Source of the DNA: Longimicrobiales bacterium
GTDB lineage: Bacteria > Gemmatimonadota > Gemmatimonadetes > Longimicrobiales > Gaopeijiaceae
Assembly: GCA_965248195.1 (NCBI GenBank)
Contig: CBDFIQ010000001.1
Location: 1,434,658-1,498,657, forward strand
Reading direction: 5' to 3'
Length of the DNA: 64,000 nucleotides
The notes below the pieces were generated by a model, which was not told where the DNA came from, did no database searches, and was given only the letters and a program-made list of their open reading frames with translations. How positions within the stretch are numbered: position 1 is the first letter of the stretch; every line of letters begins with the position of its first letter. The position numbers and the translations under genes are program-made. Shown here piece after piece: positions 1 through 64,000 of this stretch.

Positions 1-226
1 CCTGCGTGAAGACCTCCACCACGCTTCCGGACGGGACCGTCAGCACGGGCGGAATCGTTCGACTCCAGCGTGCGTGGGTGTTTTCAGCGGCCAGGGTGAA
101 TTGTGGCTCGGGCACCGGGTCGCCGGCCGCGGCCTGAGGCTCCTCACCGGCACGGGCGCAGGCCGCCGCTCCTAGGGCGAAAAAGATGAGACAACCGGCA
201 CGATGCAGACGAACGCTGATCGCCAT
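1..226 (-). CDS. Acetamidase/formamidase-family lipoprotein, 5' part (runs off the window)
   Basis: ATG at 226 with an AGGAGG RBS at 231-236. Translates MAISVRLHRAGCLIFFALGAAAC...THARWSRTIPPVLTVPSGSVVEVFTQ, typical of an FmdA/AmdA N-terminus. Confidence 0.6.
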   Translation of the reverse strand, partial: MAISVRLHRAGCLIFFALGAAACARAGEEPQAAAGDPVPEPQFTLAAENTHARWSRTIPPVLTVPSGSVVEVFTQ

Positions 227-406
227 GGGACCTCCTCGATCCGGTGGGAGTGGTCGACGGCAGAAACTAAGCTGCTTATCGAGGTGGATGCCAACGGCGG
301 TGCGTGCGTCGTACCTTGCTGATGGCCGTGAGGACACCCATCTTACCGGCCGTTCCCGCTCCCGAAGATAGCGCTGTGGCGCTTGGCCAAAGAGGAGGAT
401 CGAAAC

Positions 407-1222
407 ATGAAGCTGCTACTGACCGCCGTTGCGATACTGTCGCTCGTCTCGCCAGCGTACGCCCAGCTCGCGCCCGTAAACGACATGGGGGTGACGTATG
501 GTCATGTCCATCTGAACGTCGCAGACATCGATGCGAGCATGCTGCTATTCGCGGAGCATTTTGGTGGGGAGATCGTCGTCAAGGGTTCACTCCATACTGT
601 GAAATTCCCCAATTTCCTACTGGCTTTCTCAGGGAATGAGCCCACTAGTGGGTCCGGCGGCACGGTGATGGACCACTTTGGCTTTAAGGTCCGTGACATC
701 GAGCCTGTCCTGGCGGGTTGGCAGGCGGCTGGTTTGGAGACGCAGGAGCCGTTTGTCGGAGCCGAGGGGTACCAGAATGCTTTTGTGATTACCCCGGAGG
801 GGCTACGGGTGGAGCTACAGGAAGATCCCCAGCTGCCAATGAAGGCAATTGGGTATCACATCCACTTTTGGACTGACCAGTCCGAGACTACATCCGAGAG
901 CTTAATGAACTGGTACGCCGATCACTTCGGTGCCGAGATCCACCCTAGGGGCCGGATCCAGACTAGTGCGAACGTACCTGGCATGAACCTTAGCTTCGGC
1001 AATTGCAGTGGGGGGGGTTGTACGCCCACTCAGGGTACCGCGATCGATCACGTCGGCTTTGAGGTCGACAATCTCGAAGAGTTCGTCGCACAGCTGCAGG
1101 CGCGGGGTGTCGAGTTCACGACCCCGTATCGCTACATCGAAAGCCTTGAGCTGGGCATCGCGTACTTTGTGGATCCTGCAGGCGTCCGCGTCGAGCTGAC
1201 GGAGGGCTACGACGCGTACTGA
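407..1222 (+). CDS. Secreted VOC/glyoxalase-family protein (two VOC domains)
   Basis: GAGGAGG RBS before ATG 407; signal peptide; HVHLNV, DHFGF, HIHF, DHVGF and VEL motifs. Confidence 0.8.
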   Translation: MKLLLTAVAILSLVSPAYAQLAPVNDMGVTYGHVHLNVADIDASMLLFAEHFGGEIVVKGSLHTVKFPNFLLAFSGNEPTSGSGGTVMDHFGFKVRDIEPVLAGWQAAGLETQEPFVGAEGYQNAFVITPEGLRVELQEDPQLPMKAIGYHIHFWTDQSETTSESLMNWYADHFGAEIHPRGRIQTSANVPGMNLSFGNCSGGGCTPTQGTAIDHVGFEVDNLEEFVAQLQARGVEFTTPYRYIESLELGIAYFVDPAGVRVELTEGYDAY

Positions 1223-1369
1223 CGCGAGGGGCGGGCACGGTGGACTCGGCTGCGGACCTCACAAGAACTCGGTCCGCGGCCGTTTCCCTCGCCCCACATG
1301 GATGTTCCCCTCCTGATCGTCGGAGCACAAAGGCCGCCGGTCGGGATCGAGACCGCTTCGGAGGATCCG

Positions 1370-2461
1370 GTGCGGAAGCTGACTTGGCTATTCGTCCTCA
1401 TTCTGATGCTCGGCATGGGTGTGTCGACGCCTGCGGCCCCCCAAGCCACACCCCCGGGCGTGCTGCGAGCCGACTTCCTCTTCGACAGCGCGCCATTTCC
1501 GAGCGTCCACGCCTCGACGATCGTCGAGGCTGGTGAAGGTCTCGTTGCGGCGTGGTTCGGCGGCACGCGTGAGGGTGCGCAGGACGTGGGCATCTGGATG
1601 TCGAGGCAGATGGCTGGCGAGTGGACCGAGCCGTTCGAGGTGGCCACCGGAGTCCAGCCCGACGCCACTCGCTATCCGTGCTGGAACCCGGTGTTGTTCG
1701 CGGCGCCTGATGGCGTAGTGACGTTGTTCTACAAGGTGGGTCCCAGCCCGAGACGGTGGTGGGGCGTGGCCCGCACTTCTCAGGACGGCGGACGAACCTG
1801 GAGCGAGGCGAAGCGGTTGCCCGAGGGCATCCTCGGTCCGATCAAGAACAAGCCGGTGCGACTCGTCGACGGGTCGATCATCAGCCCGAGCAGCACCGAA
1901 ACGGATGAGCGTCCGAGCGCCTGGCGCATTCACTTCGAGCGGACCATCGACGGGGGCCGGTCATGGAGTGTGGTGCGCCCTCCCGCTGCTTTGGACGGAG
2001 CGGAGATCCAGGCGATCCAGCCCAGCATTCTGATCCATCCTGGGGGCCGGCTGCAGGCTGTGGGCCGTTCGCAACAGGGACGCGTGTTCGAGACCTGGTC
2101 AGACGATGATGGACGAAGCTGGAGTCCGGTCACGCTAACGGTGCTTCCCAACCCGAGCTCGGGGATCGATGCGGTGACACTCAGCAGCGGACGTCACCTG
2201 ATCGTCTACAACCACACGGCCCGGGGGCGCTCGCCGTTGAACGTCGCGGTCTCGCAGGACGGCCTGACCTGGGAGGCGGCGCTCGTGCTGGAGCGTGAGG
2301 TAGGCGAGTACTCGTACCCGGCCGTGATCCAGACTTCGGACGGCCTCGTGCACATCAGCTACACCTGGCGGCGCGAACGCATCAAGCACGTGGTTATCGA
2401 TCCGACTGAGCTCGTGTCGGTCCCGATGGCCGAAGGGGAGTGGCCCACGGACGTTCGGTGA
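1370..2461 (+). CDS. Exo-alpha-sialidase/BNR-repeat protein
   Basis: Asp-box repeats ([34 protein letters not shown]); HAST and EYSYP motifs; likely GTG start at 1370 after GGAGGA. Confidence 0.85.
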
Positions 2462-3507
2462 CCGGGGCTGAAAAGCATCCAACTTTCAGATTGTTGCCCA
2501 CTGAAAGTCGCGCGGGGGAAACAGCGGGGGAAACAGTGGAGTCACGCACACGAGCAATTTTGTTCTCGGCGTTGATCCTCATCGCCTCGGCATGCGGGCG
2601 AGCGGATCGCGACGTGGCCGTCGAGCGGGACGTCCGCATCGTCGTCGTGACCCACGGCCAATCGTCCGATCCGTTTTGGTCGGTCGTCGCCAACGGCGTC
2701 CGCGATGCGGCCTTGGACCTGGGCGTCCGAGTCGAGTATCAGGCGCCGGGCAGCTTCGACATGGTCGAGATGAACGACCTCATCGACGCGGCCGTGGCGT
2801 CGAGGCCGAACGGACTCGTGGTCTCGATCCCGGACCCGGACGCACTGTCGTCCGCGATCCGTGCCGCCCTGGATGCGGGCCTCCCAGTCATCTCCATCAA
2901 CTCGGGGGCCGACGTGTATCGAGAGCTCGGTGTCCTGGCGCACCTCGGCCAGCCCGAGTACGACGCGGGCTTCGCGGGCGGCGCTCGCATGGCGGCGGCG
3001 GGCGTCTCCAAGGCGTTATGCGTGAACCACGAGGTTGGCAACGCCGCTTTGGATGTTCGCTGCCAGGGGTTTGCGGACGCGCTCGGAGACGCCGGGGGAT
3101 CAGTCGACGTGCTGGCGGTCGATCTGGCCGACCCGGACGACACACAGCAGCGAGTCGCCGGCGCTCTCTCCGCGGATCGCGGAATCGACGGGATCCTCAC
3201 TCTCGGCCCCGCCGGCGCCGCGCCGACCCTTGCGGCGCTGAGGGAGACCGCCGGGGCGGGTGAAGTCGTTTTCGCCACGTTCGATCTGTCACCCAGCGTG
3301 CTCGAAGCCGTGCGGGACGGCGAGATGCTATTCGCGATCGACCAACAGCAATATCTGCAGGGGTACCTCGCGATCGTGCTCATGACGAACTTCATAGAGA
3401 TCGGTGGAGTTCCCGGGGGCGGCAGCGCGATCGCCACCGGCCCCGGTTTCGTTACCGCGGAGACGGCCGCGGATGTAATCGCTCTTTCAGAGAGCGGCGT
3501 GCGGTGA
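2440..3507 (+). CDS. Sugar (inositol/ribose-type) ABC transporter substrate-binding lipoprotein
   Basis: Lipobox ASAC; VVTHG..DPFWSVV and DQQQYLQGY motifs. The true start is probably GTG at about 2536. Confidence 0.9.
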
Positions 3508-4505
3508 CTCCAGAGATCAGCGTCGTCAGACGCTTGCTCATCCGGCCGGAGCTCGGCGCGGTGGCCGGCGCCGTGTTGATCTGGGTCTTCTTCGCCACGG
3601 TCGCCGGCGAGCCCTTCCGCAGCGTCGCGGGGACCGCCTCCTACCTCAACGCCGCGGCTCCCCTCGGGATTCTCGCGGTGGCCGTCTCCCTGCTCATGAT
3701 CGGGGGGGAGTTCGATCTCTCGGTGGGCTCGATCATCGGGGCCGCTGGCATGTCGCTCATGTTGCTGACGAACCACTTCGGCTGGCCGTTCTGGGCGGCC
3801 GCCAGTGTCACCGCCGCTTTGAGCCTGGCAATCGGTTTCGGCAACGGCTACCTGGTCGTCCGCACGGGCTTGCCTTCCTTCATCGTGACGCTGGGCACCC
3901 TCTTCATCGTCCGAGGCCTGACCATCGGCATCACCAGACAACTCAGCGGGCGGACGCAACTCGGGGGCCTGGACGAGGCGGGTGGATTCGAGTCGGCCTC
4001 GGTCTTCTTCGGGAGCGACCTCATCGGGCCCTTCCGTGTCTCGATCTTATGGTGGATCGGGCTCGCCGCCGTGGCAACCTGGGTGCTACTGCGCACGCCC
4101 TACGGCAACTGGATTCTAGGGGCGGGCGGTGCCCCAGACGCGGCTCGGAACATGGGTGTGCCCGTCGAGCGCGTGAAGATCAGCCTGTTCATGACGACGG
4201 CCGGGGCCGCATGTCTCGTCGCGATCGTACAGGCCGTGCGCTTTACGGGCGCGGATGTGCTGCGCGGGGAGCTTCAGGAATTCCGCGCCATCATCGCCGT
4301 GGTCATCGGCGGCACTCTACTCACGGGCGGCTACGGCTCGGCTGTCGGGGCGGTGTTCGGTGCTCTCATCTTCGGGATGGTGCGGCAGGGGATCGTGATG
4401 ACCGGTGTCGACGCCGACTGGTTCCAGGTTTTTCTTGGAGCGACACTCGTGGTCGCCGTGATCTTCAACGATTTCGTTCGGAAGAAGGCGACCGAGACAC
4501 CATGA
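3504..4505 (+). CDS. Sugar ABC transporter permease
   Basis: [18 protein letters not shown] and [13 protein letters not shown] motifs; overlaps the upstream stop codon. Confidence 0.92.
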
Positions 4506-5152
4506 GCCACCTCGCCCCTCGCCTGCTCGAGGTCCGGAACGTGTCGAAGTATTTCGGCAACCTGACGGCATTGGACGATGCGTCGATGTCGGTGCGGGCC
4601 GGTCAGGTGACCTGTCTTCTCGGCGACAACGGGGCCGGAAAGTCCACCTTGGTCAAGATCCTTTCCGGGGCACTCAGGCCTTCGGCCGGCCGGTACGAAG
4701 TAGGAGGTGAATCGGTCCACTTCGCCTCGCCTCTCGACGCCCGCGAGCGGGGAATCGCCACGGTGTACCAGGATCTGGCGATGATCCCGCTCCTGAGCGT
4801 GTGGCGCAACTTCTTCCTCGGCTCGGAGCCCACTAGAGGATGGGGACCGTTCAAGCGCATCGACGTGAAGCGGTGCGACCGGATTGCACGCGAGGCACTC
4901 GAAGACATGGGGATCGAAGTCCACGATTCCGCGCGCGCCGTGGGGACGCTCTCGGGTGGTGAACGCCAGTCGGTAGCCGTCGCTCGGGCAGTCTATTTCG
5001 GCGCCAAGATACTCATCCTCGACGAGCCGACCGCCGCGCTCGGCGTCAAGCAGGCCGGAATCGTGCTCCGCTACATCACGCAGGCGAAGGAGAGCGGCAT
5101 CGGCGTCGTCTTCGTGACGCACAACCCCTATCACGCCTATCCCATCGGCGAC
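4502..5152 (+). pseudogene. Sugar ABC transporter ATP-binding protein, 3'-truncated by IS256
   Basis: Walker [22 protein letters not shown] and H-loop VTHN; the frame enters the IS256 end at 5153. Confidence 0.85.
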
Positions 5153-6528
5153 GGTAGTGTCCCTAGATTTGTGTAAAAGCGGATAAGCTGGACAGGAGGG
5201 AAAGAAAAACGGAAGCTCCTCTGTTGTTGTTCACTGTCACATGAACCCGGGAGTCCGGGTCTGCAGAGCAGGCTCGGAACCGGAGAGGAGCTTCCGATGC
5301 AAGAGATTGTGGAGATCGGTCGGGCCACGCAAGACGAGCTACGCGATGATTTGCGCGAGCTGTTTCAAGGCGCGATCCGGCTGACGCTCGAGATGGTGCT
5401 GGAAGAGGAGCTGAAGGCCATGGTAGGTGCACGCCGCTTCGAGCGGGTGGGAAGCCGGAAGGACCATAGGAACGGCACATACCTGAGGCGGCTGCTGACG
5501 AGCCTGGGGCAGATCGAGGTCGCCATGCCCCGGAGCCGGGACAACGGTTCGCCGGCCGACGTGATCGGCCGCTACCAGCGCAGGAGCCCCGAGCTCGACG
5601 AGATGATGGTCGAGGCGTATGTGAGCGGCGTGTCACAGCGCAAGATGGGCGACGTCACCGAGGCGCTGATGGGCGAGCGTGTTGGGCGCTCGACGGTGAG
5701 TCGTGTGGCAAAACGGCTCGACGAGGCCGTGGAAGGGCTGCGCCGTGCGCCGATCGAGGGGCCTCACCCCTATCTGTACCTGGACGCCACGTTCTTGGAC
5801 GCCCGCTGGGCCCGCAAAGTCGAGAACGTGAGTGCGCTCGTGGCGTATGCAGTGGGCCCTGAGGGTCACCGACGGCTCCTGGCCGTCACGCTGGGCGCTG
5901 AGGAGTCGCAGCAGAGCTGGTCGGAGCTCCTCGAGCAACTCCAGGACCGCGGCCTCGGCGGTGTCGAGCTCGTGATCGCCGATGAGCACGCAGGCCTGGC
6001 AGCTGCGGTCCGCCGCTTCCTGCCCGAGGCACGCCGTCAGAGGTGTACGGTCCATCTGCAGCGTAATGTGGGGGCGAGGGTCCCCCACCGCCTACGCAAG
6101 CGCGTGGCGCGTGAGGTCTCGGTGATCTTCCAGACATCCGGACTCGCCGAGGCGAAGAAGCTCCTGGGCGAGTTCGGCGCACGCTGGAAGAAGGAGCTGC
6201 CCGAGGCCGTGGAGGTCCTGGAGCGGGGCTTCGGGGCAGCGACGCAGTTCTACGCGTTCCCCGAGGCGCACTGGCCCCGGCTGCGTACCACCAACAGCCT
6301 CGAGCGGCTGCACGGCGAGATCAAACGCAGGATCAAGGCCGCCGGCGCCTTCCCGGACCGGGCCAGCGCCCTCAGGCTCATCACGGCCGTCGCACTCAGG
6401 ACCACACACGTCTGGGGCGACCGGCGTTACCTCGACCTCTCACTCCTCCAGAAACAGGAGGTCGCCCAAGCAGCCTAGCCGAAGGCGAGGAGCTTCCTCC
6501 GCTTTTACACACAAATCGGGACTTGACC
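5153..6528 (+). mobile_element. IS256-family element (1376 bp), no target-site duplication
   Basis: Imperfect inverted repeats GGTAGTGTCCCTAGATTTGTGTAAAAGCGGA / GGTCAAGTCCCGATTTGTGTGTAAAAGCGGA; same ends and transposase as four copies at 29.9-40.6 kb; the flanks do not match each other. Confidence 0.95.
5297..6478 (+). CDS. IS256-family (Mutator) DDE transposase
   Basis: YLYLDAT, VIADEH, QRCTVHL and RTTNSLERLHGEIKRR motifs. Confidence 0.97.
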   Translation: MQEIVEIGRATQDELRDDLRELFQGAIRLTLEMVLEEELKAMVGARRFERVGSRKDHRNGTYLRRLLTSLGQIEVAMPRSRDNGSPADVIGRYQRRSPELDEMMVEAYVSGVSQRKMGDVTEALMGERVGRSTVSRVAKRLDEAVEGLRRAPIEGPHPYLYLDATFLDARWARKVENVSALVAYAVGPEGHRRLLAVTLGAEESQQSWSELLEQLQDRGLGGVELVIADEHAGLAAAVRRFLPEARRQRCTVHLQRNVGARVPHRLRKRVAREVSVIFQTSGLAEAKKLLGEFGARWKKELPEAVEVLERGFGAATQFYAFPEAHWPRLRTTNSLERLHGEIKRRIKAAGAFPDRASALRLITAVALRTTHVWGDRRYLDLSLLQKQEVAQAA

Positions 6529-6789
6529 AGGAAAGTCGTAGATCTCGCTCGGATCTTCGTGCCACTCCTCCAGGTCGCCGGTCGTGCGTCCCGGCCGTTT
6601 GAACTTCAGTCCATCCTGACCTCCCGTCCCACGTCGGAGCTTCAGATTGATGGGGAGATCCGGTACCCAGATGTACTCGTCCACGATGCTCTGGGACGGG
6701 AAAAGGTCCTCGAGGCGCTCGAAGCGCCTTCGGAATGCATCGGAGAGAACTCCGAAGCCCCGCCATTCCCAATGCGTTCCCAGAGCCAT
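6529..6789 (-). pseudogene. Hypothetical protein (possibly CYTH-like), 3'-truncated by IS256
   Basis: MALGTHWEWRGFG...YDFP runs directly into the IS256 end. Confidence 0.5.
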
Positions 6790-6868
6790 CGCGACCTCGA
6801 GTCCCCGGTGTGCCGTCCTGAAGATTGGCCGTAGCCCCGCGGCTCTCCTACCGGGGGGCGCCGTACGC

Positions 6869-7855
6869 CTAGCCCCTCGCTCGCCGCCGCATCGCCACGG
6901 CCCTCCGCGCGTCCAGGCGCCGGAGGCCGACATCCGCAGCGATCTCGAGCGCCTCGAGAAACTCGTCGGGGTGGAGGTGCCGATCGAGCTGCGCGTATCG
7001 GTCCCCTGACACCTTGCCCGCAGGATAGTACTGATCCATGACGTTCACGTAGGTGTCGGGCCCCAGCTCCTCGACGATCCACTCCAGGATGTTGCGCGTC
7101 TCATCGAGGCACCCCGGCATGACGAGGTGCCGGATCAGGACGCCTCGCTCAGCCAGCCCGTCGCCGTCGATGACGAGGTCACCCACCTGCTTGTGCATTT
7201 CCCGAATCGCGGCACGCACGGCCTCCGGATAATCCTCGGCCATCAGGTATTCCCGGCTCTTCTCTGAAGTCCAGAGCTTGAAGTCGGGCATGTAGATGTC
7301 TACCACGCCATCCATCCAGGTGAGGCTTTCCAGAGAGTCGTACGCCGAGGTGTTGTAGACGATGGGAAGGGTGAGCCCGCCGTCCACCGCCAGGCAGACC
7401 GCCTCGAGCACCTGAGGAACGACGTGCTCGGGAGTGACGAAGTTGATGTTGTGGCAGCCGCGGCGCTGGAGGCCCAACATCAGGGAGGCCAACTCCCCGG
7501 GTGGCAGTCCGGGCCGGGCGGGGCCGGGGCGCACACCCTGGCTGATGTCGAAGTTCTGGCAGAAGACGCAGCGGAGGTTGCAGTGGGAGAAGAAGATCGT
7601 TCCGGAGCCGTTCCAACCCCTGAGGCAGTCCTCCTCTCCAAAATGGGGGAAGGCACTGCCGACGACCGCGTAGCGTCCGGTCTTGCAGGCCGACCACTTC
7701 TCCTGCAGCCGATCGACGCGACAATCACGAGGGCAAGCACGGCAGTCGGCCAGGGACGCCACCGCCTGGAGGGAGCGCTCCTGGAGCTCGGAACGGCCGA
7801 GCCTGAGGTACGCAGGAAGGCTGCGAGGGCGACCGTCGGGTGTCACCTCGACCAC
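6869..7855 (-). CDS. Radical SAM protein, PflX-like
   Basis: CNLRCVFCQN (CxxxCxxC), N-terminal CRACPRDC, HFGEE, GCHNINFVTP and IRHLVMPG motifs. Confidence 0.9.
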   Translation of the reverse strand: MVEVTPDGRPRSLPAYLRLGRSELQERSLQAVASLADCRACPRDCRVDRLQEKWSACKTGRYAVVGSAFPHFGEEDCLRGWNGSGTIFFSHCNLRCVFCQNFDISQGVRPGPARPGLPPGELASLMLGLQRRGCHNINFVTPEHVVPQVLEAVCLAVDGGLTLPIVYNTSAYDSLESLTWMDGVVDIYMPDFKLWTSEKSREYLMAEDYPEAVRAAIREMHKQVGDLVIDGDGLAERGVLIRHLVMPGCLDETRNILEWIVEELGPDTYVNVMDQYYPAGKVSGDRYAQLDRHLHPDEFLEALEIAADVGLRRLDARRAVAMRRRARG

Positions 7856-8433
7856 CGGGGCAGGAAGCGCCCTGTGCGACGGGCGTAGTCACGATACTCC
7901 TGGCCAAACCGAGCCTCCAGCTCCGCCTCCTCTCTGGGCAGCCGCCAACGGACGAACGGGAGCATCGTAGCGGCCCCGGCGATAAAGATCCAGCTCGCCG
8001 CGACGAGTCCCAGGCCGGCGAAGATCAACCCACCCGCCGTGTAAAGCGGGTTCCGAATCCATCGATACGGACCCCTGGTTACTAGCTCGTGATCCTCATG
8101 TGTGATGACGGTAGGTGAGACATTGCGGCCCAACGCGCGTTGCGCAGAGGCCACGAACGGAATGAGTACGAGCACCACCGTTGCGCCCACCCACCTTAGC
8201 CAAGAGGGCACAGCGACGAACGACCAGTCCAAGAGCTGAGGGCGAATGATGTACACGAAGCAGGAACCCCACAGGAACAGGCCGGCAAGGCGCAGCACGA
8301 TCAACATCGCAAGGCCCTCCTTGGAATAGTCGATCCGCCGACCGGCCAGCGCCTTCCGCCGATACGTGCCGACGACCCCAAACAGAAGCAAGAACAAGGC
8401 GGCGAACACGAGCCGGAAGATCGTTTGCTCCAT
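7843..8433 (-). CDS. Isoprenylcysteine carboxyl methyltransferase (ICMT/Ste14) family membrane protein
   Basis: HELVTRGPYRWIRNPLY and EEAELEARFGQEY motifs; hydrophobic. Confidence 0.85.
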   Translation of the reverse strand: MEQTIFRLVFAALFLLLFGVVGTYRRKALAGRRIDYSKEGLAMLIVLRLAGLFLWGSCFVYIIRPQLLDWSFVAVPSWLRWVGATVVLVLIPFVASAQRALGRNVSPTVITHEDHELVTRGPYRWIRNPLYTAGGLIFAGLGLVAASWIFIAGAATMLPFVRWRLPREEAELEARFGQEYRDYARRTGRFLPRWSR

Positions 8434-8590
8434 GGTGCCGCCTAACATTTTGGGGGTTGCTCACGGGAGCCGTTCATGACCCGAGCATCCAAAATCCCCA
8501 ATACGGCGATCCATGCAAGGTTCATGACGGCGAGCGCGAACAGCAACGCCATCAACAGCCAGCAGCACCCGGGGTGCCTCCGTAGCCAGC

Positions 8591-9997
8591 CTAGTCGTCG
8601 AGGAAGTCGGGCGGGTGGCCCAGGCACTGGGAGGCCGTACCTAGCTCCCGCTCGGCCGCGAGCGCTACACCGAGGAGCGCCTCGTCCTGTCCGCCCGGTG
8701 CCACGAGCTGCAACCCGATCGGCATACCGTTTCCATCGATTCCGACCGGGATGCTGATCGCCGTGAGCCCGAGCACGCTGATCGGGTACGTGGGACGGAG
8801 GATTGCGGCATTCGCCTCGCCATATCGATCGAGGTCGGCGAGATCGGCCACGGGTGGCGGGGATACGATGTTGGCGGGGAACAAGAGGATGTCCGCGTCA
8901 TCGAAAAGTTTGTGGGCCTCGTTCGCCATTCTGCGATGGTCCGCCAGCGCGGTCTGGTACTCGGGGTCATCGGGTGGCAACCCCTGCTCGACCCGGGTCC
9001 TGACGATCGGATGCAGGATGTCCAGCCATCCGGGCAACTCACTCTCGAGGAAGGCACGGCATTCGGTCGAGGTGATCGGACGGCGACCCGCGGAAAGCTC
9101 GAACCCGTCGTCGAAGAGTCCACCGTCGATCTCGACGAGATTCCGGGCGCGGCCGCTCAGGTGAGAGATCACTGAATCGAGTTCGTCGCCAATGTCCGGC
9201 TCGCAGTCGTCCCAGATCCCACACTGCGGGAACGCCATGCGAACGCTCGCCAGCTCCGTGGTGGCAAGTCGCTCCAACAGCTCTCTGGGGGCACCCCACT
9301 GTGGGTCCACACAGCCGAAGAAGTAGATATAGTCCTCGACCGTGCGGGTGAGCGCACCGACGGTGTCGAGGGTATGACTCAGGGGCACCACGCCTTCCGT
9401 CGGCCAGCGACCCCTCGTAGTCCGCTGACCGACCGTCCCCGTGAGGGCTGCCGGAACACGGATGGACCCTCCCGTATCGGAGCCGAGGGCGATGAGCGCC
9501 GAACCCTCCCACAGGCTCACGCCCGCCCCTGACGATGATCCACCAGGTATCCGGTGCGTCTTCTCGTCCCACGGGTTCCAGGGGGTGTCCCAGTTCGGAT
9601 TGATGCCGACCGCTCCGAAGGCCATCTCCACCATGTGCGTCTTGCCGACCGTGATCGCGCCGGCCCCACGGAGTCGAGCGACGAGCCAGGCGTCCCGCGA
9701 CCACTTTTCGGGTAGCTGCCTCAGTGTTCCAGCAAACGTCGGGAGACCGTCGACGCCGTAGAGGTCTTTGACGGACATCGGGATGCCGGTAAGGGGCGGG
9801 GCGTCATCGTCGCGCGCCAGCAGTTGGTCTGCCGCACGGGCCGATTCGAGCGCCCTCTCCGCATCGAAGAGCTTGTACGCCTGCAGACGTTCTCCGAGCT
9901 GGTCGTGCCGATCGAGGGCAGCCGTCATCAGCTCCGTCGCGGAGAATTCGCGGCCCCGCAGGGCTGAAGCGATGTCGGCGATGGAGCGTGACAGCAT
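8591..9997 (-). CDS. Amidase signature family protein
   Basis: SVKDL, PGGSSSG and GSDTGGSIRVPA motifs. Confidence 0.93.
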   Translation of the reverse strand: MLSRSIADIASALRGREFSATELMTAALDRHDQLGERLQAYKLFDAERALESARAADQLLARDDDAPPLTGIPMSVKDLYGVDGLPTFAGTLRQLPEKWSRDAWLVARLRGAGAITVGKTHMVEMAFGAVGINPNWDTPWNPWDEKTHRIPGGSSSGAGVSLWEGSALIALGSDTGGSIRVPAALTGTVGQRTTRGRWPTEGVVPLSHTLDTVGALTRTVEDYIYFFGCVDPQWGAPRELLERLATTELASVRMAFPQCGIWDDCEPDIGDELDSVISHLSGRARNLVEIDGGLFDDGFELSAGRRPITSTECRAFLESELPGWLDILHPIVRTRVEQGLPPDDPEYQTALADHRRMANEAHKLFDDADILLFPANIVSPPPVADLADLDRYGEANAAILRPTYPISVLGLTAISIPVGIDGNGMPIGLQLVAPGGQDEALLGVALAAERELGTASQCLGHPPDFLDD

Positions 9998-10003
9998 CTC
10001 GTC

Positions 10004-12211
10004 TTACGTCTCGACCAGTTCACCACCGAATGGACTCGAGTTGTTGACGAAGAATACGGTCGAAAGCCCTTCGGCCATGTTGGCCATTCGTTGAGCGGCC
10101 TCCGTCTCTTCGCCCACCTCCGGCACAGGCAAGCCCAAAAAAACGACATCGGCAGTTTGGCTTTGCGCGAAAATCACTTCCCGAACAGTCATGTCGTCTG
10201 GCTTCATGAGTACGTCAGTCCGTGCATTGATCCGTAGTTCCGGGAGCAGCTCATTCAAGTGGTTTTGGGTTCTTTCCTGCATCAACTCACTGGATGCCAA
10301 ACTGGTCACAACGAGTTGCGCACCTCGCCACTCTGGGTTGTGTGAGAGCAAATAGGCGAGCAGCAACATGAGATCGCCATTACGCTGCAGGCCCCCCCAC
10401 CAGACGTGAATCTCGCGGTCCTCGGGCGCCACCGGCTGACGGCCTGTGTCAATCCGACCAATGATGAGGGATTTTCCGAGTTGGGAAAACGAACGAAGCG
10501 AGCGCAGGGCTTGTTCGAGTCCGCTTTGCTCCGATGGCCACCCCATCAGGAGCGTGTTGCTGTTGAGTCCACCCATGCCATTCGCTTGAGCTACCGAGAC
10601 GAGGCCATCTTCGATGTTGCTGACAACATCGGTTTCGGCGAAAGCGATAACGGCCTCCTGCTTCAGGAAGCCCTCCATCTCCTGCCTACGGGCTTGGGTG
10701 TCGAACCCTTCTGGGGCCAAGTCGGCTTCAACGAGCTCGCATATGGTCACGATGCCGCGTCCTTGGGCAAACCATCGGCCATAGTGAACGAGATCCAAAC
10801 TCCGCTCGATCCTTCGCACGAAGATCATGATGTGGGGACGCCAACTGCGAGCAGTCATGGGGTGGGCCGATATCCTGACCAGAGCCCATTGCATCAGCGC
10901 CTCATACAGGCCTCTGCGCGCGTCCCCCCAGGCCGTTGTACGTTCCTTACGGGCCAGAATGAACCAAACGATGACTTCCGCCGACAGTGCTGCAACAGCC
11001 GCCAGTGGGCTGATGAGAAACATGGCGACGATACATGCGATTCCCGCCGTCAGACTCGCGATCCATGGAATACGGAGCGTGGGTCGCCAGGAAATCTCAC
11101 CGCTCAAGGACGCAAATGCCGCTACGAGGTTCACGGTCCCATAGACAGTGAGGAAGAACATCGTGACGATGGGAGCGACCGCGTTCAAATCGCCCAAGAG
11201 GCAAGCGGCGAGTGCAATGAGTAGGGTCAGTAGGAGCCCAAAAATGGGCTCCTCATGAGGCCCCATCGTGCGTGCGAGTTGTTTGGGTGCGAGGTGATCG
11301 AGAGCCAGTGCCTGAAGGGTTCGCGGCGCTCCCAACACGGAACCCACAGCGGATGAGAAGATGGCCCCCCACAACCCGGGGAGAATGAGCAACGCCCCAA
11401 GAGGGGCGATGCGAGCCCAGACCATGGGATCGTCGATAAGTACCTGAGTATCTGCGCCAAAAAACAAGAGGATGGGTATGGTTATGTAGACCGCGAAACC
11501 CAGCAGGACAGCCGCGATGGAGCCGCGAGGAATAGACGCCTTGGGGTCGCGTAAATCACCCGAGAGTCCGAGCCCAGCCATGACCCCGGTGACGGCCGGG
11601 AAGAACACCGCGAACGCGATCCAGTACTCGACCTCGCCCGTAGACTGGGCCATCGGCGGAGGGTCGGGGAGCGGGTTGGCTGCGGACCCCGCAACCAACG
11701 CGGCCAGTGAAACGACAACGAGAAACAAGAGCGGCAACTGGACCTTGAGCGCGATCGCAGATCCCCTGGAGGCGAGTAAGCCGATGCCCAGCACGATCAC
11801 GAAGGCAGCGGGTGCGATGGGTACGCCAGGCCAAATGAACCGGATGGATTCGGCCAGCCCAAACGCATAAAGCGTGACCGAGAACGCTTGGGACAGAAAG
11901 AGCGGGAGCCCAATGGCACCGCCGATTTCCAGACCGAGATTTCTCGAGATAATGTTATAAGCACCCCCAATCCCGATGCGCCTGTTGGTTGCGATTGAGG
12001 AGAACGACAGCGTTGTTGTGAGCGTTACCAGATTGGCCAGCACGACGATCGAGAGCGTATAGAACAGTCCCATGTTTCCTACGAGCCAGCCCACCCGCAG
12101 GTACATGATGACCCCGAGTATCGTGAGCAACGTCGGCGTGAACACGCCGATGAACGTGCCGAGCTTTCCTTCAGCGGGGCCGCGCGGGGTTCTCTTGAAA
12201 AATTGGCTCAT
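10004..12211 (-). CDS. Cation-chloride cotransporter (SLC12/CCC-like amino-acid permease)
   Basis: GVFTPTLLTILGVIMYLR and FFPAVTG motifs; C-terminal WRPHI and VWWGG domain; likely ATG at 12211. Confidence 0.88.
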   Translation of the reverse strand: MSQFFKRTPRGPAEGKLGTFIGVFTPTLLTILGVIMYLRVGWLVGNMGLFYTLSIVVLANLVTLTTTLSFSSIATNRRIGIGGAYNIISRNLGLEIGGAIGLPLFLSQAFSVTLYAFGLAESIRFIWPGVPIAPAAFVIVLGIGLLASRGSAIALKVQLPLLFLVVVSLAALVAGSAANPLPDPPPMAQSTGEVEYWIAFAVFFPAVTGVMAGLGLSGDLRDPKASIPRGSIAAVLLGFAVYITIPILLFFGADTQVLIDDPMVWARIAPLGALLILPGLWGAIFSSAVGSVLGAPRTLQALALDHLAPKQLARTMGPHEEPIFGLLLTLLIALAACLLGDLNAVAPIVTMFFLTVYGTVNLVAAFASLSGEISWRPTLRIPWIASLTAGIACIVAMFLISPLAAVAALSAEVIVWFILARKERTTAWGDARRGLYEALMQWALVRISAHPMTARSWRPHIMIFVRRIERSLDLVHYGRWFAQGRGIVTICELVEADLAPEGFDTQARRQEMEGFLKQEAVIAFAETDVVSNIEDGLVSVAQANGMGGLNSNTLLMGWPSEQSGLEQALRSLRSFSQLGKSLIIGRIDTGRQPVAPEDREIHVWWGGLQRNGDLMLLLAYLLSHNPEWRGAQLVVTSLASSELMQERTQNHLNELLPELRINARTDVLMKPDDMTVREVIFAQSQTADVVFLGLPVPEVGEETEAAQRMANMAEGLSTVFFVNNSSPFGGELVET

Positions 12212-12368
12212 GTATGTATGCCTCTGCCCCAGGAGTCCTCGAAATAGCCACTCCCAGACGACGCCCGCGTCACCATCGAGCTCGATCGTGGACTTCGTGC
12301 CCTTGAAGTCGTAGCGTGTGAATCCGGAAAGGTAACCACCTCTCGCCCATCTCGATGCGGTCCCCTCT

Positions 12369-13328
12369 ATGGGTACGATGATCTCACGACGGGAATTCTT
12401 CGCCAATGCGGCGGCTGTAGCCCTCTGCGGTCCTGAGCCTTTCCTGGCGCTTCAACGCGCCAACCCCTACGCCCTCATTCTCGGGATCGCTCAGGACGCG
12501 GGCATGCCACAGGTGGGCTGCTACGTAGAGCGGTGTGAACGTGCTCGCAACAGGGAGCGACCGCGCTATGCGGCGTCCATGTCGCTCGTGTACCCGGATC
12601 AGGATCGTTACTACCTGGTCGACGCGACCCCCGATATCACGCGTCAGCTCGATCTGCTCGAGGAGCCCGGGTTTCGGGCACGCGCCGGTCAGCGGAGGCC
12701 CTTCGACGGCATCTTCCTGACGCACGCCCACATCGGCCATTACAGCGGTCTCGCGGTGTTGGGGCGCGAGGGGCTCGGCATGGCGCCGACGCCGACGTAC
12801 TGCACACCCGAGATGGCCGACTTCCTGACGAACAACGGGCCGTGGGGCCTGATGGTCAGTGAAGGCCGGCTCGACCTCCGCCCGGTCGTCCCAGGCGAGT
12901 GGAACCGGATCGACGACCAGCTCCAGGCCCACGCGCTCCTCGTCCCGCACCGTCCCGAGTACTCGGATACCGTCGCATGGGTCTTCCGCGGACCGACCCA
13001 AACGATCCTGTACCTGCCGGACATCGACTCGTGGGAGAGCTGGGAGCTCGACGTTGAAGACGTGGTCGCGAGTGTGGACGTGGCACTGCTCGATGCCTCA
13101 TTCTATTCGGGTGACGAGGTGCCCGGGCGCAACATCGAAGACATCCCGCACCCGTTGGTTCCACGCTCGATGGATCGACTACAAGGTCGGGTCGATGCCG
13201 GCGATCGAATCCTGTTCACGCACCTCAACAACACCAACCCGGCGCTCTTCGAAGACAGCCGGGAGGCGGCGGAGGTACGACGGCGAGGCTTCGAGATCGC
13301 TACGGAGGGGCAGAGAATCCCGCTTTAG
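12369..13328 (+). CDS. PqqB-like metallo-beta-lactamase-fold hydrolase with Tat signal
   Basis: SRREFF twin-arginine signal; LGIAQDAG, THAHIGHY and THLNNTN motifs. Confidence 0.85.
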   Translation: MGTMISRREFFANAAAVALCGPEPFLALQRANPYALILGIAQDAGMPQVGCYVERCERARNRERPRYAASMSLVYPDQDRYYLVDATPDITRQLDLLEEPGFRARAGQRRPFDGIFLTHAHIGHYSGLAVLGREGLGMAPTPTYCTPEMADFLTNNGPWGLMVSEGRLDLRPVVPGEWNRIDDQLQAHALLVPHRPEYSDTVAWVFRGPTQTILYLPDIDSWESWELDVEDVVASVDVALLDASFYSGDEVPGRNIEDIPHPLVPRSMDRLQGRVDAGDRILFTHLNNTNPALFEDSREAAEVRRRGFEIATEGQRIPL

Positions 13329-13454
13329 ACGGTCCGAGAGCAACAGTCCCGCCTGCTTCTTCCCGAGATTTTGATTGTGCTTTCCGAAAGGGTGACCATG
13401 TTTCTCTGCGTATGCACAAACTCTTGCAGCCAGCCTTCTGTGGAGAAATCGACT

Positions 13455-13982
13455 ATGCGCGGTATGCTTCTGACCCTTTCGACGGTGTTCGGGCTCGTGG
13501 CGCTCGCCGCGCCCGTGGACGCACAGATCAAGTTCGGCGCCCAGGGCGCCGTCATGAGCAGCCTTGACGACCTGAGTACGATTTTGCCGGGTGCGCCTAA
13601 GCTAAGCGGCACGTCCGGCATAGGCGCCCGTGCGGCCTTGCAGCCGCCGCTCCTGCCGATCGGCCTATTTGCCCAGGGCGTCTATTATTTTCCCGACGCT
13701 GACGATTACGACTACATGACCTATTCGCTCGCGGCACAGCTTCGGATGTCGACACCGCTGATCAGCCCTTATGCGCTCGGCGGGTGGCAGTGGCGTCGGA
13801 CGAGCACCGGGGGAACGAGCAACACCGAGACCGGGGCCATCGTCGGCGTGGGCGTCCAGCTTAACTTCGGCGTTTCCCTCTTCCTCGAGGCGAGCTACGA
13901 ATTCAACGAGGATTTGACCGGAGTGCCCGATTTCGACACCGACCCGATCGTCATCAAGGGCGGGTTCATGTTCGGCTCTTAA
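13455..13982 (+). CDS. Outer-membrane beta-barrel protein
   Basis: Signal peptide, amphipathic strands, aromatic residues near the C-terminus. Confidence 0.65.
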   Translation: MRGMLLTLSTVFGLVALAAPVDAQIKFGAQGAVMSSLDDLSTILPGAPKLSGTSGIGARAALQPPLLPIGLFAQGVYYFPDADDYDYMTYSLAAQLRMSTPLISPYALGGWQWRRTSTGGTSNTETGAIVGVGVQLNFGVSLFLEASYEFNEDLTGVPDFDTDPIVIKGGFMFGS

Positions 13983-13987
13983 CGGCT

Positions 13988-15058
13988 TTACCTCCGTCCT
14001 TGAGCCTCGATCCCCTCCAGGTGACGCTGGCCGCTCAAGACGTTCGCGAGCGCGTAGTTACCCTCATGACAGGCGTACTCGAAGATCTGCTGGTCGTACT
14101 TCCTCCAAGGAACTTGCCCGCCCCACACCTCGCTGTAGGTCCTCGGGTCATGGATCTCGAACTCATAAAGCATGTTTTCGTCATCGGTCCGGGTGAAGCG
14201 CTCGATCGCCCTCAGATCCTCGGAGTGCACGATCTTATCGGTCTGCTCACGTATGCCGTGGCTCGGATGGATGTTCGTGGTCTCGACCACGAGAGTGTTG
14301 CCCTCCCAGTGGCCCCACGAGTCGCCGAACCAGGGCCGCACGTGCGCGGGCAGCCGGCTCGGCTCGCCTAGTCGGATGATCCGGACGTCGTGGATCATCT
14401 CCGACATGATCAGCACATGGTCGGCATTCTGAACGATCGTGAAGTTGTTGTTATACCCCCGGGTGGGCGTCATCGGGGGTCCCATCACGCTGGCGGAGCT
14501 CGAGCCGTAGAAGACGATGCAGCGCTCAGCGAGCGGCCGGAGCTCGGGATGGTCGAACTGGCCGAACCGGGAACGGAACTCATGGTACTCCCGCTTCCGC
14601 CTCGCGCCTTCCGGTGTAAGCTCTGGAATCCGGCCGTTTGGCGGAAAGGTGATGAGGGAGGTCATAGGCTCGCCGTCGACCCTCGCCACCCCATCACCAC
14701 GATCATAATAGATCTGGTTGTAGCTTCGGCCGATCTCACCGGTCACCGGCGGTGGCGGGCGATCGGGGTCACTCGGATCGGACCCCGTCTCGATCTGGGA
14801 CCGCTGTCGACCCTCGATTTCGTCGACCTGCGCCTGCGTGTAGACAGGACTGAGCCCCCGTTGGCGCTCGAACGTCGTGAGCGTCGCGTTGCTCCAGTTG
14901 CCCTGGATGTCCGGATGGCCCCATTCGGTCCTGGGCTGTTGCCAGTCGGGATCCCCGCGTTGAGCCCTCTCGGGGGTCTGGGCCTCGGCCGAGAAGAACC
15001 CTGTCGATGCGAAGGCGAGACAAAGCAGAAGTCCCGATTTCGACGCTCGCGTGATCAT
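13988..15058 (-). CDS. Conserved secreted hypothetical protein
   Basis: Signal peptide; PRTEWGHPDIQGNW...GDSWGHWEGNTLVVET...FEYACHEGN motifs; RBS upstream. Confidence 0.75.
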   Translation of the reverse strand: MITRASKSGLLLCLAFASTGFFSAEAQTPERAQRGDPDWQQPRTEWGHPDIQGNWSNATLTTFERQRGLSPVYTQAQVDEIEGRQRSQIETGSDPSDPDRPPPPVTGEIGRSYNQIYYDRGDGVARVDGEPMTSLITFPPNGRIPELTPEGARRKREYHEFRSRFGQFDHPELRPLAERCIVFYGSSSASVMGPPMTPTRGYNNNFTIVQNADHVLIMSEMIHDVRIIRLGEPSRLPAHVRPWFGDSWGHWEGNTLVVETTNIHPSHGIREQTDKIVHSEDLRAIERFTRTDDENMLYEFEIHDPRTYSEVWGGQVPWRKYDQQIFEYACHEGNYALANVLSGQRHLEGIEAQGRR

Positions 15059-15156
15059 CGTTCCTCCCGTGGCTCAAGGGATAATCTGCTGGATCAACTC
15101 CTGGGCCTTCTCCCGGACCAACCCCTCCAACCTCTCCCAGCGGGACTGGCCTTGGG

Positions 15157-16695
15157 TCATGGTGCTCTCGCCCCCTCGGTGCCCGCCGGGGGCGTGGTGG
15201 CTGGCGGTGGTACGTCCACTTTCAGCTGGTACGCGCCGGTCTCATTCGCGTTGCGGCTGCTGGCCACGATCTCGTAGGTGCCGGCCGTCAGGGCACGCTC
15301 GATCCTGGCGTCCAGTCCACCGCTGCCGTCGTCGTCTTCGGCGAGGATGGTGCCGTCACTGTCCTTCAGCACCAGGAAGGCATCCAATGCGGGGGCGCTC
15401 TCGAGATCGATGCGAGCCGTCGTGTCGTTCACAAGCACGAGTTCCCAGGATTCCTGGAACGCTCCGCCCGGCCGCAGACAGTCGTTGTCGTCCAGCGCAC
15501 CGTCCACGGTCTGTCCGAAGGCGATCGGTTGTGGGTCGTCGCACGCGATCTGGCTCACGGTGAGCAGATAGCTGCCCTCGCCAGGCAAAATGGCAGTCGT
15601 CGCAAACAGGGCGTACGAACCCGGGCTGAGGGCTTCTCGAATCCGTGCGTTCCCGTCACTCATCTCGTCCTCGCCGGCGGCAACGACGATCCCGTTTGCA
15701 TCCAGCAGAATGACGAACGGTTGGAAGTCGAGGCTCTTGAGGTGGATGCTGATCACCGCTTCTTCTGTGATGTTGATCACGAAAGAGTCTGCGGGCGCCA
15801 CGAAAGCGACGAGGCAGTCGCTCGGCGAAATGTCGCCTGCCACGGTTTCGCCGAGTACGAAGTCCGTACCGGGTGTGCACGCCGGAAGCTCGTCCACCGT
15901 CAGGTCGTACGCGCCGCGGCCGGTATCCAACGGAGCCGTGGCCACAATGGTCCACTCTCCGGCCTCCAGCTCGGTGTCGAGGCGGGCGTGACCTGTAGGG
16001 CCTACAACGGCGAGATCGATGATGTTGCCCTCTTGATTTTGCACCAGGACGACTTCGTCGAAGTCGCTGCTCTCGAGGTCGATCCGGAGCTTCAGGGTAT
16101 TGGCGAGGCTCAGCGACCAGTTGTCCACCTGGCCAGTAATTTCCCCCACACAGTCGTCGTCGGCCAGTCCTCCCGTCACGGTTTGTCCCAGCTGCAGGGC
16201 TCCGACCGGCGAGCAATCCGGGCCATCGGTCACGCTGAGCCGGTAGGCGCCCGCTTGCCCCACTTCGAGCGTGCGCGCGAGGATGATGTACGAGCCAGCT
16301 TGCAGCGTCCGGATGAGTCGAGCGTCGAAACTGCCAGCCGCGTTGTCGTTTAGAGCGATTACATTGCCGACGTTGTCTCGGAGCTCCAGGAACGCGTCGA
16401 AAGTGTTACTGGTGAGGTCGATGCGCACGTCGGTCTGGCCGGCCAGGCTCAGGCTCCATCGGTCTCCAAAGGCGCCGTCGGACAGTACGCAGTCGGTGGC
16501 GTCCAGTTGACCAGGGCGCGACTGACCCAATGAGATCGAGGATGTCGCTTGACACGGATCGTCTGCGTCGACGTCCGTGGGATCGTCGCCTCCGCCGCAC
16601 GCGGCGACGCCTAGGCACAGGAGACCGTAGAGGAAGAGCTCGAATGAGCTCCGTGACTCCTTCGTGCGCCAGCGTGGCAGTGTGTGAATCTTCAT
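15157..16695 (-). CDS. Lipoprotein with four PPC (pre-peptidase C-terminal)-like repeats
   Basis: Lipobox VAAC; four repeats of the pattern G.L...DC....D.W/F...RIDL.S..FD..L.L...G...A......DAR....L.AG.Y. Confidence 0.75.
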   Translation of the reverse strand: MKIHTLPRWRTKESRSSFELFLYGLLCLGVAACGGGDDPTDVDADDPCQATSSISLGQSRPGQLDATDCVLSDGAFGDRWSLSLAGQTDVRIDLTSNTFDAFLELRDNVGNVIALNDNAAGSFDARLIRTLQAGSYIILARTLEVGQAGAYRLSVTDGPDCSPVGALQLGQTVTGGLADDDCVGEITGQVDNWSLSLANTLKLRIDLESSDFDEVVLVQNQEGNIIDLAVVGPTGHARLDTELEAGEWTIVATAPLDTGRGAYDLTVDELPACTPGTDFVLGETVAGDISPSDCLVAFVAPADSFVINITEEAVISIHLKSLDFQPFVILLDANGIVVAAGEDEMSDGNARIREALSPGSYALFATTAILPGEGSYLLTVSQIACDDPQPIAFGQTVDGALDDNDCLRPGGAFQESWELVLVNDTTARIDLESAPALDAFLVLKDSDGTILAEDDDGSGGLDARIERALTAGTYEIVASSRNANETGAYQLKVDVPPPATTPPAGTEGARAP

Positions 16696-16848
16696 CGTCC
16701 GCGACGGTATGAGTGTCGAAGGGCAAGATACGTTCAAGCGGATTCCAATCTCATACGTCAGATGACTTAGCGATAGCCTCAGCTGCGGCGCCTCCGTTCA
16801 CATCTTTGCGCCTCCTGAACGAGGAGACGGCCACCTCGAACGATGAGT

Positions 16849-18498
16849 TCAGTCGGTGTGCACCCGTTCGAAGCGCATGTCATATACCCGCCCGAGGCTC
16901 AGGCTGAGCGCAACGACCCTGCCACTGCTGTCCCGACGGAAACGGTAGATGTACCCCCCCGCCCTGAAGCCGTCCGCATAGATCGGCGTCAGAGTCCTGG
17001 TGACGTTCGGTCGCTGCCATACGGTGAGCCTAGCGTCCTCGACTCGCACCACGAAGGTTGTCTCCGCGTCGGAGCTGTGATACTCCCCCTCGTAAGAGCG
17101 CAGCTCGGCTAAAGAAGGTTCCACGGGCTCGACCGGCTCGTATCGGTGTTCAGTGTACTCCCACGACTCCACGTGAATCGTCGGGCGGCCGCCTCCCCTG
17201 GTCTCGAACACAAAGCGCCGTGAACTCGGACCGGCCTGGAATTCTTCGGCGGAAAGCGGAAGGAGAGGAGTTCGGCCGTCTACCCGGAGCCCGTCTTCGA
17301 CCAAGTCGACCCTCATGGGGCTGCCCGTAACCGGTTCGCGATAGAGGCCGGTCAGCGCGAGGAGCTTGTCCCGGGGCACGGCGACTCCCGCGGATTCGAC
17401 GGGATCCGAAACCTCCCCGAGAAACACGCGGGCGATGCGGGCGCCAGTGCCCCCTGTCGGGACGTTGGTTATGTTGCAAAGCATGGCCACGGCGAGCCCC
17501 TGATCACGGTATCGTGCGGTGAAGGCACGATAACCCGCCGTAGATCCCGTGTGAGAGATCGCCGGTACTCCGGCATGTTCGGCGATTCTCAGACCCGCGG
17601 CGTAGACGATCTCGCTTCCGTCGTTGAGCCGCCCCGTTGCGTGCATCAGCGCCACGAACTCGGGTCCGCCCAGTCGCCCGGTGGTGAGCGCCTGATTCCA
17701 GGTCAGCAGGTCTCCCACGGTCGTGAGGATTCCACCGTTTCCGTGCACGTGCTCGATCGGACGATTGATCGCGAAAGTCGAGTCCGGCAAGGCGGTATAC
17801 GCCGCGCTTCGGCCTTTTATTATGCGCCGATAGTCGTCGCGCCACTGCGTGTGCTCCAGCCCGAGCGGCTCGAAAATTCGCTTCTTCGAAAACTCGGCGA
17901 ACGACATCCCGCTCACACGTCCCACGATGATCGCCAGCAGATTGTAGCCCGTATTGCTGTATGAGTATTCGTGTCCCGGTTCAAAATTGAGCGCACTTTG
18001 GCGACTCACGATGTCGATCACATCGGAGTGGTCGTGGCTGCGTTCCCCTCGGCCCCACCCGGAGATCTGGGCCACGCTACCCCAATCCCGGAGCCCACTG
18101 GTGTGGGTCATCATATGCCTGAGGGTGACCTTGGTGCCGTAGTCGGGCACTTCGGGCACGTAGTCGCGCACGTCGTCGTCGAGAGAGAGCTTTCCGTCCA
18201 TCACCAGAAGCATGATCGCGGCCGCGGTGAACTGCTTCGACAGTGAGCCTCCCTCGAAGATCGTCTCGGCGCTGTTGCGAACATCGTGCTCCAGATCGGC
18301 CATCCCGTAACCGCGAGAAAAAATCGTGAGACCATCCTTGGACACGGCGACGGCGCAGCCCGGCGAGCTCACCGAGCTCCAGGGCGTGAAGATCCGATCG
18401 ACCTGAAGGCCGGCATCCGGCGGCACCTGAGCGCAGAGAACAAGGGGAAAGCCGGCCACGACCGAGATGACCACGGTCGCTGTTCGGAGCATGTTCAC
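16849..18498 (-). CDS. Serine hydrolase (beta-lactamase/class C family)
   Basis: SLSK (SxxK), YSN and HTG motifs; probable start at about 18492-18498. Confidence 0.9.
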   Translation of the reverse strand: MNMLRTATVVISVVAGFPLVLCAQVPPDAGLQVDRIFTPWSSVSSPGCAVAVSKDGLTIFSRGYGMADLEHDVRNSAETIFEGGSLSKQFTAAAIMLLVMDGKLSLDDDVRDYVPEVPDYGTKVTLRHMMTHTSGLRDWGSVAQISGWGRGERSHDHSDVIDIVSRQSALNFEPGHEYSYSNTGYNLLAIIVGRVSGMSFAEFSKKRIFEPLGLEHTQWRDDYRRIIKGRSAAYTALPDSTFAINRPIEHVHGNGGILTTVGDLLTWNQALTTGRLGGPEFVALMHATGRLNDGSEIVYAAGLRIAEHAGVPAISHTGSTAGYRAFTARYRDQGLAVAMLCNITNVPTGGTGARIARVFLGEVSDPVESAGVAVPRDKLLALTGLYREPVTGSPMRVDLVEDGLRVDGRTPLLPLSAEEFQAGPSSRRFVFETRGGGRPTIHVESWEYTEHRYEPVEPVEPSLAELRSYEGEYHSSDAETTFVVRVEDARLTVWQRPNVTRTLTPIYADGFRAGGYIYRFRRDSSGRVVALSLSLGRVYDMRFERVHTD

Positions 18499-18717
18499 GG
18501 TTCCCCATCCTTCGTCGAAGGCGAAGCTCAAAGCCAGACCAAAAGCCCTTTTACGCACGCACGCGGATAACATGAGCGCCAGGACCGGGCGCGTCAACAT
18601 ACACAAAGCCGGGACCCAAGACTGGAGGTCATCCCGTTTCGCTATCCTCCGAGCCGTTCCTTCACTACTCTCACCGTCGGCTTCTTTCCGTCTACCTGGC
18701 AAAAAGAGGGGACGACC

Positions 18718-19503
18718 ATGACAGTCCGTATTCCTTCACTCGGCGTGGCGACGCTTTTGGCCCTCGGGGCGTTCGCGGTGGTCGTGCAACAAGCTCTTGG
18801 CCAGACGCTGGTGGAATCCAGCGCCGAAGCGCGGTTTCAACTGGACCTCCAGGTGCCGCAGGCGGCGCTCATGAGCTTCATCCCTCCGGGCTGGACGACC
18901 AACGTGTCGACCCGGGGACCGGCCAAGGACGCGAACCTGCGCGCGATCTTCATCGAGCGCTTGACCATCAACGGACCTGAGGGGCGTCCCGTGGGGGACG
19001 GCTCGAACCTTCTAGTCTATCTCACCGTCCCTGTGACCAATCCGGAGGGAGACAACGTCCAGCTCGTCATCGGTGGAATTACGGAAGACCCGGCCGACGC
19101 GCCTGGGCCGTTCGGTGTCTATCTGGCGGCCACCACGCATACTTTGCAACGCACCACGACCAGCGGATCGGGCCCCATCATCGAAACGCAGGATTGGGTC
19201 TTCGCCGCGGCAACGGGTGAGCACTTGGAGATGCACATCACCTTCGAGCGGGGTGTGGGCACCAGGCGCCCTGCCAGGGACACGCGATTCTACTCTGCGA
19301 AGGATCCGAGCTTCTTTCAGATCTCCAGGCAGCAGCAAGTCCTGGACATTTTGCGAAACGTGACGACCACCCCACCCGATCGCGTACGGGAGTGGTCGTT
19401 TACGGCCGGGGGCGGCAGCTACTCGGGCCTGTTCGACGGCACCGAGAAGGAGTTGAGTTGGGACAACATCGTGTGGCTCAATCGGGAAGTGCTGGTGCCG
19501 TAG
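18718..19503 (+). CDS. Secreted hypothetical protein
   Basis: 261-aa ORF with RBS and signal peptide. Confidence 0.65.
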   Translation: MTVRIPSLGVATLLALGAFAVVVQQALGQTLVESSAEARFQLDLQVPQAALMSFIPPGWTTNVSTRGPAKDANLRAIFIERLTINGPEGRPVGDGSNLLVYLTVPVTNPEGDNVQLVIGGITEDPADAPGPFGVYLAATTHTLQRTTTSGSGPIIETQDWVFAAATGEHLEMHITFERGVGTRRPARDTRFYSAKDPSFFQISRQQQVLDILRNVTTTPPDRVREWSFTAGGGSYSGLFDGTEKELSWDNIVWLNREVLVP

Positions 19504-19678
19504 GGGGGTGTTCCGGGGTCGAGTGGTTCTGGACGACGACGGCGCGGACTTGGGTCCGATTCAATCCCCTAGCGGTATGCTGATGCCCGCCGCGATCCCG
19601 AAGAACTGAGGGTTCTACCACGATCTAGCAAATACAACACTCTGTGGCCTGGCTTATGGCAAACCGTTGTTTTCGCTG

Positions 19679-20947
19679 TCACCCCTGAATCCTCCTTTCG
19701 ATGTACTGAACGGCGGCCCGGTAGGTGTCAGGAATAAGGTGGGCGTAGGTCTCCTCGACGACCTTGGTCGTGTCACCTAGCAGGGTGGCGATCACATTGA
19801 GCGGAACGCCGTCCTGTGCCAGCCACGAGGCGTAAGTGTGACGACCCGAATGCAGCGTGAGCCCGTCGCCCTCCCTTCCGTACTTGATCCCGGCCAGCTC
19901 GAAGGCGTCCTGGGCCCAGCGAGCCGAGGTGCCGGCCGTCACAGGCTGGTCCCCGCGATGAGGGCTCACAATCAAGTACCGCTCCCCGGCATAGCCTCTG
20001 CGGAGGTGGTCTTCGATGATCGTGACGAGGCTCTCGGTGATTGGAACGTCCCTTTCACCGCGCCGCGTCTTCGGCCTCCAGGGATAGGCATCCTTTCGGG
20101 ACTGGACGCGGATGAGCGGTTCGGGGCTCTCCAGGAGCACATCCACGTCGGTGCGCAGATGTAGGATCTCGCCTTGGCGCAGTCCGGCGAGGAACGCAAT
20201 CGCGATCATCGCCCGGCTGGGGATCCCAAGCATACCGCGGTCCAGGTCCACCCACTCCGGTGGAGTCAGGAACACAGCCCGTGTGGGCCGGATCTCGGGC
20301 ATCTCGACGCCCTTCCAGGGGTTGCTACGGATCGCAGGCTGTACGTTGCGGCGAGCGAGCAAGTCGGCCTCCTCGTCCATGACCATGCTCCAGAGTGCCC
20401 CGCACACGACCTGGCAAGCCCCTTGGCTGGCAGGTGCCCACGGACGCCCCGCTGTGCTGGCTTTCGGGCCGTGCAGGTACGCGCGCGCCTCGTCGACCGT
20501 CAGCTCTTCCATAGGGAAGTCCGAGCCGACGTCTCTCTCAAGGTGCCCGAGAACCGTACGATACTTCTTGATGGTGGACCGACTGCGTGTCGCCTCTTTG
20601 AGCCTCAGGAACCTCTCGACGGCCGGCCCGAGCCGTGGCGAGTCGGAGCCCATGCGCCGCAGCTTGGTGGCGTCGCCGTTACGTAGCGCGGCCTGAGCGT
20701 CGGTGATGTGCATGTCGCCACGGCGGATCGCCTCGAGCACGTTCCAGTCGCCACGATCCATGAGCTGAGTCAGGACGGTATGGCGCTCGGTGGCCACATC
20801 CTGATCGCCGGTCCTGAGCGAGATCGCCAGGCGGCCGCCCTTGAACCGCGAGTGCCTACGGTCGAAGTAGGCGCGGCCAGCTCGCCATACGAGGCCCTTG
20901 GGGGCACGTGAGCGCTTTCTAGGGCCCACTGCCCACGAGCTCCTCAC
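19679..20947 (-). CDS. Tyrosine recombinase/phage integrase (start uncertain)
   Basis: GLRQGEI (R), HSGRH (HxxR) and TYAH (catalytic Y) motifs. Confidence 0.92.
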   Translation of the reverse strand: MRSSWAVGPRKRSRAPKGLVWRAGRAYFDRRHSRFKGGRLAISLRTGDQDVATERHTVLTQLMDRGDWNVLEAIRRGDMHITDAQAALRNGDATKLRRMGSDSPRLGPAVERFLRLKEATRSRSTIKKYRTVLGHLERDVGSDFPMEELTVDEARAYLHGPKASTAGRPWAPASQGACQVVCGALWSMVMDEEADLLARRNVQPAIRSNPWKGVEMPEIRPTRAVFLTPPEWVDLDRGMLGIPSRAMIAIAFLAGLRQGEILHLRTDVDVLLESPEPLIRVQSRKDAYPWRPKTRRGERDVPITESLVTIIEDHLRRGYAGERYLIVSPHRGDQPVTAGTSARWAQDAFELAGIKYGREGDGLTLHSGRHTYASWLAQDGVPLNVIATLLGDTTKVVEETYAHLIPDTYRAAVQYIERRIQG

Positions 20948-21161
20948 ACTCTTGGACGAAGCGATCGACAGCCTTCGGCGAGATTCGGTAGTGCGCCTTG
21001 CCAGAGCGCGACACGTTTAGGACCCCGGGGGGCTTCAGGTGGCCTTCGTGGATCATCTTGAGTACGAAACCGGCGGACATCCCGCCGATGCGCTCGCCCG
21101 CCTGTTCCGTGCTGAGCCAGTTGTACTCCGCATCGTACTGCTCCAGGGTCTTCGTTCTCAT
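20919..21161 (-). CDS. Excisionase-like HTH protein
   Basis: 80 aa, WLSTEQAGERIG...YRIS...VDRF; directly upstream of the integrase. Confidence 0.75.
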   Translation of the reverse strand: MRTKTLEQYDAEYNWLSTEQAGERIGGMSAGFVLKMIHEGHLKPPGVLNVSRSGKAHYRISPKAVDRFVQECEELVGSGP

Positions 21162-21466
21162 CTCACCACGCTGCTTTCAGTAGCCCAAGGAGCCGGGCGC
21201 ACGCCCCTTCGTCCGGGCTCTGGTGCGATCCATTTTCCAGCCTCAAGCGCCCCAACTCCCCCGCGCTCCGCCAGAACCACGGTTCGTTACGTGTCTCTCT
21301 CATCATTACACTCCTTTGTGTACAGTTCGCCCCCACCCGCGAGCCCGAGCCGCCGCGTCCGGCAGAAGTCGGAGTTCGTGAGGCAGGTTCATCAGAACTC
21401 GAGCCCCGCCAACCTGGGCGTGTGAACCTTCCATCCCCAGAACGTTTCAATCAGTTCAGCCACAGC

Positions 21467-21931
21467 TCAGGCCGCCTCGTCGTGGTCGAACATGTCGACC
21501 TGCTGGCGCTGCCCGTTGACGAACTTCTCGGCGGCCTCCTCGATCGCATGGATCCGGTCGAACTGTACGGACGTGACATGCCCCTCTCCGGGATCGCCTT
21601 CTTCGGTGCGCTCACGAAGGTGCGGTGTGTTCAGGACCAGTGATCCGCAGCCGAGCGCCTTGACTGCGGTGATCACGAGTCCGATGCGACCGTCGTCGGC
21701 CTCGCGGTTGATCGCGAGCTTCGTGACCTCGAGTCCTTCCGTGTACTTCTTCGGCAACTCCAACAAACAGAGCACGTCGTCCTTAAACGCATCGAGCGCC
21801 TCGATGAATTCGGAGAGCGGCTCGTCCTCGGATGTGAGCGTGGCCTGAGCGATGTCGTTCTGGCCGTGGCTCGTGAGCTCCCAACTGAGATGAACCTTCC
21901 CGTTGTGCCGCTTGATCGTGCTGAACTGCAT
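21467..21931 (-). CDS. Phage hypothetical protein
   Basis: AGGAG RBS, ATG 21931 (MQFSTIKRH); part of the early operon. Confidence 0.65.
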   Translation of the reverse strand: MQFSTIKRHNGKVHLSWELTSHGQNDIAQATLTSEDEPLSEFIEALDAFKDDVLCLLELPKKYTEGLEVTKLAINREADDGRIGLVITAVKALGCGSLVLNTPHLRERTEEGDPGEGHVTSVQFDRIHAIEEAAEKFVNGQRQQVDMFDHDEAA

Positions 21932-21941
21932 GGCGCTCCTC

Positions 21942-22328
21942 CTACTGGAGTGAGAGCGTGGTCTGCCGAGCCGGGATCGGCTCAAGCACGAGATCCGCGC
22001 CTTGGTTGCCGCGAGCGATGACCTGCTTCGGCAGGCCCGTGTATTCGAAGTGCTTCTCCTTGTCGTCGATGATGTAGCCGCGCTTCGTGAGCCAGTCCTC
22101 GATCCACTTCATGCGGTTGAGCGCGTTGCCCTGGTCCATGCGGTTGTGGAGCCGGAGGGTCAACGTCGCCATAGCCTTATAGAACGGCTCGGGTGGTGGG
22201 GGCGGGAGTTTGCCGACGAGCTGCAGGCGGTCCAGGGTTTCCCAGTACCGCTTCTTGGCGAAGTGGTGCTTGCGCCAGTGGCCGCGGGCGTTGGCGCGGT
22301 TGGGGGGGAGTGGGAAGACGAATTTCAT
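21942..22328 (-). CDS. RusA-like Holliday junction resolvase/endonuclease
   Basis: FVFPLPPN, D.GN...KWIED.L...G.I.DD pattern. Confidence 0.7.
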   Translation of the reverse strand: MKFVFPLPPNRANARGHWRKHHFAKKRYWETLDRLQLVGKLPPPPPEPFYKAMATLTLRLHNRMDQGNALNRMKWIEDWLTKRGYIIDDKEKHFEYTGLPKQVIARGNQGADLVLEPIPARQTTLSLQ

Positions 22329-22437
22329 GAGCCGTGCCCCTTACGGTGGGCCTCGGCCACATCCCCGCGTACGGGCATGAGTACGAGCCCGATACCCACG
22401 AAGGAGATCCAGCCGAACAAGACGCCGAGAGCGGAGC

Positions 22438-22815
22438 TCACGCCCCCACCTCCTCCGCGACCGTCTCACGTGCCGCGCTGACGTCCTCAGCGAGTTTCAG
22501 GTCGACGCTCTCAGTGATTGGGGCCTTGCCGTTGCCGAGCCCCCTTCGCTCTACGGCATCACGCTCCTCGTCCATCTCATCGAGCATCTTCTCCAACTGA
22601 TTCCGCCACGGAACGCAGGACGCGGAAACGCCATCGAAAGACCCCTTCGAAGCCGTCTCTACGGCGCAGATGATCGCCCAACCCTTGGTCAAGAATTCGA
22701 CCGCGTTGGTCAGATCCTTTTGGACAGCCTCGACCGTTTGGACAGCCTCGACCGTCTTCTCAATCTGGGGTCCGGTGAATGTCTCAACTTCAGGTTTGAT
22801 CCGCGTCTTAGCCAT
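22438..22815 (-). CDS. Phage hypothetical protein
   Basis: 125-aa ORF with RBS in the early operon. Confidence 0.55.
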   Translation of the reverse strand: MAKTRIKPEVETFTGPQIEKTVEAVQTVEAVQKDLTNAVEFLTKGWAIICAVETASKGSFDGVSASCVPWRNQLEKMLDEMDEERDAVERRGLGNGKAPITESVDLKLAEDVSAARETVAEEVGA

Positions 22816-23167
22816 CAGTCCCCCTCAGAATGTCATCCATTTCGTGAGATCCCCTTCTTGAGCCGGTACGCAAACGCGGCGAGAAAAATGGCGCCGAGCC
22901 CTAGCGCGCCACCCAGGAATTTCAGGTAGGGCATTCAGCTTCCTCGTGGGTCAGGGGGCGGATACAGGTCGAGTACCTTGAGCAGCGTACCCAACCCGGT
23001 GGGCAGCTCCCGCTTTCCAGCCTGGAACCGCACAGTGCCCGTTGTTGCGTACAGGTCGGCCCACAGGGATGCATCGTTGGCCCACAACCACTTCCTCCAC
23101 GTCTTCAGCCTCAGCAGTCGGTCGTCGGACGCCCACGTGTCTGAGGATTCGACTGGCTGTAGCTGAA

Positions 23168-23239
23168 TAGCGGGGGGCGGACTCGAACCGCCGACCTTCG
23201 GGTTATGGGCCCGACGAGCTGCCGCTGCTCTACCCCGCA
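23168..23239 (-). tRNA. tRNA-Met(CAT), initiator-like, with C33 and no encoded CCA
   Basis: TGCGGGGTAGAGCAGCGGCAGCTCGTCGGGCCCATAACCCGAAGGTCGGCGGTTCGAGTCCGCCCCCCGCTA: forms a cloverleaf with a 1:72 mismatch, three G:C pairs in the anticodon stem and a GTTCGA T-loop. Confidence 0.88.
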
Positions 23240-23252
23240 TATATTTCACCGC

Positions 23253-24320
23253 TTAGGCCCCGATGGCCTTCTTCTGAAGGTCCTTGATTGCGGCACGGAC
23301 GCCGGGGCCGTCCTCGTCCTTTATCAGCTGCTCGAAGCTATCGGCGTCCTCGAACTCGACGTCGTACTTGTCCATGAGGTCGCGGAGCTTCTCGATATCG
23401 CCAGATGTAGCGGGCCCGCCGTCGTCGCCCTTGTCCACGGGGTCGGCTTGCGCCTCTCTCTTTGTTGCCAACTCACCGTCAAGGGCTGCCGCTCCGTCGG
23501 TGGGTGAGCCGCCAGGCATCGCGAAGTGTTCCTCGCGCCTGGAATGACCGTCGTTGACGGACGTGTAGACGCCCCGGAGCTTGACGATCTCCTCATCGGT
23601 GACGATGTCGAGCGAGTGACCGAGGTACGCCTGGATCATCTCAGTCGTCACGCCGAGATCCGCGAACGCCAGCGAGAGCCGACGCGCTGCCTCCTCGCCA
23701 GTCTGGCCTTCGATCTCACCCTTGGCTGCGCGGATCATCGTGTCCTTCGCGACCCGCACCGCTTCGTCGACTATGTCGGGCGGCATGACCTGCAGGACCG
23801 AATTCCGCACACAGATGGCGCCCCGCTTGTTGATCAACTCACGGAGGTCCCGCTCGTCGGGCACCACCCAACCCCGGTTCTTGCGTTGGATGAGCTTCCT
23901 GAACTTGTCCTCATTCTCGACGTACGCGTTCGTCTCCAGGTCGAGTGCCCAGCCCTTGACGTGAACGTAGTAGTCGTCGATCGAGACGATCCGAAGCCCG
24001 TGCCTGATGTTGCCCCAGCAGCGCGCCAGTTCCCGCGCCATCTTGACGCTAGGGCCCTCGATCGCCTTGCCCCCGCGTTCGAAGGTGTAGAAGCCGCCTT
24101 CGGCGAACGACGGCCGCTGCGCGCTCTTGATGATCTTCGTGTGGGCAGCGAATTCGTCCCGGGGGAAGTTCTTCGCTACTACGATGGCCGCTTTGATTTC
24201 AGACTCCTCCCGTGCGACCGTGGCGACGGCGCCAGCCTCACTTTCGACCATGCTATTCGGTCCGGATTCGAACCCGACCGCAGCGTCTTGCCTGGTGACT
24301 ACTTCCGTTCCTCCACTCAT
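23253..24320 (-). CDS. Phage protein, probable single-strand annealing/recombination protein
   Basis: FPRD...IEGPSVKMARELARCWGN motif; coupled to the RecE-like exonuclease gene. Function inferred from context. Confidence 0.55.
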   Translation of the reverse strand: MSGGTEVVTRQDAAVGFESGPNSMVESEAGAVATVAREESEIKAAIVVAKNFPRDEFAAHTKIIKSAQRPSFAEGGFYTFERGGKAIEGPSVKMARELARCWGNIRHGLRIVSIDDYYVHVKGWALDLETNAYVENEDKFRKLIQRKNRGWVVPDERDLRELINKRGAICVRNSVLQVMPPDIVDEAVRVAKDTMIRAAKGEIEGQTGEEAARRLSLAFADLGVTTEMIQAYLGHSLDIVTDEEIVKLRGVYTSVNDGHSRREEHFAMPGGSPTDGAAALDGELATKREAQADPVDKGDDGGPATSGDIEKLRDLMDKYDVEFEDADSFEQLIKDEDGPGVRAAIKDLQKKAIGA

Positions 24321-25312
24321 GTCAGGTCCCCCTCTCGCATGTCTCTGGTCCAGGCATAATCGGGCCTGGTGATGTTCACGATGCCACGTCCATATCCGGG
24401 CCAGTCGCCCGACTCCACACACTCGACGAACATGCCGAGCAGCGCACCTATCTCCCTCTCGCCCGCATCCAAGTCGTTGTCATGGAGTCGGTAGACGACG
24501 GGCTCCCACGGCTCGCTGGATTCCACGACGACAAACGCGTGGTGTCGGTGGTCGAAGTCGAGCGCCTGAAGTACCATCCTTTGGAACGCCCCCTTCAGGT
24601 GGTATCCCAGGTCGTCGATGACCTTACTGAACGCCCATTCAGATCCGTCTCGGGCAGTCTTGAAGTTGCAGTTCGTGCCCAACTTCGGAGCCAACTTGTC
24701 GGGCCGGATCTTGCAGAGAAGACCGGTCGTCGAGTCCCTCCAAATACCGACAGCTTCGACAGGGCCTTCCTCTTCCAGCAGCTCGCGAGCCTCCGGGTAG
24801 GACCGGACCCTTCGTCTCATGCCGATCACGTTTGTGTATTCGGATTCAGTCAGAATCTCTTTTTCGGTGTCCAATAGGTCCGGCTCCAAGCTCCTGATAT
24901 GCGTGCCGCAGAGATGGTCGCCGTCGACGTGGAGCTGCGATGCCTGGCTGGTGCAGCGTGTCCCCTTGCCCGTGATCACCTGACATTGCCCCAAGCAGGC
25001 GTAGCGCTCCAGAAAGTCATGCTCCTCGAGCGTCAGGCTATGGGTGGCGGACCCCAGCTTCTGGGCTGCTGTGGATTCAATCTGATTGATCATCTCGTGC
25101 CTCACGTGAGCCAGCGACCTCTTGCGGAGTCTGACTTGGCGCAAGAGCACGAGCAGTGATCCCGAGATGACGGGTTCGCATTCGATCAAGTCCCCGGTGT
25201 CGGGATCCGGGACCGGCCTTCCAATGTCCAGGTACTCCTCCATGGAAAGGCCGTAGTGCCAGCCGACCTCGATTGCGGTGGCGGGCTCCGGATCCATCGT
25301 CGCCGTGCTCAT
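24317..25312 (-). CDS. PD-(D/E)XK exonuclease (RecE/exonuclease VIII, DUF3799-like)
   Basis: LGSATH, CKIRPDKL..NFKT, GYHLKGAF, FVVVE and WPGY motifs. Confidence 0.8.
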   Translation of the reverse strand: MSTATMDPEPATAIEVGWHYGLSMEEYLDIGRPVPDPDTGDLIECEPVISGSLLVLLRQVRLRKRSLAHVRHEMINQIESTAAQKLGSATHSLTLEEHDFLERYACLGQCQVITGKGTRCTSQASQLHVDGDHLCGTHIRSLEPDLLDTEKEILTESEYTNVIGMRRRVRSYPEARELLEEEGPVEAVGIWRDSTTGLLCKIRPDKLAPKLGTNCNFKTARDGSEWAFSKVIDDLGYHLKGAFQRMVLQALDFDHRHHAFVVVESSEPWEPVVYRLHDNDLDAGEREIGALLGMFVECVESGDWPGYGRGIVNITRPDYAWTRDMREGDLT

Positions 25313-25689
25313 CGAACCGCTTCCCACTCGCGCACGAAGTCTTGCCAGGTGGGGCAATCCCTGAGCTTCACTGAGCGCTGATGCAGGGCAACCCAGGCCG
25401 CGACCTTCGCTTCCGATCCGTAGCATGAAGCCGGCGGCACGTTCCTGAGCCAACGCAGGATGTCCTCAATGCAGTGCCGGTTTCGGTCGTCCGCGCTCCG
25501 AAAGGTGCCGAACAGATCGCCCACGAGCACAGCGTATAGGAACGAGCCGACCGACCTGCCGTGCTCCACGTATTCGATCAGAGCATCGATCGTGTATTCC
25601 GGGATTGCCGACCAGGCTTGCTGTCTCAGTGGGATACGGCCGTTCATTCCACCTTCGGGCACGAGGGCCCGCTCCTTGACCTCATTCAT
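25309..25689 (-). CDS. Phage hypothetical protein
   Basis: Coupled ORF containing YVEHG..GSFL.AVL...A.D..N...P...GS. Confidence 0.6.
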   Translation of the reverse strand: MNEVKERALVPEGGMNGRIPLRQQAWSAIPEYTIDALIEYVEHGRSVGSFLYAVLVGDLFGTFRSADDRNRHCIEDILRWLRNVPPASCYGSEAKVAAWVALHQRSVKLRDCPTWQDFVREWEAVR

Positions 25690-26071
25690 TCAGGCCTCCA
25701 GCCATCATCCGTTCCCAAGCCTCGGTGCCCTCACGGACGTTGTCCTCGTACTTGAGGATGAGGGCGCGGGCGCGTGACAGGGGATGCTCGGGCGGGTCCG
25801 CGTACGCTTCGCCCGGCTGGAAGTCTCCGTACAGGGCCACGAGGTCCCTGGCCGCGTCCAGCAACTCCCCCGCCACCTCGAACAGACACGCGTTGGCCAA
25901 CGCCTCATCGTCGCGCATCGCCGGTCCCACCTCCGCGATCGACTCCATGCCCCGGAGATCATCCGTCTTGGCCACGTAGAGTTCGGCGTGGTGCAGCGGG
26001 TCGCGGGGCCGGTATGGGGCGGGGGAGTGGGCGCTCACGATCTGGCGGGGCTCATCACGTGGAAGGCTCAT
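25682..26071 (-). CDS. Phage hypothetical protein
   Basis: Coupled ORF with an ANACL...ELL.A motif common in phage early genes. Confidence 0.5.
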   Translation of the reverse strand: MSLPRDEPRQIVSAHSPAPYRPRDPLHHAELYVAKTDDLRGMESIAEVGPAMRDDEALANACLFEVAGELLDAARDLVALYGDFQPGEAYADPPEHPLSRARALILKYEDNVREGTEAWERMMAGGLNE

Positions 26072-26096
26072 GGCGCACCTAACGCCTTCGTGCGAT

Positions 26097-26579
26097 TCAA
26101 CGCCCACGAAGCCTGAAAGAACGACGGGCCGATGTCTTTGCAATCGAAGCCTTCCACCTTGAACAGGTCCCACGGATCGTCCATGCCCATGATTTCGGGG
26201 TGCTCCGGAATGAGCGAATCCGCTCCACCAGCTCGTCCGCCGTGGCTGAATACGCGACGAAGCGGTCGCTCATGGCTAGACGTCCCACCCCTCGCCCTGC
26301 ACTCTCGATGCGCCTAGCTTCGGCGCGCAAAGACTCTCGGGAACGCTGGATAAGCCTATCGCCAACCCACATATGAACGGCGACGATCAAGAACGACATT
26401 ACGACGCCCCACGCGAGCATCAGGGCTATCAGCACGCGCTGGGGGAGATCGAACACAAAGGCGGCACCGATCCCAACGCAAACGAGAGTCCCAACGACTA
26501 CGATCCACTTGGGGAATCCGGCCATGTCAGACCAAGCGTGGGCGGATGTCACTTCGGCCTCCCGTAGGCGCTCCATCAC
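26097..26579 (-). CDS. Phage hypothetical membrane protein
   Basis: Two hydrophobic segments; may be two fused ORFs. Confidence 0.4.
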   Translation of the reverse strand: MMERLREAEVTSAHAWSDMAGFPKWIVVVGTLVCVGIGAAFVFDLPQRVLIALMLAWGVVMSFLIVAVHMWVGDRLIQRSRESLRAEARRIESAGRGVGRLAMSDRFVAYSATADELVERIRSFRSTPKSWAWTIRGTCSRWKASIAKTSARRSFRLRGR

Positions 26580-26673
26580 GAGAGTCCGCCTTCCATGCTT
26601 CGCCTCAGGGCGTCGCGTCTCCGCGCCGAGCTCACGGCGCCGCCTCCGTCTCCGCCAGCACTCGCTCGCTCAT

Positions 26674-26785
26674 GGACGCGACGGTCCGCTGGGCAACTGA
26701 AGCACTGGTCCGTCTGCCGGACGCAGTTCAGCTATTTCAAACAGGTGCCGGGCCGTCGTGAGCGCGACATCCTGCAGGGGTCGCA
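26674..26785. repeat. 112-bp direct repeat, copy 1 (copy 2 at 27720-27831)
   Basis: Identical sequence ggacgcgacgg...caggggtcgca at both positions. Confidence 0.95.
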
Positions 26786-27429
26786 ACAGAGAGCCCGCCA
26801 ACTGGTGGACGAGCGGAACTGGCTCATCCACAGGTGCCGGTCGGACCACCGCCACGCTGTTCGGCCCGGGCGGTCTGCTGACGCTCTTCTCGAGCGGTTG
26901 GACCGCATACACGAGCTCGCGCTCCCTGTCTACCACACGATCGGCGAGGCGGTCCGGCAGTACGTGCTGGCTCATGGCGTTGACCCGCTGGAAATCGACA
27001 GGGAGTTCTTGCGCGATCTCTTTGGCGACGAGAGATAGGCGGAAATCAGCGCACGGACCCACGCGGCCTCAATCTCAGCCACCGTCAGAAAGTCGCCCCG
27101 CTCTCGGGCCCTCAGCAGCGTCACAAGTAGTTCCGGATAGTGCTCGGCTAGCCAGGAGTCGAGGCGCAGGTCGGCGGACATCGAGCCGGCTCCGTCTCTC
27201 CCGTGTGCGCGTACCGGATGGTCGCAGTTCGATCTTCGGTCGCTCGGGCCGGGCCCCCTCACGGCGCCGCCTCCGTCTCCGCCAGCACGCGCTCGCTCAT
27301 GGACGAGAAGGCTCCCCCGCTGATACGATCAGCGTCGCCAAACAACCGATCAGCCATCAACGGAGGAGCCTCCTGTGAGCGTTCTGAGCACCGGCGAGAA
27401 ACCGATGGACCGCGAATACCAACGCGCAC

Positions 27430-27681
27430 TCATCCCTCACCCCCCGCCAGCACCACGCGGGCGAGTTCGGCGAGCCTCCAATGCTCCCAGTCGCCGCCCC
27501 ATCGCTCGGCACGCTCCGTGTCACCGCCCCAGGAGTCGTACTCCGGTTCCATCTCGGGCGCGTCCCGGACGATCTCGCGCAGACACGCCAACATCTCCGG
27601 CGCGGCGGCGATCAGCCGGGCGTTCGCCCTGCAACGCTCCAGTGACAGGGCTTCGGGGGTCAGAGTGTGCGCCGCATTCAC
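27430..27681 (-). CDS. Phage hypothetical protein
   Basis: ANARLIAAAPEMLACL motif. Confidence 0.6.
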   Translation of the reverse strand: MNAAHTLTPEALSLERCRANARLIAAAPEMLACLREIVRDAPEMEPEYDSWGGDTERAERWGGDWEHWRLAELARVVLAGGEG

Positions 27682-27682
27682 G

Positions 27683-27985
27683 CTATTCGTTCCTTTTCCG
27701 CTTCCGCGTCGGTGCTGCGGGACGCGACGGTCCGCTGGGCAACTGAAGCACTGGTCCGTCTGCCGGACGCAGTTCAGCTATTTCAAACAGGTGCCGGGCC
27801 GTCGTGAGCGCGACATCCTGCAGGGGTCGCATCCGCAAGTAGCCGATCGGGCGGTGTGTGGCCTCGATGCTCGCGAGCGTCAGCCAGTGCTCGCCCTCTC
27901 GGTTCACGTTCTCCACGATCACCGTCGCCGTGCCAAACTCCGCGTCCTTGACGATCTGAATCCGGCCATGCTCGCCCGCACTCAT
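27683..27985 (-). CDS. Phage hypothetical protein (3' part contains the 112-bp repeat)
   Basis: Coupled to the cro-like gene by an ATGA overlap. Confidence 0.55.
   Translation of the reverse strand: MSAGEHGRIQIVKDAEFGTATVIVENVNREGEHWLTLASIEATHRPIGYLRMRPLQDVALTTARHLFEIAELRPADGPVLQLPSGPSRPAAPTRKRKRNE
27720..27831. repeat. 112-bp direct repeat, copy 2
   Basis: Identical to 26674-26785. Confidence 0.95.
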
Positions 27986-28221
27986 CCCTCACCCGCCAGC
28001 ACCCGCTCGCGCGCCTCGGTGGCCGCCTTCTCCGCCGCTTCGAGCCTGTCAAGCGTGGCGTTGACCCTGGCCTCGAAACCCTCGGGGGGGTCGCGACGAC
28101 CGTTCATGTAGGCGCTCAGAAGCGTCGGGTGAATCCCCAAGTACTCGGCGAGATCCACGTACCGAACGCCCATCTCAGCGATGCGGCCTCGGAGCCTAGA
28201 AAGCATAAGATTTCTTATCAT
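27982..28221 (-). CDS. Cro-like XRE HTH regulator
   Basis: DLAEYLGIHPTLLSAYMNG HTH; divergent from cI. Confidence 0.8.
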   Translation of the reverse strand: MIRNLMLSRLRGRIAEMGVRYVDLAEYLGIHPTLLSAYMNGRRDPPEGFEARVNATLDRLEAAEKAATEARERVLAGEG

Positions 28222-28228
28222 GGCGGCG

Positions 28229-28257
28229 ATAATAAGCACTCTTATGGCAAATGTCAA
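28229..28257 (-). promoter_or_regulatory. Consensus-like sigma70 promoter for cro (probably a leaderless mRNA)
   Basis: TTGACA-17 nt-TATTAT-7 nt-ATG(28221) on the minus strand. Confidence 0.75.
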
Positions 28258-28269
28258 TATCTTTGTTAC

Positions 28270-29145
28270 ATGGGATATTCGGATCGGCTCACGATCAGCG
28301 AGAGGACACGCCGTGTTAGGGGTGCGCGAAGTGCCAGCGATGTGGCGCGATCCGCAGGGATCGCTCAGGCGTCCATGTCGCAGTTTGAGCGAGCGGTGCA
28401 CGAACCGTTGGCGGGTACACTGAGCCGGATCGCCAAGGCGCTGAATGTAAGCTCGGATTACCTGGTTGGCCTGACCGACGACCCGACACCCGCCGACGAG
28501 AGAACACGTGAGGTCAACGACCGGGTACGTGAAGCTGAGGAGAGAGCAACCCGCGAAGCCGAGGAGCGAGCGCAGGAAGCCGAGGAGCGCGCCGAGGCGA
28601 CCGTTGCCCGGATACGCCGGGAGGAGGCGCGGAACCGCCAGCAGCTGGAGGCCGCGCTAGAACGCACCGAGGAGGAGCTGGAGCGGCTGCGGGCACGGGT
28701 GGGCCAGGTGGCGACTGACGGCCTTACGGACGAGACCGATCCCGACGCGGAGCCCATTCCGGTCCATCGACTCCAGACTGCGGCGGGCAGCGGCGCTTTC
28801 AACCTGGACGAGACGGTCAAGACCTACGCCTACTTTCGCAGCGAGTGGCTGTTCAGGAAGGGGCTCGCCGCCGACCGCTGTAACATCATCGGCGTCGCGG
28901 GAGAGTCGATGGATCCCACGCTGCCCGACGGCTGCGTCATCCTTGTCGACCGCAACCGAACCAAGCGGTACCGGGGACACATCTTCGTGGTACGCACGGA
29001 GGACGGCCTGGTGGTCAAGCGCGCGGGCAAGGACGAGGGCGGCGGCTGGCAGCTGGTTAGCGATCACCCTGAGTGGAAACCGCAGCCGTGGCCGGACGGA
29101 GCGGAGGTGATTGGAGAAGTGAAATGGATGGCGAGGGAGTTGTGA
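28270..29145 (+). CDS. CI-like repressor: XRE HTH, coiled coil and S24 peptidase
   Basis: HTH (DVARSAGIAQASMSQFER...VSSDYL), AAG cleavage site, GESMDP catalytic Ser and VVKR catalytic Lys. Confidence 0.9.
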   Translation: MGYSDRLTISERTRRVRGARSASDVARSAGIAQASMSQFERAVHEPLAGTLSRIAKALNVSSDYLVGLTDDPTPADERTREVNDRVREAEERATREAEERAQEAEERAEATVARIRREEARNRQQLEAALERTEEELERLRARVGQVATDGLTDETDPDAEPIPVHRLQTAAGSGAFNLDETVKTYAYFRSEWLFRKGLAADRCNIIGVAGESMDPTLPDGCVILVDRNRTKRYRGHIFVVRTEDGLVVKRAGKDEGGGWQLVSDHPEWKPQPWPDGAEVIGEVKWMAREL

Positions 29146-29246
29146 GGGGGCGCACCGAGGGTTTGGTTGAGCCTAACTTCTCTTGGGGTTTACCCCTTCC
29201 GGCGTACGAGCCGCAACCGCTCGACGATCGAGCCCGAATCATGGGC

Positions 29247-29273
29247 CGCGTCGTCTGGTGGGCGCACACGGAT
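29247..29273 (+). repeat. 27-bp repeat encoding a repressor-like C-terminus (RVVWWAHTD), copy 1
   Basis: CGCGTCGTCTGGTGGGCGCACACGGAT is identical at 37772-37798; 20 bp also match at 44811-44830. Confidence 0.9.
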
Positions 29274-31032
29274 CGGGGGTGAGTGTCAGTGCACCCTGGC
29301 CGGACATGATGCGAGATGTTTCACCAGCCGCGATCCCCCCCAGCGGTGAAGGAAGGGAGGGAGGGGCACGATGCGTAAGCTCGCAATTCTTCTGAGCATG
29401 GCGGCCAGCGCATCTTGTGCTGAGGCCACAACGGCCCCACAGGATGACGCAGGAGTTAACGAAGGAACGGTCGAATTCACGCTTACGAGATCCTCCGCCA
29501 GCGGCGCCCCGGTTGACGGTGCCACGCACGCGATCGTACGAGTGTGGAACCCCTCGTCTGGTTTCAACTTCGCTCAATCCGTTGCGATCCCTGACGCGAG
29601 CCAAAGCACCATGGTCACTATGCAGGCTCCAGCCCGCGATGGATATTCGGCTGGCGTACTCGCGGTGGACGGGCCGGTGGGGCCTTCAATACCCAATGTG
29701 TTGGCGGCCGGGATCACGGCCGGGATCACCGTCGTGAAAGATCAACAGACGGAAGCCGTCGTTTCGGTCGAGTCCTTGAGTGTCGAGCTAACCGAAGTGC
29801 CGGCGCTCTTGACGCCTGGTGAAGAGGCCACGATCCGAGGGCGAGTGATGGGAGCACCCATAGCTGCCGAAGGTCAAGTCCCGATTTGTGTGTAAAAGCG
29901 GAGGAAGCTCCTCGCCTTCGGCTAGGCTGCTTGGGCGACCTCCTGTTTCTGGAGGAGTGAGAGGTCGAGGTAACGCCGGTCGCCCCAGACGTGTGTGGTC
30001 CTGAGTGCGACGGCCGTGATGAGCCTGAGGGCGCTGGCCCGGTCCGGGAAGGCGCCGGCGGCCTTGATCCTGCGTTTGATCTCGCCGTGCAGCCGCTCGA
30101 GGCTGTTGGTGGTACGCAGCCGGGGCCAGTGCGCCTCGGGGAACGCGTAGAACTGCGTCGCTGCCCCGAAGCCCCGCTCCAGGACCTCCACGGCCTCGGG
30201 CAGCTCCTTCTTCCAGCGTGCGCCGAACTCGCCCAGGAGCTTCTTCGCCTCGGCGAGTCCGGATGTCTGGAAGATCACCGAGACCTCACGCGCCACGCGC
30301 TTGCGTAGGCGGTGGGGGACCCTCGCCCCCACATTACGCTGCAGATGGACCGTACACCTCTGACGGCGTGCCTCGGGCAGGAAGCGGCGGACCGCAGCTG
30401 CCAGGCCTGCGTGCTCATCGGCGATCACGAGCTCGACACCGCCGAGGCCGCGGTCCTGGAGTTGCTCGAGGAGCTCCGACCAGCTCTGCTGCGACTCCTC
30501 AGCGCCCAGCGTGACGGCCAGGAGCCGTCGGTGACCCTCAGGGCCCACTGCATACGCCACGAGCGCACTCACGTTCTCGACTTTGCGGGCCCAGCGGGCG
30601 TCCAAGAACGTGGCGTCCAGGTACAGATAGGGGTGAGGCCCCTCGATCGGCGCACGGCGCAGCCCTTCCACGGCCTCGTCGAGCCGTTTTGCCACACGAC
30701 TCACCGTCGAGCGCCCAACACGCTCGCCCATCAGCGCCTCGGTGACGTCGCCCATCTTGCGCTGTGACACGCCGCTCACATACGCCTCGACCATCATCTC
30801 GTCGAGCTCGGGGCTCCTGCGCTGGTAGCGGCCGATCACGTCGGCCGGCGAACCGTTGTCCCGGCTCCGGGGCATGGCGACCTCGATCTGCCCCAGGCTC
30901 GTCAGCAGCCGCCTCAGGTATGTGCCGTTCCTATGGTCCTTCCGGCTTCCCACCCGCTCGAAGCGGCGTGCACCTACCATGGCCTTCAGCTCCTCTTCCA
31001 GCACCATCTCGAGCGTCAGCCGGATCGCGCCT

Positions 31033-33984
31033 CCCTCTCTGCCAACGTACGTGAGACACGGAGCACGCAAAGAAGGTCAAGTCCCGATTTGTGTGTAAAA
31101 GCGGAGGAAGCTCCTCGCCTTCGGCTAGGCTGCTTGGGCGACCTCCTGTTTCTGGAGGAGTGAGAGGTCGAGGTAACGCCGGTCGCCCCAGACGTGTGTG
31201 GTCCTGAGTGCGACGGCCGTGATGAGCCTGAGGGCGCTGGCCCGGTCCGGGAAGGCGCCGGCGGCCTTGATCCTGCGTTTGATCTCGCCGTGCAGCCGCT
31301 CGAGGCTGTTGGTGGTACGCAGCCGGGGCCAGTGCGCCTCGGGGAACGCGTAGAACTGCGTCGCTGCCCCGAAGCCCCGCTCCAGGACCTCCACGGCCTC
31401 GGGCAGCTCCTTCTTCCAGCGTGCGCCGAACTCGCCCAGGAGCTTCTTCGCCTCGGCGAGTCCGGATGTCTGGAAGATCACCGAGACCTCACGCGCCACG
31501 CGCTTGCGTAGGCGGTGGGGGACCCTCGCCCCCACATTACGCTGCAGATGGACCGTACACCTCTGACGGCGTGCCTCGGGCAGGAAGCGGCGGACCGCAG
31601 CTGCCAGGCCTGCGTGCTCATCGGCGATCACGAGCTCGACACCGCCGAGGCCGCGGTCCTGGAGTTGCTCGAGGAGCTCCGACCAGCTCTGCTGCGACTC
31701 CTCAGCGCCCAGCGTGACGGCCAGGAGCCGTCGGTGACCCTCAGGGCCCACTGCATACGCCACGAGCGCACTCACGTTCTCGACTTTGCGGGCCCAGCGG
31801 GCGTCCAAGAACGTGGCGTCCAGGTACAGATAGGGGTGAGGCCCCTCGATCGGCGCACGGCGCAGCCCTTCCACGGCCTCGTCGAGCCGTTTTGCCACAC
31901 GACTCACCGTCGAGCGCCCAACACGCTCGCCCATCAGCGCCTCGGTGACGTCGCCCATCTTGCGCTGTGACACGCCGCTCACATACGCCTCGACCATCAT
32001 CTCGTCGAGCTCGGGGCTCCTGCGCTGGTAGCGGCCGATCACGTCGGCCGGCGAACCGTTGTCCCGGCTCCGGGGCATGGCGACCTCGATCTGCCCCAGG
32101 CTCGTCAGCAGCCGCCTCAGGTATGTGCCGTTCCTATGGTCCTTCCGGCTTCCCACCCGCTCGAAGCGGCGTGCACCTACCATGGCCTTCAGCTCCTCTT
32201 CCAGCACCATCTCGAGCGTCAGCCGGATCGCGCCTTGAAACAGCTCGCGCAAATCATCGCGTAGCTCGTCTTGCGTGGCCCGACCGATCTCCACAATCTC
32301 TTGCATCGGAAGCTCCTCTCCGGTTCCGAGCCTGCTCTGCAGACCCGGACTCCCGGGTTCATGTGACAGTGAACAACAACAGAGGAGCTTCCGTTTTTCT
32401 TTCCCTCCTGTCCAGCTTATCCGCTTTTACACAAATCTAGGGACACTACCCGCAAAGAATTAGAGTAGGGCGAAGGCAGAGAAAACGAACATGTTGGGAC
32501 TGCGAGAGAGAATGGAAGAGAATGGTAGTGCCCCTGGAATCGGGGAGGCCAAGCGAAGCGCGGCAGCTCCTGCGGACCCGGAGGTAGTAGATAGGCCGCT
32601 ACGCCGGCGGTTCAGTCCATCGTACAAGCTGCGGATCGTCGAAGAAGCGGACCGGTGCACCGAGCCCGGCGAGGTGGGTCAGCTCCTGCGGCGCGAGGGC
32701 CTGTACTCGTCGCACCTGACGACGTGGCGCAAGGCGGCGCATAGCGGGTCGCTGAAGGCCCTGTCGAAGAAACGCGGCCGCAAGCCGGAGCGGAATCCGC
32801 TGGATGAGAAGGTACGCAAGCTGGAGCGGCAAAACGCACGGCTCGAGAATGAGCTCAGGAAGGCACACCTGATCATCGACGTGCAGGGAAAAGTTGCGGG
32901 GCTGCTGGGGATAAGCCTCGACGACGGGACGAACTCTTGAAGGCGGCCGATGAGCTGGCTAAGCACGTCGGTGTAAAACCGGCGTGCGCGGCTCTCGAGG
33001 TCTCCCGATCGACGTTCTACCGTCGTCGAGGCCCATCGACCGGGCAACGGCAGCCCCGCCCGACGCCCGCCCGGGCATTGAGCGAGACGGAACGAGGCGA
33101 GGTCTTCGACACGCTGTGTTCGGAGCGGTTCGTGGACCGCTCACCCGCCGAGGTGGTGGCCACGCTGCTCGACGAAGAGGTCTACCTGTGCAGCGAACGC
33201 ACGATGTATCGTGTTCTGGCCTCCGAGGTGCCGGTTCAGGAACGCCGGGCGCAGCGCACCCATCCCGAGTACAAGAAGCCCGAGTTGATGGCCACGGCGC
33301 CGAACCAGGTGTGGTCCTGGGATATCACGCGGCTACTCGGGCCGAAGAAGTGGAGCTATTACTACCTCTACGTCATCATGGACATCTACAGCCGCTACGT
33401 CGTGGGCTGGATGGTGGCGGACCGGGAGAACTCGGCCCTGGCCGGCCGGTTGATCCAGCAGAGCTGCCTGAAGCATGGCGTCCAGCCCCGGGTCCTGACC
33501 CTGCACTCGGATCGGGGAGCTCCAATGACGAGCCAATGCACCGCTCAACTTCTCGCTGACCTCGGCGTGACTCGCTCGTTGAGCCGGCCTCAGGTGTCGG
33601 ATGACAACCCGTTTTCCGAGGCTCAGTTCAAAACCTTGAAGTACCATCCCTCGTTTCCCGGGCGGTTCGGGGATCAGGGCCAGGCCAAGACGTTGTGTCG
33701 ATCGTTCTTCCGCTGGTACAATGCCGAGCACCGCCATGGCGGTATCTCGATGCTAACCCCCGAGCAGGTCCACTTCGGGAACGCCGATCAGGTCATTGCC
33801 GGCAGGAAATCCGTGCTCCGCGAAGCATGGGCCGCTCATCCCGAACGCTTCGTCACAGGTGTGCCGAAGCCCAAACCGCTCCCGGAGGCCGTCTACATCA
33901 ATCCTCCCATCCCTTCCCTCACCACACAGGATATTGCTCTCTAATTAATCCCGTAGAGTGTCCCATTGTCGTTGACAGGTTCCG
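31033..33984 (+). mobile_element. IS3-family copy interrupted by IS256 near its left end
   Basis: 3-bp TSD CCT; orfA 32491-32940 and orfB 32937-33944 (WSWDIT, HSDRG, DNPFSE). Confidence 0.95.
31075..32450 (-). mobile_element. IS256 copy (intact; transposase 31125-32306)
   Basis: 9-bp TSD CGCAAAGAA; 1376 bp. Confidence 0.96.
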
Positions 33985-34410
33985 CCTTGAAACAGCTCGC
34001 GCAAATCATCGCGTAGCTCGTCTTGCGTGGCCCGACCGATCTCCACAATCTCTTGCATCGGAAGCTCCTCTCCGGTTCCGAGCCTGCTCTGCAGACCCGG
34101 ACTCCCGGGTTCATGTGACAGTGAACAACAACAGAGGAGCTTCCGTTTTTCTTTCCCTCCTGTCCAGCTTATCCGCTTTTACACAAATCTAGGGACACTA
34201 CCGCTGCCGAACGCTTTGGAGTGACGCTCTGTATTAGGACGGAGAAGTTTTCGGCGAGCCCCTGCGCCGCGGCAACCGCCCCAGGCGGAACGCTAACGGA
34301 GGCCGATTTCTCGGTGACTTTCAACGCCCCTACTGCGTTGGCGGATACGGCCGCATGGTTTCAATTCGTCTTTGGCGTCGACGGTAGAGACACGTGGTGG
34401 CCTGACGGGA

Positions 34411-35977
34411 CCCTCTCTGCCAACGTACGTGAGACACGGAGCACGCAAAGAATTAGAGTAGGGCGAAGGCAGAGAAAACGAACATGTTGGGACTGCGAGA
34501 GAGAATGGAAGAGAATGGTAGTGCCCCTGGAATCGGGGAGGCCAAGCGAAGCGCGGCAGCTCCTGCGGACCCGGAGGTAGTAGATAGGCCGCTACGCCGG
34601 CGGTTCAGTCCATCGTACAAGCTGCGGATCGTCGAAGAAGCGGACCGGTGCACCGAGCCCGGCGAGGTGGGTCAGCTCCTGCGGCGCGAGGGCCTGTACT
34701 CGTCGCACCTGACGACGTGGCGCAAGGCGGCGCATAGCGGGTCGCTGAAGGCCCTGTCGAAGAAACGCGGCCGCAAGCCGGAGCGGAATCCGCTGGATGA
34801 GAAGGTACGCAAGCTGGAGCGGCAAAACGCACGGCTCGAGAATGAGCTCAGGAAGGCACACCTGATCATCGACGTGCAGGGAAAAGTTGCGGGGCTGCTG
34901 GGGATAAGCCTCGACGACGGGACGAACTCTTGAAGGCGGCCGATGAGCTGGCTAAGCACGTCGGTGTAAAACCGGCGTGCGCGGCTCTCGAGGTCTCCCG
35001 ATCGACGTTCTACCGTCGTCGAGGCCCATCGACCGGGCAACGGCAGCCCCGCCCGACGCCCGCCCGGGCATTGAGCGAGACGGAACGAGGCGAGGTCTTC
35101 GACACGCTGTGTTCGGAGCGGTTCGTGGACCGCTCACCCGCCGAGGTGGTGGCCACGCTGCTCGACGAAGAGGTCTACCTGTGCAGCGAACGCACGATGT
35201 ATCGTGTTCTGGCCTCCGAGGTGCCGGTTCAGGAACGCCGGGCGCAGCGCACCCATCCCGAGTACAAGAAGCCCGAGTTGATGGCCACGGCGCCGAACCA
35301 GGTGTGGTCCTGGGATATCACGCGGCTACTCGGGCCGAAGAAGTGGAGCTATTACTACCTCTACGTCATCATGGACATCTACAGCCGCTACGTCGTGGGC
35401 TGGATGGTGGCGGACCGGGAGAACTCGGCCCTGGCCGGCCGGTTGATCCAGCAGAGCTGCCTGAAGCATGGCGTCCAGCCCCGGGTCCTGACCCTGCACT
35501 CGGATCGGGGAGCTCCAATGACGAGCCAATGCACCGCTCAACTTCTCGCTGACCTCGGCGTGACTCGCTCGTTGAGCCGGCCTCAGGTGTCGGATGACAA
35601 CCCGTTTTCCGAGGCTCAGTTCAAAACCTTGAAGTACCATCCCTCGTTTCCCGGGCGGTTCGGGGATCAGGGCCAGGCCAAGACGTTGTGTCGATCGTTC
35701 TTCCGCTGGTACAATGCCGAGCACCGCCATGGCGGTATCTCGATGCTAACCCCCGAGCAGGTCCACTTCGGGAACGCCGATCAGGTCATTGCCGGCAGGA
35801 AATCCGTGCTCCGCGAAGCATGGGCCGCTCATCCCGAACGCTTCGTCACAGGTGTGCCGAAGCCCAAACCGCTCCCGGAGGCCGTCTACATCAATCCTCC
35901 CATCCCTTCCCTCACCACACAGGATATTGCTCTCTAATTAATCCCGTAGAGTGTCCCATTGTCGTTGACAGGTTCCG
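34411..35977 (+). mobile_element. IS3-family element, intact, 1567 bp (orfA 34484-34933, orfB 34930-35937)
   Basis: 3-bp TSD GGA; inverted repeats TGCCAACGTACGTGAGACAC / TGTCAACGACAATGGGACAC; G GGA AAA -1 slippery site joins orfA to the orfB frame. Confidence 0.96.
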
Positions 35978-36166
35978 GGAATCTGGCAGCCGTATTGCGG
36001 ATCCCCTCACTTGTCCTGGGGGACACGCTTTTCCGATTGCCTCTTGAGGTGAACACCGGAGGGATCTCCATCATCTTCTGATGACCCTCCGCGACTGGAC
36101 CGACCCCCGCCCCACGGACGACCAACGGATTTGAATGGGTGAAGCCCGGCAACCGCGAGAAGGGCC

Positions 36167-37740
36167 TTGGCTACTTTGGCCGCCGCATCTGTGGGCCGGG
36201 AAGACGTTGCGGGGATCAAGGTGAGGCGGAACAGCAAGGCTATTACCAAACTCAAGGCTGATGCAGAGCATCTGCTCGACAACTATCGTGAGACGGTAAC
36301 GACCCTCGCGATAATGGAGCCGATGGTGTCCAACAGCGCCGTGCGAGAGTCGTGCGGCCGCGGCGATGCGCACTGGGGCTTCCTAATCGTGCGTAGCACT
36401 CTTTTCCTCAACGTGGTTCTGCGTATTGCCAAGCTTGTCTTTGATAAATATTCCAGTACTCCGAGTGTCCATACGATCGTGGATGAAGTCATGCATCCCG
36501 GGGTAGCCGGGATTCTGAAGAACGAATACGTGGATGGGTACTGTGCCGTCGACTCTTCGAGCGATAGATCGCTTCACGAGGGTGAGTTTGACAGCCACTT
36601 GAACGAACTGCGGTCCCTAGCACAGGAAGTCAAAGCCGATCCGTTGTTCCTGTGCGCAAAGAAGGTGCGAGACAAGTCCATTGCTCACTGGGAAGTGGTA
36701 TATAGGAACGGCAAGTATGAGTTATATGATATTAGCCAACACGACCTGAAGTGGACATCACCGCGAGACATGATTGAGAGGCTTAGGCCGGTCATTCACA
36801 AGGTTAGTCTAGGGTCTGTTAACACTAAGGGCAATTTGTAGTATATTGGGGCTATGAAAATCACAGAGTCCCAATATCGTCGGATAGAGGCTTGCTTTCC
36901 GCATCAGCGCGGCAATGTGAGCATCTCCAATCTCGAAGTGCTTAACGCGATCCTGTATGTGGCCGAACACGGCTGCAAATGGCGGGGGTTGCCTCCGCGT
37001 TTCGGTAACTGGCATACGATCTACACCCGAATGAATCGCTGGGCCAGGGCAGGTGTGCTGGATCGTGTCTTTGCGGCCCTGCAAGACGAGCAAATTATCC
37101 GGATCAAGATCCAAGCTCTGTCGATCGACAGTACCATCGTCAAGGTGCACCCTGATGGCACCGGCGCTCTAAAAAAAACGGCCCGCAGGCCATCGGCAAG
37201 TCGCGTGGAGGCTGGACCACCAAGATTCATATGGTTGCCGCAGATGCTCGAACCGCGATAACCTTCTCGCTATCGCCAGGCCACAAGCACGACGCGCCGG
37301 AAGGACGGGAACTGCTACGCACGTTGAAGCCGGTACATTCCACAGTGTCCATGATCATGGACCGGGCGTACGAGGGGGGCGAAACACGGCAATTGGTGTT
37401 GGAGCTGGGGTTTACGCCGGTCGTGCCACCCAAGCAGGGCCGTGTTAACCCGTGGCAGTATGACCGAGTCATGTATCGCCGTCGTAACGAAATAGAGCGG
37501 TTATTTCGGCGACTCAAAGGCTTCAGAAGAATCTTCTCCCGCTTTGACAAGCTCGACGTGATGTTTACCGCCTTCATCCACTTCGCGCTCATCGTCGAAG
37601 CCCTCAGATAGTGTTAACAGGCCCTAGTAGTCCGCGGTGCGTCATTCGAGTGGGAATCCCTCAAATCCGGTAGTGAAGGCATAGCTGACGGCTACTGGGC
37701 GGCGGCGTGTGCCGCTGGACAGCACGACGCAGCCCCCTGA
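36167..37740 (+). pseudogene. AbiU2-like HEPN-domain protein (about 252 aa when rejoined), split by IS5
   Basis: LRIAKLVFD...S and VRDKSIAH (Rx4H) motifs; 36167-36811 joins 37627-37740 in frame after the TA duplication is removed. Confidence 0.7.
36812..37624 (+). mobile_element. IS5-family (IS427-like) element with two ORFs (36854-37261, 37231-37611)
   Basis: Inverted repeats GGGTCTGTTAACACTA / TAGTGTTAACAGGCCC; TA duplication in a CTAG site; A8 slippery run; GCKWR.LP and IERLFRRLK motifs. Confidence 0.93.
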
Positions 37741-37771
37741 AGACCGCCGCCGCTGCTGAGAGATGGTGGGT

Positions 37772-37798
37772 CGCGTCGTCTGGTGGGCGCACACGGAT
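37772..37798 (+). repeat. 27-bp repressor-tail repeat, copy 2 (EMVGRVVWWAHTDKG*)
   Basis: Identical to 29247-29273. Confidence 0.9.
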
Positions 37799-37807
37799 AA
37801 GGGGTGA

Positions 37808-40568
37808 GGTCAAGTCCCGATTTGTGTGTAAAAGCGGAGGAAGCTCCTCGCCTTCGGCTAGGCTGCTTGGGGGTCAAGTCCCGATTTGTGTGTAAAAGCG
37901 GAGGAAGCTCCTCGCCTTCGGCTAGGCTGCTTGGGCGACCTCCTGTTTCTGGAGGAGTGAGAGGTCGAGGTAACGCCGGTCGCCCCAGACGTGTGTGGTC
38001 CTGAGTGCGACGGCCGTGATGAGCCTGAGGGCGCTGGCCCGGTCCGGGAAGGCGCCGGCGGCCTTGATCCTGCGTTTGATCTCGCCGTGCAGCCGCTCGA
38101 GGCTGTTGGTGGTACGCAGCCGGGGCCAGTGCGCCTCGGGGAACGCGTAGAACTGCGTCGCTGCCCCGAAGCCCCGCTCCAGGACCTCCACGGCCTCGGG
38201 CAGCTCCTTCTTCCAGCGTGCGCCGAACTCGCCCAGGAGCTTCTTCGCCTCGGCGAGTCCGGATGTCTGGAAGATCACCGAGACCTCACGCGCCACGCGC
38301 TTGCGTAGGCGGTGGGGGACCCTCGCCCCCACATTACGCTGCAGATGGACCGTACACCTCTGACGGCGTGCCTCGGGCAGGAAGCGGCGGACCGCAGCTG
38401 CCAGGCCTGCGTGCTCATCGGCGATCACGAGCTCGACACCGCCGAGGCCGCGGTCCTGGAGTTGCTCGAGGAGCTCCGACCAGCTCTGCTGCGACTCCTC
38501 AGCGCCCAGCGTGACGGCCAGGAGCCGTCGGTGACCCTCAGGGCCCACTGCATACGCCACGAGCGCACTCACGTTCTCGACTTTGCGGGCCCAGCGGGCG
38601 TCCAAGAACGTGGCGTCCAGGTACAGATAGGGGTGAGGCCCCTCGATCGGCGCACGGCGCAGCCCTTCCACGGCCTCGTCGAGCCGTTTTGCCACACGAC
38701 TCACCGTCGAGCGCCCAACACGCTCGCCCATCAGCGCCTCGGTGACGTCGCCCATCTTGCGCTGTGACACGCCGCTCACATACGCCTCGACCATCATCTC
38801 GTCGAGCTCGGGGCTCCTGCGCTGGTAGCGGCCGATCACGTCGGCCGGCGAACCGTTGTCCCGGCTCCGGGGCATGGCGACCTCGATCTGCCCCAGGCTC
38901 GTCAGCAGCCGCCTCAGGTATGTGCCGTTCCTATGGTCCTTCCGGCTTCCCACCCGCTCGAAGCGGCGTGCACCTACCATGGCCTTCAGCTCCTCTTCCA
39001 GCACCATCTCGAGCGTCAGCCGGATCGCGCCTTGAAACAGCTCGCGCAAATCATCGCGTAGCTCGTCTTGCGTGGCCCGACCGATCTCCACAATCTCTTG
39101 CATCGGAAGCTCCTCTCCGGTTCCGAGCCTGCTCTGCAGACCCGGACTCCCGGGTTCATGTGACAGTGAACAACAACAGAGGAGCTTCCGTTTTTCTTTC
39201 CCTCCTGTCCAGCTTATCCGCTTTTACACAAATCTAGGGACACTACCCTGCTTGGGCGACCTCCTGTTTCTGGAGGAGTGAGAGGTCGAGGTAACGCCGG
39301 TCGCCCCAGACGTGTGTGGTCCTGAGTGCGACGGCCGTGATGAGCCTGAGGGCGCTGGCCCGGTCCGGGAAGGCGCCGGCGGCCTTGATCCTGCGTTTGA
39401 TCTCGCCGTGCAGCCGCTCGAGGCTGTTGGTGGTACGCAGCCGGGGCCAGTGCGCCTCGGGGAACGCGTAGAACTGCGTCGCTGCCCCGAAGCCCCGCTC
39501 CAGGACCTCCACGGCCTCGGGCAGCTCCTTCTTCCAGCGTGCGCCGAACTCGCCCAGGAGCTTCTTCGCCTCGGCGAGTCCGGATGTCTGGAAGATCACC
39601 GAGACCTCACGCGCCACGCGCTTGCGTAGGCGGTGGGGGACCCTCGCCCCCACATTACGCTGCAGATGGACCGTACACCTCTGACGGCGTGCCTCGGGCA
39701 GGAAGCGGCGGACCGCAGCTGCCAGGCCTGCGTGCTCATCGGCGATCACGAGCTCGACACCGCCGAGGCCGCGGTCCTGGAGTTGCTCGAGGAGCTCCGA
39801 CCAGCTCTGCTGCGACTCCTCAGCGCCCAGCGTGACGGCCAGGAGCCGTCGGTGACCCTCAGGGCCCACTGCATACGCCACGAGCGCACTCACGTTCTCG
39901 ACTTTGCGGGCCCAGCGGGCGTCCAAGAACGTGGCGTCCAGGTACAGATAGGGGTGAGGCCCCTCGATCGGCGCACGGCGCAGCCCTTCCACGGCCTCGT
40001 CGAGCCGTTTTGCCACACGACTCACCGTCGAGCGCCCAACACGCTCGCCCATCAGCGCCTCGGTGACGTCGCCCATCTTGCGCTGTGACACGCCGCTCAC
40101 ATACGCCTCGACCATCATCTCGTCGAGCTCGGGGCTCCTGCGCTGGTAGCGGCCGATCACGTCGGCCGGCGAACCGTTGTCCCGGCTCCGGGGCATGGCG
40201 ACCTCGATCTGCCCCAGGCTCGTCAGCAGCCGCCTCAGGTATGTGCCGTTCCTATGGTCCTTCCGGCTTCCCACCCGCTCGAAGCGGCGTGCACCTACCA
40301 TGGCCTTCAGCTCCTCTTCCAGCACCATCTCGAGCGTCAGCCGGATCGCGCCTTGAAACAGCTCGCGCAAATCATCGCGTAGCTCGTCTTGCGTGGCCCG
40401 ACCGATCTCCACAATCTCTTGCATCGGAAGCTCCTCTCCGGTTCCGAGCCTGCTCTGCAGACCCGGACTCCCGGGTTCATGTGACAGTGAACAACAACAG
40501 AGGAGCTTCCGTTTTTCTTTCCCTCCTGTCCAGCTTATCCGCTTTTACACAAATCTAGGGACACTACC
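37808..40568 (-). mobile_element. IS256 copy with another IS256 inserted near its right end (transposase 39243-40424)
   Basis: The pieces sum to 1376 bp; flanks AGGGGTGA / CGGGGTGA form an imperfect TSD. Confidence 0.93.
37872..39247 (-). mobile_element. IS256 copy nested in IS256 (transposase 37922-39103)
   Basis: 9-bp TSD CTGCTTGGG; 1376 bp. Confidence 0.96.
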
Positions 40569-41131
40569 CGGGGTGAGGGGGTGGGGAGTCAGGTCATGTG
40601 GAGGACGCTGTGAGCCGGACGCGACACCTGGTGCAGCCGTACCGTGAGGTTGAAGAAGCGTTACTTGCAGGGCGGTCACCCGCGGGGTGGTCGTTCTCGT
40701 GTTCAGCGATGATCTGTCCACGGCTACGGCACCCTGGCTTCCCCAGCCAAGAAACCAAGTCCCGCCTCTCGCTGTGCCTCGGCTGCTTGCTCGATTCCGA
40801 GGCAAGCGCGATTGTTGACTATGGTACCTTGGGTCGATTTTGCAGACGTGGACGACAGCGAAGACTTCTTGCCCTTTAGGGAAGACAAGGCGACACAGGT
40901 TGCATCCCGCTTCATCGAGAAAGAGGGCGGGAGCATTCGCATCCTCAAGCTCGTCAAGCTGGTGTACCTCACGGACCGCACGAGTCTGCTGCGATTCGGC
41001 AGGCCAGTGACTTTTGACGAATTCTACTCCTTGCCCTACGGCCCCATTCCGAGTTCGACGCTCGACCGCATCAACTCTTATGGGTTCGAGGACTCTGTCT
41101 GGAAGCGGTTCATCAGCCTACGCGAGGGGAA

Positions 41132-44100
41132 CGGAACCTGTCAACGACAATGGGACACTCTACGGGATTAATTAGAGAGCAATATCCTGTGTGGTGAGGG
41201 AAGGGATGGGAGGATTGATGTAGACGGCCTCCGGGAGCGGTTTGGGCTTCGGCACACCTGTGACGAAGCGTTCGGGATGAGCGGCCCATGCTTCGCGGAG
41301 CACGGATTTCCTGCCGGCAATGACCTGATCGGCGTTCCCGAAGTGGACCTGCTCGGGGGTTAGCATCGAGATACCGCCATGGCGGTGCTCGGCATTGTAC
41401 CAGCGGAAGAACGATCGACACAACGTCTTGGCCTGGCCCTGATCCCCGAACCGCCCGGGAAACGAGGGATGGTACTTCAAGGTTTTGAACTGAGCCTCGG
41501 AAAACGGGTTGTCATCCGACACCTGAGGCCGGCTCAACGAGCGAGTCACGCCGAGGTCAGCGAGAAGTTGAGCGGTGCATTGGCTCGTCATTGGAGCTCC
41601 CCGATCCGAGTGCAGGGTCAGGACCCGGGGCTGGACGCCATGCTTCAGGCAGCTCTGCTGGATCAACCGGCCGGCCAGGGCCGAGTTCTCCCGGTCCGCC
41701 ACCATCCAGCCCACGACGTAGCGGCTGTAGATGTCCATGATGACGTAGAGGTAGTAATAGCTCCACTTCTTCGGCCCGAGTAGCCGCGTGATATCCCAGG
41801 ACCACACCTGGTTCGGCGCCGTGGCCATCAACTCGGGCTTCTTGTACTCGGGATGGGTGCGCTGCGCCCGGCGTTCCTGAACCGGCACCTCGGAGGCCAG
41901 AACACGATACATCGTGCGTTCGCTGCACAGGTAGACCTCTTCGTCGAGCAGCGTGGCCACCACCTCGGCGGGTGAGCGGTCCACGAACCGCTCCGAACAC
42001 AGCGTGTCGAAGACCTCGCCTCGTTCCGTCTCGCTCAATGCCCGGGCGGGCGTCGGGCGGGGCTGCCGTTGCCCGGTCGATGGGCCTCGACGACGGTAGA
42101 ACGTCGATCGGGAGACCTCGAGAGCCGCGCACGCCGGTTTTACACCGACGTGCTTAGCCAGCTCATCGGCCGCCTTCAAGAGTTCGTCCCGTCGTCGAGG
42201 CTTATCCCCAGCAGCCCCGCAACTTTTCCCTGCACGTCGATGATCAGGTGTGCCTTCCTGAGCTCATTCTCGAGCCGTGCGTTTTGCCGCTCCAGCTTGC
42301 GTACCTTCTCATCCAGCGGATTCCGCTCCGGCTTGCGGCCGCGTTTCTTCGACAGGGCCTTCAGCGACCCGCTATGCGCCGCCTTGCGCCACGTCGTCAG
42401 GTGCGACGAGTACAGGCCCTCGCGCCGCAGGAGCTGACCCACCTCGCCGGGCTCGGTGCACCGGTCCGCTTCTTCGACGATCCGCAGCTTGTACGATGGA
42501 CTGAACCGCCGGCGTAGCGGCCTATCTACTACCTCCGGGTCCGCAGGAGCTGCCGCGCTTCGCTTGGCCTCCCCGATTCCAGCGGAACCTGTCAACGACA
42601 ATGGGACACTCTACGGGATTAATTAGAGAGCAATATCCTGTGTGGTGAGGGAAGGGATGGGAGGATTGATGTAGACGGCCTCCGGGAGCGGTTTGGGCTT
42701 CGGCACACCTGTGACGAAGCGTTCGGGATGAGCGGCCCATGCTTCGCGGAGCACGGATTTCCTGCCGGCAATGACCTGATCGGCGTTCCCGAAGTGGACC
42801 TGCTCGGGGGTTAGCATCGAGATACCGCCATGGCGGTGCTCGGCATTGTACCAGCGGAAGAACGATCGACACAACGTCTTGGCCTGGCCCTGATCCCCGA
42901 ACCGCCCGGGAAACGAGGGATGGTACTTCAAGGTTTTGAACTGAGCCTCGGAAAACGGGTTGTCATCCGACACCTGAGGCCGGCTCAACGAGCGAGTCAC
43001 GCCGAGGTCAGCGAGAAGTTGAGCGGTGCATTGGCTCGTCATTGGAGCTCCCCGATCCGAGTGCAGGGTCAGGACCCGGGGCTGGACGCCATGCTTCAGG
43101 CAGCTCTGCTGGATCAACCGGCCGGCCAGGGCCGAGTTCTCCCGGTCCGCCACCATCCAGCCCACGACGTAGCGGCTGTAGATGTCCATGATGACGTAGA
43201 GGTAGTAATAGCTCCACTTCTTCGGCCCGAGTAGCCGCGTGATATCCCAGGACCACACCTGGTTCGGCGCCGTGGCCATCAACTCGGGCTTCTTGTACTC
43301 GGGATGGGTGCGCTGCGCCCGGCGTTCCTGAACCGGCACCTCGGAGGCCAGAACACGATACATCGTGCGTTCGCTGCACAGGTAGACCTCTTCGTCGAGC
43401 AGCGTGGCCACCACCTCGGCGGGTGAGCGGTCCACGAACCGCTCCGAACACAGCGTGTCGAAGACCTCGCCTCGTTCCGTCTCGCTCAATGCCCGGGCGG
43501 GCGTCGGGCGGGGCTGCCGTTGCCCGGTCGATGGGCCTCGACGACGGTAGAACGTCGATCGGGAGACCTCGAGAGCCGCGCACGCCGGTTTTACACCGAC
43601 GTGCTTAGCCAGCTCATCGGCCGCCTTCAAGAGTTCGTCCCGTCGTCGAGGCTTATCCCCAGCAGCCCCGCAACTTTTCCCTGCACGTCGATGATCAGGT
43701 GTGCCTTCCTGAGCTCATTCTCGAGCCGTGCGTTTTGCCGCTCCAGCTTGCGTACCTTCTCATCCAGCGGATTCCGCTCCGGCTTGCGGCCGCGTTTCTT
43801 CGACAGGGCCTTCAGCGACCCGCTATGCGCCGCCTTGCGCCACGTCGTCAGGTGCGACGAGTACAGGCCCTCGCGCCGCAGGAGCTGACCCACCTCGCCG
43901 GGCTCGGTGCACCGGTCCGCTTCTTCGACGATCCGCAGCTTGTACGATGGACTGAACCGCCGGCGTAGCGGCCTATCTACTACCTCCGGGTCCGCAGGAG
44001 CTGCCGCGCTTCGCTTGGCCTCCCCGATTCCAGGGGCACTACCATTCTCTTCCATTCTCTCTCGCAGTCCCAACATGTTCGTTTTCTCTGCCTTCGCCCT

Positions 44101-44268
44101 ACTCTAATTCTTTGCGTGCTCCGTGTCTCACGTACGTTGGCAGAGAGGGCAGGGGCACTACCATTCTCTTCCATTCTCTCTCGCAGTCCCAACATGTTCG
44201 TTTTCTCTGCCTTCGCCCTACTCTAATTCTTTGCGTGCTCCGTGTCTCACGTACGTTGGCAGAGAGGG
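41132..44268 (-). mobile_element. IS3 copy (outer) interrupted in orfA by an identical IS3
   Basis: TSD GAA; the pieces sum to 1567 bp. Confidence 0.95.
42583..44149 (-). mobile_element. IS3 copy nested in IS3
   Basis: TSD CAG; 1567 bp; orfA 43627-44076, orfB 42623-43630. Confidence 0.96.
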
Positions 44269-44737
44269 GAACACGGTAAGGCTCGTCGCTCCGGCTAAAC
44301 CTTCGGATCTGTCGAAGGCGGAGGTAGACCTTATCGACGAGGTCTGGGACGAGTATGGGCGCATTGATGTTGTCGAATACAGCCACCAACTGCCGGAGTG
44401 GGAACATCCCCAGGAGAAAGGAAGGCTTAGGATCAGATACGCAGACATCCTGAAAGCGGAAGGGTGGCCTGCAGATGAAATATCCGAACTCTTAGGGGTG
44501 CTGAAGGCAGAGAAGGTAGCAACCGACCTCCTGGGATGAATGAACAGGGGCCCGTTGCGTTGCGTATGTGTAGGTACAATATTGCAGGTGCGGCCCCACC
44601 AGGTACCGAACCCCCTAACCATCTTAGGGTGAGCGCCGCCACGAAACGGCGAATAGGGCCTGGGGGGCCATGCCCGGCTCATTGATGTGGATTTGCTAGC
44701 AGCGCGGGGCTTGGAAGCTCATGGTTCACCGGCTCGC

Positions 44738-44797
44738 CCGTGGCCCGAAGACGCCATTGTGCGCGGCGAGGTCATGTGGGCTGGGAAGATGCTGTGA
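44738..44797 (+). pseudogene. Remnant of an S24 repressor C-terminus (PWPEDAIVRGEVMWAGKML*)
   Basis: Aligns with the intact CI end PWPDGAEVIGEVKWMAREL*. Confidence 0.7.
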
Positions 44798-44823
44798 CGG
44801 AGAAGATGCAGCCGCGTCGTCTG

Positions 44824-45388
44824 GTGGGCGAAGTCCACCTGGCCCTGACGCCCAGGCGCCGTCTCGAAGCGCACGACCGGCTCCTCTGGGGGTCGAGGCC
44901 GGACCTTGCGTACATAGCGCTTCACTTTGGTTGTAACTGCCCGGGTAGCCAGCGGCCCGGACCTCCTTGAAGAGCCGTACAGCCGTGAGCTTCGGGTACT
45001 CCTTGAGACGCGTGTCGATCAACGGCTTGTACGGATCCAGCTTCGACGGCATCAGACATCTCGGACCGTACCCGACACGCTCTTCGTCCAACTCCCGGTC
45101 CAGTTGACCGGTCTCTATCCAGTGGTACACGGTACGGCGACTGACCCCCAGATCCCGGGCGATCACCGCCTTGTTCATCCCCTGCTCGAGGTAATGACGG
45201 AGCAGCACGCGCTTCTCCCTTCCGATCATTGCACCTCCACGTTCGCGGTGGAGGCGCCAAGTGAGTGGATCGGCCGGAAGATCGCTCGGGGTGGTGCCTA
45301 CATCCCCACTCTCCCGCCCGCTAGGTCAAAGCGCCAAGTGTGCAATTTTCGATGGCCACATGTGTGCAATATTGGAAGGCCGCTAACA
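44824..45388 (-). mobile_element. istA: Truncated IS21-family element (left end plus frameshifted istA 5' part)
   Basis: End TGTTAGCGGCC with repeated ATTGCACAC boxes; N-terminal HTH, SKLDPYK and RFETAPGRQGQVDFAH, then the sequence breaks. Confidence 0.85.
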
Positions 45389-45454
45389 CCCTAGGTGCGA
45401 TTCCGGATCACGTACGAATTCATGAGAAGTGACACTGACATATAACACTAGATT

Positions 45455-45487
45455 GACCCCCGTTCCGGACTTCCCCGGGCGGGGGTC
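45455..45487. terminator. GC-rich hairpin, possible terminator downstream of darT
   Basis: GACCCCCG...CGGGGGTC stem followed by gagtctttt. Confidence 0.45.
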
Positions 45488-46115
45488 GAGTCTTTTCGGT
45501 TCCTCTCGGGAAGGTCCCCACTTCAGCGAGTCCAGATCCCATACAAGAAATCCCATTGATATACGCTCCTCTCGGTACGGTTAGGGTCCGAGGGAAGTGT
45601 ACTCGGGTTGGTGGGGCGTTGGGATGGCTGGATCGGCCGTGTTTAGAACGGAAGATCATCGTCGATAGTGATCATGCCCCTATATGCCAGACAACCGTCG
45701 ATATGGATCGTAACGCGTACGAGGCCATGGCTTCCGGGGAGTCTGATCGAGGTTCTTTCTTTGTGTACAGGTATGCTCCCGTGCCAATTCATTTGCGACG
45801 GTTCGTTGCCGAAGGATTTGAACCACACAGAAATCGGAACCTCAGTGTAGACGGGTCGTGGGAGGTCGATATCCACAAGATTTCCTTCTCGCCCCGACAC
45901 GTTTTCAACGTAGGGCCACCGCCGCTGGAACAATCCGGCGAACCCAGTACCGATTCTATTTGCCCAGGCACCGTATGGTCCCTTGTTCAGTCCCTGTAGG
46001 AGCGTCGTTCTCTCCGCAGCACTACGACAGTAAATGGCTTTGAGTTCGGGGCCCAAAGAGATGCTCCCTGGTATGACCACCTCCGCGTGCCGAGCCTTCT
46101 TGATTTCCGCCTTTC

Positions 46116-49100
46116 CCCTCTCTGCCAACGTACGTGAGACACGGAGCACGCAAAGAATTAGAGTAGGGCGAAGGCAGAGAAAACGAACATGTTGGGACTG
46201 CGAGAGAGAATGGAAGAGAATGGTAGTGCCCCTGGAATCGGGGAGGCCAAGCCCTCTCTGCCAACGTACGTGAGACACGGAGCACGCAAAGAATTAGAGT
46301 AGGGCGAAGGCAGAGAAAACGAACATGTTGGGACTGCGAGAGAGAATGGAAGAGAATGGTAGTGCCCCTGGAATCGGGGAGGCCAAGCGAAGCGCGGCAG
46401 CTCCTGCGGACCCGGAGGTAGTAGATAGGCCGCTACGCCGGCGGTTCAGTCCATCGTACAAGCTGCGGATCGTCGAAGAAGCGGACCGGTGCACCGAGCC
46501 CGGCGAGGTGGGTCAGCTCCTGCGGCGCGAGGGCCTGTACTCGTCGCACCTGACGACGTGGCGCAAGGCGGCGCATAGCGGGTCGCTGAAGGCCCTGTCG
46601 AAGAAACGCGGCCGCAAGCCGGAGCGGAATCCGCTGGATGAGAAGGTACGCAAGCTGGAGCGGCAAAACGCACGGCTCGAGAATGAGCTCAGGAAGGCAC
46701 ACCTGATCATCGACGTGCAGGGAAAAGTTGCGGGGCTGCTGGGGATAAGCCTCGACGACGGGACGAACTCTTGAAGGCGGCCGATGAGCTGGCTAAGCAC
46801 GTCGGTGTAAAACCGGCGTGCGCGGCTCTCGAGGTCTCCCGATCGACGTTCTACCGTCGTCGAGGCCCATCGACCGGGCAACGGCAGCCCCGCCCGACGC
46901 CCGCCCGGGCATTGAGCGAGACGGAACGAGGCGAGGTCTTCGACACGCTGTGTTCGGAGCGGTTCGTGGACCGCTCACCCGCCGAGGTGGTGGCCACGCT
47001 GCTCGACGAAGAGGTCTACCTGTGCAGCGAACGCACGATGTATCGTGTTCTGGCCTCCGAGGTGCCGGTTCAGGAACGCCGGGCGCAGCGCACCCATCCC
47101 GAGTACAAGAAGCCCGAGTTGATGGCCACGGCGCCGAACCAGGTGTGGTCCTGGGATATCACGCGGCTACTCGGGCCGAAGAAGTGGAGCTATTACTACC
47201 TCTACGTCATCATGGACATCTACAGCCGCTACGTCGTGGGCTGGATGGTGGCGGACCGGGAGAACTCGGCCCTGGCCGGCCGGTTGATCCAGCAGAGCTG
47301 CCTGAAGCATGGCGTCCAGCCCCGGGTCCTGACCCTGCACTCGGATCGGGGAGCTCCAATGACGAGCCAATGCACCGCTCAACTTCTCGCTGACCTCGGC
47401 GTGACTCGCTCGTTGAGCCGGCCTCAGGTGTCGGATGACAACCCGTTTTCCGAGGCTCAGTTCAAAACCTTGAAGTACCATCCCTCGTTTCCCGGGCGGT
47501 TCGGGGATCAGGGCCAGGCCAAGACGTTGTGTCGATCGTTCTTCCGCTGGTACAATGCCGAGCACCGCCATGGCGGTATCTCGATGCTAACCCCCGAGCA
47601 GGTCCACTTCGGGAACGCCGATCAGGTCATTGCCGGCAGGAAATCCGTGCTCCGCGAAGCATGGGCCGCTCATCCCGAACGCTTCGTCACAGGTGTGCCG
47701 AAGCCCAAACCGCTCCCGGAGGCCGTCTACATCAATCCTCCCATCCCTTCCCTCACCACACAGGATATTGCTCTCTAATTAATCCCGTAGAGTGTCCCAT
47801 TGTCGTTGACAGGTTCCGAAGCGAAGCGCGGCAGCTCCTGCGGACCCGGAGGTAGTAGATAGGCCGCTACGCCGGCGGTTCAGTCCATCGTACAAGCTGC
47901 GGATCGTCGAAGAAGCGGACCGGTGCACCGAGCCCGGCGAGGTGGGTCAGCTCCTGCGGCGCGAGGGCCTGTACTCGTCGCACCTGACGACGTGGCGCAA
48001 GGCGGCGCATAGCGGGTCGCTGAAGGCCCTGTCGAAGAAACGCGGCCGCAAGCCGGAGCGGAATCCGCTGGATGAGAAGGTACGCAAGCTGGAGCGGCAA
48101 AACGCACGGCTCGAGAATGAGCTCAGGAAGGCACACCTGATCATCGACGTGCAGGGAAAAGTTGCGGGGCTGCTGGGGATAAGCCTCGACGACGGGACGA
48201 ACTCTTGAAGGCGGCCGATGAGCTGGCTAAGCACGTCGGTGTAAAACCGGCGTGCGCGGCTCTCGAGGTCTCCCGATCGACGTTCTACCGTCGTCGAGGC
48301 CCATCGACCGGGCAACGGCAGCCCCGCCCGACGCCCGCCCGGGCATTGAGCGAGACGGAACGAGGCGAGGTCTTCGACACGCTGTGTTCGGAGCGGTTCG
48401 TGGACCGCTCACCCGCCGAGGTGGTGGCCACGCTGCTCGACGAAGAGGTCTACCTGTGCAGCGAACGCACGATGTATCGTGTTCTGGCCTCCGAGGTGCC
48501 GGTTCAGGAACGCCGGGCGCAGCGCACCCATCCCGAGTACAAGAAGCCCGAGTTGATGGCCACGGCGCCGAACCAGGTGTGGTCCTGGGATATCACGCGG
48601 CTACTCGGGCCGAAGAAGTGGAGCTATTACTACCTCTACGTCATCATGGATATCTACAGCCGCTACGTCGTGGGCTGGATGGTGGCGGACCGGGAGAACT
48701 CGGCCCTGGCCGGCCGGTTGATCCAGCAGAGCTGCCTGAAGCATGGCGTCCAGCCCCGGGTCCTGACCCTGCACTCGGATCGGGGAGCTCCAATGACGAG
48801 CCAATGCACCGCTCAACTTCTCGCTGACCTCGGCGTGACTCGCTCGTTGAGCCGGCCTCAGGTGTCGGATGACAACCCGTTTTCCGAGGCTCAGTTCAAA
48901 ACCTTGAAGTACCATCCCTCGTTTCCCGGGCGGTTCGGGGATCAGGGCCAGGCCAAGACGTTGTGTCGATCGTTCTTCCGCTGGTACAATGCCGAGCACC
49001 GCCATGGCGGTATCTCGATGCTAACCCCCGAGCAGGTCCACTTCGGGAACGCCGATCAGGTCATTGCCGGCAGGAAATCCGTGCTCCGTGAAGCATGGGC

Positions 49101-49252
49101 CGCTCATCCCGAACGCTTCGTCACAGGTGTGCCGAAGCCCAAACCGCTCCCGGAGGCCGTCTACATCAATCCTCCCATCCCTTCCCTCACCACACAGGAT
49201 ATTGCTCTCTAATTAATCCCGTAGAGTGTCCCATTGTCGTTGACAGGTTCCG
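46116..49252 (+). mobile_element. IS3 copy (outer) interrupted in orfA by IS3; carries two substitutions relative to the other copies
   Basis: TSD TTC; C>T at 48651 and 49089. Confidence 0.95.
46252..47818 (+). mobile_element. IS3 copy nested in IS3
   Basis: TSD AAG; 1567 bp. Confidence 0.96.
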
Positions 49253-49753
49253 TTCTGGACATCGGCATTGGTGAGTCGCTGTAAACGTCAACCCAAGGGA
49301 TATCATTAACGAAGTAGTCCCGTCGCTCACTATGACCTATATAAGACGCCAATGTCCCCCGAGAGAATCGGGCGTCATCGCGGCTGATGATCTCGACGAG
49401 ATCGAATAGAAAGAAGACCGGTACCGGACAGTGGCCATTGCCCCTCGTATGTGGAGGTTGGATTCCTTCGTTGACGTACTGCGTTGGGGTACGCGGCCGG
49501 AAGTAAAGCCGCACTAGGTCGAGATATTCCTCCTTAGTGCCGGCTATGATTTCGGGATTGGCATTGTCGTTCTTCATGAGGCCGAGGCTCTCAGCCCTGG
49601 TCCGTGAATAGAGCACGTTCGTGTTTAGGACCGATGTCGCGTTCCGAATGTCGGTGAAGTGGTAGACGTACTTCGGCCACCAGGCCCTACCCTCGGACTT
49701 TAGCTTACCTGACCATTTGGCAACATGTGCATCGAGGTCAGGGCGCCAGTCCT

Positions 49754-50665
49754 TCATTCCCCGGCTGCGATAACCTCGAACTCTGAGGACGCATCGGCCG
49801 GCCGCCGGAAGCGTAGCTGGAGCCCCTGTGACGGTCGCTGGTGAAATTCACCGTAATCCTCAGCAAGCTCCACCCGGCCGATATAGGGTAGCTCTGCCAG
49901 GAGAGGGAAGACGAGGGAGTACTCACGACCGATGCGGCCAGGAGCTTCGCTCGATCTAACCGTACCTGCGGCCTCCATACGACTCCAGAGGAGGTCTACA
50001 TCCTCCACAGGGATATGTACGCGGCTTCCACTTCGGCGATCAAATATGAGGTTGTCCCCCGTGACCTCGACCAGTTGGTACGGGGTCTCCGTTGTGAACG
50101 TACGAAGGTCTAGGTTTCGGTCGGATAGCTGTCTCAAGTCCTCCCACAACTCTCCGAAAGTCCCAGGGGTAGGTGCGGATTCAAATAAGTCCGGCCACTC
50201 ATGCTCAGGGACGAAGCTGGTTCCTTCCCGTCGGAGATGTATGAAGACCGGTATAGGGAGTTTGCCTAGGTACGACTCCATCAACGGTCTGACCTGCGTG
50301 TCGAAGTCCAAGCCGCCGTTCCCACAACCCAAGAGCGGAAAAGAAATGCTATCGATGCCGCGCTCAGCATAGGTATGTACAAACTTGTCGAGGCCCGCTT
50401 CGACGTATTCCGGCTTCGAGGGCCTTCGCCAGCTTTCCTTGGTCGGAAAGTTGAGTACCCATCGATTGGGCGTCCGGTAGAGCCATAGCTGCCCCACCTT
50501 GAACCGCCCGGAATCACAAAAATCCTTATACGCCTTAAACATTGGCGGGTAGCGTTTCTTGAAATCTAAGGCCACGCCCTTACCCATCACGCCTACGGTG
50601 TTAACCGTATTGACGAGTACACGGGCGGGCGAACTAAAGAGGGGACTACTGAGGTAACGAAGCAC
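49754..50665 (-). CDS. darG: DarG-like macrodomain antitoxin (ADP-ribosyl glycohydrolase)
   Basis: LVNTVNTVGVMGKGVA, NFPTK..W and LGCGNGGL motifs; GGGAGG RBS; stop codon overlaps the darT ATG. Confidence 0.88.
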   Translation of the reverse strand: MLRYLSSPLFSSPARVLVNTVNTVGVMGKGVALDFKKRYPPMFKAYKDFCDSGRFKVGQLWLYRTPNRWVLNFPTKESWRRPSKPEYVEAGLDKFVHTYAERGIDSISFPLLGCGNGGLDFDTQVRPLMESYLGKLPIPVFIHLRREGTSFVPEHEWPDLFESAPTPGTFGELWEDLRQLSDRNLDLRTFTTETPYQLVEVTGDNLIFDRRSGSRVHIPVEDVDLLWSRMEAAGTVRSSEAPGRIGREYSLVFPLLAELPYIGRVELAEDYGEFHQRPSQGLQLRFRRPADASSEFEVIAAGE

Positions 50666-50938
50666 ACGGCCCTCCCGGTCAGGCTACGGAATCGGGGCCC
50701 GTAGTCGGTCCCACGTCAGGTTATGGGTATCGGAGTAGAGGTGCAACGGCACAGCTTGTAGACAAAGATATGCCGAATAAAACCCGAAAAGCAAGGATCA
50801 ATTTCATGAGGCGTTACCGCTACCGTTGTTCCACCCCCCGGCACTCGGGCACCTCGACCCACTCAGTCCAGGGCCGGCGTTGACAACCCATCCCGGACGT
50901 GCCGCGCTCGGTAGTACCACGTCCTCCCTGGGGGCGCA

Positions 50939-51802
50939 GGTCAAGTCCCGAGTTGTGTGTAAAAGTGAGAGGAAGCTCCTCGATGCTTCGGTTAGGCTGC
51001 CTTGGCGACCTCCTTCGGTTCGAGAAGCGTGAGATCGAGGTAGCGGCGTTCGCTCCAGACCGCAGTAGTCCTCAGAGCAACCGCGGTGATGAGGCGGAGC
51101 GCACTGGCTCGGTCGGGGAAGGCGCCGGCGCTCCGGATTCGACGCTTGATCTCGGTGTGCAGGCGCTCGAGGCTGTTCGTGGTGCGTAGCCTGGCCCAGT
51201 GGGGCTCGGGGAACGCGTAGAACTGGGTGGCGGCCGTGAAGCCCCGCTCGAGCACCCTCATTGCCTCGGGGAGTTCGTTGTGCCAGCGCGCCGTGATCTC
51301 GGCCAGGCGCTTCTTCGCCTCAGCGAGTCCGGGGGCCCGGAAGATGGCGGCAACCTCGCGCGCCACACGCTTGCGCAGCGGCGGGCGAGCCGCCTTCCCG
51401 GCTGCGCGGCACCATCACGTCGATCTGACCCAAGCTCGTGAGCAGGCGCCTGAGGTACGTGCCGTTCCTGTGGTCCTTCTTCCGGCTGCCGACCCGCTCG
51501 AAACGACGCGCTCCGACCATCGCCTTCAACTCCTCCTCCAGCACCATCTCGAGCGTCAAACGAATCGCGCCCTGAAACAACGACTTCAAATCCTGCCGTA
51601 ACTCTTCTTGCGTGGCCCGCTCAACTTCAACCATCTTTTCCATGAGGAAGCTCCTTTCCGGGTCCGGACCTGCTGACGCAGGCCCGGACTCCCCGGGTTC
51701 GTGTGATGATGAACATTCACAAGGAGCTTCCTCTCTCTTTCCCGGGCTGTCCACCCTCCCCGGACCCCTCACCCCCTTTTACACAAATATCGCGACACTA
51801 CC
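50939..51802 (-). mobile_element. Divergent IS256 relative with an internal deletion (864 bp)
   Basis: Both inverted repeats present; the transposase N-terminus (MEKMVEVERATQEE) is joined to the C-terminus (RVAREV...VAKAA) with the catalytic middle missing; no TSD. Confidence 0.85.
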
Positions 51803-51865
51803 GCGAAATCTTTGAACCGCCTGCAGGAGATGATCGTGGGGTTGGTCTTATGGGATCCGGAGTGT

Positions 51866-52543
51866 TCACAGCTTCGAGATAAACACCCCAGCCGCGACCC
51901 CTGTACCGAGCCCCCTCACGAAACTTCCGATGTGCCCGAAGATCCCACGAGGCAGCGCGTCCCGGAGAAACCCGATCTCCTCTTCGTAGAGTCGGTTCGA
52001 CTCGGCGAGGATGGCTTTCTCCGCTCGCTCACTCGCCAGGTTCCGCTCCAGCAGGACGACCGCGAACGAGTCTGCTTGATGGAGCGCTGCGGCGCCCCGG
52101 AGCTGGGCCCGGAACGCGTCCCGGACGCTCCCCTCGGCGGCCTGCTCCTCCTTGTGCTGCGCTTGGGCAGTCTCCACGAGTGGACGGAGCTCGGGCCGGA
52201 CGACGGCGTAGAGGCTATCGTGGGTCGCGTCGAGGTCTGTGCCGGCCTCTGCGGCGCGCTCGGAGGCGTCAGCCTCGTCTCGCTCGCCCTGTGCGATCGT
52301 GTCCCGGGCCTGAGCGCGCTCGATCCTGAGCGAGTCTTTCACCTGCTCCAGCCAAAGCGAATCCGCGCGAGTGCGCATATGCGCATCTTCGAGCAGCTCC
52401 TGGAGTTGCGCCTGCTCTTCGGCCCGGTCGTCTGCGAGTGCCGTGGCCACAGCGAGATCGGACAGTGCCCCGTAGAGCCACCAGCCGAGGACGCCGAGCG
52501 CCACGATCAGCACGATCTCGCCCGGCAGGCGAAAGCCCCTCAT
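51866..52543 (-). CDS. Membrane-anchored coiled-coil protein (Rz/spanin-like)
   Basis: N-terminal TM, long coiled coil and C-terminal hydrophobic tail; last gene of the lysis cassette. Confidence 0.5.
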   Translation of the reverse strand: MRGFRLPGEIVLIVALGVLGWWLYGALSDLAVATALADDRAEEQAQLQELLEDAHMRTRADSLWLEQVKDSLRIERAQARDTIAQGERDEADASERAAEAGTDLDATHDSLYAVVRPELRPLVETAQAQHKEEQAAEGSVRDAFRAQLRGAAALHQADSFAVVLLERNLASERAEKAILAESNRLYEEEIGFLRDALPRGIFGHIGSFVRGLGTGVAAGVFISKL

Positions 52544-53094
52544 CGTGGCACCACCGGAAAGATGGTCCTGATCTCGCACTCCGCGAAGTGGGGGTCCTCA
52601 TGGGAGCCGCCGCCCTTGAGATCGTGGATCGATTCGTGCGAGACCACTTCAGGGCTATTCACTGCGCGCCGGTCCAACATGATCTCGCGTGGTGGAGGAG
52701 CGGACCACCCGCCGAACTTTCTCTCGAGCGCATGGAGATCGAGCAAGAAGTCGACGACGTACCAGCGGATCGCGAAGAAATCTCCGCGGAGTCCCGTGCA
52801 CTCTTCGGCAAGCGAGTAGATGTAGGCGTGCATCGTGGTCGGGTAGAACTCGATCTTGTTCCAGAAGCGTATCTCGGTCCAGCCCGTCTCTGTAGACGCT
52901 GACGGAGGCGCTACTGCCGCGAGGGACGGCGGAGCGGATCGCGTGGCGCAGCCGGCGAGAACTATGCTTGCGGCCAACACGAAGGCCGGCGCCCTGCGGT
53001 CGTCTCTCCAGAGCAGAACGCAGAGTACGGTGCCCAAGGTCACACAGACCGCCACGAACGCGGCCACGACGGTTTGGAGGGCGGAGCGGATCAT
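52540..53094 (-). CDS. Membrane/lipoprotein with an HExxH metallopeptidase-like motif
   Basis: VLAGC lipobox-like sequence; HESIH...H. Confidence 0.5.
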   Translation of the reverse strand: MIRSALQTVVAAFVAVCVTLGTVLCVLLWRDDRRAPAFVLAASIVLAGCATRSAPPSLAAVAPPSASTETGWTEIRFWNKIEFYPTTMHAYIYSLAEECTGLRGDFFAIRWYVVDFLLDLHALERKFGGWSAPPPREIMLDRRAVNSPEVVSHESIHDLKGGGSHEDPHFAECEIRTIFPVVPR

Positions 53095-53606
53095 GACGCT
53101 GTCTGTCTCCGGAGGTAATTGACGCGGGACAGCCACCCGAGCAGGAACTTGCGGGACGCCGTGCGCCGGCGCGTGATCGCCTCGTAGAATGCCAGCCGCG
53201 CCCAGAGCATCCGGTTTACGAGTTCGTCCGGCTGTGCGGCACGCACGGCGCCGAGCGTCATGGGTCCGATCTTGCCGTCGTCAGCAACCCTCGCGGCCCG
53301 CTGTAGCAGCTTCGCGGCGTTCCTTAGCCCGTGGTTCACGCACGCGTCGAAGTGAGCCCCAGACGCGGGCCAGGGCAGCGCATCGCACTTTCCGGCGACC
53401 CAGTATCGCTCGTGGTATATCGCATCCACATCGGCGTCCGAGATCCCGCGTACGTCCTTCTGGGGCAAGCCCTTCGACTTCCGCCATGCGTCATACGTCT
53501 TGTGGGTGATCCCCTTGTTCGTGGCACCGCCAGGATCGTCGGGGTCGTTGACGTAACCGCCCTCGAAGCGGAGCGTGACCGGGAGCGCCTGGAGGAAGCC
53601 GCTCAT
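53091..53606 (-). CDS. Endolysin, glycoside hydrolase family 108 with a peptidoglycan-binding domain
   Basis: EGGYVNDPDDPGGATNKGIT, FDACVNHG, DGKIGPMT and F..GW..RV motifs. Confidence 0.92.
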   Translation of the reverse strand: MSGFLQALPVTLRFEGGYVNDPDDPGGATNKGITHKTYDAWRKSKGLPQKDVRGISDADVDAIYHERYWVAGKCDALPWPASGAHFDACVNHGLRNAAKLLQRAARVADDGKIGPMTLGAVRAAQPDELVNRMLWARLAFYEAITRRRTASRKFLLGWLSRVNYLRRQTAS

Positions 53607-53818
53607 AGATCGAAGTCCGCACGACCCGAAGGGAGGTCCATCGGCTCGGTTCCCCGGTACGTACTCACGATGCTCTTCCCACCGGCGACCGTGATCCACG
53701 GGGCTGTGATCGAGATGAACGGAACGGGATCATCGAAGTAGATCGCGAGGGCGGCCGACAGCAGAACCACCCACGGGGTGAACTTCCAGAACCGGGAGTT
53801 GCGGACCCAGCCGTTCAC
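53603..53818 (-). CDS. Small membrane protein (holin/antiholin candidate)
   Basis: Two short hydrophobic segments; coupled to the endolysin gene. Confidence 0.5.
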   Translation of the reverse strand: MNGWVRNSRFWKFTPWVVLLSAALAIYFDDPVPFISITAPWITVAGGKSIVSTYRGTEPMDLPSGRADFDL

Positions 53819-54351
53819 TTGTCGGCGCCTCCGTTTCCCCCGCCCAACCACGGCACGGACTTGAATCGGAGCTTGGCGGACTTCACGAAGAACTGCGCGT
53901 TACGCTGGAACGAGACCGCTTCCTCCCAGAACATCCCGACGGTGGCCGTCATCACCAGCTTCCCCGCCGGATCCCATCCGATGATCTCGAAGGTCATGCC
54001 CTCGATGAATGCCGCCATGATCACGACCAAGAAGATCACCAGGAGCTTCAGGACCCCGTTGCGCGCCTTGTCGGCACGGAGCTTGACCTTCGGATCCGCG
54101 ATCGCGCGCAGCACGCCGGCAGCCCAATCCACGCTCCAAGCACCCAGCAGGAACCAGAACGGAACGCCGAACGCGGCCTGTGTCTGAGTAAGCACAGCCA
54201 CGAGGGCGCCCATGCCTACTTTTGGGACCGGCGAGTGCGTGACCGTGTCCTGGAGGTAGTGGCCGAAGTAGGCGAAGAACGACTGGGCCGTGTGGGGCTC
54301 CAAGCTCCCATCCACTGGCCCGACCCAGGTGCCTTCGTCAATGATGCACAT
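53815..54351 (-). CDS. Holin-like membrane protein
   Basis: D.AAGVLRA...GVLK...E..S...N pattern of the holin_4-type family; start uncertain. Confidence 0.65.
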   Translation of the reverse strand: MCIIDEGTWVGPVDGSLEPHTAQSFFAYFGHYLQDTVTHSPVPKVGMGALVAVLTQTQAAFGVPFWFLLGAWSVDWAAGVLRAIADPKVKLRADKARNGVLKLLVIFLVVIMAAFIEGMTFEIIGWDPAGKLVMTATVGMFWEEAVSFQRNAQFFVKSAKLRFKSVPWLGGGNGGADK

Positions 54352-54575
54352 ATCACAGACCAGCGTGCGAGAGTGAAGTGACGTACGGACCCTTGGAACC
54401 CAGCCTTGTCTTCCTCTTGACCCAGCCAACAAAGGTCTTCCAGGGAGCCATCAGGACCCCCTCTCGGCCTTCGGCTGCCCCTTTGGTACGTGGGCAACCC
54501 AGTCTCTCCGGTTTCCACTGAGACGCCTTCTAAACTGTTTTGGTGCGTCAGCCCACCGATAGATGCACAGCGTCT

Positions 54576-54920
54576 TCATTCCTCTTCACCGATGATCCGC
54601 AAGATATCCGCCGACTCGGTCTCCCAATTACGGAGGACCACCGAGAGCTTGTGTTGGTAGTCGTCGACGTTCGCGACGTGCCGCCGGATCGCGGCCATCG
54701 TCTGACGTGCGGACTCGTACTTTCCGTGAACCGTCTCGTTCGTCTCGTCTTCGATCGCGTCAAAGAGGAGCGCCTCGAAGGCGGCGACCTGCTCCAGAAG
54801 TGGGTGCACGGCAGAGCGTTGCGTCTTGATAGTCGCGGCGATCGAAGCTCGATCGCCTCTGGGCACGGTCGGCGCGAGGAGCTTGGCTTTGAGGAGCGTG
54901 GTAGATGGAGAGACTGGCAT
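54576..54920 (-). CDS. Phage hypothetical protein
   Basis: ORF directly after the tail protein gene. Confidence 0.5.
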   Translation of the reverse strand: MPVSPSTTLLKAKLLAPTVPRGDRASIAATIKTQRSAVHPLLEQVAAFEALLFDAIEDETNETVHGKYESARQTMAAIRRHVANVDDYQHKLSVVLRNWETESADILRIIGEEE

Positions 54921-54922
54921 TT

Positions 54923-57577
54923 TTAGTACGCCTGTTGTTGTTGGAAACGGCAATATTTGACCTTGACCCACGCGGCTGCGGCATCGCCACCCGTGGAAAC
55001 CCCCCTCATCGCCCAGACGGCGTTGTATTGTCCGGAATTCGACACCACCTCGCTCACACCGGTGTTCGCCTGCGTGTTGAACCCGCCACCTACGGAAGAG
55101 GTCAACGTCGCCAAGGACGCCGGCCCGGCACCGTCAATGTTCCCCTTCATAAGCTTACACGTGCAGGTGTCCCCGGTGTTTTGACGATACATCCGCGCCT
55201 CGAACTCCTCGATCCTAACGCCCTCAGGGAGCGGGATCGGCACGATAAAGGTTATGAACGAGTTAGCGGTTAGCGGTTCTACGTTGCCCCCGCTGCCGAG
55301 AAGGTAGCTCCCCGAGTTGGCGTTCGGCCCGCCTCCAGACATCGGGAGGAGCAACTCCGTCAGGTGCTCGTCGATCATGCTCGTGTAGTACGAGTTCCCG
55401 TGAATCTGCGTCCTGCCGAGTTCGTCCTTCCAGGAGTACTGGAAGCGAATCCCCGCCTCCTCGCCGTCCGGCAGGACCAGAGCTTCAACCCACAGTCCGG
55501 AATACGGCGGGTTCGACGGCTCGGTATCCCATACGGCTGAAAACGCGTCCCAGTTGTCGCCCGCCTGCGAGCCGGCACGCTTCGAGAACTGTGGTCCTGG
55601 CGCGATGATCGCTTTGGACGGGTCGGTGATGGTGAGCTTCAAGCTGGCCGTGTTTGACTGAGCGTCCCGGTCGAACTCGACTTCCCAGCGCGGCGGAACG
55701 AACTCGGTGTCTCCGCGCCGACGCTTGAACGGACCGACGACGGTCCCGCCGGTTTCCGTTAGGACCTTGACCTCGACCTCTTCGCCGATCGACGCCGTTA
55801 CGAGGTTCGTCGAGCCCGTGCCGTCGAGGACGATCGCGCCGTGTTGTCCCACGAGGTCGCCGTCGTTCACGCTCGGAGTCGGGTCCGCCGGCGTCCCGCC
55901 ACCTAGCGCCGTCACGTACGCGGTCGAGAAGTCTTCGTCCATCTTCCAGTTAATACGGATCTTCCCGTCGGTGTCGAAGCCGATCCCTAGGCCGGTGAGC
56001 TCCGCGATGTCGTCGGCATCGAAGGTATGCACAAATTGCCAAGTCCGACTGACATCGTTGGGGTCCTTAAAGATCACCCGTACCTTGATCGAGGCGTTAT
56101 GCTTACCGATCAGGCTGATGCTCTCGCCCCTCGTCAACGTGGTGCTCACGCCGATGGTGCCCGTAGAACGGTCCCAGGAGGTCACCCATGTGCCACCGTA
56201 CCCGCCCGAGTCCGATTTCTGCTGATGCTCTATGGCGGTGACCTTCAACTCCGGGTCCTCGATCGTTATGTCGAGCGATCCCGTCGACCCGCTCTGATCT
56301 GGGTCGGCCCGGACGAACGGTCCCTGGGCCGCGTCCGTGAGGGCCTGGCCAATGTCGCCATCCTGGGGATCGGTGACCGCTCGCTGGATCCAGGGCTTGA
56401 CGAATCCGGCGGGTACTCCCCGCGTCCGGATGAAGGTGTCGACCTGACCGCCGCCGAATTCATGCCGGAAGCCCGTGACGCCGAACGATCGATCCTCCGT
56501 ATAGTGCACGTCGTTGGCGCCGAAGAGGTAGTAATCGTTCAGTTGGACGGGCCAGAAGCAGAGCGTCTTGATCTCTTGGTTCGCGACCGGGTCTTTCAGA
56601 TCGAGAAGCGCCTTGTCTAGCATGTTCTGCGCTTCCGTGGACGTGTCGATCGGTGAGTCTTTGGGTTCCTCGATCTCCATCCACTGCCGGCCATATTTCG
56701 TGATCGAAGTGGCGTCGGAGGCTGTTACCTGGGCCCGCACATCGCTTGTGTTCGTGTACCACAAAGACAGGGCGTTCCGGATGTCGAGGCGCGATAGGGT
56801 GAAGTCAGGCACCGCCTCGTAGCGGTCGGGCTCCCAGGTCCAAGTGGTCGAGGTCGGCGCACGATCGGGATCGTAGAGCGTCAGCCGGAACGAACTCGTG
56901 CCGTCGTCCCAACGCGGTTGCACCACCCACCCGGTCAGAGCGGCGAGTTGCTGAAGCGCATCCATCACGGTTGACCGCTGCTGGATGTAGGTCGTGATCA
57001 AGAAACTGGGCGAGGTGGGCGTGAAGAGCGTGAGCCCTGTCCACTCCGTGAGGATGTCCTGGATGACATCCTGCATCGCTCTGCCGGGGCCGGTCCCGAG
57101 CGTGCGCTCCGCTTCGATCCAACGGTCCGCGATCTCAGCGCCTATCGCGTCGCGTGCCATGACCTGCACGAAATCGTCTTCTACCGTCCACTGGTCGATC
57201 ACGCCCTGAAAGACGCGCTGCCAGTCACCGCCGGACGGACTCGAGCCGATGGCGACGGTAGCGAACTCGCACCGGATGCCACGGCCTACGTCGATGAGCG
57301 GAGCGTAGGCGGATACGGAATTACGGTTCAGCGTCGAGTCCTCATCGAGCGGCGCCAGCGAGTTGCCGCCTTCCTGCTTACGCCAGAAGGTGAACGAGCC
57401 CGTGGCCACGATCTGGTCGATCGTCTGGGCTATGCGGCCCGAATGCACCCAATCGATCGAGTCCTGGTTCGTAAGGTCCTGGTAGGTGCCATCCGCGTCT
57501 TCGACGAGCACACGAGCGAAGGTGGCAAAGTGGGCGCCCTGCAGGAGCGTCGTCTCGGAACCCGTGACGGTGCGCAC
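54923..57577 (-). CDS. Tail tip/hub and fibre-like protein
   Basis: 884 aa, downstream of the tape measure gene; D..SITKYG motif; beta-rich C-terminus. Confidence 0.7.
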   Translation of the reverse strand: MRTVTGSETTLLQGAHFATFARVLVEDADGTYQDLTNQDSIDWVHSGRIAQTIDQIVATGSFTFWRKQEGGNSLAPLDEDSTLNRNSVSAYAPLIDVGRGIRCEFATVAIGSSPSGGDWQRVFQGVIDQWTVEDDFVQVMARDAIGAEIADRWIEAERTLGTGPGRAMQDVIQDILTEWTGLTLFTPTSPSFLITTYIQQRSTVMDALQQLAALTGWVVQPRWDDGTSSFRLTLYDPDRAPTSTTWTWEPDRYEAVPDFTLSRLDIRNALSLWYTNTSDVRAQVTASDATSITKYGRQWMEIEEPKDSPIDTSTEAQNMLDKALLDLKDPVANQEIKTLCFWPVQLNDYYLFGANDVHYTEDRSFGVTGFRHEFGGGQVDTFIRTRGVPAGFVKPWIQRAVTDPQDGDIGQALTDAAQGPFVRADPDQSGSTGSLDITIEDPELKVTAIEHQQKSDSGGYGGTWVTSWDRSTGTIGVSTTLTRGESISLIGKHNASIKVRVIFKDPNDVSRTWQFVHTFDADDIAELTGLGIGFDTDGKIRINWKMDEDFSTAYVTALGGGTPADPTPSVNDGDLVGQHGAIVLDGTGSTNLVTASIGEEVEVKVLTETGGTVVGPFKRRRGDTEFVPPRWEVEFDRDAQSNTASLKLTITDPSKAIIAPGPQFSKRAGSQAGDNWDAFSAVWDTEPSNPPYSGLWVEALVLPDGEEAGIRFQYSWKDELGRTQIHGNSYYTSMIDEHLTELLLPMSGGGPNANSGSYLLGSGGNVEPLTANSFITFIVPIPLPEGVRIEEFEARMYRQNTGDTCTCKLMKGNIDGAGPASLATLTSSVGGGFNTQANTGVSEVVSNSGQYNAVWAMRGVSTGGDAAAAWVKVKYCRFQQQQAY

Positions 57578-57578
57578 G

Positions 57579-57905
57579 TCAGGCCTCCTGCACGAGGAAG
57601 CTCAACCGGACGATGCCAACGCCTTTGTGCTCCCTCTGGATATTGCCCACGAGCACGTTGATAGAGCCCGTTAGATCGCCCGAAGCCGCTAGCGGAGGCG
57701 TGCCCTCGAGCGCGGAGACGATGGTATCCGCCGCCGCGGTCGCCATATACGCCGTCATGATCGACCAATTCCCTATGCGTGCCCTCACGGTCGACCGCGC
57801 GGAGCCATCGAACGCCCGCCCCCGCCGCCCAATCTCAACGCGAGGGCCCACCGGTCCACTGACCTCTACCGGAATCGTTTGGCCGGCGATGACCAGAAAC
57901 GCCAC
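57579..57905 (-). CDS. Distal tail-like protein
   Basis: 108 aa immediately after the tape measure gene. Confidence 0.5.
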   Translation of the reverse strand: MAFLVIAGQTIPVEVSGPVGPRVEIGRRGRAFDGSARSTVRARIGNWSIMTAYMATAAADTIVSALEGTPPLAASGDLTGSINVLVGNIQREHKGVGIVRLSFLVQEA

Positions 57906-57908
57906 GGA

Positions 57909-60900
57909 TCAAATCCTCCGTGCCGTGCGTGTCGTGGTGGCGATCGTCGACGCACCTGTCCGGGCGCGCCATTCGACCTCCTGCTCGAGCCCGTCCATCA
58001 GCTCGCGTGGATTCTGTACGCCCTGCAGAACGATGTCGCCTTCGACGGTGATTTGGGGCCTCGCCAAGTCGCCGGCGTCCGAAGCGATTCGAGGCTGGAG
58101 TGGACGGCCACCACCATCTCGATCCGTCACCACGGTCGGATCGAGAGCCGTGGTCGCCTGGAACCGACCGAGCGCGACCTTGAAGCCGGCCGGCGCATTG
58201 CGTAGGGCTGCCGTCGACCTCTCGACTTCCGTAGCCAACCCGTCCAACGCGCTTTCAGCGAACCCTATGGCGGTCAGGAACTGCCCGAAGTCGAGCTTGC
58301 CGAGCAGATCCCGGTCGAACTCACCGAAGCCGGCACGGAACATCTCGAGGAAAGCGTCGAAGTTCTCGGGCGTGAGTCCCTGGAGTACCCGCCCGAATTC
58401 GTCGCTGACCTGGCTGGCCAAGAGGTCCATCACGCTCGCAAACTTCTCGCCCGGAGCCTCGATGTCGAAAAGCGCGAACTGCTTCTGCAGCAGCCCGAAG
58501 TCGCGGTTGAAGGTGTTGACGTTCCCGAGCGCCGTGATCAGGGTGCCGGAGTCCCGCGAGAGGCTCTGGAAATCCTGTTTCAGGGCTTTGGCGATATCCG
58601 CAATATCGTCCAGCGTCAGCCCAAACTTGGCGAGGATCGCCTCAGGAAAGAACTCGGGCAAACCACCCGGCCCGAACACACCCAGATCGTCTATGTCCTC
58701 GTCCTCGTCGGCGACACCGTCATCACGAGGCGGGGGGTTCATGATGAGCTCCGCGTGTCTGGCCTGCGCTTCGGTTATCGCATTGAGAGCTTGTAGGGCA
58801 GCGTCGAACGGCAGGGTGACTGATACGTCACTCAGGGCATTCAGATCGTCCCCGAGCCGGTCCGCTGCCTCGATGTTCTTCTGGATGGTCGCGGTGTTTA
58901 TCCGCATCGCCTCGGCGGCCGCCTGGGCCGCCTCCTCGGCAGCCGCCTGGGCCGCGATCTCCTTGTCGCTCGGGCCGAAGAGCCCGCCGATCACCGAACC
59001 GAGGCCACTGACCACGCCGGACAGCGCAGTCGAGATGCCACCGCTCAACAGGGTCCCGAGAGCCGTAGAGACGATGGCTTGGGGATCTAGCAGTCCTTTC
59101 GCCTGATCCTTTAGGCCCCCGAAGAACGACGTCCCTTTCTCGCCAAACGACGTCCCTTTCTCGCCAAACTCGCCGGCTGCTGCTGTCGCTTCCTCCTGGA
59201 GGACGGTGAATCGACGGAGCTTGTCGAGCACCTCCTGGAATTTTTCGTTGGTCGGACCCAGGCCCAAGTCGATCATTTCTTCAAGTGCCGACCGGTAGAT
59301 GTTCACCTTCGCGCTGACGAGATCGAACTGGCGCCCGAGCGCCGCTTCGAGTTGGTCGGCTTTCGCGAGCGCGGCGTCCAGGCTGTCGACGACGGCTAGC
59401 TCGGGAAATTGCTCGGCCAGACTGACGGCGGCGATGTCGCCCTGCATCCCATCGAGCATCTTCTGCCAGCTCGCGGAGATCGCGCCGTCCACTTCGATGA
59501 TATGAGCCTCGAGCCGATCGTAGTCGAGTTGCATGTCGTCGACGGCGGTTTTCGTCGCGGCGACCATCTCGTCTTGCAGCCGCTTCCCGAGCACCGCCTG
59601 CTTGTCTAGGGACGCCTGCTTGGCTAGGAGCGCCTCCTGCTCGTCGAATGTGGATACCGTAGGAGCACCCCTCGGGGATTGCGAATTATTGAGAGCGTCG
59701 GTTAGACGTTGAGCATCATCAGCGGCCTGCCTGACCTCGTTATGAAGCTCCCTGATTTCAGCAAGTCGTTGGTTTCGGCTTCGGCTGCTCCCGCTCGAAC
59801 CGATCCTATCATGTTCACGCTCCGCGTCAGCCAGCTTTCGCCTTGCTTCCGCTTCCTGTTCAATCGCTTCGGCTTCCGTGAGGTCTCCCGTCGCGGCCGT
59901 GAACGAGCGCTGACTTGCGGCTGTACCGTCGATGCTCTTTTTCAGAGCCAGGAACAGGCTGGTGACTGTAATGAGCCCCACCAGAATTGCCCCGCCAGGC
60001 AGCAGCAGTGAACCAAGCCCACCGAGTGCTGCGGCCCCAAGCAACACGCCCACCGCGATCGTCAGGTTGCCGATAACAACCAGCAGCGGCCCGAGCGCAG
60101 CCGTGAGCGCCACCATGCCGATCGCCGTCGTCTGGATGCTCTTCGGCAGCTCGCCGAAGCCCTTGATCATGTCGCGCAGGAATTCGAGCACCGGCTTCGC
60201 GGCGTCGGCGATCGCGAGCAGAGCAGGTTTCAGTTGGTCGCCGAGCTCGCCCGCGATGTTGACGATCTTATTGGCTAGAGCCTTGAGCTGGTTGCCCGTC
60301 GTCGCATTGAATTTCTCGGCCTCGATCGTGAGCGCGGTGTTCTCGCGCCAAGCCGTGCTCCCGAGATCCAAGCTCTTGCGCATCAGCTCGCCTGCGCCTG
60401 AAGCGCGGAGCAGCGCATCGCGCACCCTGATGTTGCCGAATTCGACGGACTTGAGCACCTGGAAGACGTTGACCCCTTCGTCTGACAAACGTCCGAGCCC
60501 TTCGATGAACGTGACGAGCGCGTAGGCCGCGTCCGTCTCGAATGACTCGGCGAACTCCGCGCCGCTCATGCCCGCGATCCGGCCGAACTGCTCTAGCTTG
60601 TCGCCGCCGTCGCCGACGGCGATCGCCATCTCGGCCATCACCTTGCTCAGAGCCGTACCGCCGGACTCCGCCTCGATGCCTACCGAGGACAGGCTTGCTG
60701 CCAGTGCGAGGATTTGATCTTCGGTGAGCCCGATCTGGGTGCCTGCGCCGGCGAGTCGCAGACCCATCGCCACGATTTCTTGTTCTGTCGTGGCGAGATT
60801 GTTGCCCAACGCGACGACGGTAGAGCCCAGACGATCGAACGCGTCCTGTGGCATGCCAGTGATGTTCGCGAGGCGTGCCAGGTCGGTGGCCGCTTCGGTG

Positions 60901-61313
60901 CTCGTGAGGTTGGTCGCCACCCCGAGGTCCGCCATGACGCGCGTGAAGCTGAGGATGTTGCTCGTTTCGATCCCAAGCTGACCTGCCGCCTCGCCGATGT
61001 TCGCGAGCTCAGTCGCGGCGACCGGGATCTGCTCGGACAGAGTTTTGAATTCATCGCCGAGCGCGATGATCGTTTGAGCGCTCGCGTCGACCGTCTTCGC
61101 GACACCGGCCATTGCGTCCTCGAATTTGATCGAGGAAGCGACGGCACCCGCGCCGAGCGCGACGAGCGGCGCCGTCACGTTGAGCGACAGGCTGCGTCCC
61201 ATCCGATCCAGGCGTTTGCCGACCTGCTCGAGCTTACGCGAGGACTCGATGACCGCCTTGTCGAGCTCGCTGTTGTCGGCCCGGATCCGGACGAGGAGGT
61301 CTTTCAGTCCCAT
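57909..61313 (-). CDS. Phage tail tape measure protein (TP901-like)
   Basis: FEDAMAGVAKTVD, AGQLGI and GIEAESGGTALS motifs; 1134 aa, Ala-rich. Confidence 0.93.
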   Translation of the reverse strand: MGLKDLLVRIRADNSELDKAVIESSRKLEQVGKRLDRMGRSLSLNVTAPLVALGAGAVASSIKFEDAMAGVAKTVDASAQTIIALGDEFKTLSEQIPVAATELANIGEAAGQLGIETSNILSFTRVMADLGVATNLTSTEAATDLARLANITGMPQDAFDRLGSTVVALGNNLATTEQEIVAMGLRLAGAGTQIGLTEDQILALAASLSSVGIEAESGGTALSKVMAEMAIAVGDGGDKLEQFGRIAGMSGAEFAESFETDAAYALVTFIEGLGRLSDEGVNVFQVLKSVEFGNIRVRDALLRASGAGELMRKSLDLGSTAWRENTALTIEAEKFNATTGNQLKALANKIVNIAGELGDQLKPALLAIADAAKPVLEFLRDMIKGFGELPKSIQTTAIGMVALTAALGPLLVVIGNLTIAVGVLLGAAALGGLGSLLLPGGAILVGLITVTSLFLALKKSIDGTAASQRSFTAATGDLTEAEAIEQEAEARRKLADAEREHDRIGSSGSSRSRNQRLAEIRELHNEVRQAADDAQRLTDALNNSQSPRGAPTVSTFDEQEALLAKQASLDKQAVLGKRLQDEMVAATKTAVDDMQLDYDRLEAHIIEVDGAISASWQKMLDGMQGDIAAVSLAEQFPELAVVDSLDAALAKADQLEAALGRQFDLVSAKVNIYRSALEEMIDLGLGPTNEKFQEVLDKLRRFTVLQEEATAAAGEFGEKGTSFGEKGTSFFGGLKDQAKGLLDPQAIVSTALGTLLSGGISTALSGVVSGLGSVIGGLFGPSDKEIAAQAAAEEAAQAAAEAMRINTATIQKNIEAADRLGDDLNALSDVSVTLPFDAALQALNAITEAQARHAELIMNPPPRDDGVADEDEDIDDLGVFGPGGLPEFFPEAILAKFGLTLDDIADIAKALKQDFQSLSRDSGTLITALGNVNTFNRDFGLLQKQFALFDIEAPGEKFASVMDLLASQVSDEFGRVLQGLTPENFDAFLEMFRAGFGEFDRDLLGKLDFGQFLTAIGFAESALDGLATEVERSTAALRNAPAGFKVALGRFQATTALDPTVVTDRDGGGRPLQPRIASDAGDLARPQITVEGDIVLQGVQNPRELMDGLEQEVEWRARTGASTIATTTRTARRI

Positions 61314-61317
61314 GCCG

Positions 61318-61638
61318 TTATCGCAACCTTCTCAGAATGGCGCTGTTCGCTTTCATCACCCTGAGCATCTCCTCCGGCGTCTGTTCACGTTTCTTGCCCG
61401 CTGGAAGATTTGAGAAGAAATCCTGGGGCTCGTACGCTTTGGCGCCCGTCGCTCGTTTCGCGAAGAGGTTGGCGATTAGCGCGAGCACCTTCCCGAAACG
61501 CAGATCGTCTAGCGTACGTTCGGACTCGGCGAGTTCCCGCTTGCGCTCGAGGAGGCGCAGCATCCCGCGTGGCGAAGACCGCCAGAAGTCCTGCTCGCCG
61601 AGTCCGAGGTCGACGCGTGCAACGACCCAAAGCCCCAT
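61318..61638 (-). CDS. Tail assembly chaperone, frameshift-extension (gpT-like) part
   Basis: FWRSSPR motif; open in the -1 frame from the slippery site at 61668-61674. Confidence 0.7.
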   Translation of the reverse strand: MGLWVVARVDLGLGEQDFWRSSPRGMLRLLERKRELAESERTLDDLRFGKVLALIANLFAKRATGAKAYEPQDFFSNLPAGKKREQTPEEMLRVMKANSAILRRLR

Positions 61639-61652
61639 CTCGTCGAGAGGCT

Positions 61653-62027
61653 CTAGCTCGTCGCCGCCAAAGGGTCGTCATCGTGCCCAGTCCCCTCCTC
61701 TTGGTCCTCTTGCGTGATCGTCGGTTGCTCGGGCAGAGAATCGACGATCAAAGCGAATACTTGGCTCAGGATGTCCACCAGATTGCCCGGGTGCAGCAAC
61801 TTCGCGACCGCGTCGATCGTCAGCTCCTCGTCTTCGTGAACCAGAAACGCCCACACCAACTCGGCGACGTTGTCCTCGGCCACATTGTCCTGCAGTTCGC
61901 CCCTCAGCAGGCTGATCCCCGTTGCGTTCTTGAACAGACGCATCGCATGCATGTCGCAGCGCAGCGTCCTCTCGCGGTCGAGCACGATCTTCGCCTCGGG
62001 AGCAGGCGGCCGAATTGCCTCGGTCAT
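61653..62027 (-). CDS. Tail assembly chaperone (gpG-like)
   Basis: Lies between the tail tube and tape measure genes; C CCT TTG slippery heptamer near its 3' end. Confidence 0.75.
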   Translation of the reverse strand: MTEAIRPPAPEAKIVLDRERTLRCDMHAMRLFKNATGISLLRGELQDNVAEDNVAELVWAFLVHEDEELTIDAVAKLLHPGNLVDILSQVFALIVDSLPEQPTITQEDQEEGTGHDDDPLAATS

Positions 62028-62040
62028 TCTCTTGTGACTC

Positions 62041-62478
62041 CTATGTCCAGGTGACGTCGCCGGAAATTTTCAGCGTGCCAGAAATGGGAAGTACGCCGTC
62101 GATCGGCGCATCGCCGACCTTCACGTTGATGAGTGAAGCGACGAACGAAGCGACCGTCGTGCCCGCGTCGGGCCAGATGATCTTGAAGTTGTGCGGCCCA
62201 CCCGTGCCTTCGCCCTTCGAACGCAGACCGGTCGCATCGTCGTGCGTCGCGTTGGCCTCGTCCCAGAAACCTTCGAACGCGATCTCGCCGTAGGCCTTGA
62301 CGCCCGTCTCGATGTGCTCGCGGAAGCCGCCGGTCGAGTCGTGCACGGTCGTGTCCTCGGTCTCCGTCAGAAGCTCGATGCCTCCGATGCTCGACAACTG
62401 CACTACCGACGTGAACACCTCGGTCTCCGCGCCGTCGCCGAGTTGAAGCTGGGTTCTTAATGATTTGCTCTTTGCCAT
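62041..62478 (-). CDS. Major tail tube protein
   Basis: DTTVHDSTGGFREHI.G....GE and LKISG.VT motifs. Confidence 0.85.
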   Translation of the reverse strand: MAKSKSLRTQLQLGDGAETEVFTSVVQLSSIGGIELLTETEDTTVHDSTGGFREHIETGVKAYGEIAFEGFWDEANATHDDATGLRSKGEGTGGPHNFKIIWPDAGTTVASFVASLINVKVGDAPIDGVLPISGTLKISGDVTWT

Positions 62479-62491
62479 GAGTCCCTATCTC

Positions 62492-62854
62492 CTATGGGTG
62501 AATAGCCCGATGCCTGATGACCTTGGATTCGTCCAGGTGCTTGAACGGGCAGTCGAGGCATTCGTAGTTCGGATGCCCGGCCCATTGGGTGATGCGGTAA
62601 CCGCGCGCTCGATCCTCATCGGTGTCCCGAGACGCCTCGGGTTCCGGATCCTCGGGCTCCGGATTAGCAGCAGCGTCCGGGTCCTGCGCTTCCCTGAGCG
62701 CATCGATCCGTCGCTCGTAGACGGCCGCAGCCCCTTTCCGAGCGTCCTCGCGTTGGAGGGCGTGAGCCGTCTCCTCGTCCACGTCATCTTCCTCGAGGCG
62801 CCCAGGGAGATCCTGTATCGTCACGGTCTCCGGATCGAAAGGCAGATTCGTCAT
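62492..62854 (-). CDS. Phage hypothetical protein with a C-terminal CxxC...H motif
   Basis: YECLDCPF...H..IH; acidic N-terminus. Confidence 0.5.
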   Translation of the reverse strand: MTNLPFDPETVTIQDLPGRLEEDDVDEETAHALQREDARKGAAAVYERRIDALREAQDPDAAANPEPEDPEPEASRDTDEDRARGYRITQWAGHPNYECLDCPFKHLDESKVIRHRAIHP

Positions 62855-62872
62855 TTCTCGTTGTCCCTTTCT

Positions 62873-63325
62873 CTAAGCCGCCGTTTCCTGGTCGTCCCAG
62901 ATGGTGGCGAACTCGATTCTGAAGTCTTGGGCTGCTCCACCGTACAGGCTGTCCGCCTCGAAAGTCGCCCACTCGATGCTCACTTCCTCGATGCTGACGA
63001 TCAGCGCGTCCAAAGCCGCGTTCGTCAGGAGCGCCTTCGTGCCCCACGCGACCAGCGGATCGAGCGTCTTGTCCGGCGGATCCGTCGACGTGACGAGCGT
63101 CTTGACCCGATGCTCCACGCGGATCGTGAGCGTGCGTAGCACACTCTCGTCGTGCGTTTCCAGCGCCACGGTCTCGCCCAAGTGGTAGACCGCCATGGCT
63201 GGCATGTCGTCGCGGTCGAGCGGACGGGTTCTCGACCGATGCACCGTGAGCCCCGTTGGTTTGCCGACGGCCTCCAGCGCTCTAACGGCCGCGGCCATGA
63301 TCGTCTCGCGGATCGTGTCGGCCAT
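62873..63325 (-). CDS. Tail terminator/completion protein
   Basis: 150 aa; position upstream of the tail tube gene. Confidence 0.6.
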   Translation of the reverse strand: MADTIRETIMAAAVRALEAVGKPTGLTVHRSRTRPLDRDDMPAMAVYHLGETVALETHDESVLRTLTIRVEHRVKTLVTSTDPPDKTLDPLVAWGTKALLTNAALDALIVSIEEVSIEWATFEADSLYGGAAQDFRIEFATIWDDQETAA

Positions 63326-63627
63326 CAGGCGTTATCTCCCAGCCAGAGCCGCGTCTCGGCGCCGTCATTCTCGACGCGGTGGTCGGTGATCACGTACGTC
63401 GTGCCACCCACCACGATCGTCGCGTCTCTATCGAGGTTCGGCAGTATCCCGGTCGCGACGAGAACCGTGCGCACCCGCACCACGGTTGCGAGTTCGCCAC
63501 CCTCGAAGCCTTCTTCGTCGCCGTATTTGACCTGGCCGTACGTGGTCACGGCACCCGAGACCACCGTAGTGGCCCCAGGTGTCCGCTTGAGCATGAGCTC
63601 CACGCCTGCGGGGGAGGTGATGTCCAT
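63325..63627 (-). CDS. Head-tail joining protein (gpFII-like)
   Basis: 100 aa, beta-rich; I.VGGTTY.I...DG..TRL.L pattern. Confidence 0.6.
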   Translation of the reverse strand: MDITSPAGVELMLKRTPGATTVVSGAVTTYGQVKYGDEEGFEGGELATVVRVRTVLVATGILPNLDRDATIVVGGTTYVITDHRVENDGAETRLWLGDNA

Positions 63628-63987
63628 CTACGCCTCGGGCTCGTCCTCGAGATAGGTTTCGATCCGACTCGCGATGCCTTTTCCCACGCCGTCGATCGAC
63701 GGCAGGTCTGGGATGTCGAGCAATTGCTCGATCGAGGTGATCCCTGCGGCCACCAGCTTGGCACGCCCTGGAATGTCAGCGGGAAGTTCGCCGCCCTCTT
63801 CTTCTTCGACCCCTCCGTCGAGGTCCGGGGCCGCGCCCTCTTCGACGTCTTGACCTCGGGCCCATTGCGCTGCGCCAACATCGACGAGCCGCTGCGCCTC
63901 CTCCTCGCTCTCGATGGGTACAACCTCACCGGCGGAGTAGTTGACCCCGCCGGCTTTGATCAGGTGCTGTGCGATCACGTCATACAT
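63628..63987 (-). CDS. Phage protein with a C-terminal helix-hairpin-helix motif
   Basis: IDGVGKGIA motif; position typical of a capsid-adjacent gene. Confidence 0.55.
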   Translation of the reverse strand: MYDVIAQHLIKAGGVNYSAGEVVPIESEEEAQRLVDVGAAQWARGQDVEEGAAPDLDGGVEEEEGGELPADIPGRAKLVAAGITSIEQLLDIPDLPSIDGVGKGIASRIETYLEDEPEA

Positions 63988-64000
63988 CTCGGCACCCCCC

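Follow-up and report, generated by a model that had tools for sequence, protein, structure and literature searches.

Leftover 3' ends of repressor genes point to stacking and swapping of phage accessory genes without a dedicated cassette enzyme

Introduction

How can prophage hotspots acquire unrelated genes and still keep those already present? This question is raised by a 64,000-nucleotide (nt) stretch of a Longimicrobiales genome (the window, meaning the whole stretch of DNA that was analyzed), in which an intact phage repressor gene, cI, is followed on the same strand by cargo genes and by short remnants that end like repressor genes. A first-pass annotation proposed that incoming phage DNA had repeatedly recombined in the cI 3' end, leaving old tails behind. 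In the passages cited here, a paper on prophage hotspots asks for more work on the recombination pathway (PMC9122126), and whether phage mosaic boundaries lie at homologies or at random is treated as an old debate (PMC3945230).

Results

Repressor remnants lie between the cargo genes behind an intact cI gene

The window contains the following features (strand is given where assigned).

19679-20947, minus strand: prophage tyrosine integrase (PF00589, phrog_1); copies in sibling prophages are 96-99.8% identical
23253-24422, minus strand: probable single-strand annealing recombinase with a Rad52/Red-beta-like fold (predicted structure, fold matches)
24317-25453, minus strand: exonuclease VIII (RecE-like PDDEXK nuclease), the annealing protein's partner (PF12684; phrog_412, E = 3e-51)
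27982-28401, minus strand: frame containing a Cro-like HTH gene, divergent from cI (HTH_31/HTH_3, residues 69-109; true start probably near 28220)
28270-29145, plus strand: intact cI repressor, C-terminal clade A (HTH_3, and Peptidase_S24 to model position 115/116; Ala-Gly site and Ser/Lys dyad conserved)
29202-29284, plus strand: orphan cI tail 1, clade B (AYEPQPLDDRARIMGRVVWWAHTDRG, then stop); 70 nt are 98.6% identical to the intact cI of prophage L001
29371-36081, plus strand: lipoprotein-like cargo gene in three pieces (29371-29871, 34212-34410 and 35981-36081), with IS256 and IS3 elements in between; 266 codons over the breaks; no Pfam or NCBIfam match
29872-35977: nested IS256-family and IS3-family elements with target duplications
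36190-36224, plus strand: sixth tail, clade C, degenerate
36221-37740, plus strand: HEPN AbiU2 cargo gene (PF18734, E = 3.5e-16) with an IS5-family element (36809-37629) near the gene end; the cassette is also present in L001
37760-37807, plus strand: orphan tail 2, clade B (EMVGRVVWWAHTDKG, then stop); its start coincides with the start of the next gene in L001
37806-40573: IS256-family copies separating tails 2 and 3
40578-40613, plus strand: orphan tail 3, clade C, short (QVMWRTL and stop at 40590-40613)
40812-44539, plus strand: Panacea (SocA-like) antitoxin gene (PF13274), interrupted by IS3-family elements (41132-44270); L002 has an intact copy at 99-100% identity
44737-44797, plus strand: orphan tail 4, clade C, 61 nt (PWPEDAIVRGEVMWAGKML, then stop, at 44738-44797)
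44811-44832, plus strand: orphan tail 5, clade B (RVVWWA, 20-23 nt), truncated by an IS21-family remnant (44824-45362)
49209-50665, minus strand: DarTG pair in the same variable region, with tail-free surroundings
53091-54432, minus strand: endolysin and holin-like gene, the far border of the variable region

IS DNA makes up approximately 12.4 of the 16.4 kb of the array, and all three cargo genes are IS-disrupted. Upon in silico removal of the IS256 pair, the tails at 37760 and 40590 adjoin each other, as they do in the IS-free sibling prophage L002.

The cargo between conserved phage genes is variable, as expected of a prophage defense hotspot. The term "defense array" used at first holds for part of it: toxin-antitoxin, restriction-modification and HEPN genes are present, but so are genes for lipoproteins, membrane proteins and products without assignment. 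Cargo families with a link to defense, by family match alone, are HEPN_AbiU2, RM, DarTG, PDC-S33, PDC-S34 and PDC-M19B. Some cassettes have their own promoter-like site, and in locus L020 the end of a restriction endonuclease gene is fused in frame with a tail.

The remnants are 3' ends of cI genes

Every coordinate and translation of the five fragments listed in the first-pass annotation was reproduced, as was the identity between the first two tails, which spans exactly 27 bases (29247-29273 and 37772-37798). A C-terminal profile was built from the last 60 residues of the four intact phage cI proteins of the genome and used to search 166,192 stop-anchored six-frame peptides. All 10 non-training matches with E < 0.05 were located within prophage DNA and the best match elsewhere had an E value of 0.57, showing that the tail matches are not due to chance. 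With this profile, the window tails at 29202, 37760, 44738 and 44811 had E values of 1.4e-11, 0.014, 2.1 and 13, respectively; the tail at 40590 was not among the matches listed for this genome-only profile. The tails at 44738, 44811 and 40590 became assignable when an intact clade C cI turned up in genome G131 (locus L080), which the tail at 44737-44797 matched with an E value of 8e-8. DNA tail profiles from 13 arrays detected the tails at 44737 (E = 1.2e-9), 40578 (E = 0.046) and 44810 (clade B, E = 0.1); for clade C, the profile combined a single intact gene with two long remnants. All five fragments are genuine cI 3' ends. The sixth, at 36190-36224, was added by alignment with L001 and the intact L080 cI and was unscored by the array DNA profile. 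No window tail belongs to clade A, the clade of the window's own cI; the matches are intact clade B and clade C cI genes of sibling prophages.

The tails are confined to prophages and follow cI on the same strand

The 20-nt core of the clade B tails (up to two mismatches) was found 15 times in the 4.86-Mb genome, at six prophage places and on one strand in each, compared with 0, 2 and 0 copies in three genome shuffles. Because the core was found only in prophage DNA, with no copy dispersed in host intergenic DNA, a genome-wide REP-like repeat, raised early on as an objection, was rejected. A Chi-like hotspot was also rejected: the tail 8-mer, which resembles the Escherichia coli Chi site, occurs at 1.29-fold the expected frequency (rank 8,444 of 65,511).

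Tail arrays are present in four prophages of this genome and in its kin. In a set of 106 related-repressor loci, 21 contain arrays, with genomes of Acidobacteriota, Dehalococcoidia and Binatia represented, and 82 contain no tail; among distant-repressor loci, an array was detected in 1 of 49. Polarity in the 106 loci is pronounced, with 41 matches downstream on the cI strand versus one upstream and one on the opposite strand. Nearly all downstream matches (37/41) end within 10 nt of the stop codon and are shorter than 300 nt, and 19 further matches in 11 loci were binned as internal only. Over the three clades, tails are 20 to ~290 nt long (20-144 nt among kin). In L004, L005, L083 and L084, the tails lie away from any cI and lack an upstream S24 repressor.

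A protein search of 20 other S24 loci of kin (L060-L079; LexA-like or of a different repressor family) revealed no orphan tail. The clade B core DNA pattern had no match in viral_contigs or metagenome_contigs, and searches of viral_contigs with single cI proteins yielded no locus. Short-read metagenome contigs, many of them too short to judge, contained three downstream matches in 48 loci (49 of 59 were supplied, one without a stop). Among annotated phages, a distant match was listed for 175 records.

Repressors are mosaic, and about half of the tails are of a foreign clade

Discordant histories of the cI N and C termini had been predicted and are evident from pairwise, tree-free identities among eight cI proteins: the window cI and that of L002 are 19% identical in the HTH and 98% identical in the C-terminal domain. 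HTH and C-terminal domain are shuffled about a conserved linker. When 31 orphan tails from nine arrays were compared with the intact cI upstream, 15 were of the same clade and 16 of a different one; in the window, all five scored tails were of another clade. Since the clades share only 34-48% of residues, simple homologous recombination is not the whole story. The proposal of recombination in the cI 3' end is thus upheld insofar as the fragments are displaced cI 3' ends, but simple homologous exchange is insufficient to explain them. Judging from these sequences, the exchanged units are apparently whole C-terminal domains or whole repressor modules.

Cargo breakpoints coincide with tails among close kin

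Among close kin, a tail was located no more than 30 nt away for 12 of 28 ends of shared blocks, compared with 3.1 expected; none of 10,000 random draws reached this number. The permutation value overstates the effect because the ends are few, were tallied in both partners and come from related prophages. Across phyla, the same test revealed no significant enrichment: 11 ends out of 63 were near a tail and 7.7 were expected (1,419 of 10,000 draws). The predicted coincidence of cargo breakpoints with tails holds among close kin. Tails that begin directly at cargo stop codons are vivid in L003, L092 and L174, yet the overall trend is weak (21 of 63 within 30 nt, null share 0.21).

Several pairs of loci show a tail with its downstream DNA in one locus corresponding to an intact cI end with the same downstream DNA elsewhere. 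This was observed for L003 versus L020; for L133 versus L129, L112, L114, L120, L130, L132 and L135, where an integrase comes next; and for L108, L124 and L166 versus L111. L003 and L019 share a lipoprotein cassette and the same 140-nt tail after it, followed by different cargo. Another site, close to the terminase, also contains tail-bounded cassettes. Depth in public contigs is much greater for tail bins than for unique cargo (~595 versus 21-37 in X1), and in runs of three other studies the tails were covered and the cargo mostly uncovered. Tail-to-tail joints were listed in metagenome contigs, with sides of 21-40 nt that possibly come from other prophages, so that no excised circle or tail-to-tail product within a single prophage was demonstrated by them.

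These data bear on whether the tails take part in exchange at all. Each could record one rare repressor replacement and be carried along passively, with cargo turning over by ordinary recombination or deletion and breakpoints at tails merely marking the original junction. The cross-phylum result agrees with this, as does the loss of the restriction-modification genes in L003 relative to L020, whose clear breakpoint pair coincides with a microhomology of 5 nt and has tails 42 and 169 nt away. Moreover, many tails are eroded to 20-45 nt, which is short for recombination, and some are degenerate (36190). Several observations speak against passive carriage: a cassette that follows an intact cI in one prophage can follow an orphan tail in a different one, different cargo comes after the same tail junction, many tails are 95-100% identical to intact cI genes of other prophages, and tail-bounded cassettes lie near the terminase. 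We consider it rather unlikely.

The tails are unlikely to be attachment sites or leader elements

Islands at tRNA 3' ends duplicate their attachment site. By analogy, the cI 3' end could be the site at which a tyrosine recombinase (a phage integrase or a host integron-like enzyme) inserts circles. Right ends do cluster at the stop codon, clade B tails combine a well-kept core with a variable 3- to 4-nt spot directly before the stop, and an integrase lies behind the array in some Vicinamibacterales elements. A fixed right end is no discriminator, because displacement of one repressor by another yields it too. A single site is hard to reconcile with three unrelated tail sequences of such variable length. 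Tail 1 lacks an inverted repeat of at least 12 nt, as does region 29000-29950 as a whole for attC-type hairpins, and none of 12 predicted pairs showed a compensatory change among 11 clade B ends, the only clade folded; a conserved hairpin was rejected on this basis. The integrases of L162 and L133 scored 45.5 and 51.1 bits against TIGR02249 (integron cutoff, 265 bits) and are thus not IntI; the window integrase had no match at E ≤ 1e-5. We regard site-specific insertion as very unlikely.

Nor do the tails look like signals (promoter, ribosome-binding or processing) that each cargo gene needs and for which the cI end was kept. It is true that the next start codon often overlaps a tail stop or follows shortly after it, and that these tail stops are rich in purines, as in L174 and in the window, where the stop of the tail at 36190-36224 shares bases with the AbiU2 gene at its probable start codon, GTG (36221-36224). 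But tails are also stacked without an intervening gene (B then C, C then B), they fall into three sequence classes, and the 11 clade B ends show no structural covariation. A sigma-70 scan of L002, with a consensus that may not be the host's, found three promoter-like sites versus 1.7 expected, none inside a tail. A regulatory role as the reason for tail retention is therefore improbable.

A candidate annealing recombinase is encoded near the array

The predicted model of the 23253-24422 product (pLDDT 82) had RAD52 as its top Foldseek PDB match (E = 9e-3) and matched Rad52/ERF proteins among named viral structures (E = 2e-4 to 1e-3). Structural alignment gave a Z score of 6.2 with the Red-beta C-terminal domain (rmsd 2.9, 55 aligned) and 5.5 with RAD52 (rmsd 5.3, 138 aligned). 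These scores are each middling but concordant, and exonuclease VIII is encoded adjacently; the product is probably a Rad52/Red-beta annealing protein. It is a candidate driver of short-homology exchange. The recombination modules of sibling prophages are unlike that of the window.

Discussion

We propose, with a probability of roughly 65%, that the tails are scars of repeated repressor displacement which, once formed, serve as reusable short homologies. In a first step, an incoming segment would bring in another allele of the repressor, or just the C-terminal domain of that allele, along with the gene that lies downstream of it. Its left anchor would be homology in the conserved linker after the HTH or in early genes further left, and its right join a nonhomologous or microhomologous point within the resident cI. 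The new cI would then be whole, and the last 20-200 nt of the old one would remain with the old downstream genes. In a second step, the tails of one array would recombine with the intact cI end or the tails of another co-resident prophage, and tail-bounded cassettes would thereby be gained, lost and re-ordered. The corresponding breakpoints were observed among close kin; the proposed mechanism would probably be catalyzed by the phage exonuclease VIII and the Rad52-like annealing protein. Arrays may finally grow if selection favors novel cargo and a changed immunity specificity while the downstream material is retained, be it old cargo or, in the Vicinamibacterales elements, the integrase. Weighing against this proposal are the cross-phylum result, the microhomology breakpoints of L003 and L020, the 82 tail-free loci, the tails of L004, L005, L083 and L084, the middling fold scores of the annealing protein and the differing recombination modules of the siblings.

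A more far-reaching view is offered tentatively, the balance tilting somewhat against it: a temperate-phage family in several bacterial phyla would possess an integrase-free cassette system with the repressor 3' end as its recombination site. Tails copied by immunity switching would propagate themselves, and a phage annealing recombinase would add, drop and re-order lysogeny-expressed defense and surface genes and move cassettes elsewhere in the phage genome. If so, a switch of immunity and a gain of cargo would be coupled in a single process, and new defense and exclusion genes could be found with the tails as a barcode.

The junctions are legible because each holds a part of a repressor gene that can be dated and classified, and the several sibling prophages of one genome provide before-and-after pairs. 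The arrays mark dozens of small uncharacterized genes as candidates for defense or superinfection exclusion, link immunity switching to cargo gain, and carry the displacement model beyond toxin loci, to a regulatory gene of phages. None of the titles and abstract openings listed in a literature search with few subscription papers describes repressor-tail arrays.

Comparison with known systems

Integrons hold ordered small cassettes behind one promoter region, with older ones pushed back. The tail arrays share this order, but have no IntI, no attC-like hairpin and repeats of variable length. The early description of an integron-like array without a dedicated integrase is apt in that no integron integrase is involved; the array is not an integron.

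The cited parts of the rhs literature describe an intact gene followed by same-direction 3' fragments of varied length, each with downstream genes; core and C terminus evolve apart, and displaced ends come to lie further downstream (Jackson et al. 2009, PMC2935791). The tail arrays likewise have same-strand, 3'-anchored fragments of varied length behind an intact gene, an end attached in one locus and detached in another (L003/L020, L133/L129, L108/L111), and independent N and C termini. In rhs, as far as that text goes, the displaced piece is the payload (a toxin tip), and the fragments are all of the intact gene's clade, which fits single crossovers of circles. In the tail arrays, the gene is an HTH-S24 phage repressor without a polymorphic toxin tip and cognate immunity. 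Its fragments are brief conserved termini, unrelated cargo genes make up the payload, and roughly one tail in two is off-clade.

For effector-immunity arrays of the Vibrio cholerae type VI secretion system (T6SS), the passages cited report that an incoming module replaces the resident gene, downstream genes are kept and the old 3' end may remain; the proposed route is homology-facilitated illegitimate recombination and then ordinary homologous exchange, and no integrase is known (Kirchberger et al. 2017, PMC5361080). The tail arrays resemble them in the proposed replacement of a module that leaves an old 3' end. The T6SS loci are chromosomal toxin/immunity pairs with cognate logic, whereas the tail arrays lie in a prophage lysogeny module, carry cargo of mixed kinds and have an annealing system of the phage encoded nearby.

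Short repeats between unrelated genes are also known as exchange points in hypervariable regions of T4-like phages, where PeSL are described, in the text consulted, as promoter-terminator elements (Comeau et al. 2014, PMC4122927). Those belong to lytic phages; the tails are coding repressor remnants of temperate phages. Prophage hotspots between cI and integrase in Vibrionaceae (Rousset et al. 2022, PMC9122126) and the central variable region beside the repressor in cluster N phages (PMC6544188) share with the tail arrays a site between the repressor and lysis genes or integrase, high turnover and TA, RM and Abi cargo. In their cited parts, these papers ascribe exchange to conserved flanks or cos ends and do not mention repressor fragments between cargo genes.

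Rad52-like recombinases allow phages to exchange DNA with co-resident prophages where the homology is short and diverged (De Paepe et al. 2014, PMC3945230). They are the likely enzyme class for tail exchange, but the substrates quoted in the cited section are longer (700 bp is called short) than tails of 20-140 nt. By analogy with the rhs and T6SS arrays, the best reading is that repressor modules would oust one another, leaving behind a tail and the old cargo. The leftover last 20-200 bases of repressor genes thus point to a way in which phages may stack and swap accessory and defense genes without a dedicated cassette enzyme.

Orphan repressor tails lie between prophage cargo genes

The window lies at the end of contig C1, in a genome of 4.86 Mb, and carries the left part of one prophage.

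Left part of the prophage, minus strand: integrase, tRNA-Met, probable annealing protein, exonuclease VIII, Cro-like gene
Plus strand: repressor gene cI, with the variable region downstream of it
Beyond the variable region, minus strand: DarTG, endolysin, holin-like and tail-region genes

The end of a second contig, C2, overlaps the window end in reverse (1,117 identical bases) and carries more of this prophage, including its portal and terminase genes. The region examined around the tails spans 16.4 kb, of which ~12.4 kb is multi-copy IS DNA, leaving 3,958 nt, and all three plus-strand cargo genes there (lipoprotein-like, AbiU2, Panacea) are interrupted. IS256 and IS3 nesting is extreme at 29872-49258, with up to ~160 BLAST matches genome-wide; siblings free of ISs exist, unlike this cargo region. 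DarG and DarT follow in this order at 49209-50665. DarT is short (182 aa), adjoins the IS3 boundary at 49258 and may be truncated.

The first-pass annotation had read five fragments between the cargo genes as orphan 3' ends of cI ("tails") coding S24-type C-termini. All five were present, and the 27-nt identity between two of them was exact. The genome's four intact phage cI genes supplied a profile of their final 60 residues, which was run against 166,192 stop-anchored peptides. Ten further peptides were detected at E < 0.05, all in prophage DNA, supporting the S24 assignment. Two short fragments, at 40590 and 44738, went unscored by this four-gene profile; an intact cI of a third clade, present in a related genome, G131, explains them. 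The C-terminal domains form three clades with mutual identities of 34-48% (L001-L005 are loci of the window's own genome; L019, L020 and L080-L084 are from kin):

Clade A: window, L002
Clade B: L001, L003, L019, L020, L081, L082
Clade C: L080 (the G131 gene)

With ISs set aside, the window reads cI-A, tail B, lipoprotein, degenerate tail C, AbiU2, tail B, tail C, Panacea, tail C, tail B. A 20-nt clade-B core occurs 15 times in the genome: twice in intact genes, 11 times downstream of intact cI in four prophages, and twice elsewhere in prophage DNA. Three shuffled sequences contained it 0, 2 and 0 times. The arrays were ruled out as REP elements, all core copies being in prophage DNA.

Shared cassettes among kin often end at tails

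When 314 family genomes were searched with a 155-nt clade-B query, scoring only two candidates per genome in mostly fragmented assemblies, 10 matched at E ≤ 0.001 and five, our own included, fell below 1e-6 (four genera). Arrays of genomes G005 and G131 contain 1-7 scored tails each (none in L081) and furnish before-and-after pairs. A zinc-ribbon/amidohydrolase cassette lies directly behind the intact cI in L020; the same cassette (99%) comes in L003 after a lipoprotein gene and then an orphan tail of 140 nt. This lipoprotein and tail recur in L019, where other genes come next. Two of the window's cassettes recur in siblings, Panacea in L002 and AbiU2 in L001, and tails bound each of them in at least one partner. 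At L020 10082-10939, the stop codon and last 16 residues of a Bpu10I-type endonuclease gene derive from a cI tail.

Cargo breakpoints had been proposed to coincide with tails, and among kin many did: 12 of 28 block ends lay no more than 30 nt from a tail or from the end of cI (3.1 expected; 0/10,000 draws). The test covered 8 blocks, with 2 reverse blocks and edge ends left out, and is only indicative because the ends are not independent. In our reading of the block table, five shared cassettes have 10 outer ends, of which 8 fall at tails; the remaining two flank a single deletion and lie at a microhomology of 5 nt.

The proposed discordance between the two ends of cI was also borne out. Window and L002 are 19% identical in the HTH and 98% in the C-terminal domain; for L080 and L081 the values are 66% and 35%. 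The linker between the domains is conserved. Such comparisons indicate that the two domains are shuffled.

Cargo content

We scanned 64 cargo reading frames, some in the variable region with no tail directly upstream. Pfam matches included RelE/HigB, HicAB, Gp49/addiction antidotes, Panacea, RelA/SpoT, C5 and N6 methylases, Bpu10I-type endonuclease, GIY-YIG, HAD, amidohydrolase, Bor, Excalibur and ankyrin proteins; 26 of the 64 frames had no Pfam match. PADLOC added DarTG, RM, PDC-S33, PDC-S34 and PDC-M19B. The first gene behind cI often codes for a lipoprotein or membrane protein, and this position is a known seat of exclusion genes. Three further proteins were observed:

L004 7537-8913, minus: cargo protein of 458 aa that contains S1 domains and matches ribosomal protein S1 models weakly
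L004 13061-14038: ankyrin-repeat protein
L082 14679-16112 region, minus: long tandem-repeat secreted protein immediately behind cI, by eye presumably Sel1-like

Tails away from cI

In L005 (6694-7457; C2:3349.7-3350.5 kb), a HicAB pair lies between two clade-B tails. This is a second variable region of the window's prophage, upstream of terminase, on the late-gene strand and away from cI. In L004 (6554-6627), a clade-B tail, leader and lipoprotein directly follow the lysis genes on their strand, the reverse of the usual geometry, with no cI within ~20 kb. L083 and L084 carry C-plus-B tail stacks with no S24 gene upstream. Tail-bounded cassettes therefore leave the cI operon, a pattern that fits tails acting as linkers better than it fits strict accretion at cI.

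Other repeats in the arrays

Lipoprotein-like genes that follow cI or a tail are preceded by a leader repeat, a C-run and then a G/A-rich ribosome site, which might base-pair with each other; 5 of its 8 near-matches genome-wide are in these arrays. A second repeat of 26 nt starts at the stop of cargo genes, and its three genome copies are all in arrays. The third element, 37-190 nt long and present five times in variable regions of prophages, may be a small RNA or serve as a further linker.

Leader repeat: window 29323-29370; L001 5950-5995 and 10176-10225; L002 6739-6780; L004 6708-6755
26-nt repeat: window 36081-36107; L002 7579-7606 and 8140-8166
Third element: window 44575-44685; L002 10154; L003 9820; C2:3023127; C2:2561188
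Short repeats at ends of small early genes left of cro: L002 3360-4500; window 27425-28060

The early-gene repeats suggest that genes on the lytic side form a second row linked by repeats.

Range across phyla

The clade-A domain had 262 homologs, and an alignment of 52 of them was used to fetch 28 viral and 80 genome loci. The latter, the best 80 of 214, have record titles naming Acidobacteriota, Dehalococcoidia, Ca. Binatia and Gammaproteobacteria. After two frameshifted loci were dropped, pooled last-120-nt queries gave 41 matches downstream on the cI strand, 1 upstream and 1 on the opposite strand, in 24 of 106 loci; 82 had no tail by these queries. Control windows from the gene interior yielded 8 and 7 matches downstream, largely long remnants. 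Of the 41, 37 were stop-anchored and shorter than 300 nt, in 21 loci; going by record titles, these represent one viral contig and 12 genomes (10 Acidobacteriota, 1 Dehalococcoidia, 1 Binatia). Clear arrays with multiple tails are seen in L092 and L162. The orphan tail of L133 and the integrase behind it match an intact cI end and integrase in seven other elements; orphan tails with downstream DNA in L108, L124 and L166 likewise match the intact end of L111. A mechanical block-end test across phyla was not significant (11/63 ends, 7.7 expected); most of its blocks are old and stop well away from the array.

For distant S24 repressors, 49 of 53 loci were examined, 39 of them with at least 2 kb downstream, and just one had a tail of its own gene. 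It sits between two small genes at what looks like a Mu-like prophage end. Therefore, the pattern is strong in this repressor family; elsewhere it is rare but does occur. One complete genome, G016, contains nine near-identical S24 repressor genes of a different family (L060-L068).

When public contigs were aligned to L002, those of X1, which may be the source sample, gave a depth of ~595 in tail bins versus 21-37 for unique cargo. Contigs of three other studies covered the tails and some TA genes, and other cargo little.

How arrays may grow

A fixed attachment site for cassettes at the cI end is unlikely: tails fall in three sequence classes, their left ends are variable, 11 clade-B ends show no hairpin covariation, and no integron integrase is present. 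If circles entered the cI end by single crossover, as PMC2935791 proposes for rhs, same-clade tails would be accounted for, but 16 of 31 tails belong to another clade and a clade-B tail lies 56 nt behind a clade-A gene. Both are accounted for if the left side were anchored by the linker or early genes and the right junction formed non-homologously inside the old cI. Such a route is proposed for Vibrio T6SS arrays in the retrieved text of PMC5361080. Once a tail has formed, an array would lengthen when the tail of a donor crosses over unequally with the intact cI end of a recipient, and the reverse would shorten it.

Exonuclease VIII and its neighbor (window 23253-24422, minus strand), a probable annealing protein, form a candidate enzyme pair. 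In the neighbor's structural model, the N-terminal part resembles RAD52 and the part after it resembles the Red-beta C-terminal bundle (Z 5.5-6.2). The protein belongs to a very large unnamed phage family (phrog_3657; 1,850 matches among 8,000 candidates scored) with no Pfam match, and the model suggests an unannotated Rad52/Red-beta-like annealing family. Rad52-like phage recombinases favor short, diverged substrates between co-resident prophages, according to the retrieved passages of PMC3945230. The genome has at least five near-identical integrase copies.

Comparison with known systems

The repressor-tail array is real, and no description of it was found in the literature listings and passages searched. 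It had been likened to an integron without an integrase. No integron integrase is present, and the array is a member of neither the integrons nor the REP elements. It occupies the same kind of position as the prophage defense hotspots in the retrieved parts of PMC9122126 and PMC6544188. It works in the manner of the rhs and T6SS displacement arrays of PMC2935791 and PMC5361080, but belongs to neither of these toxin systems.
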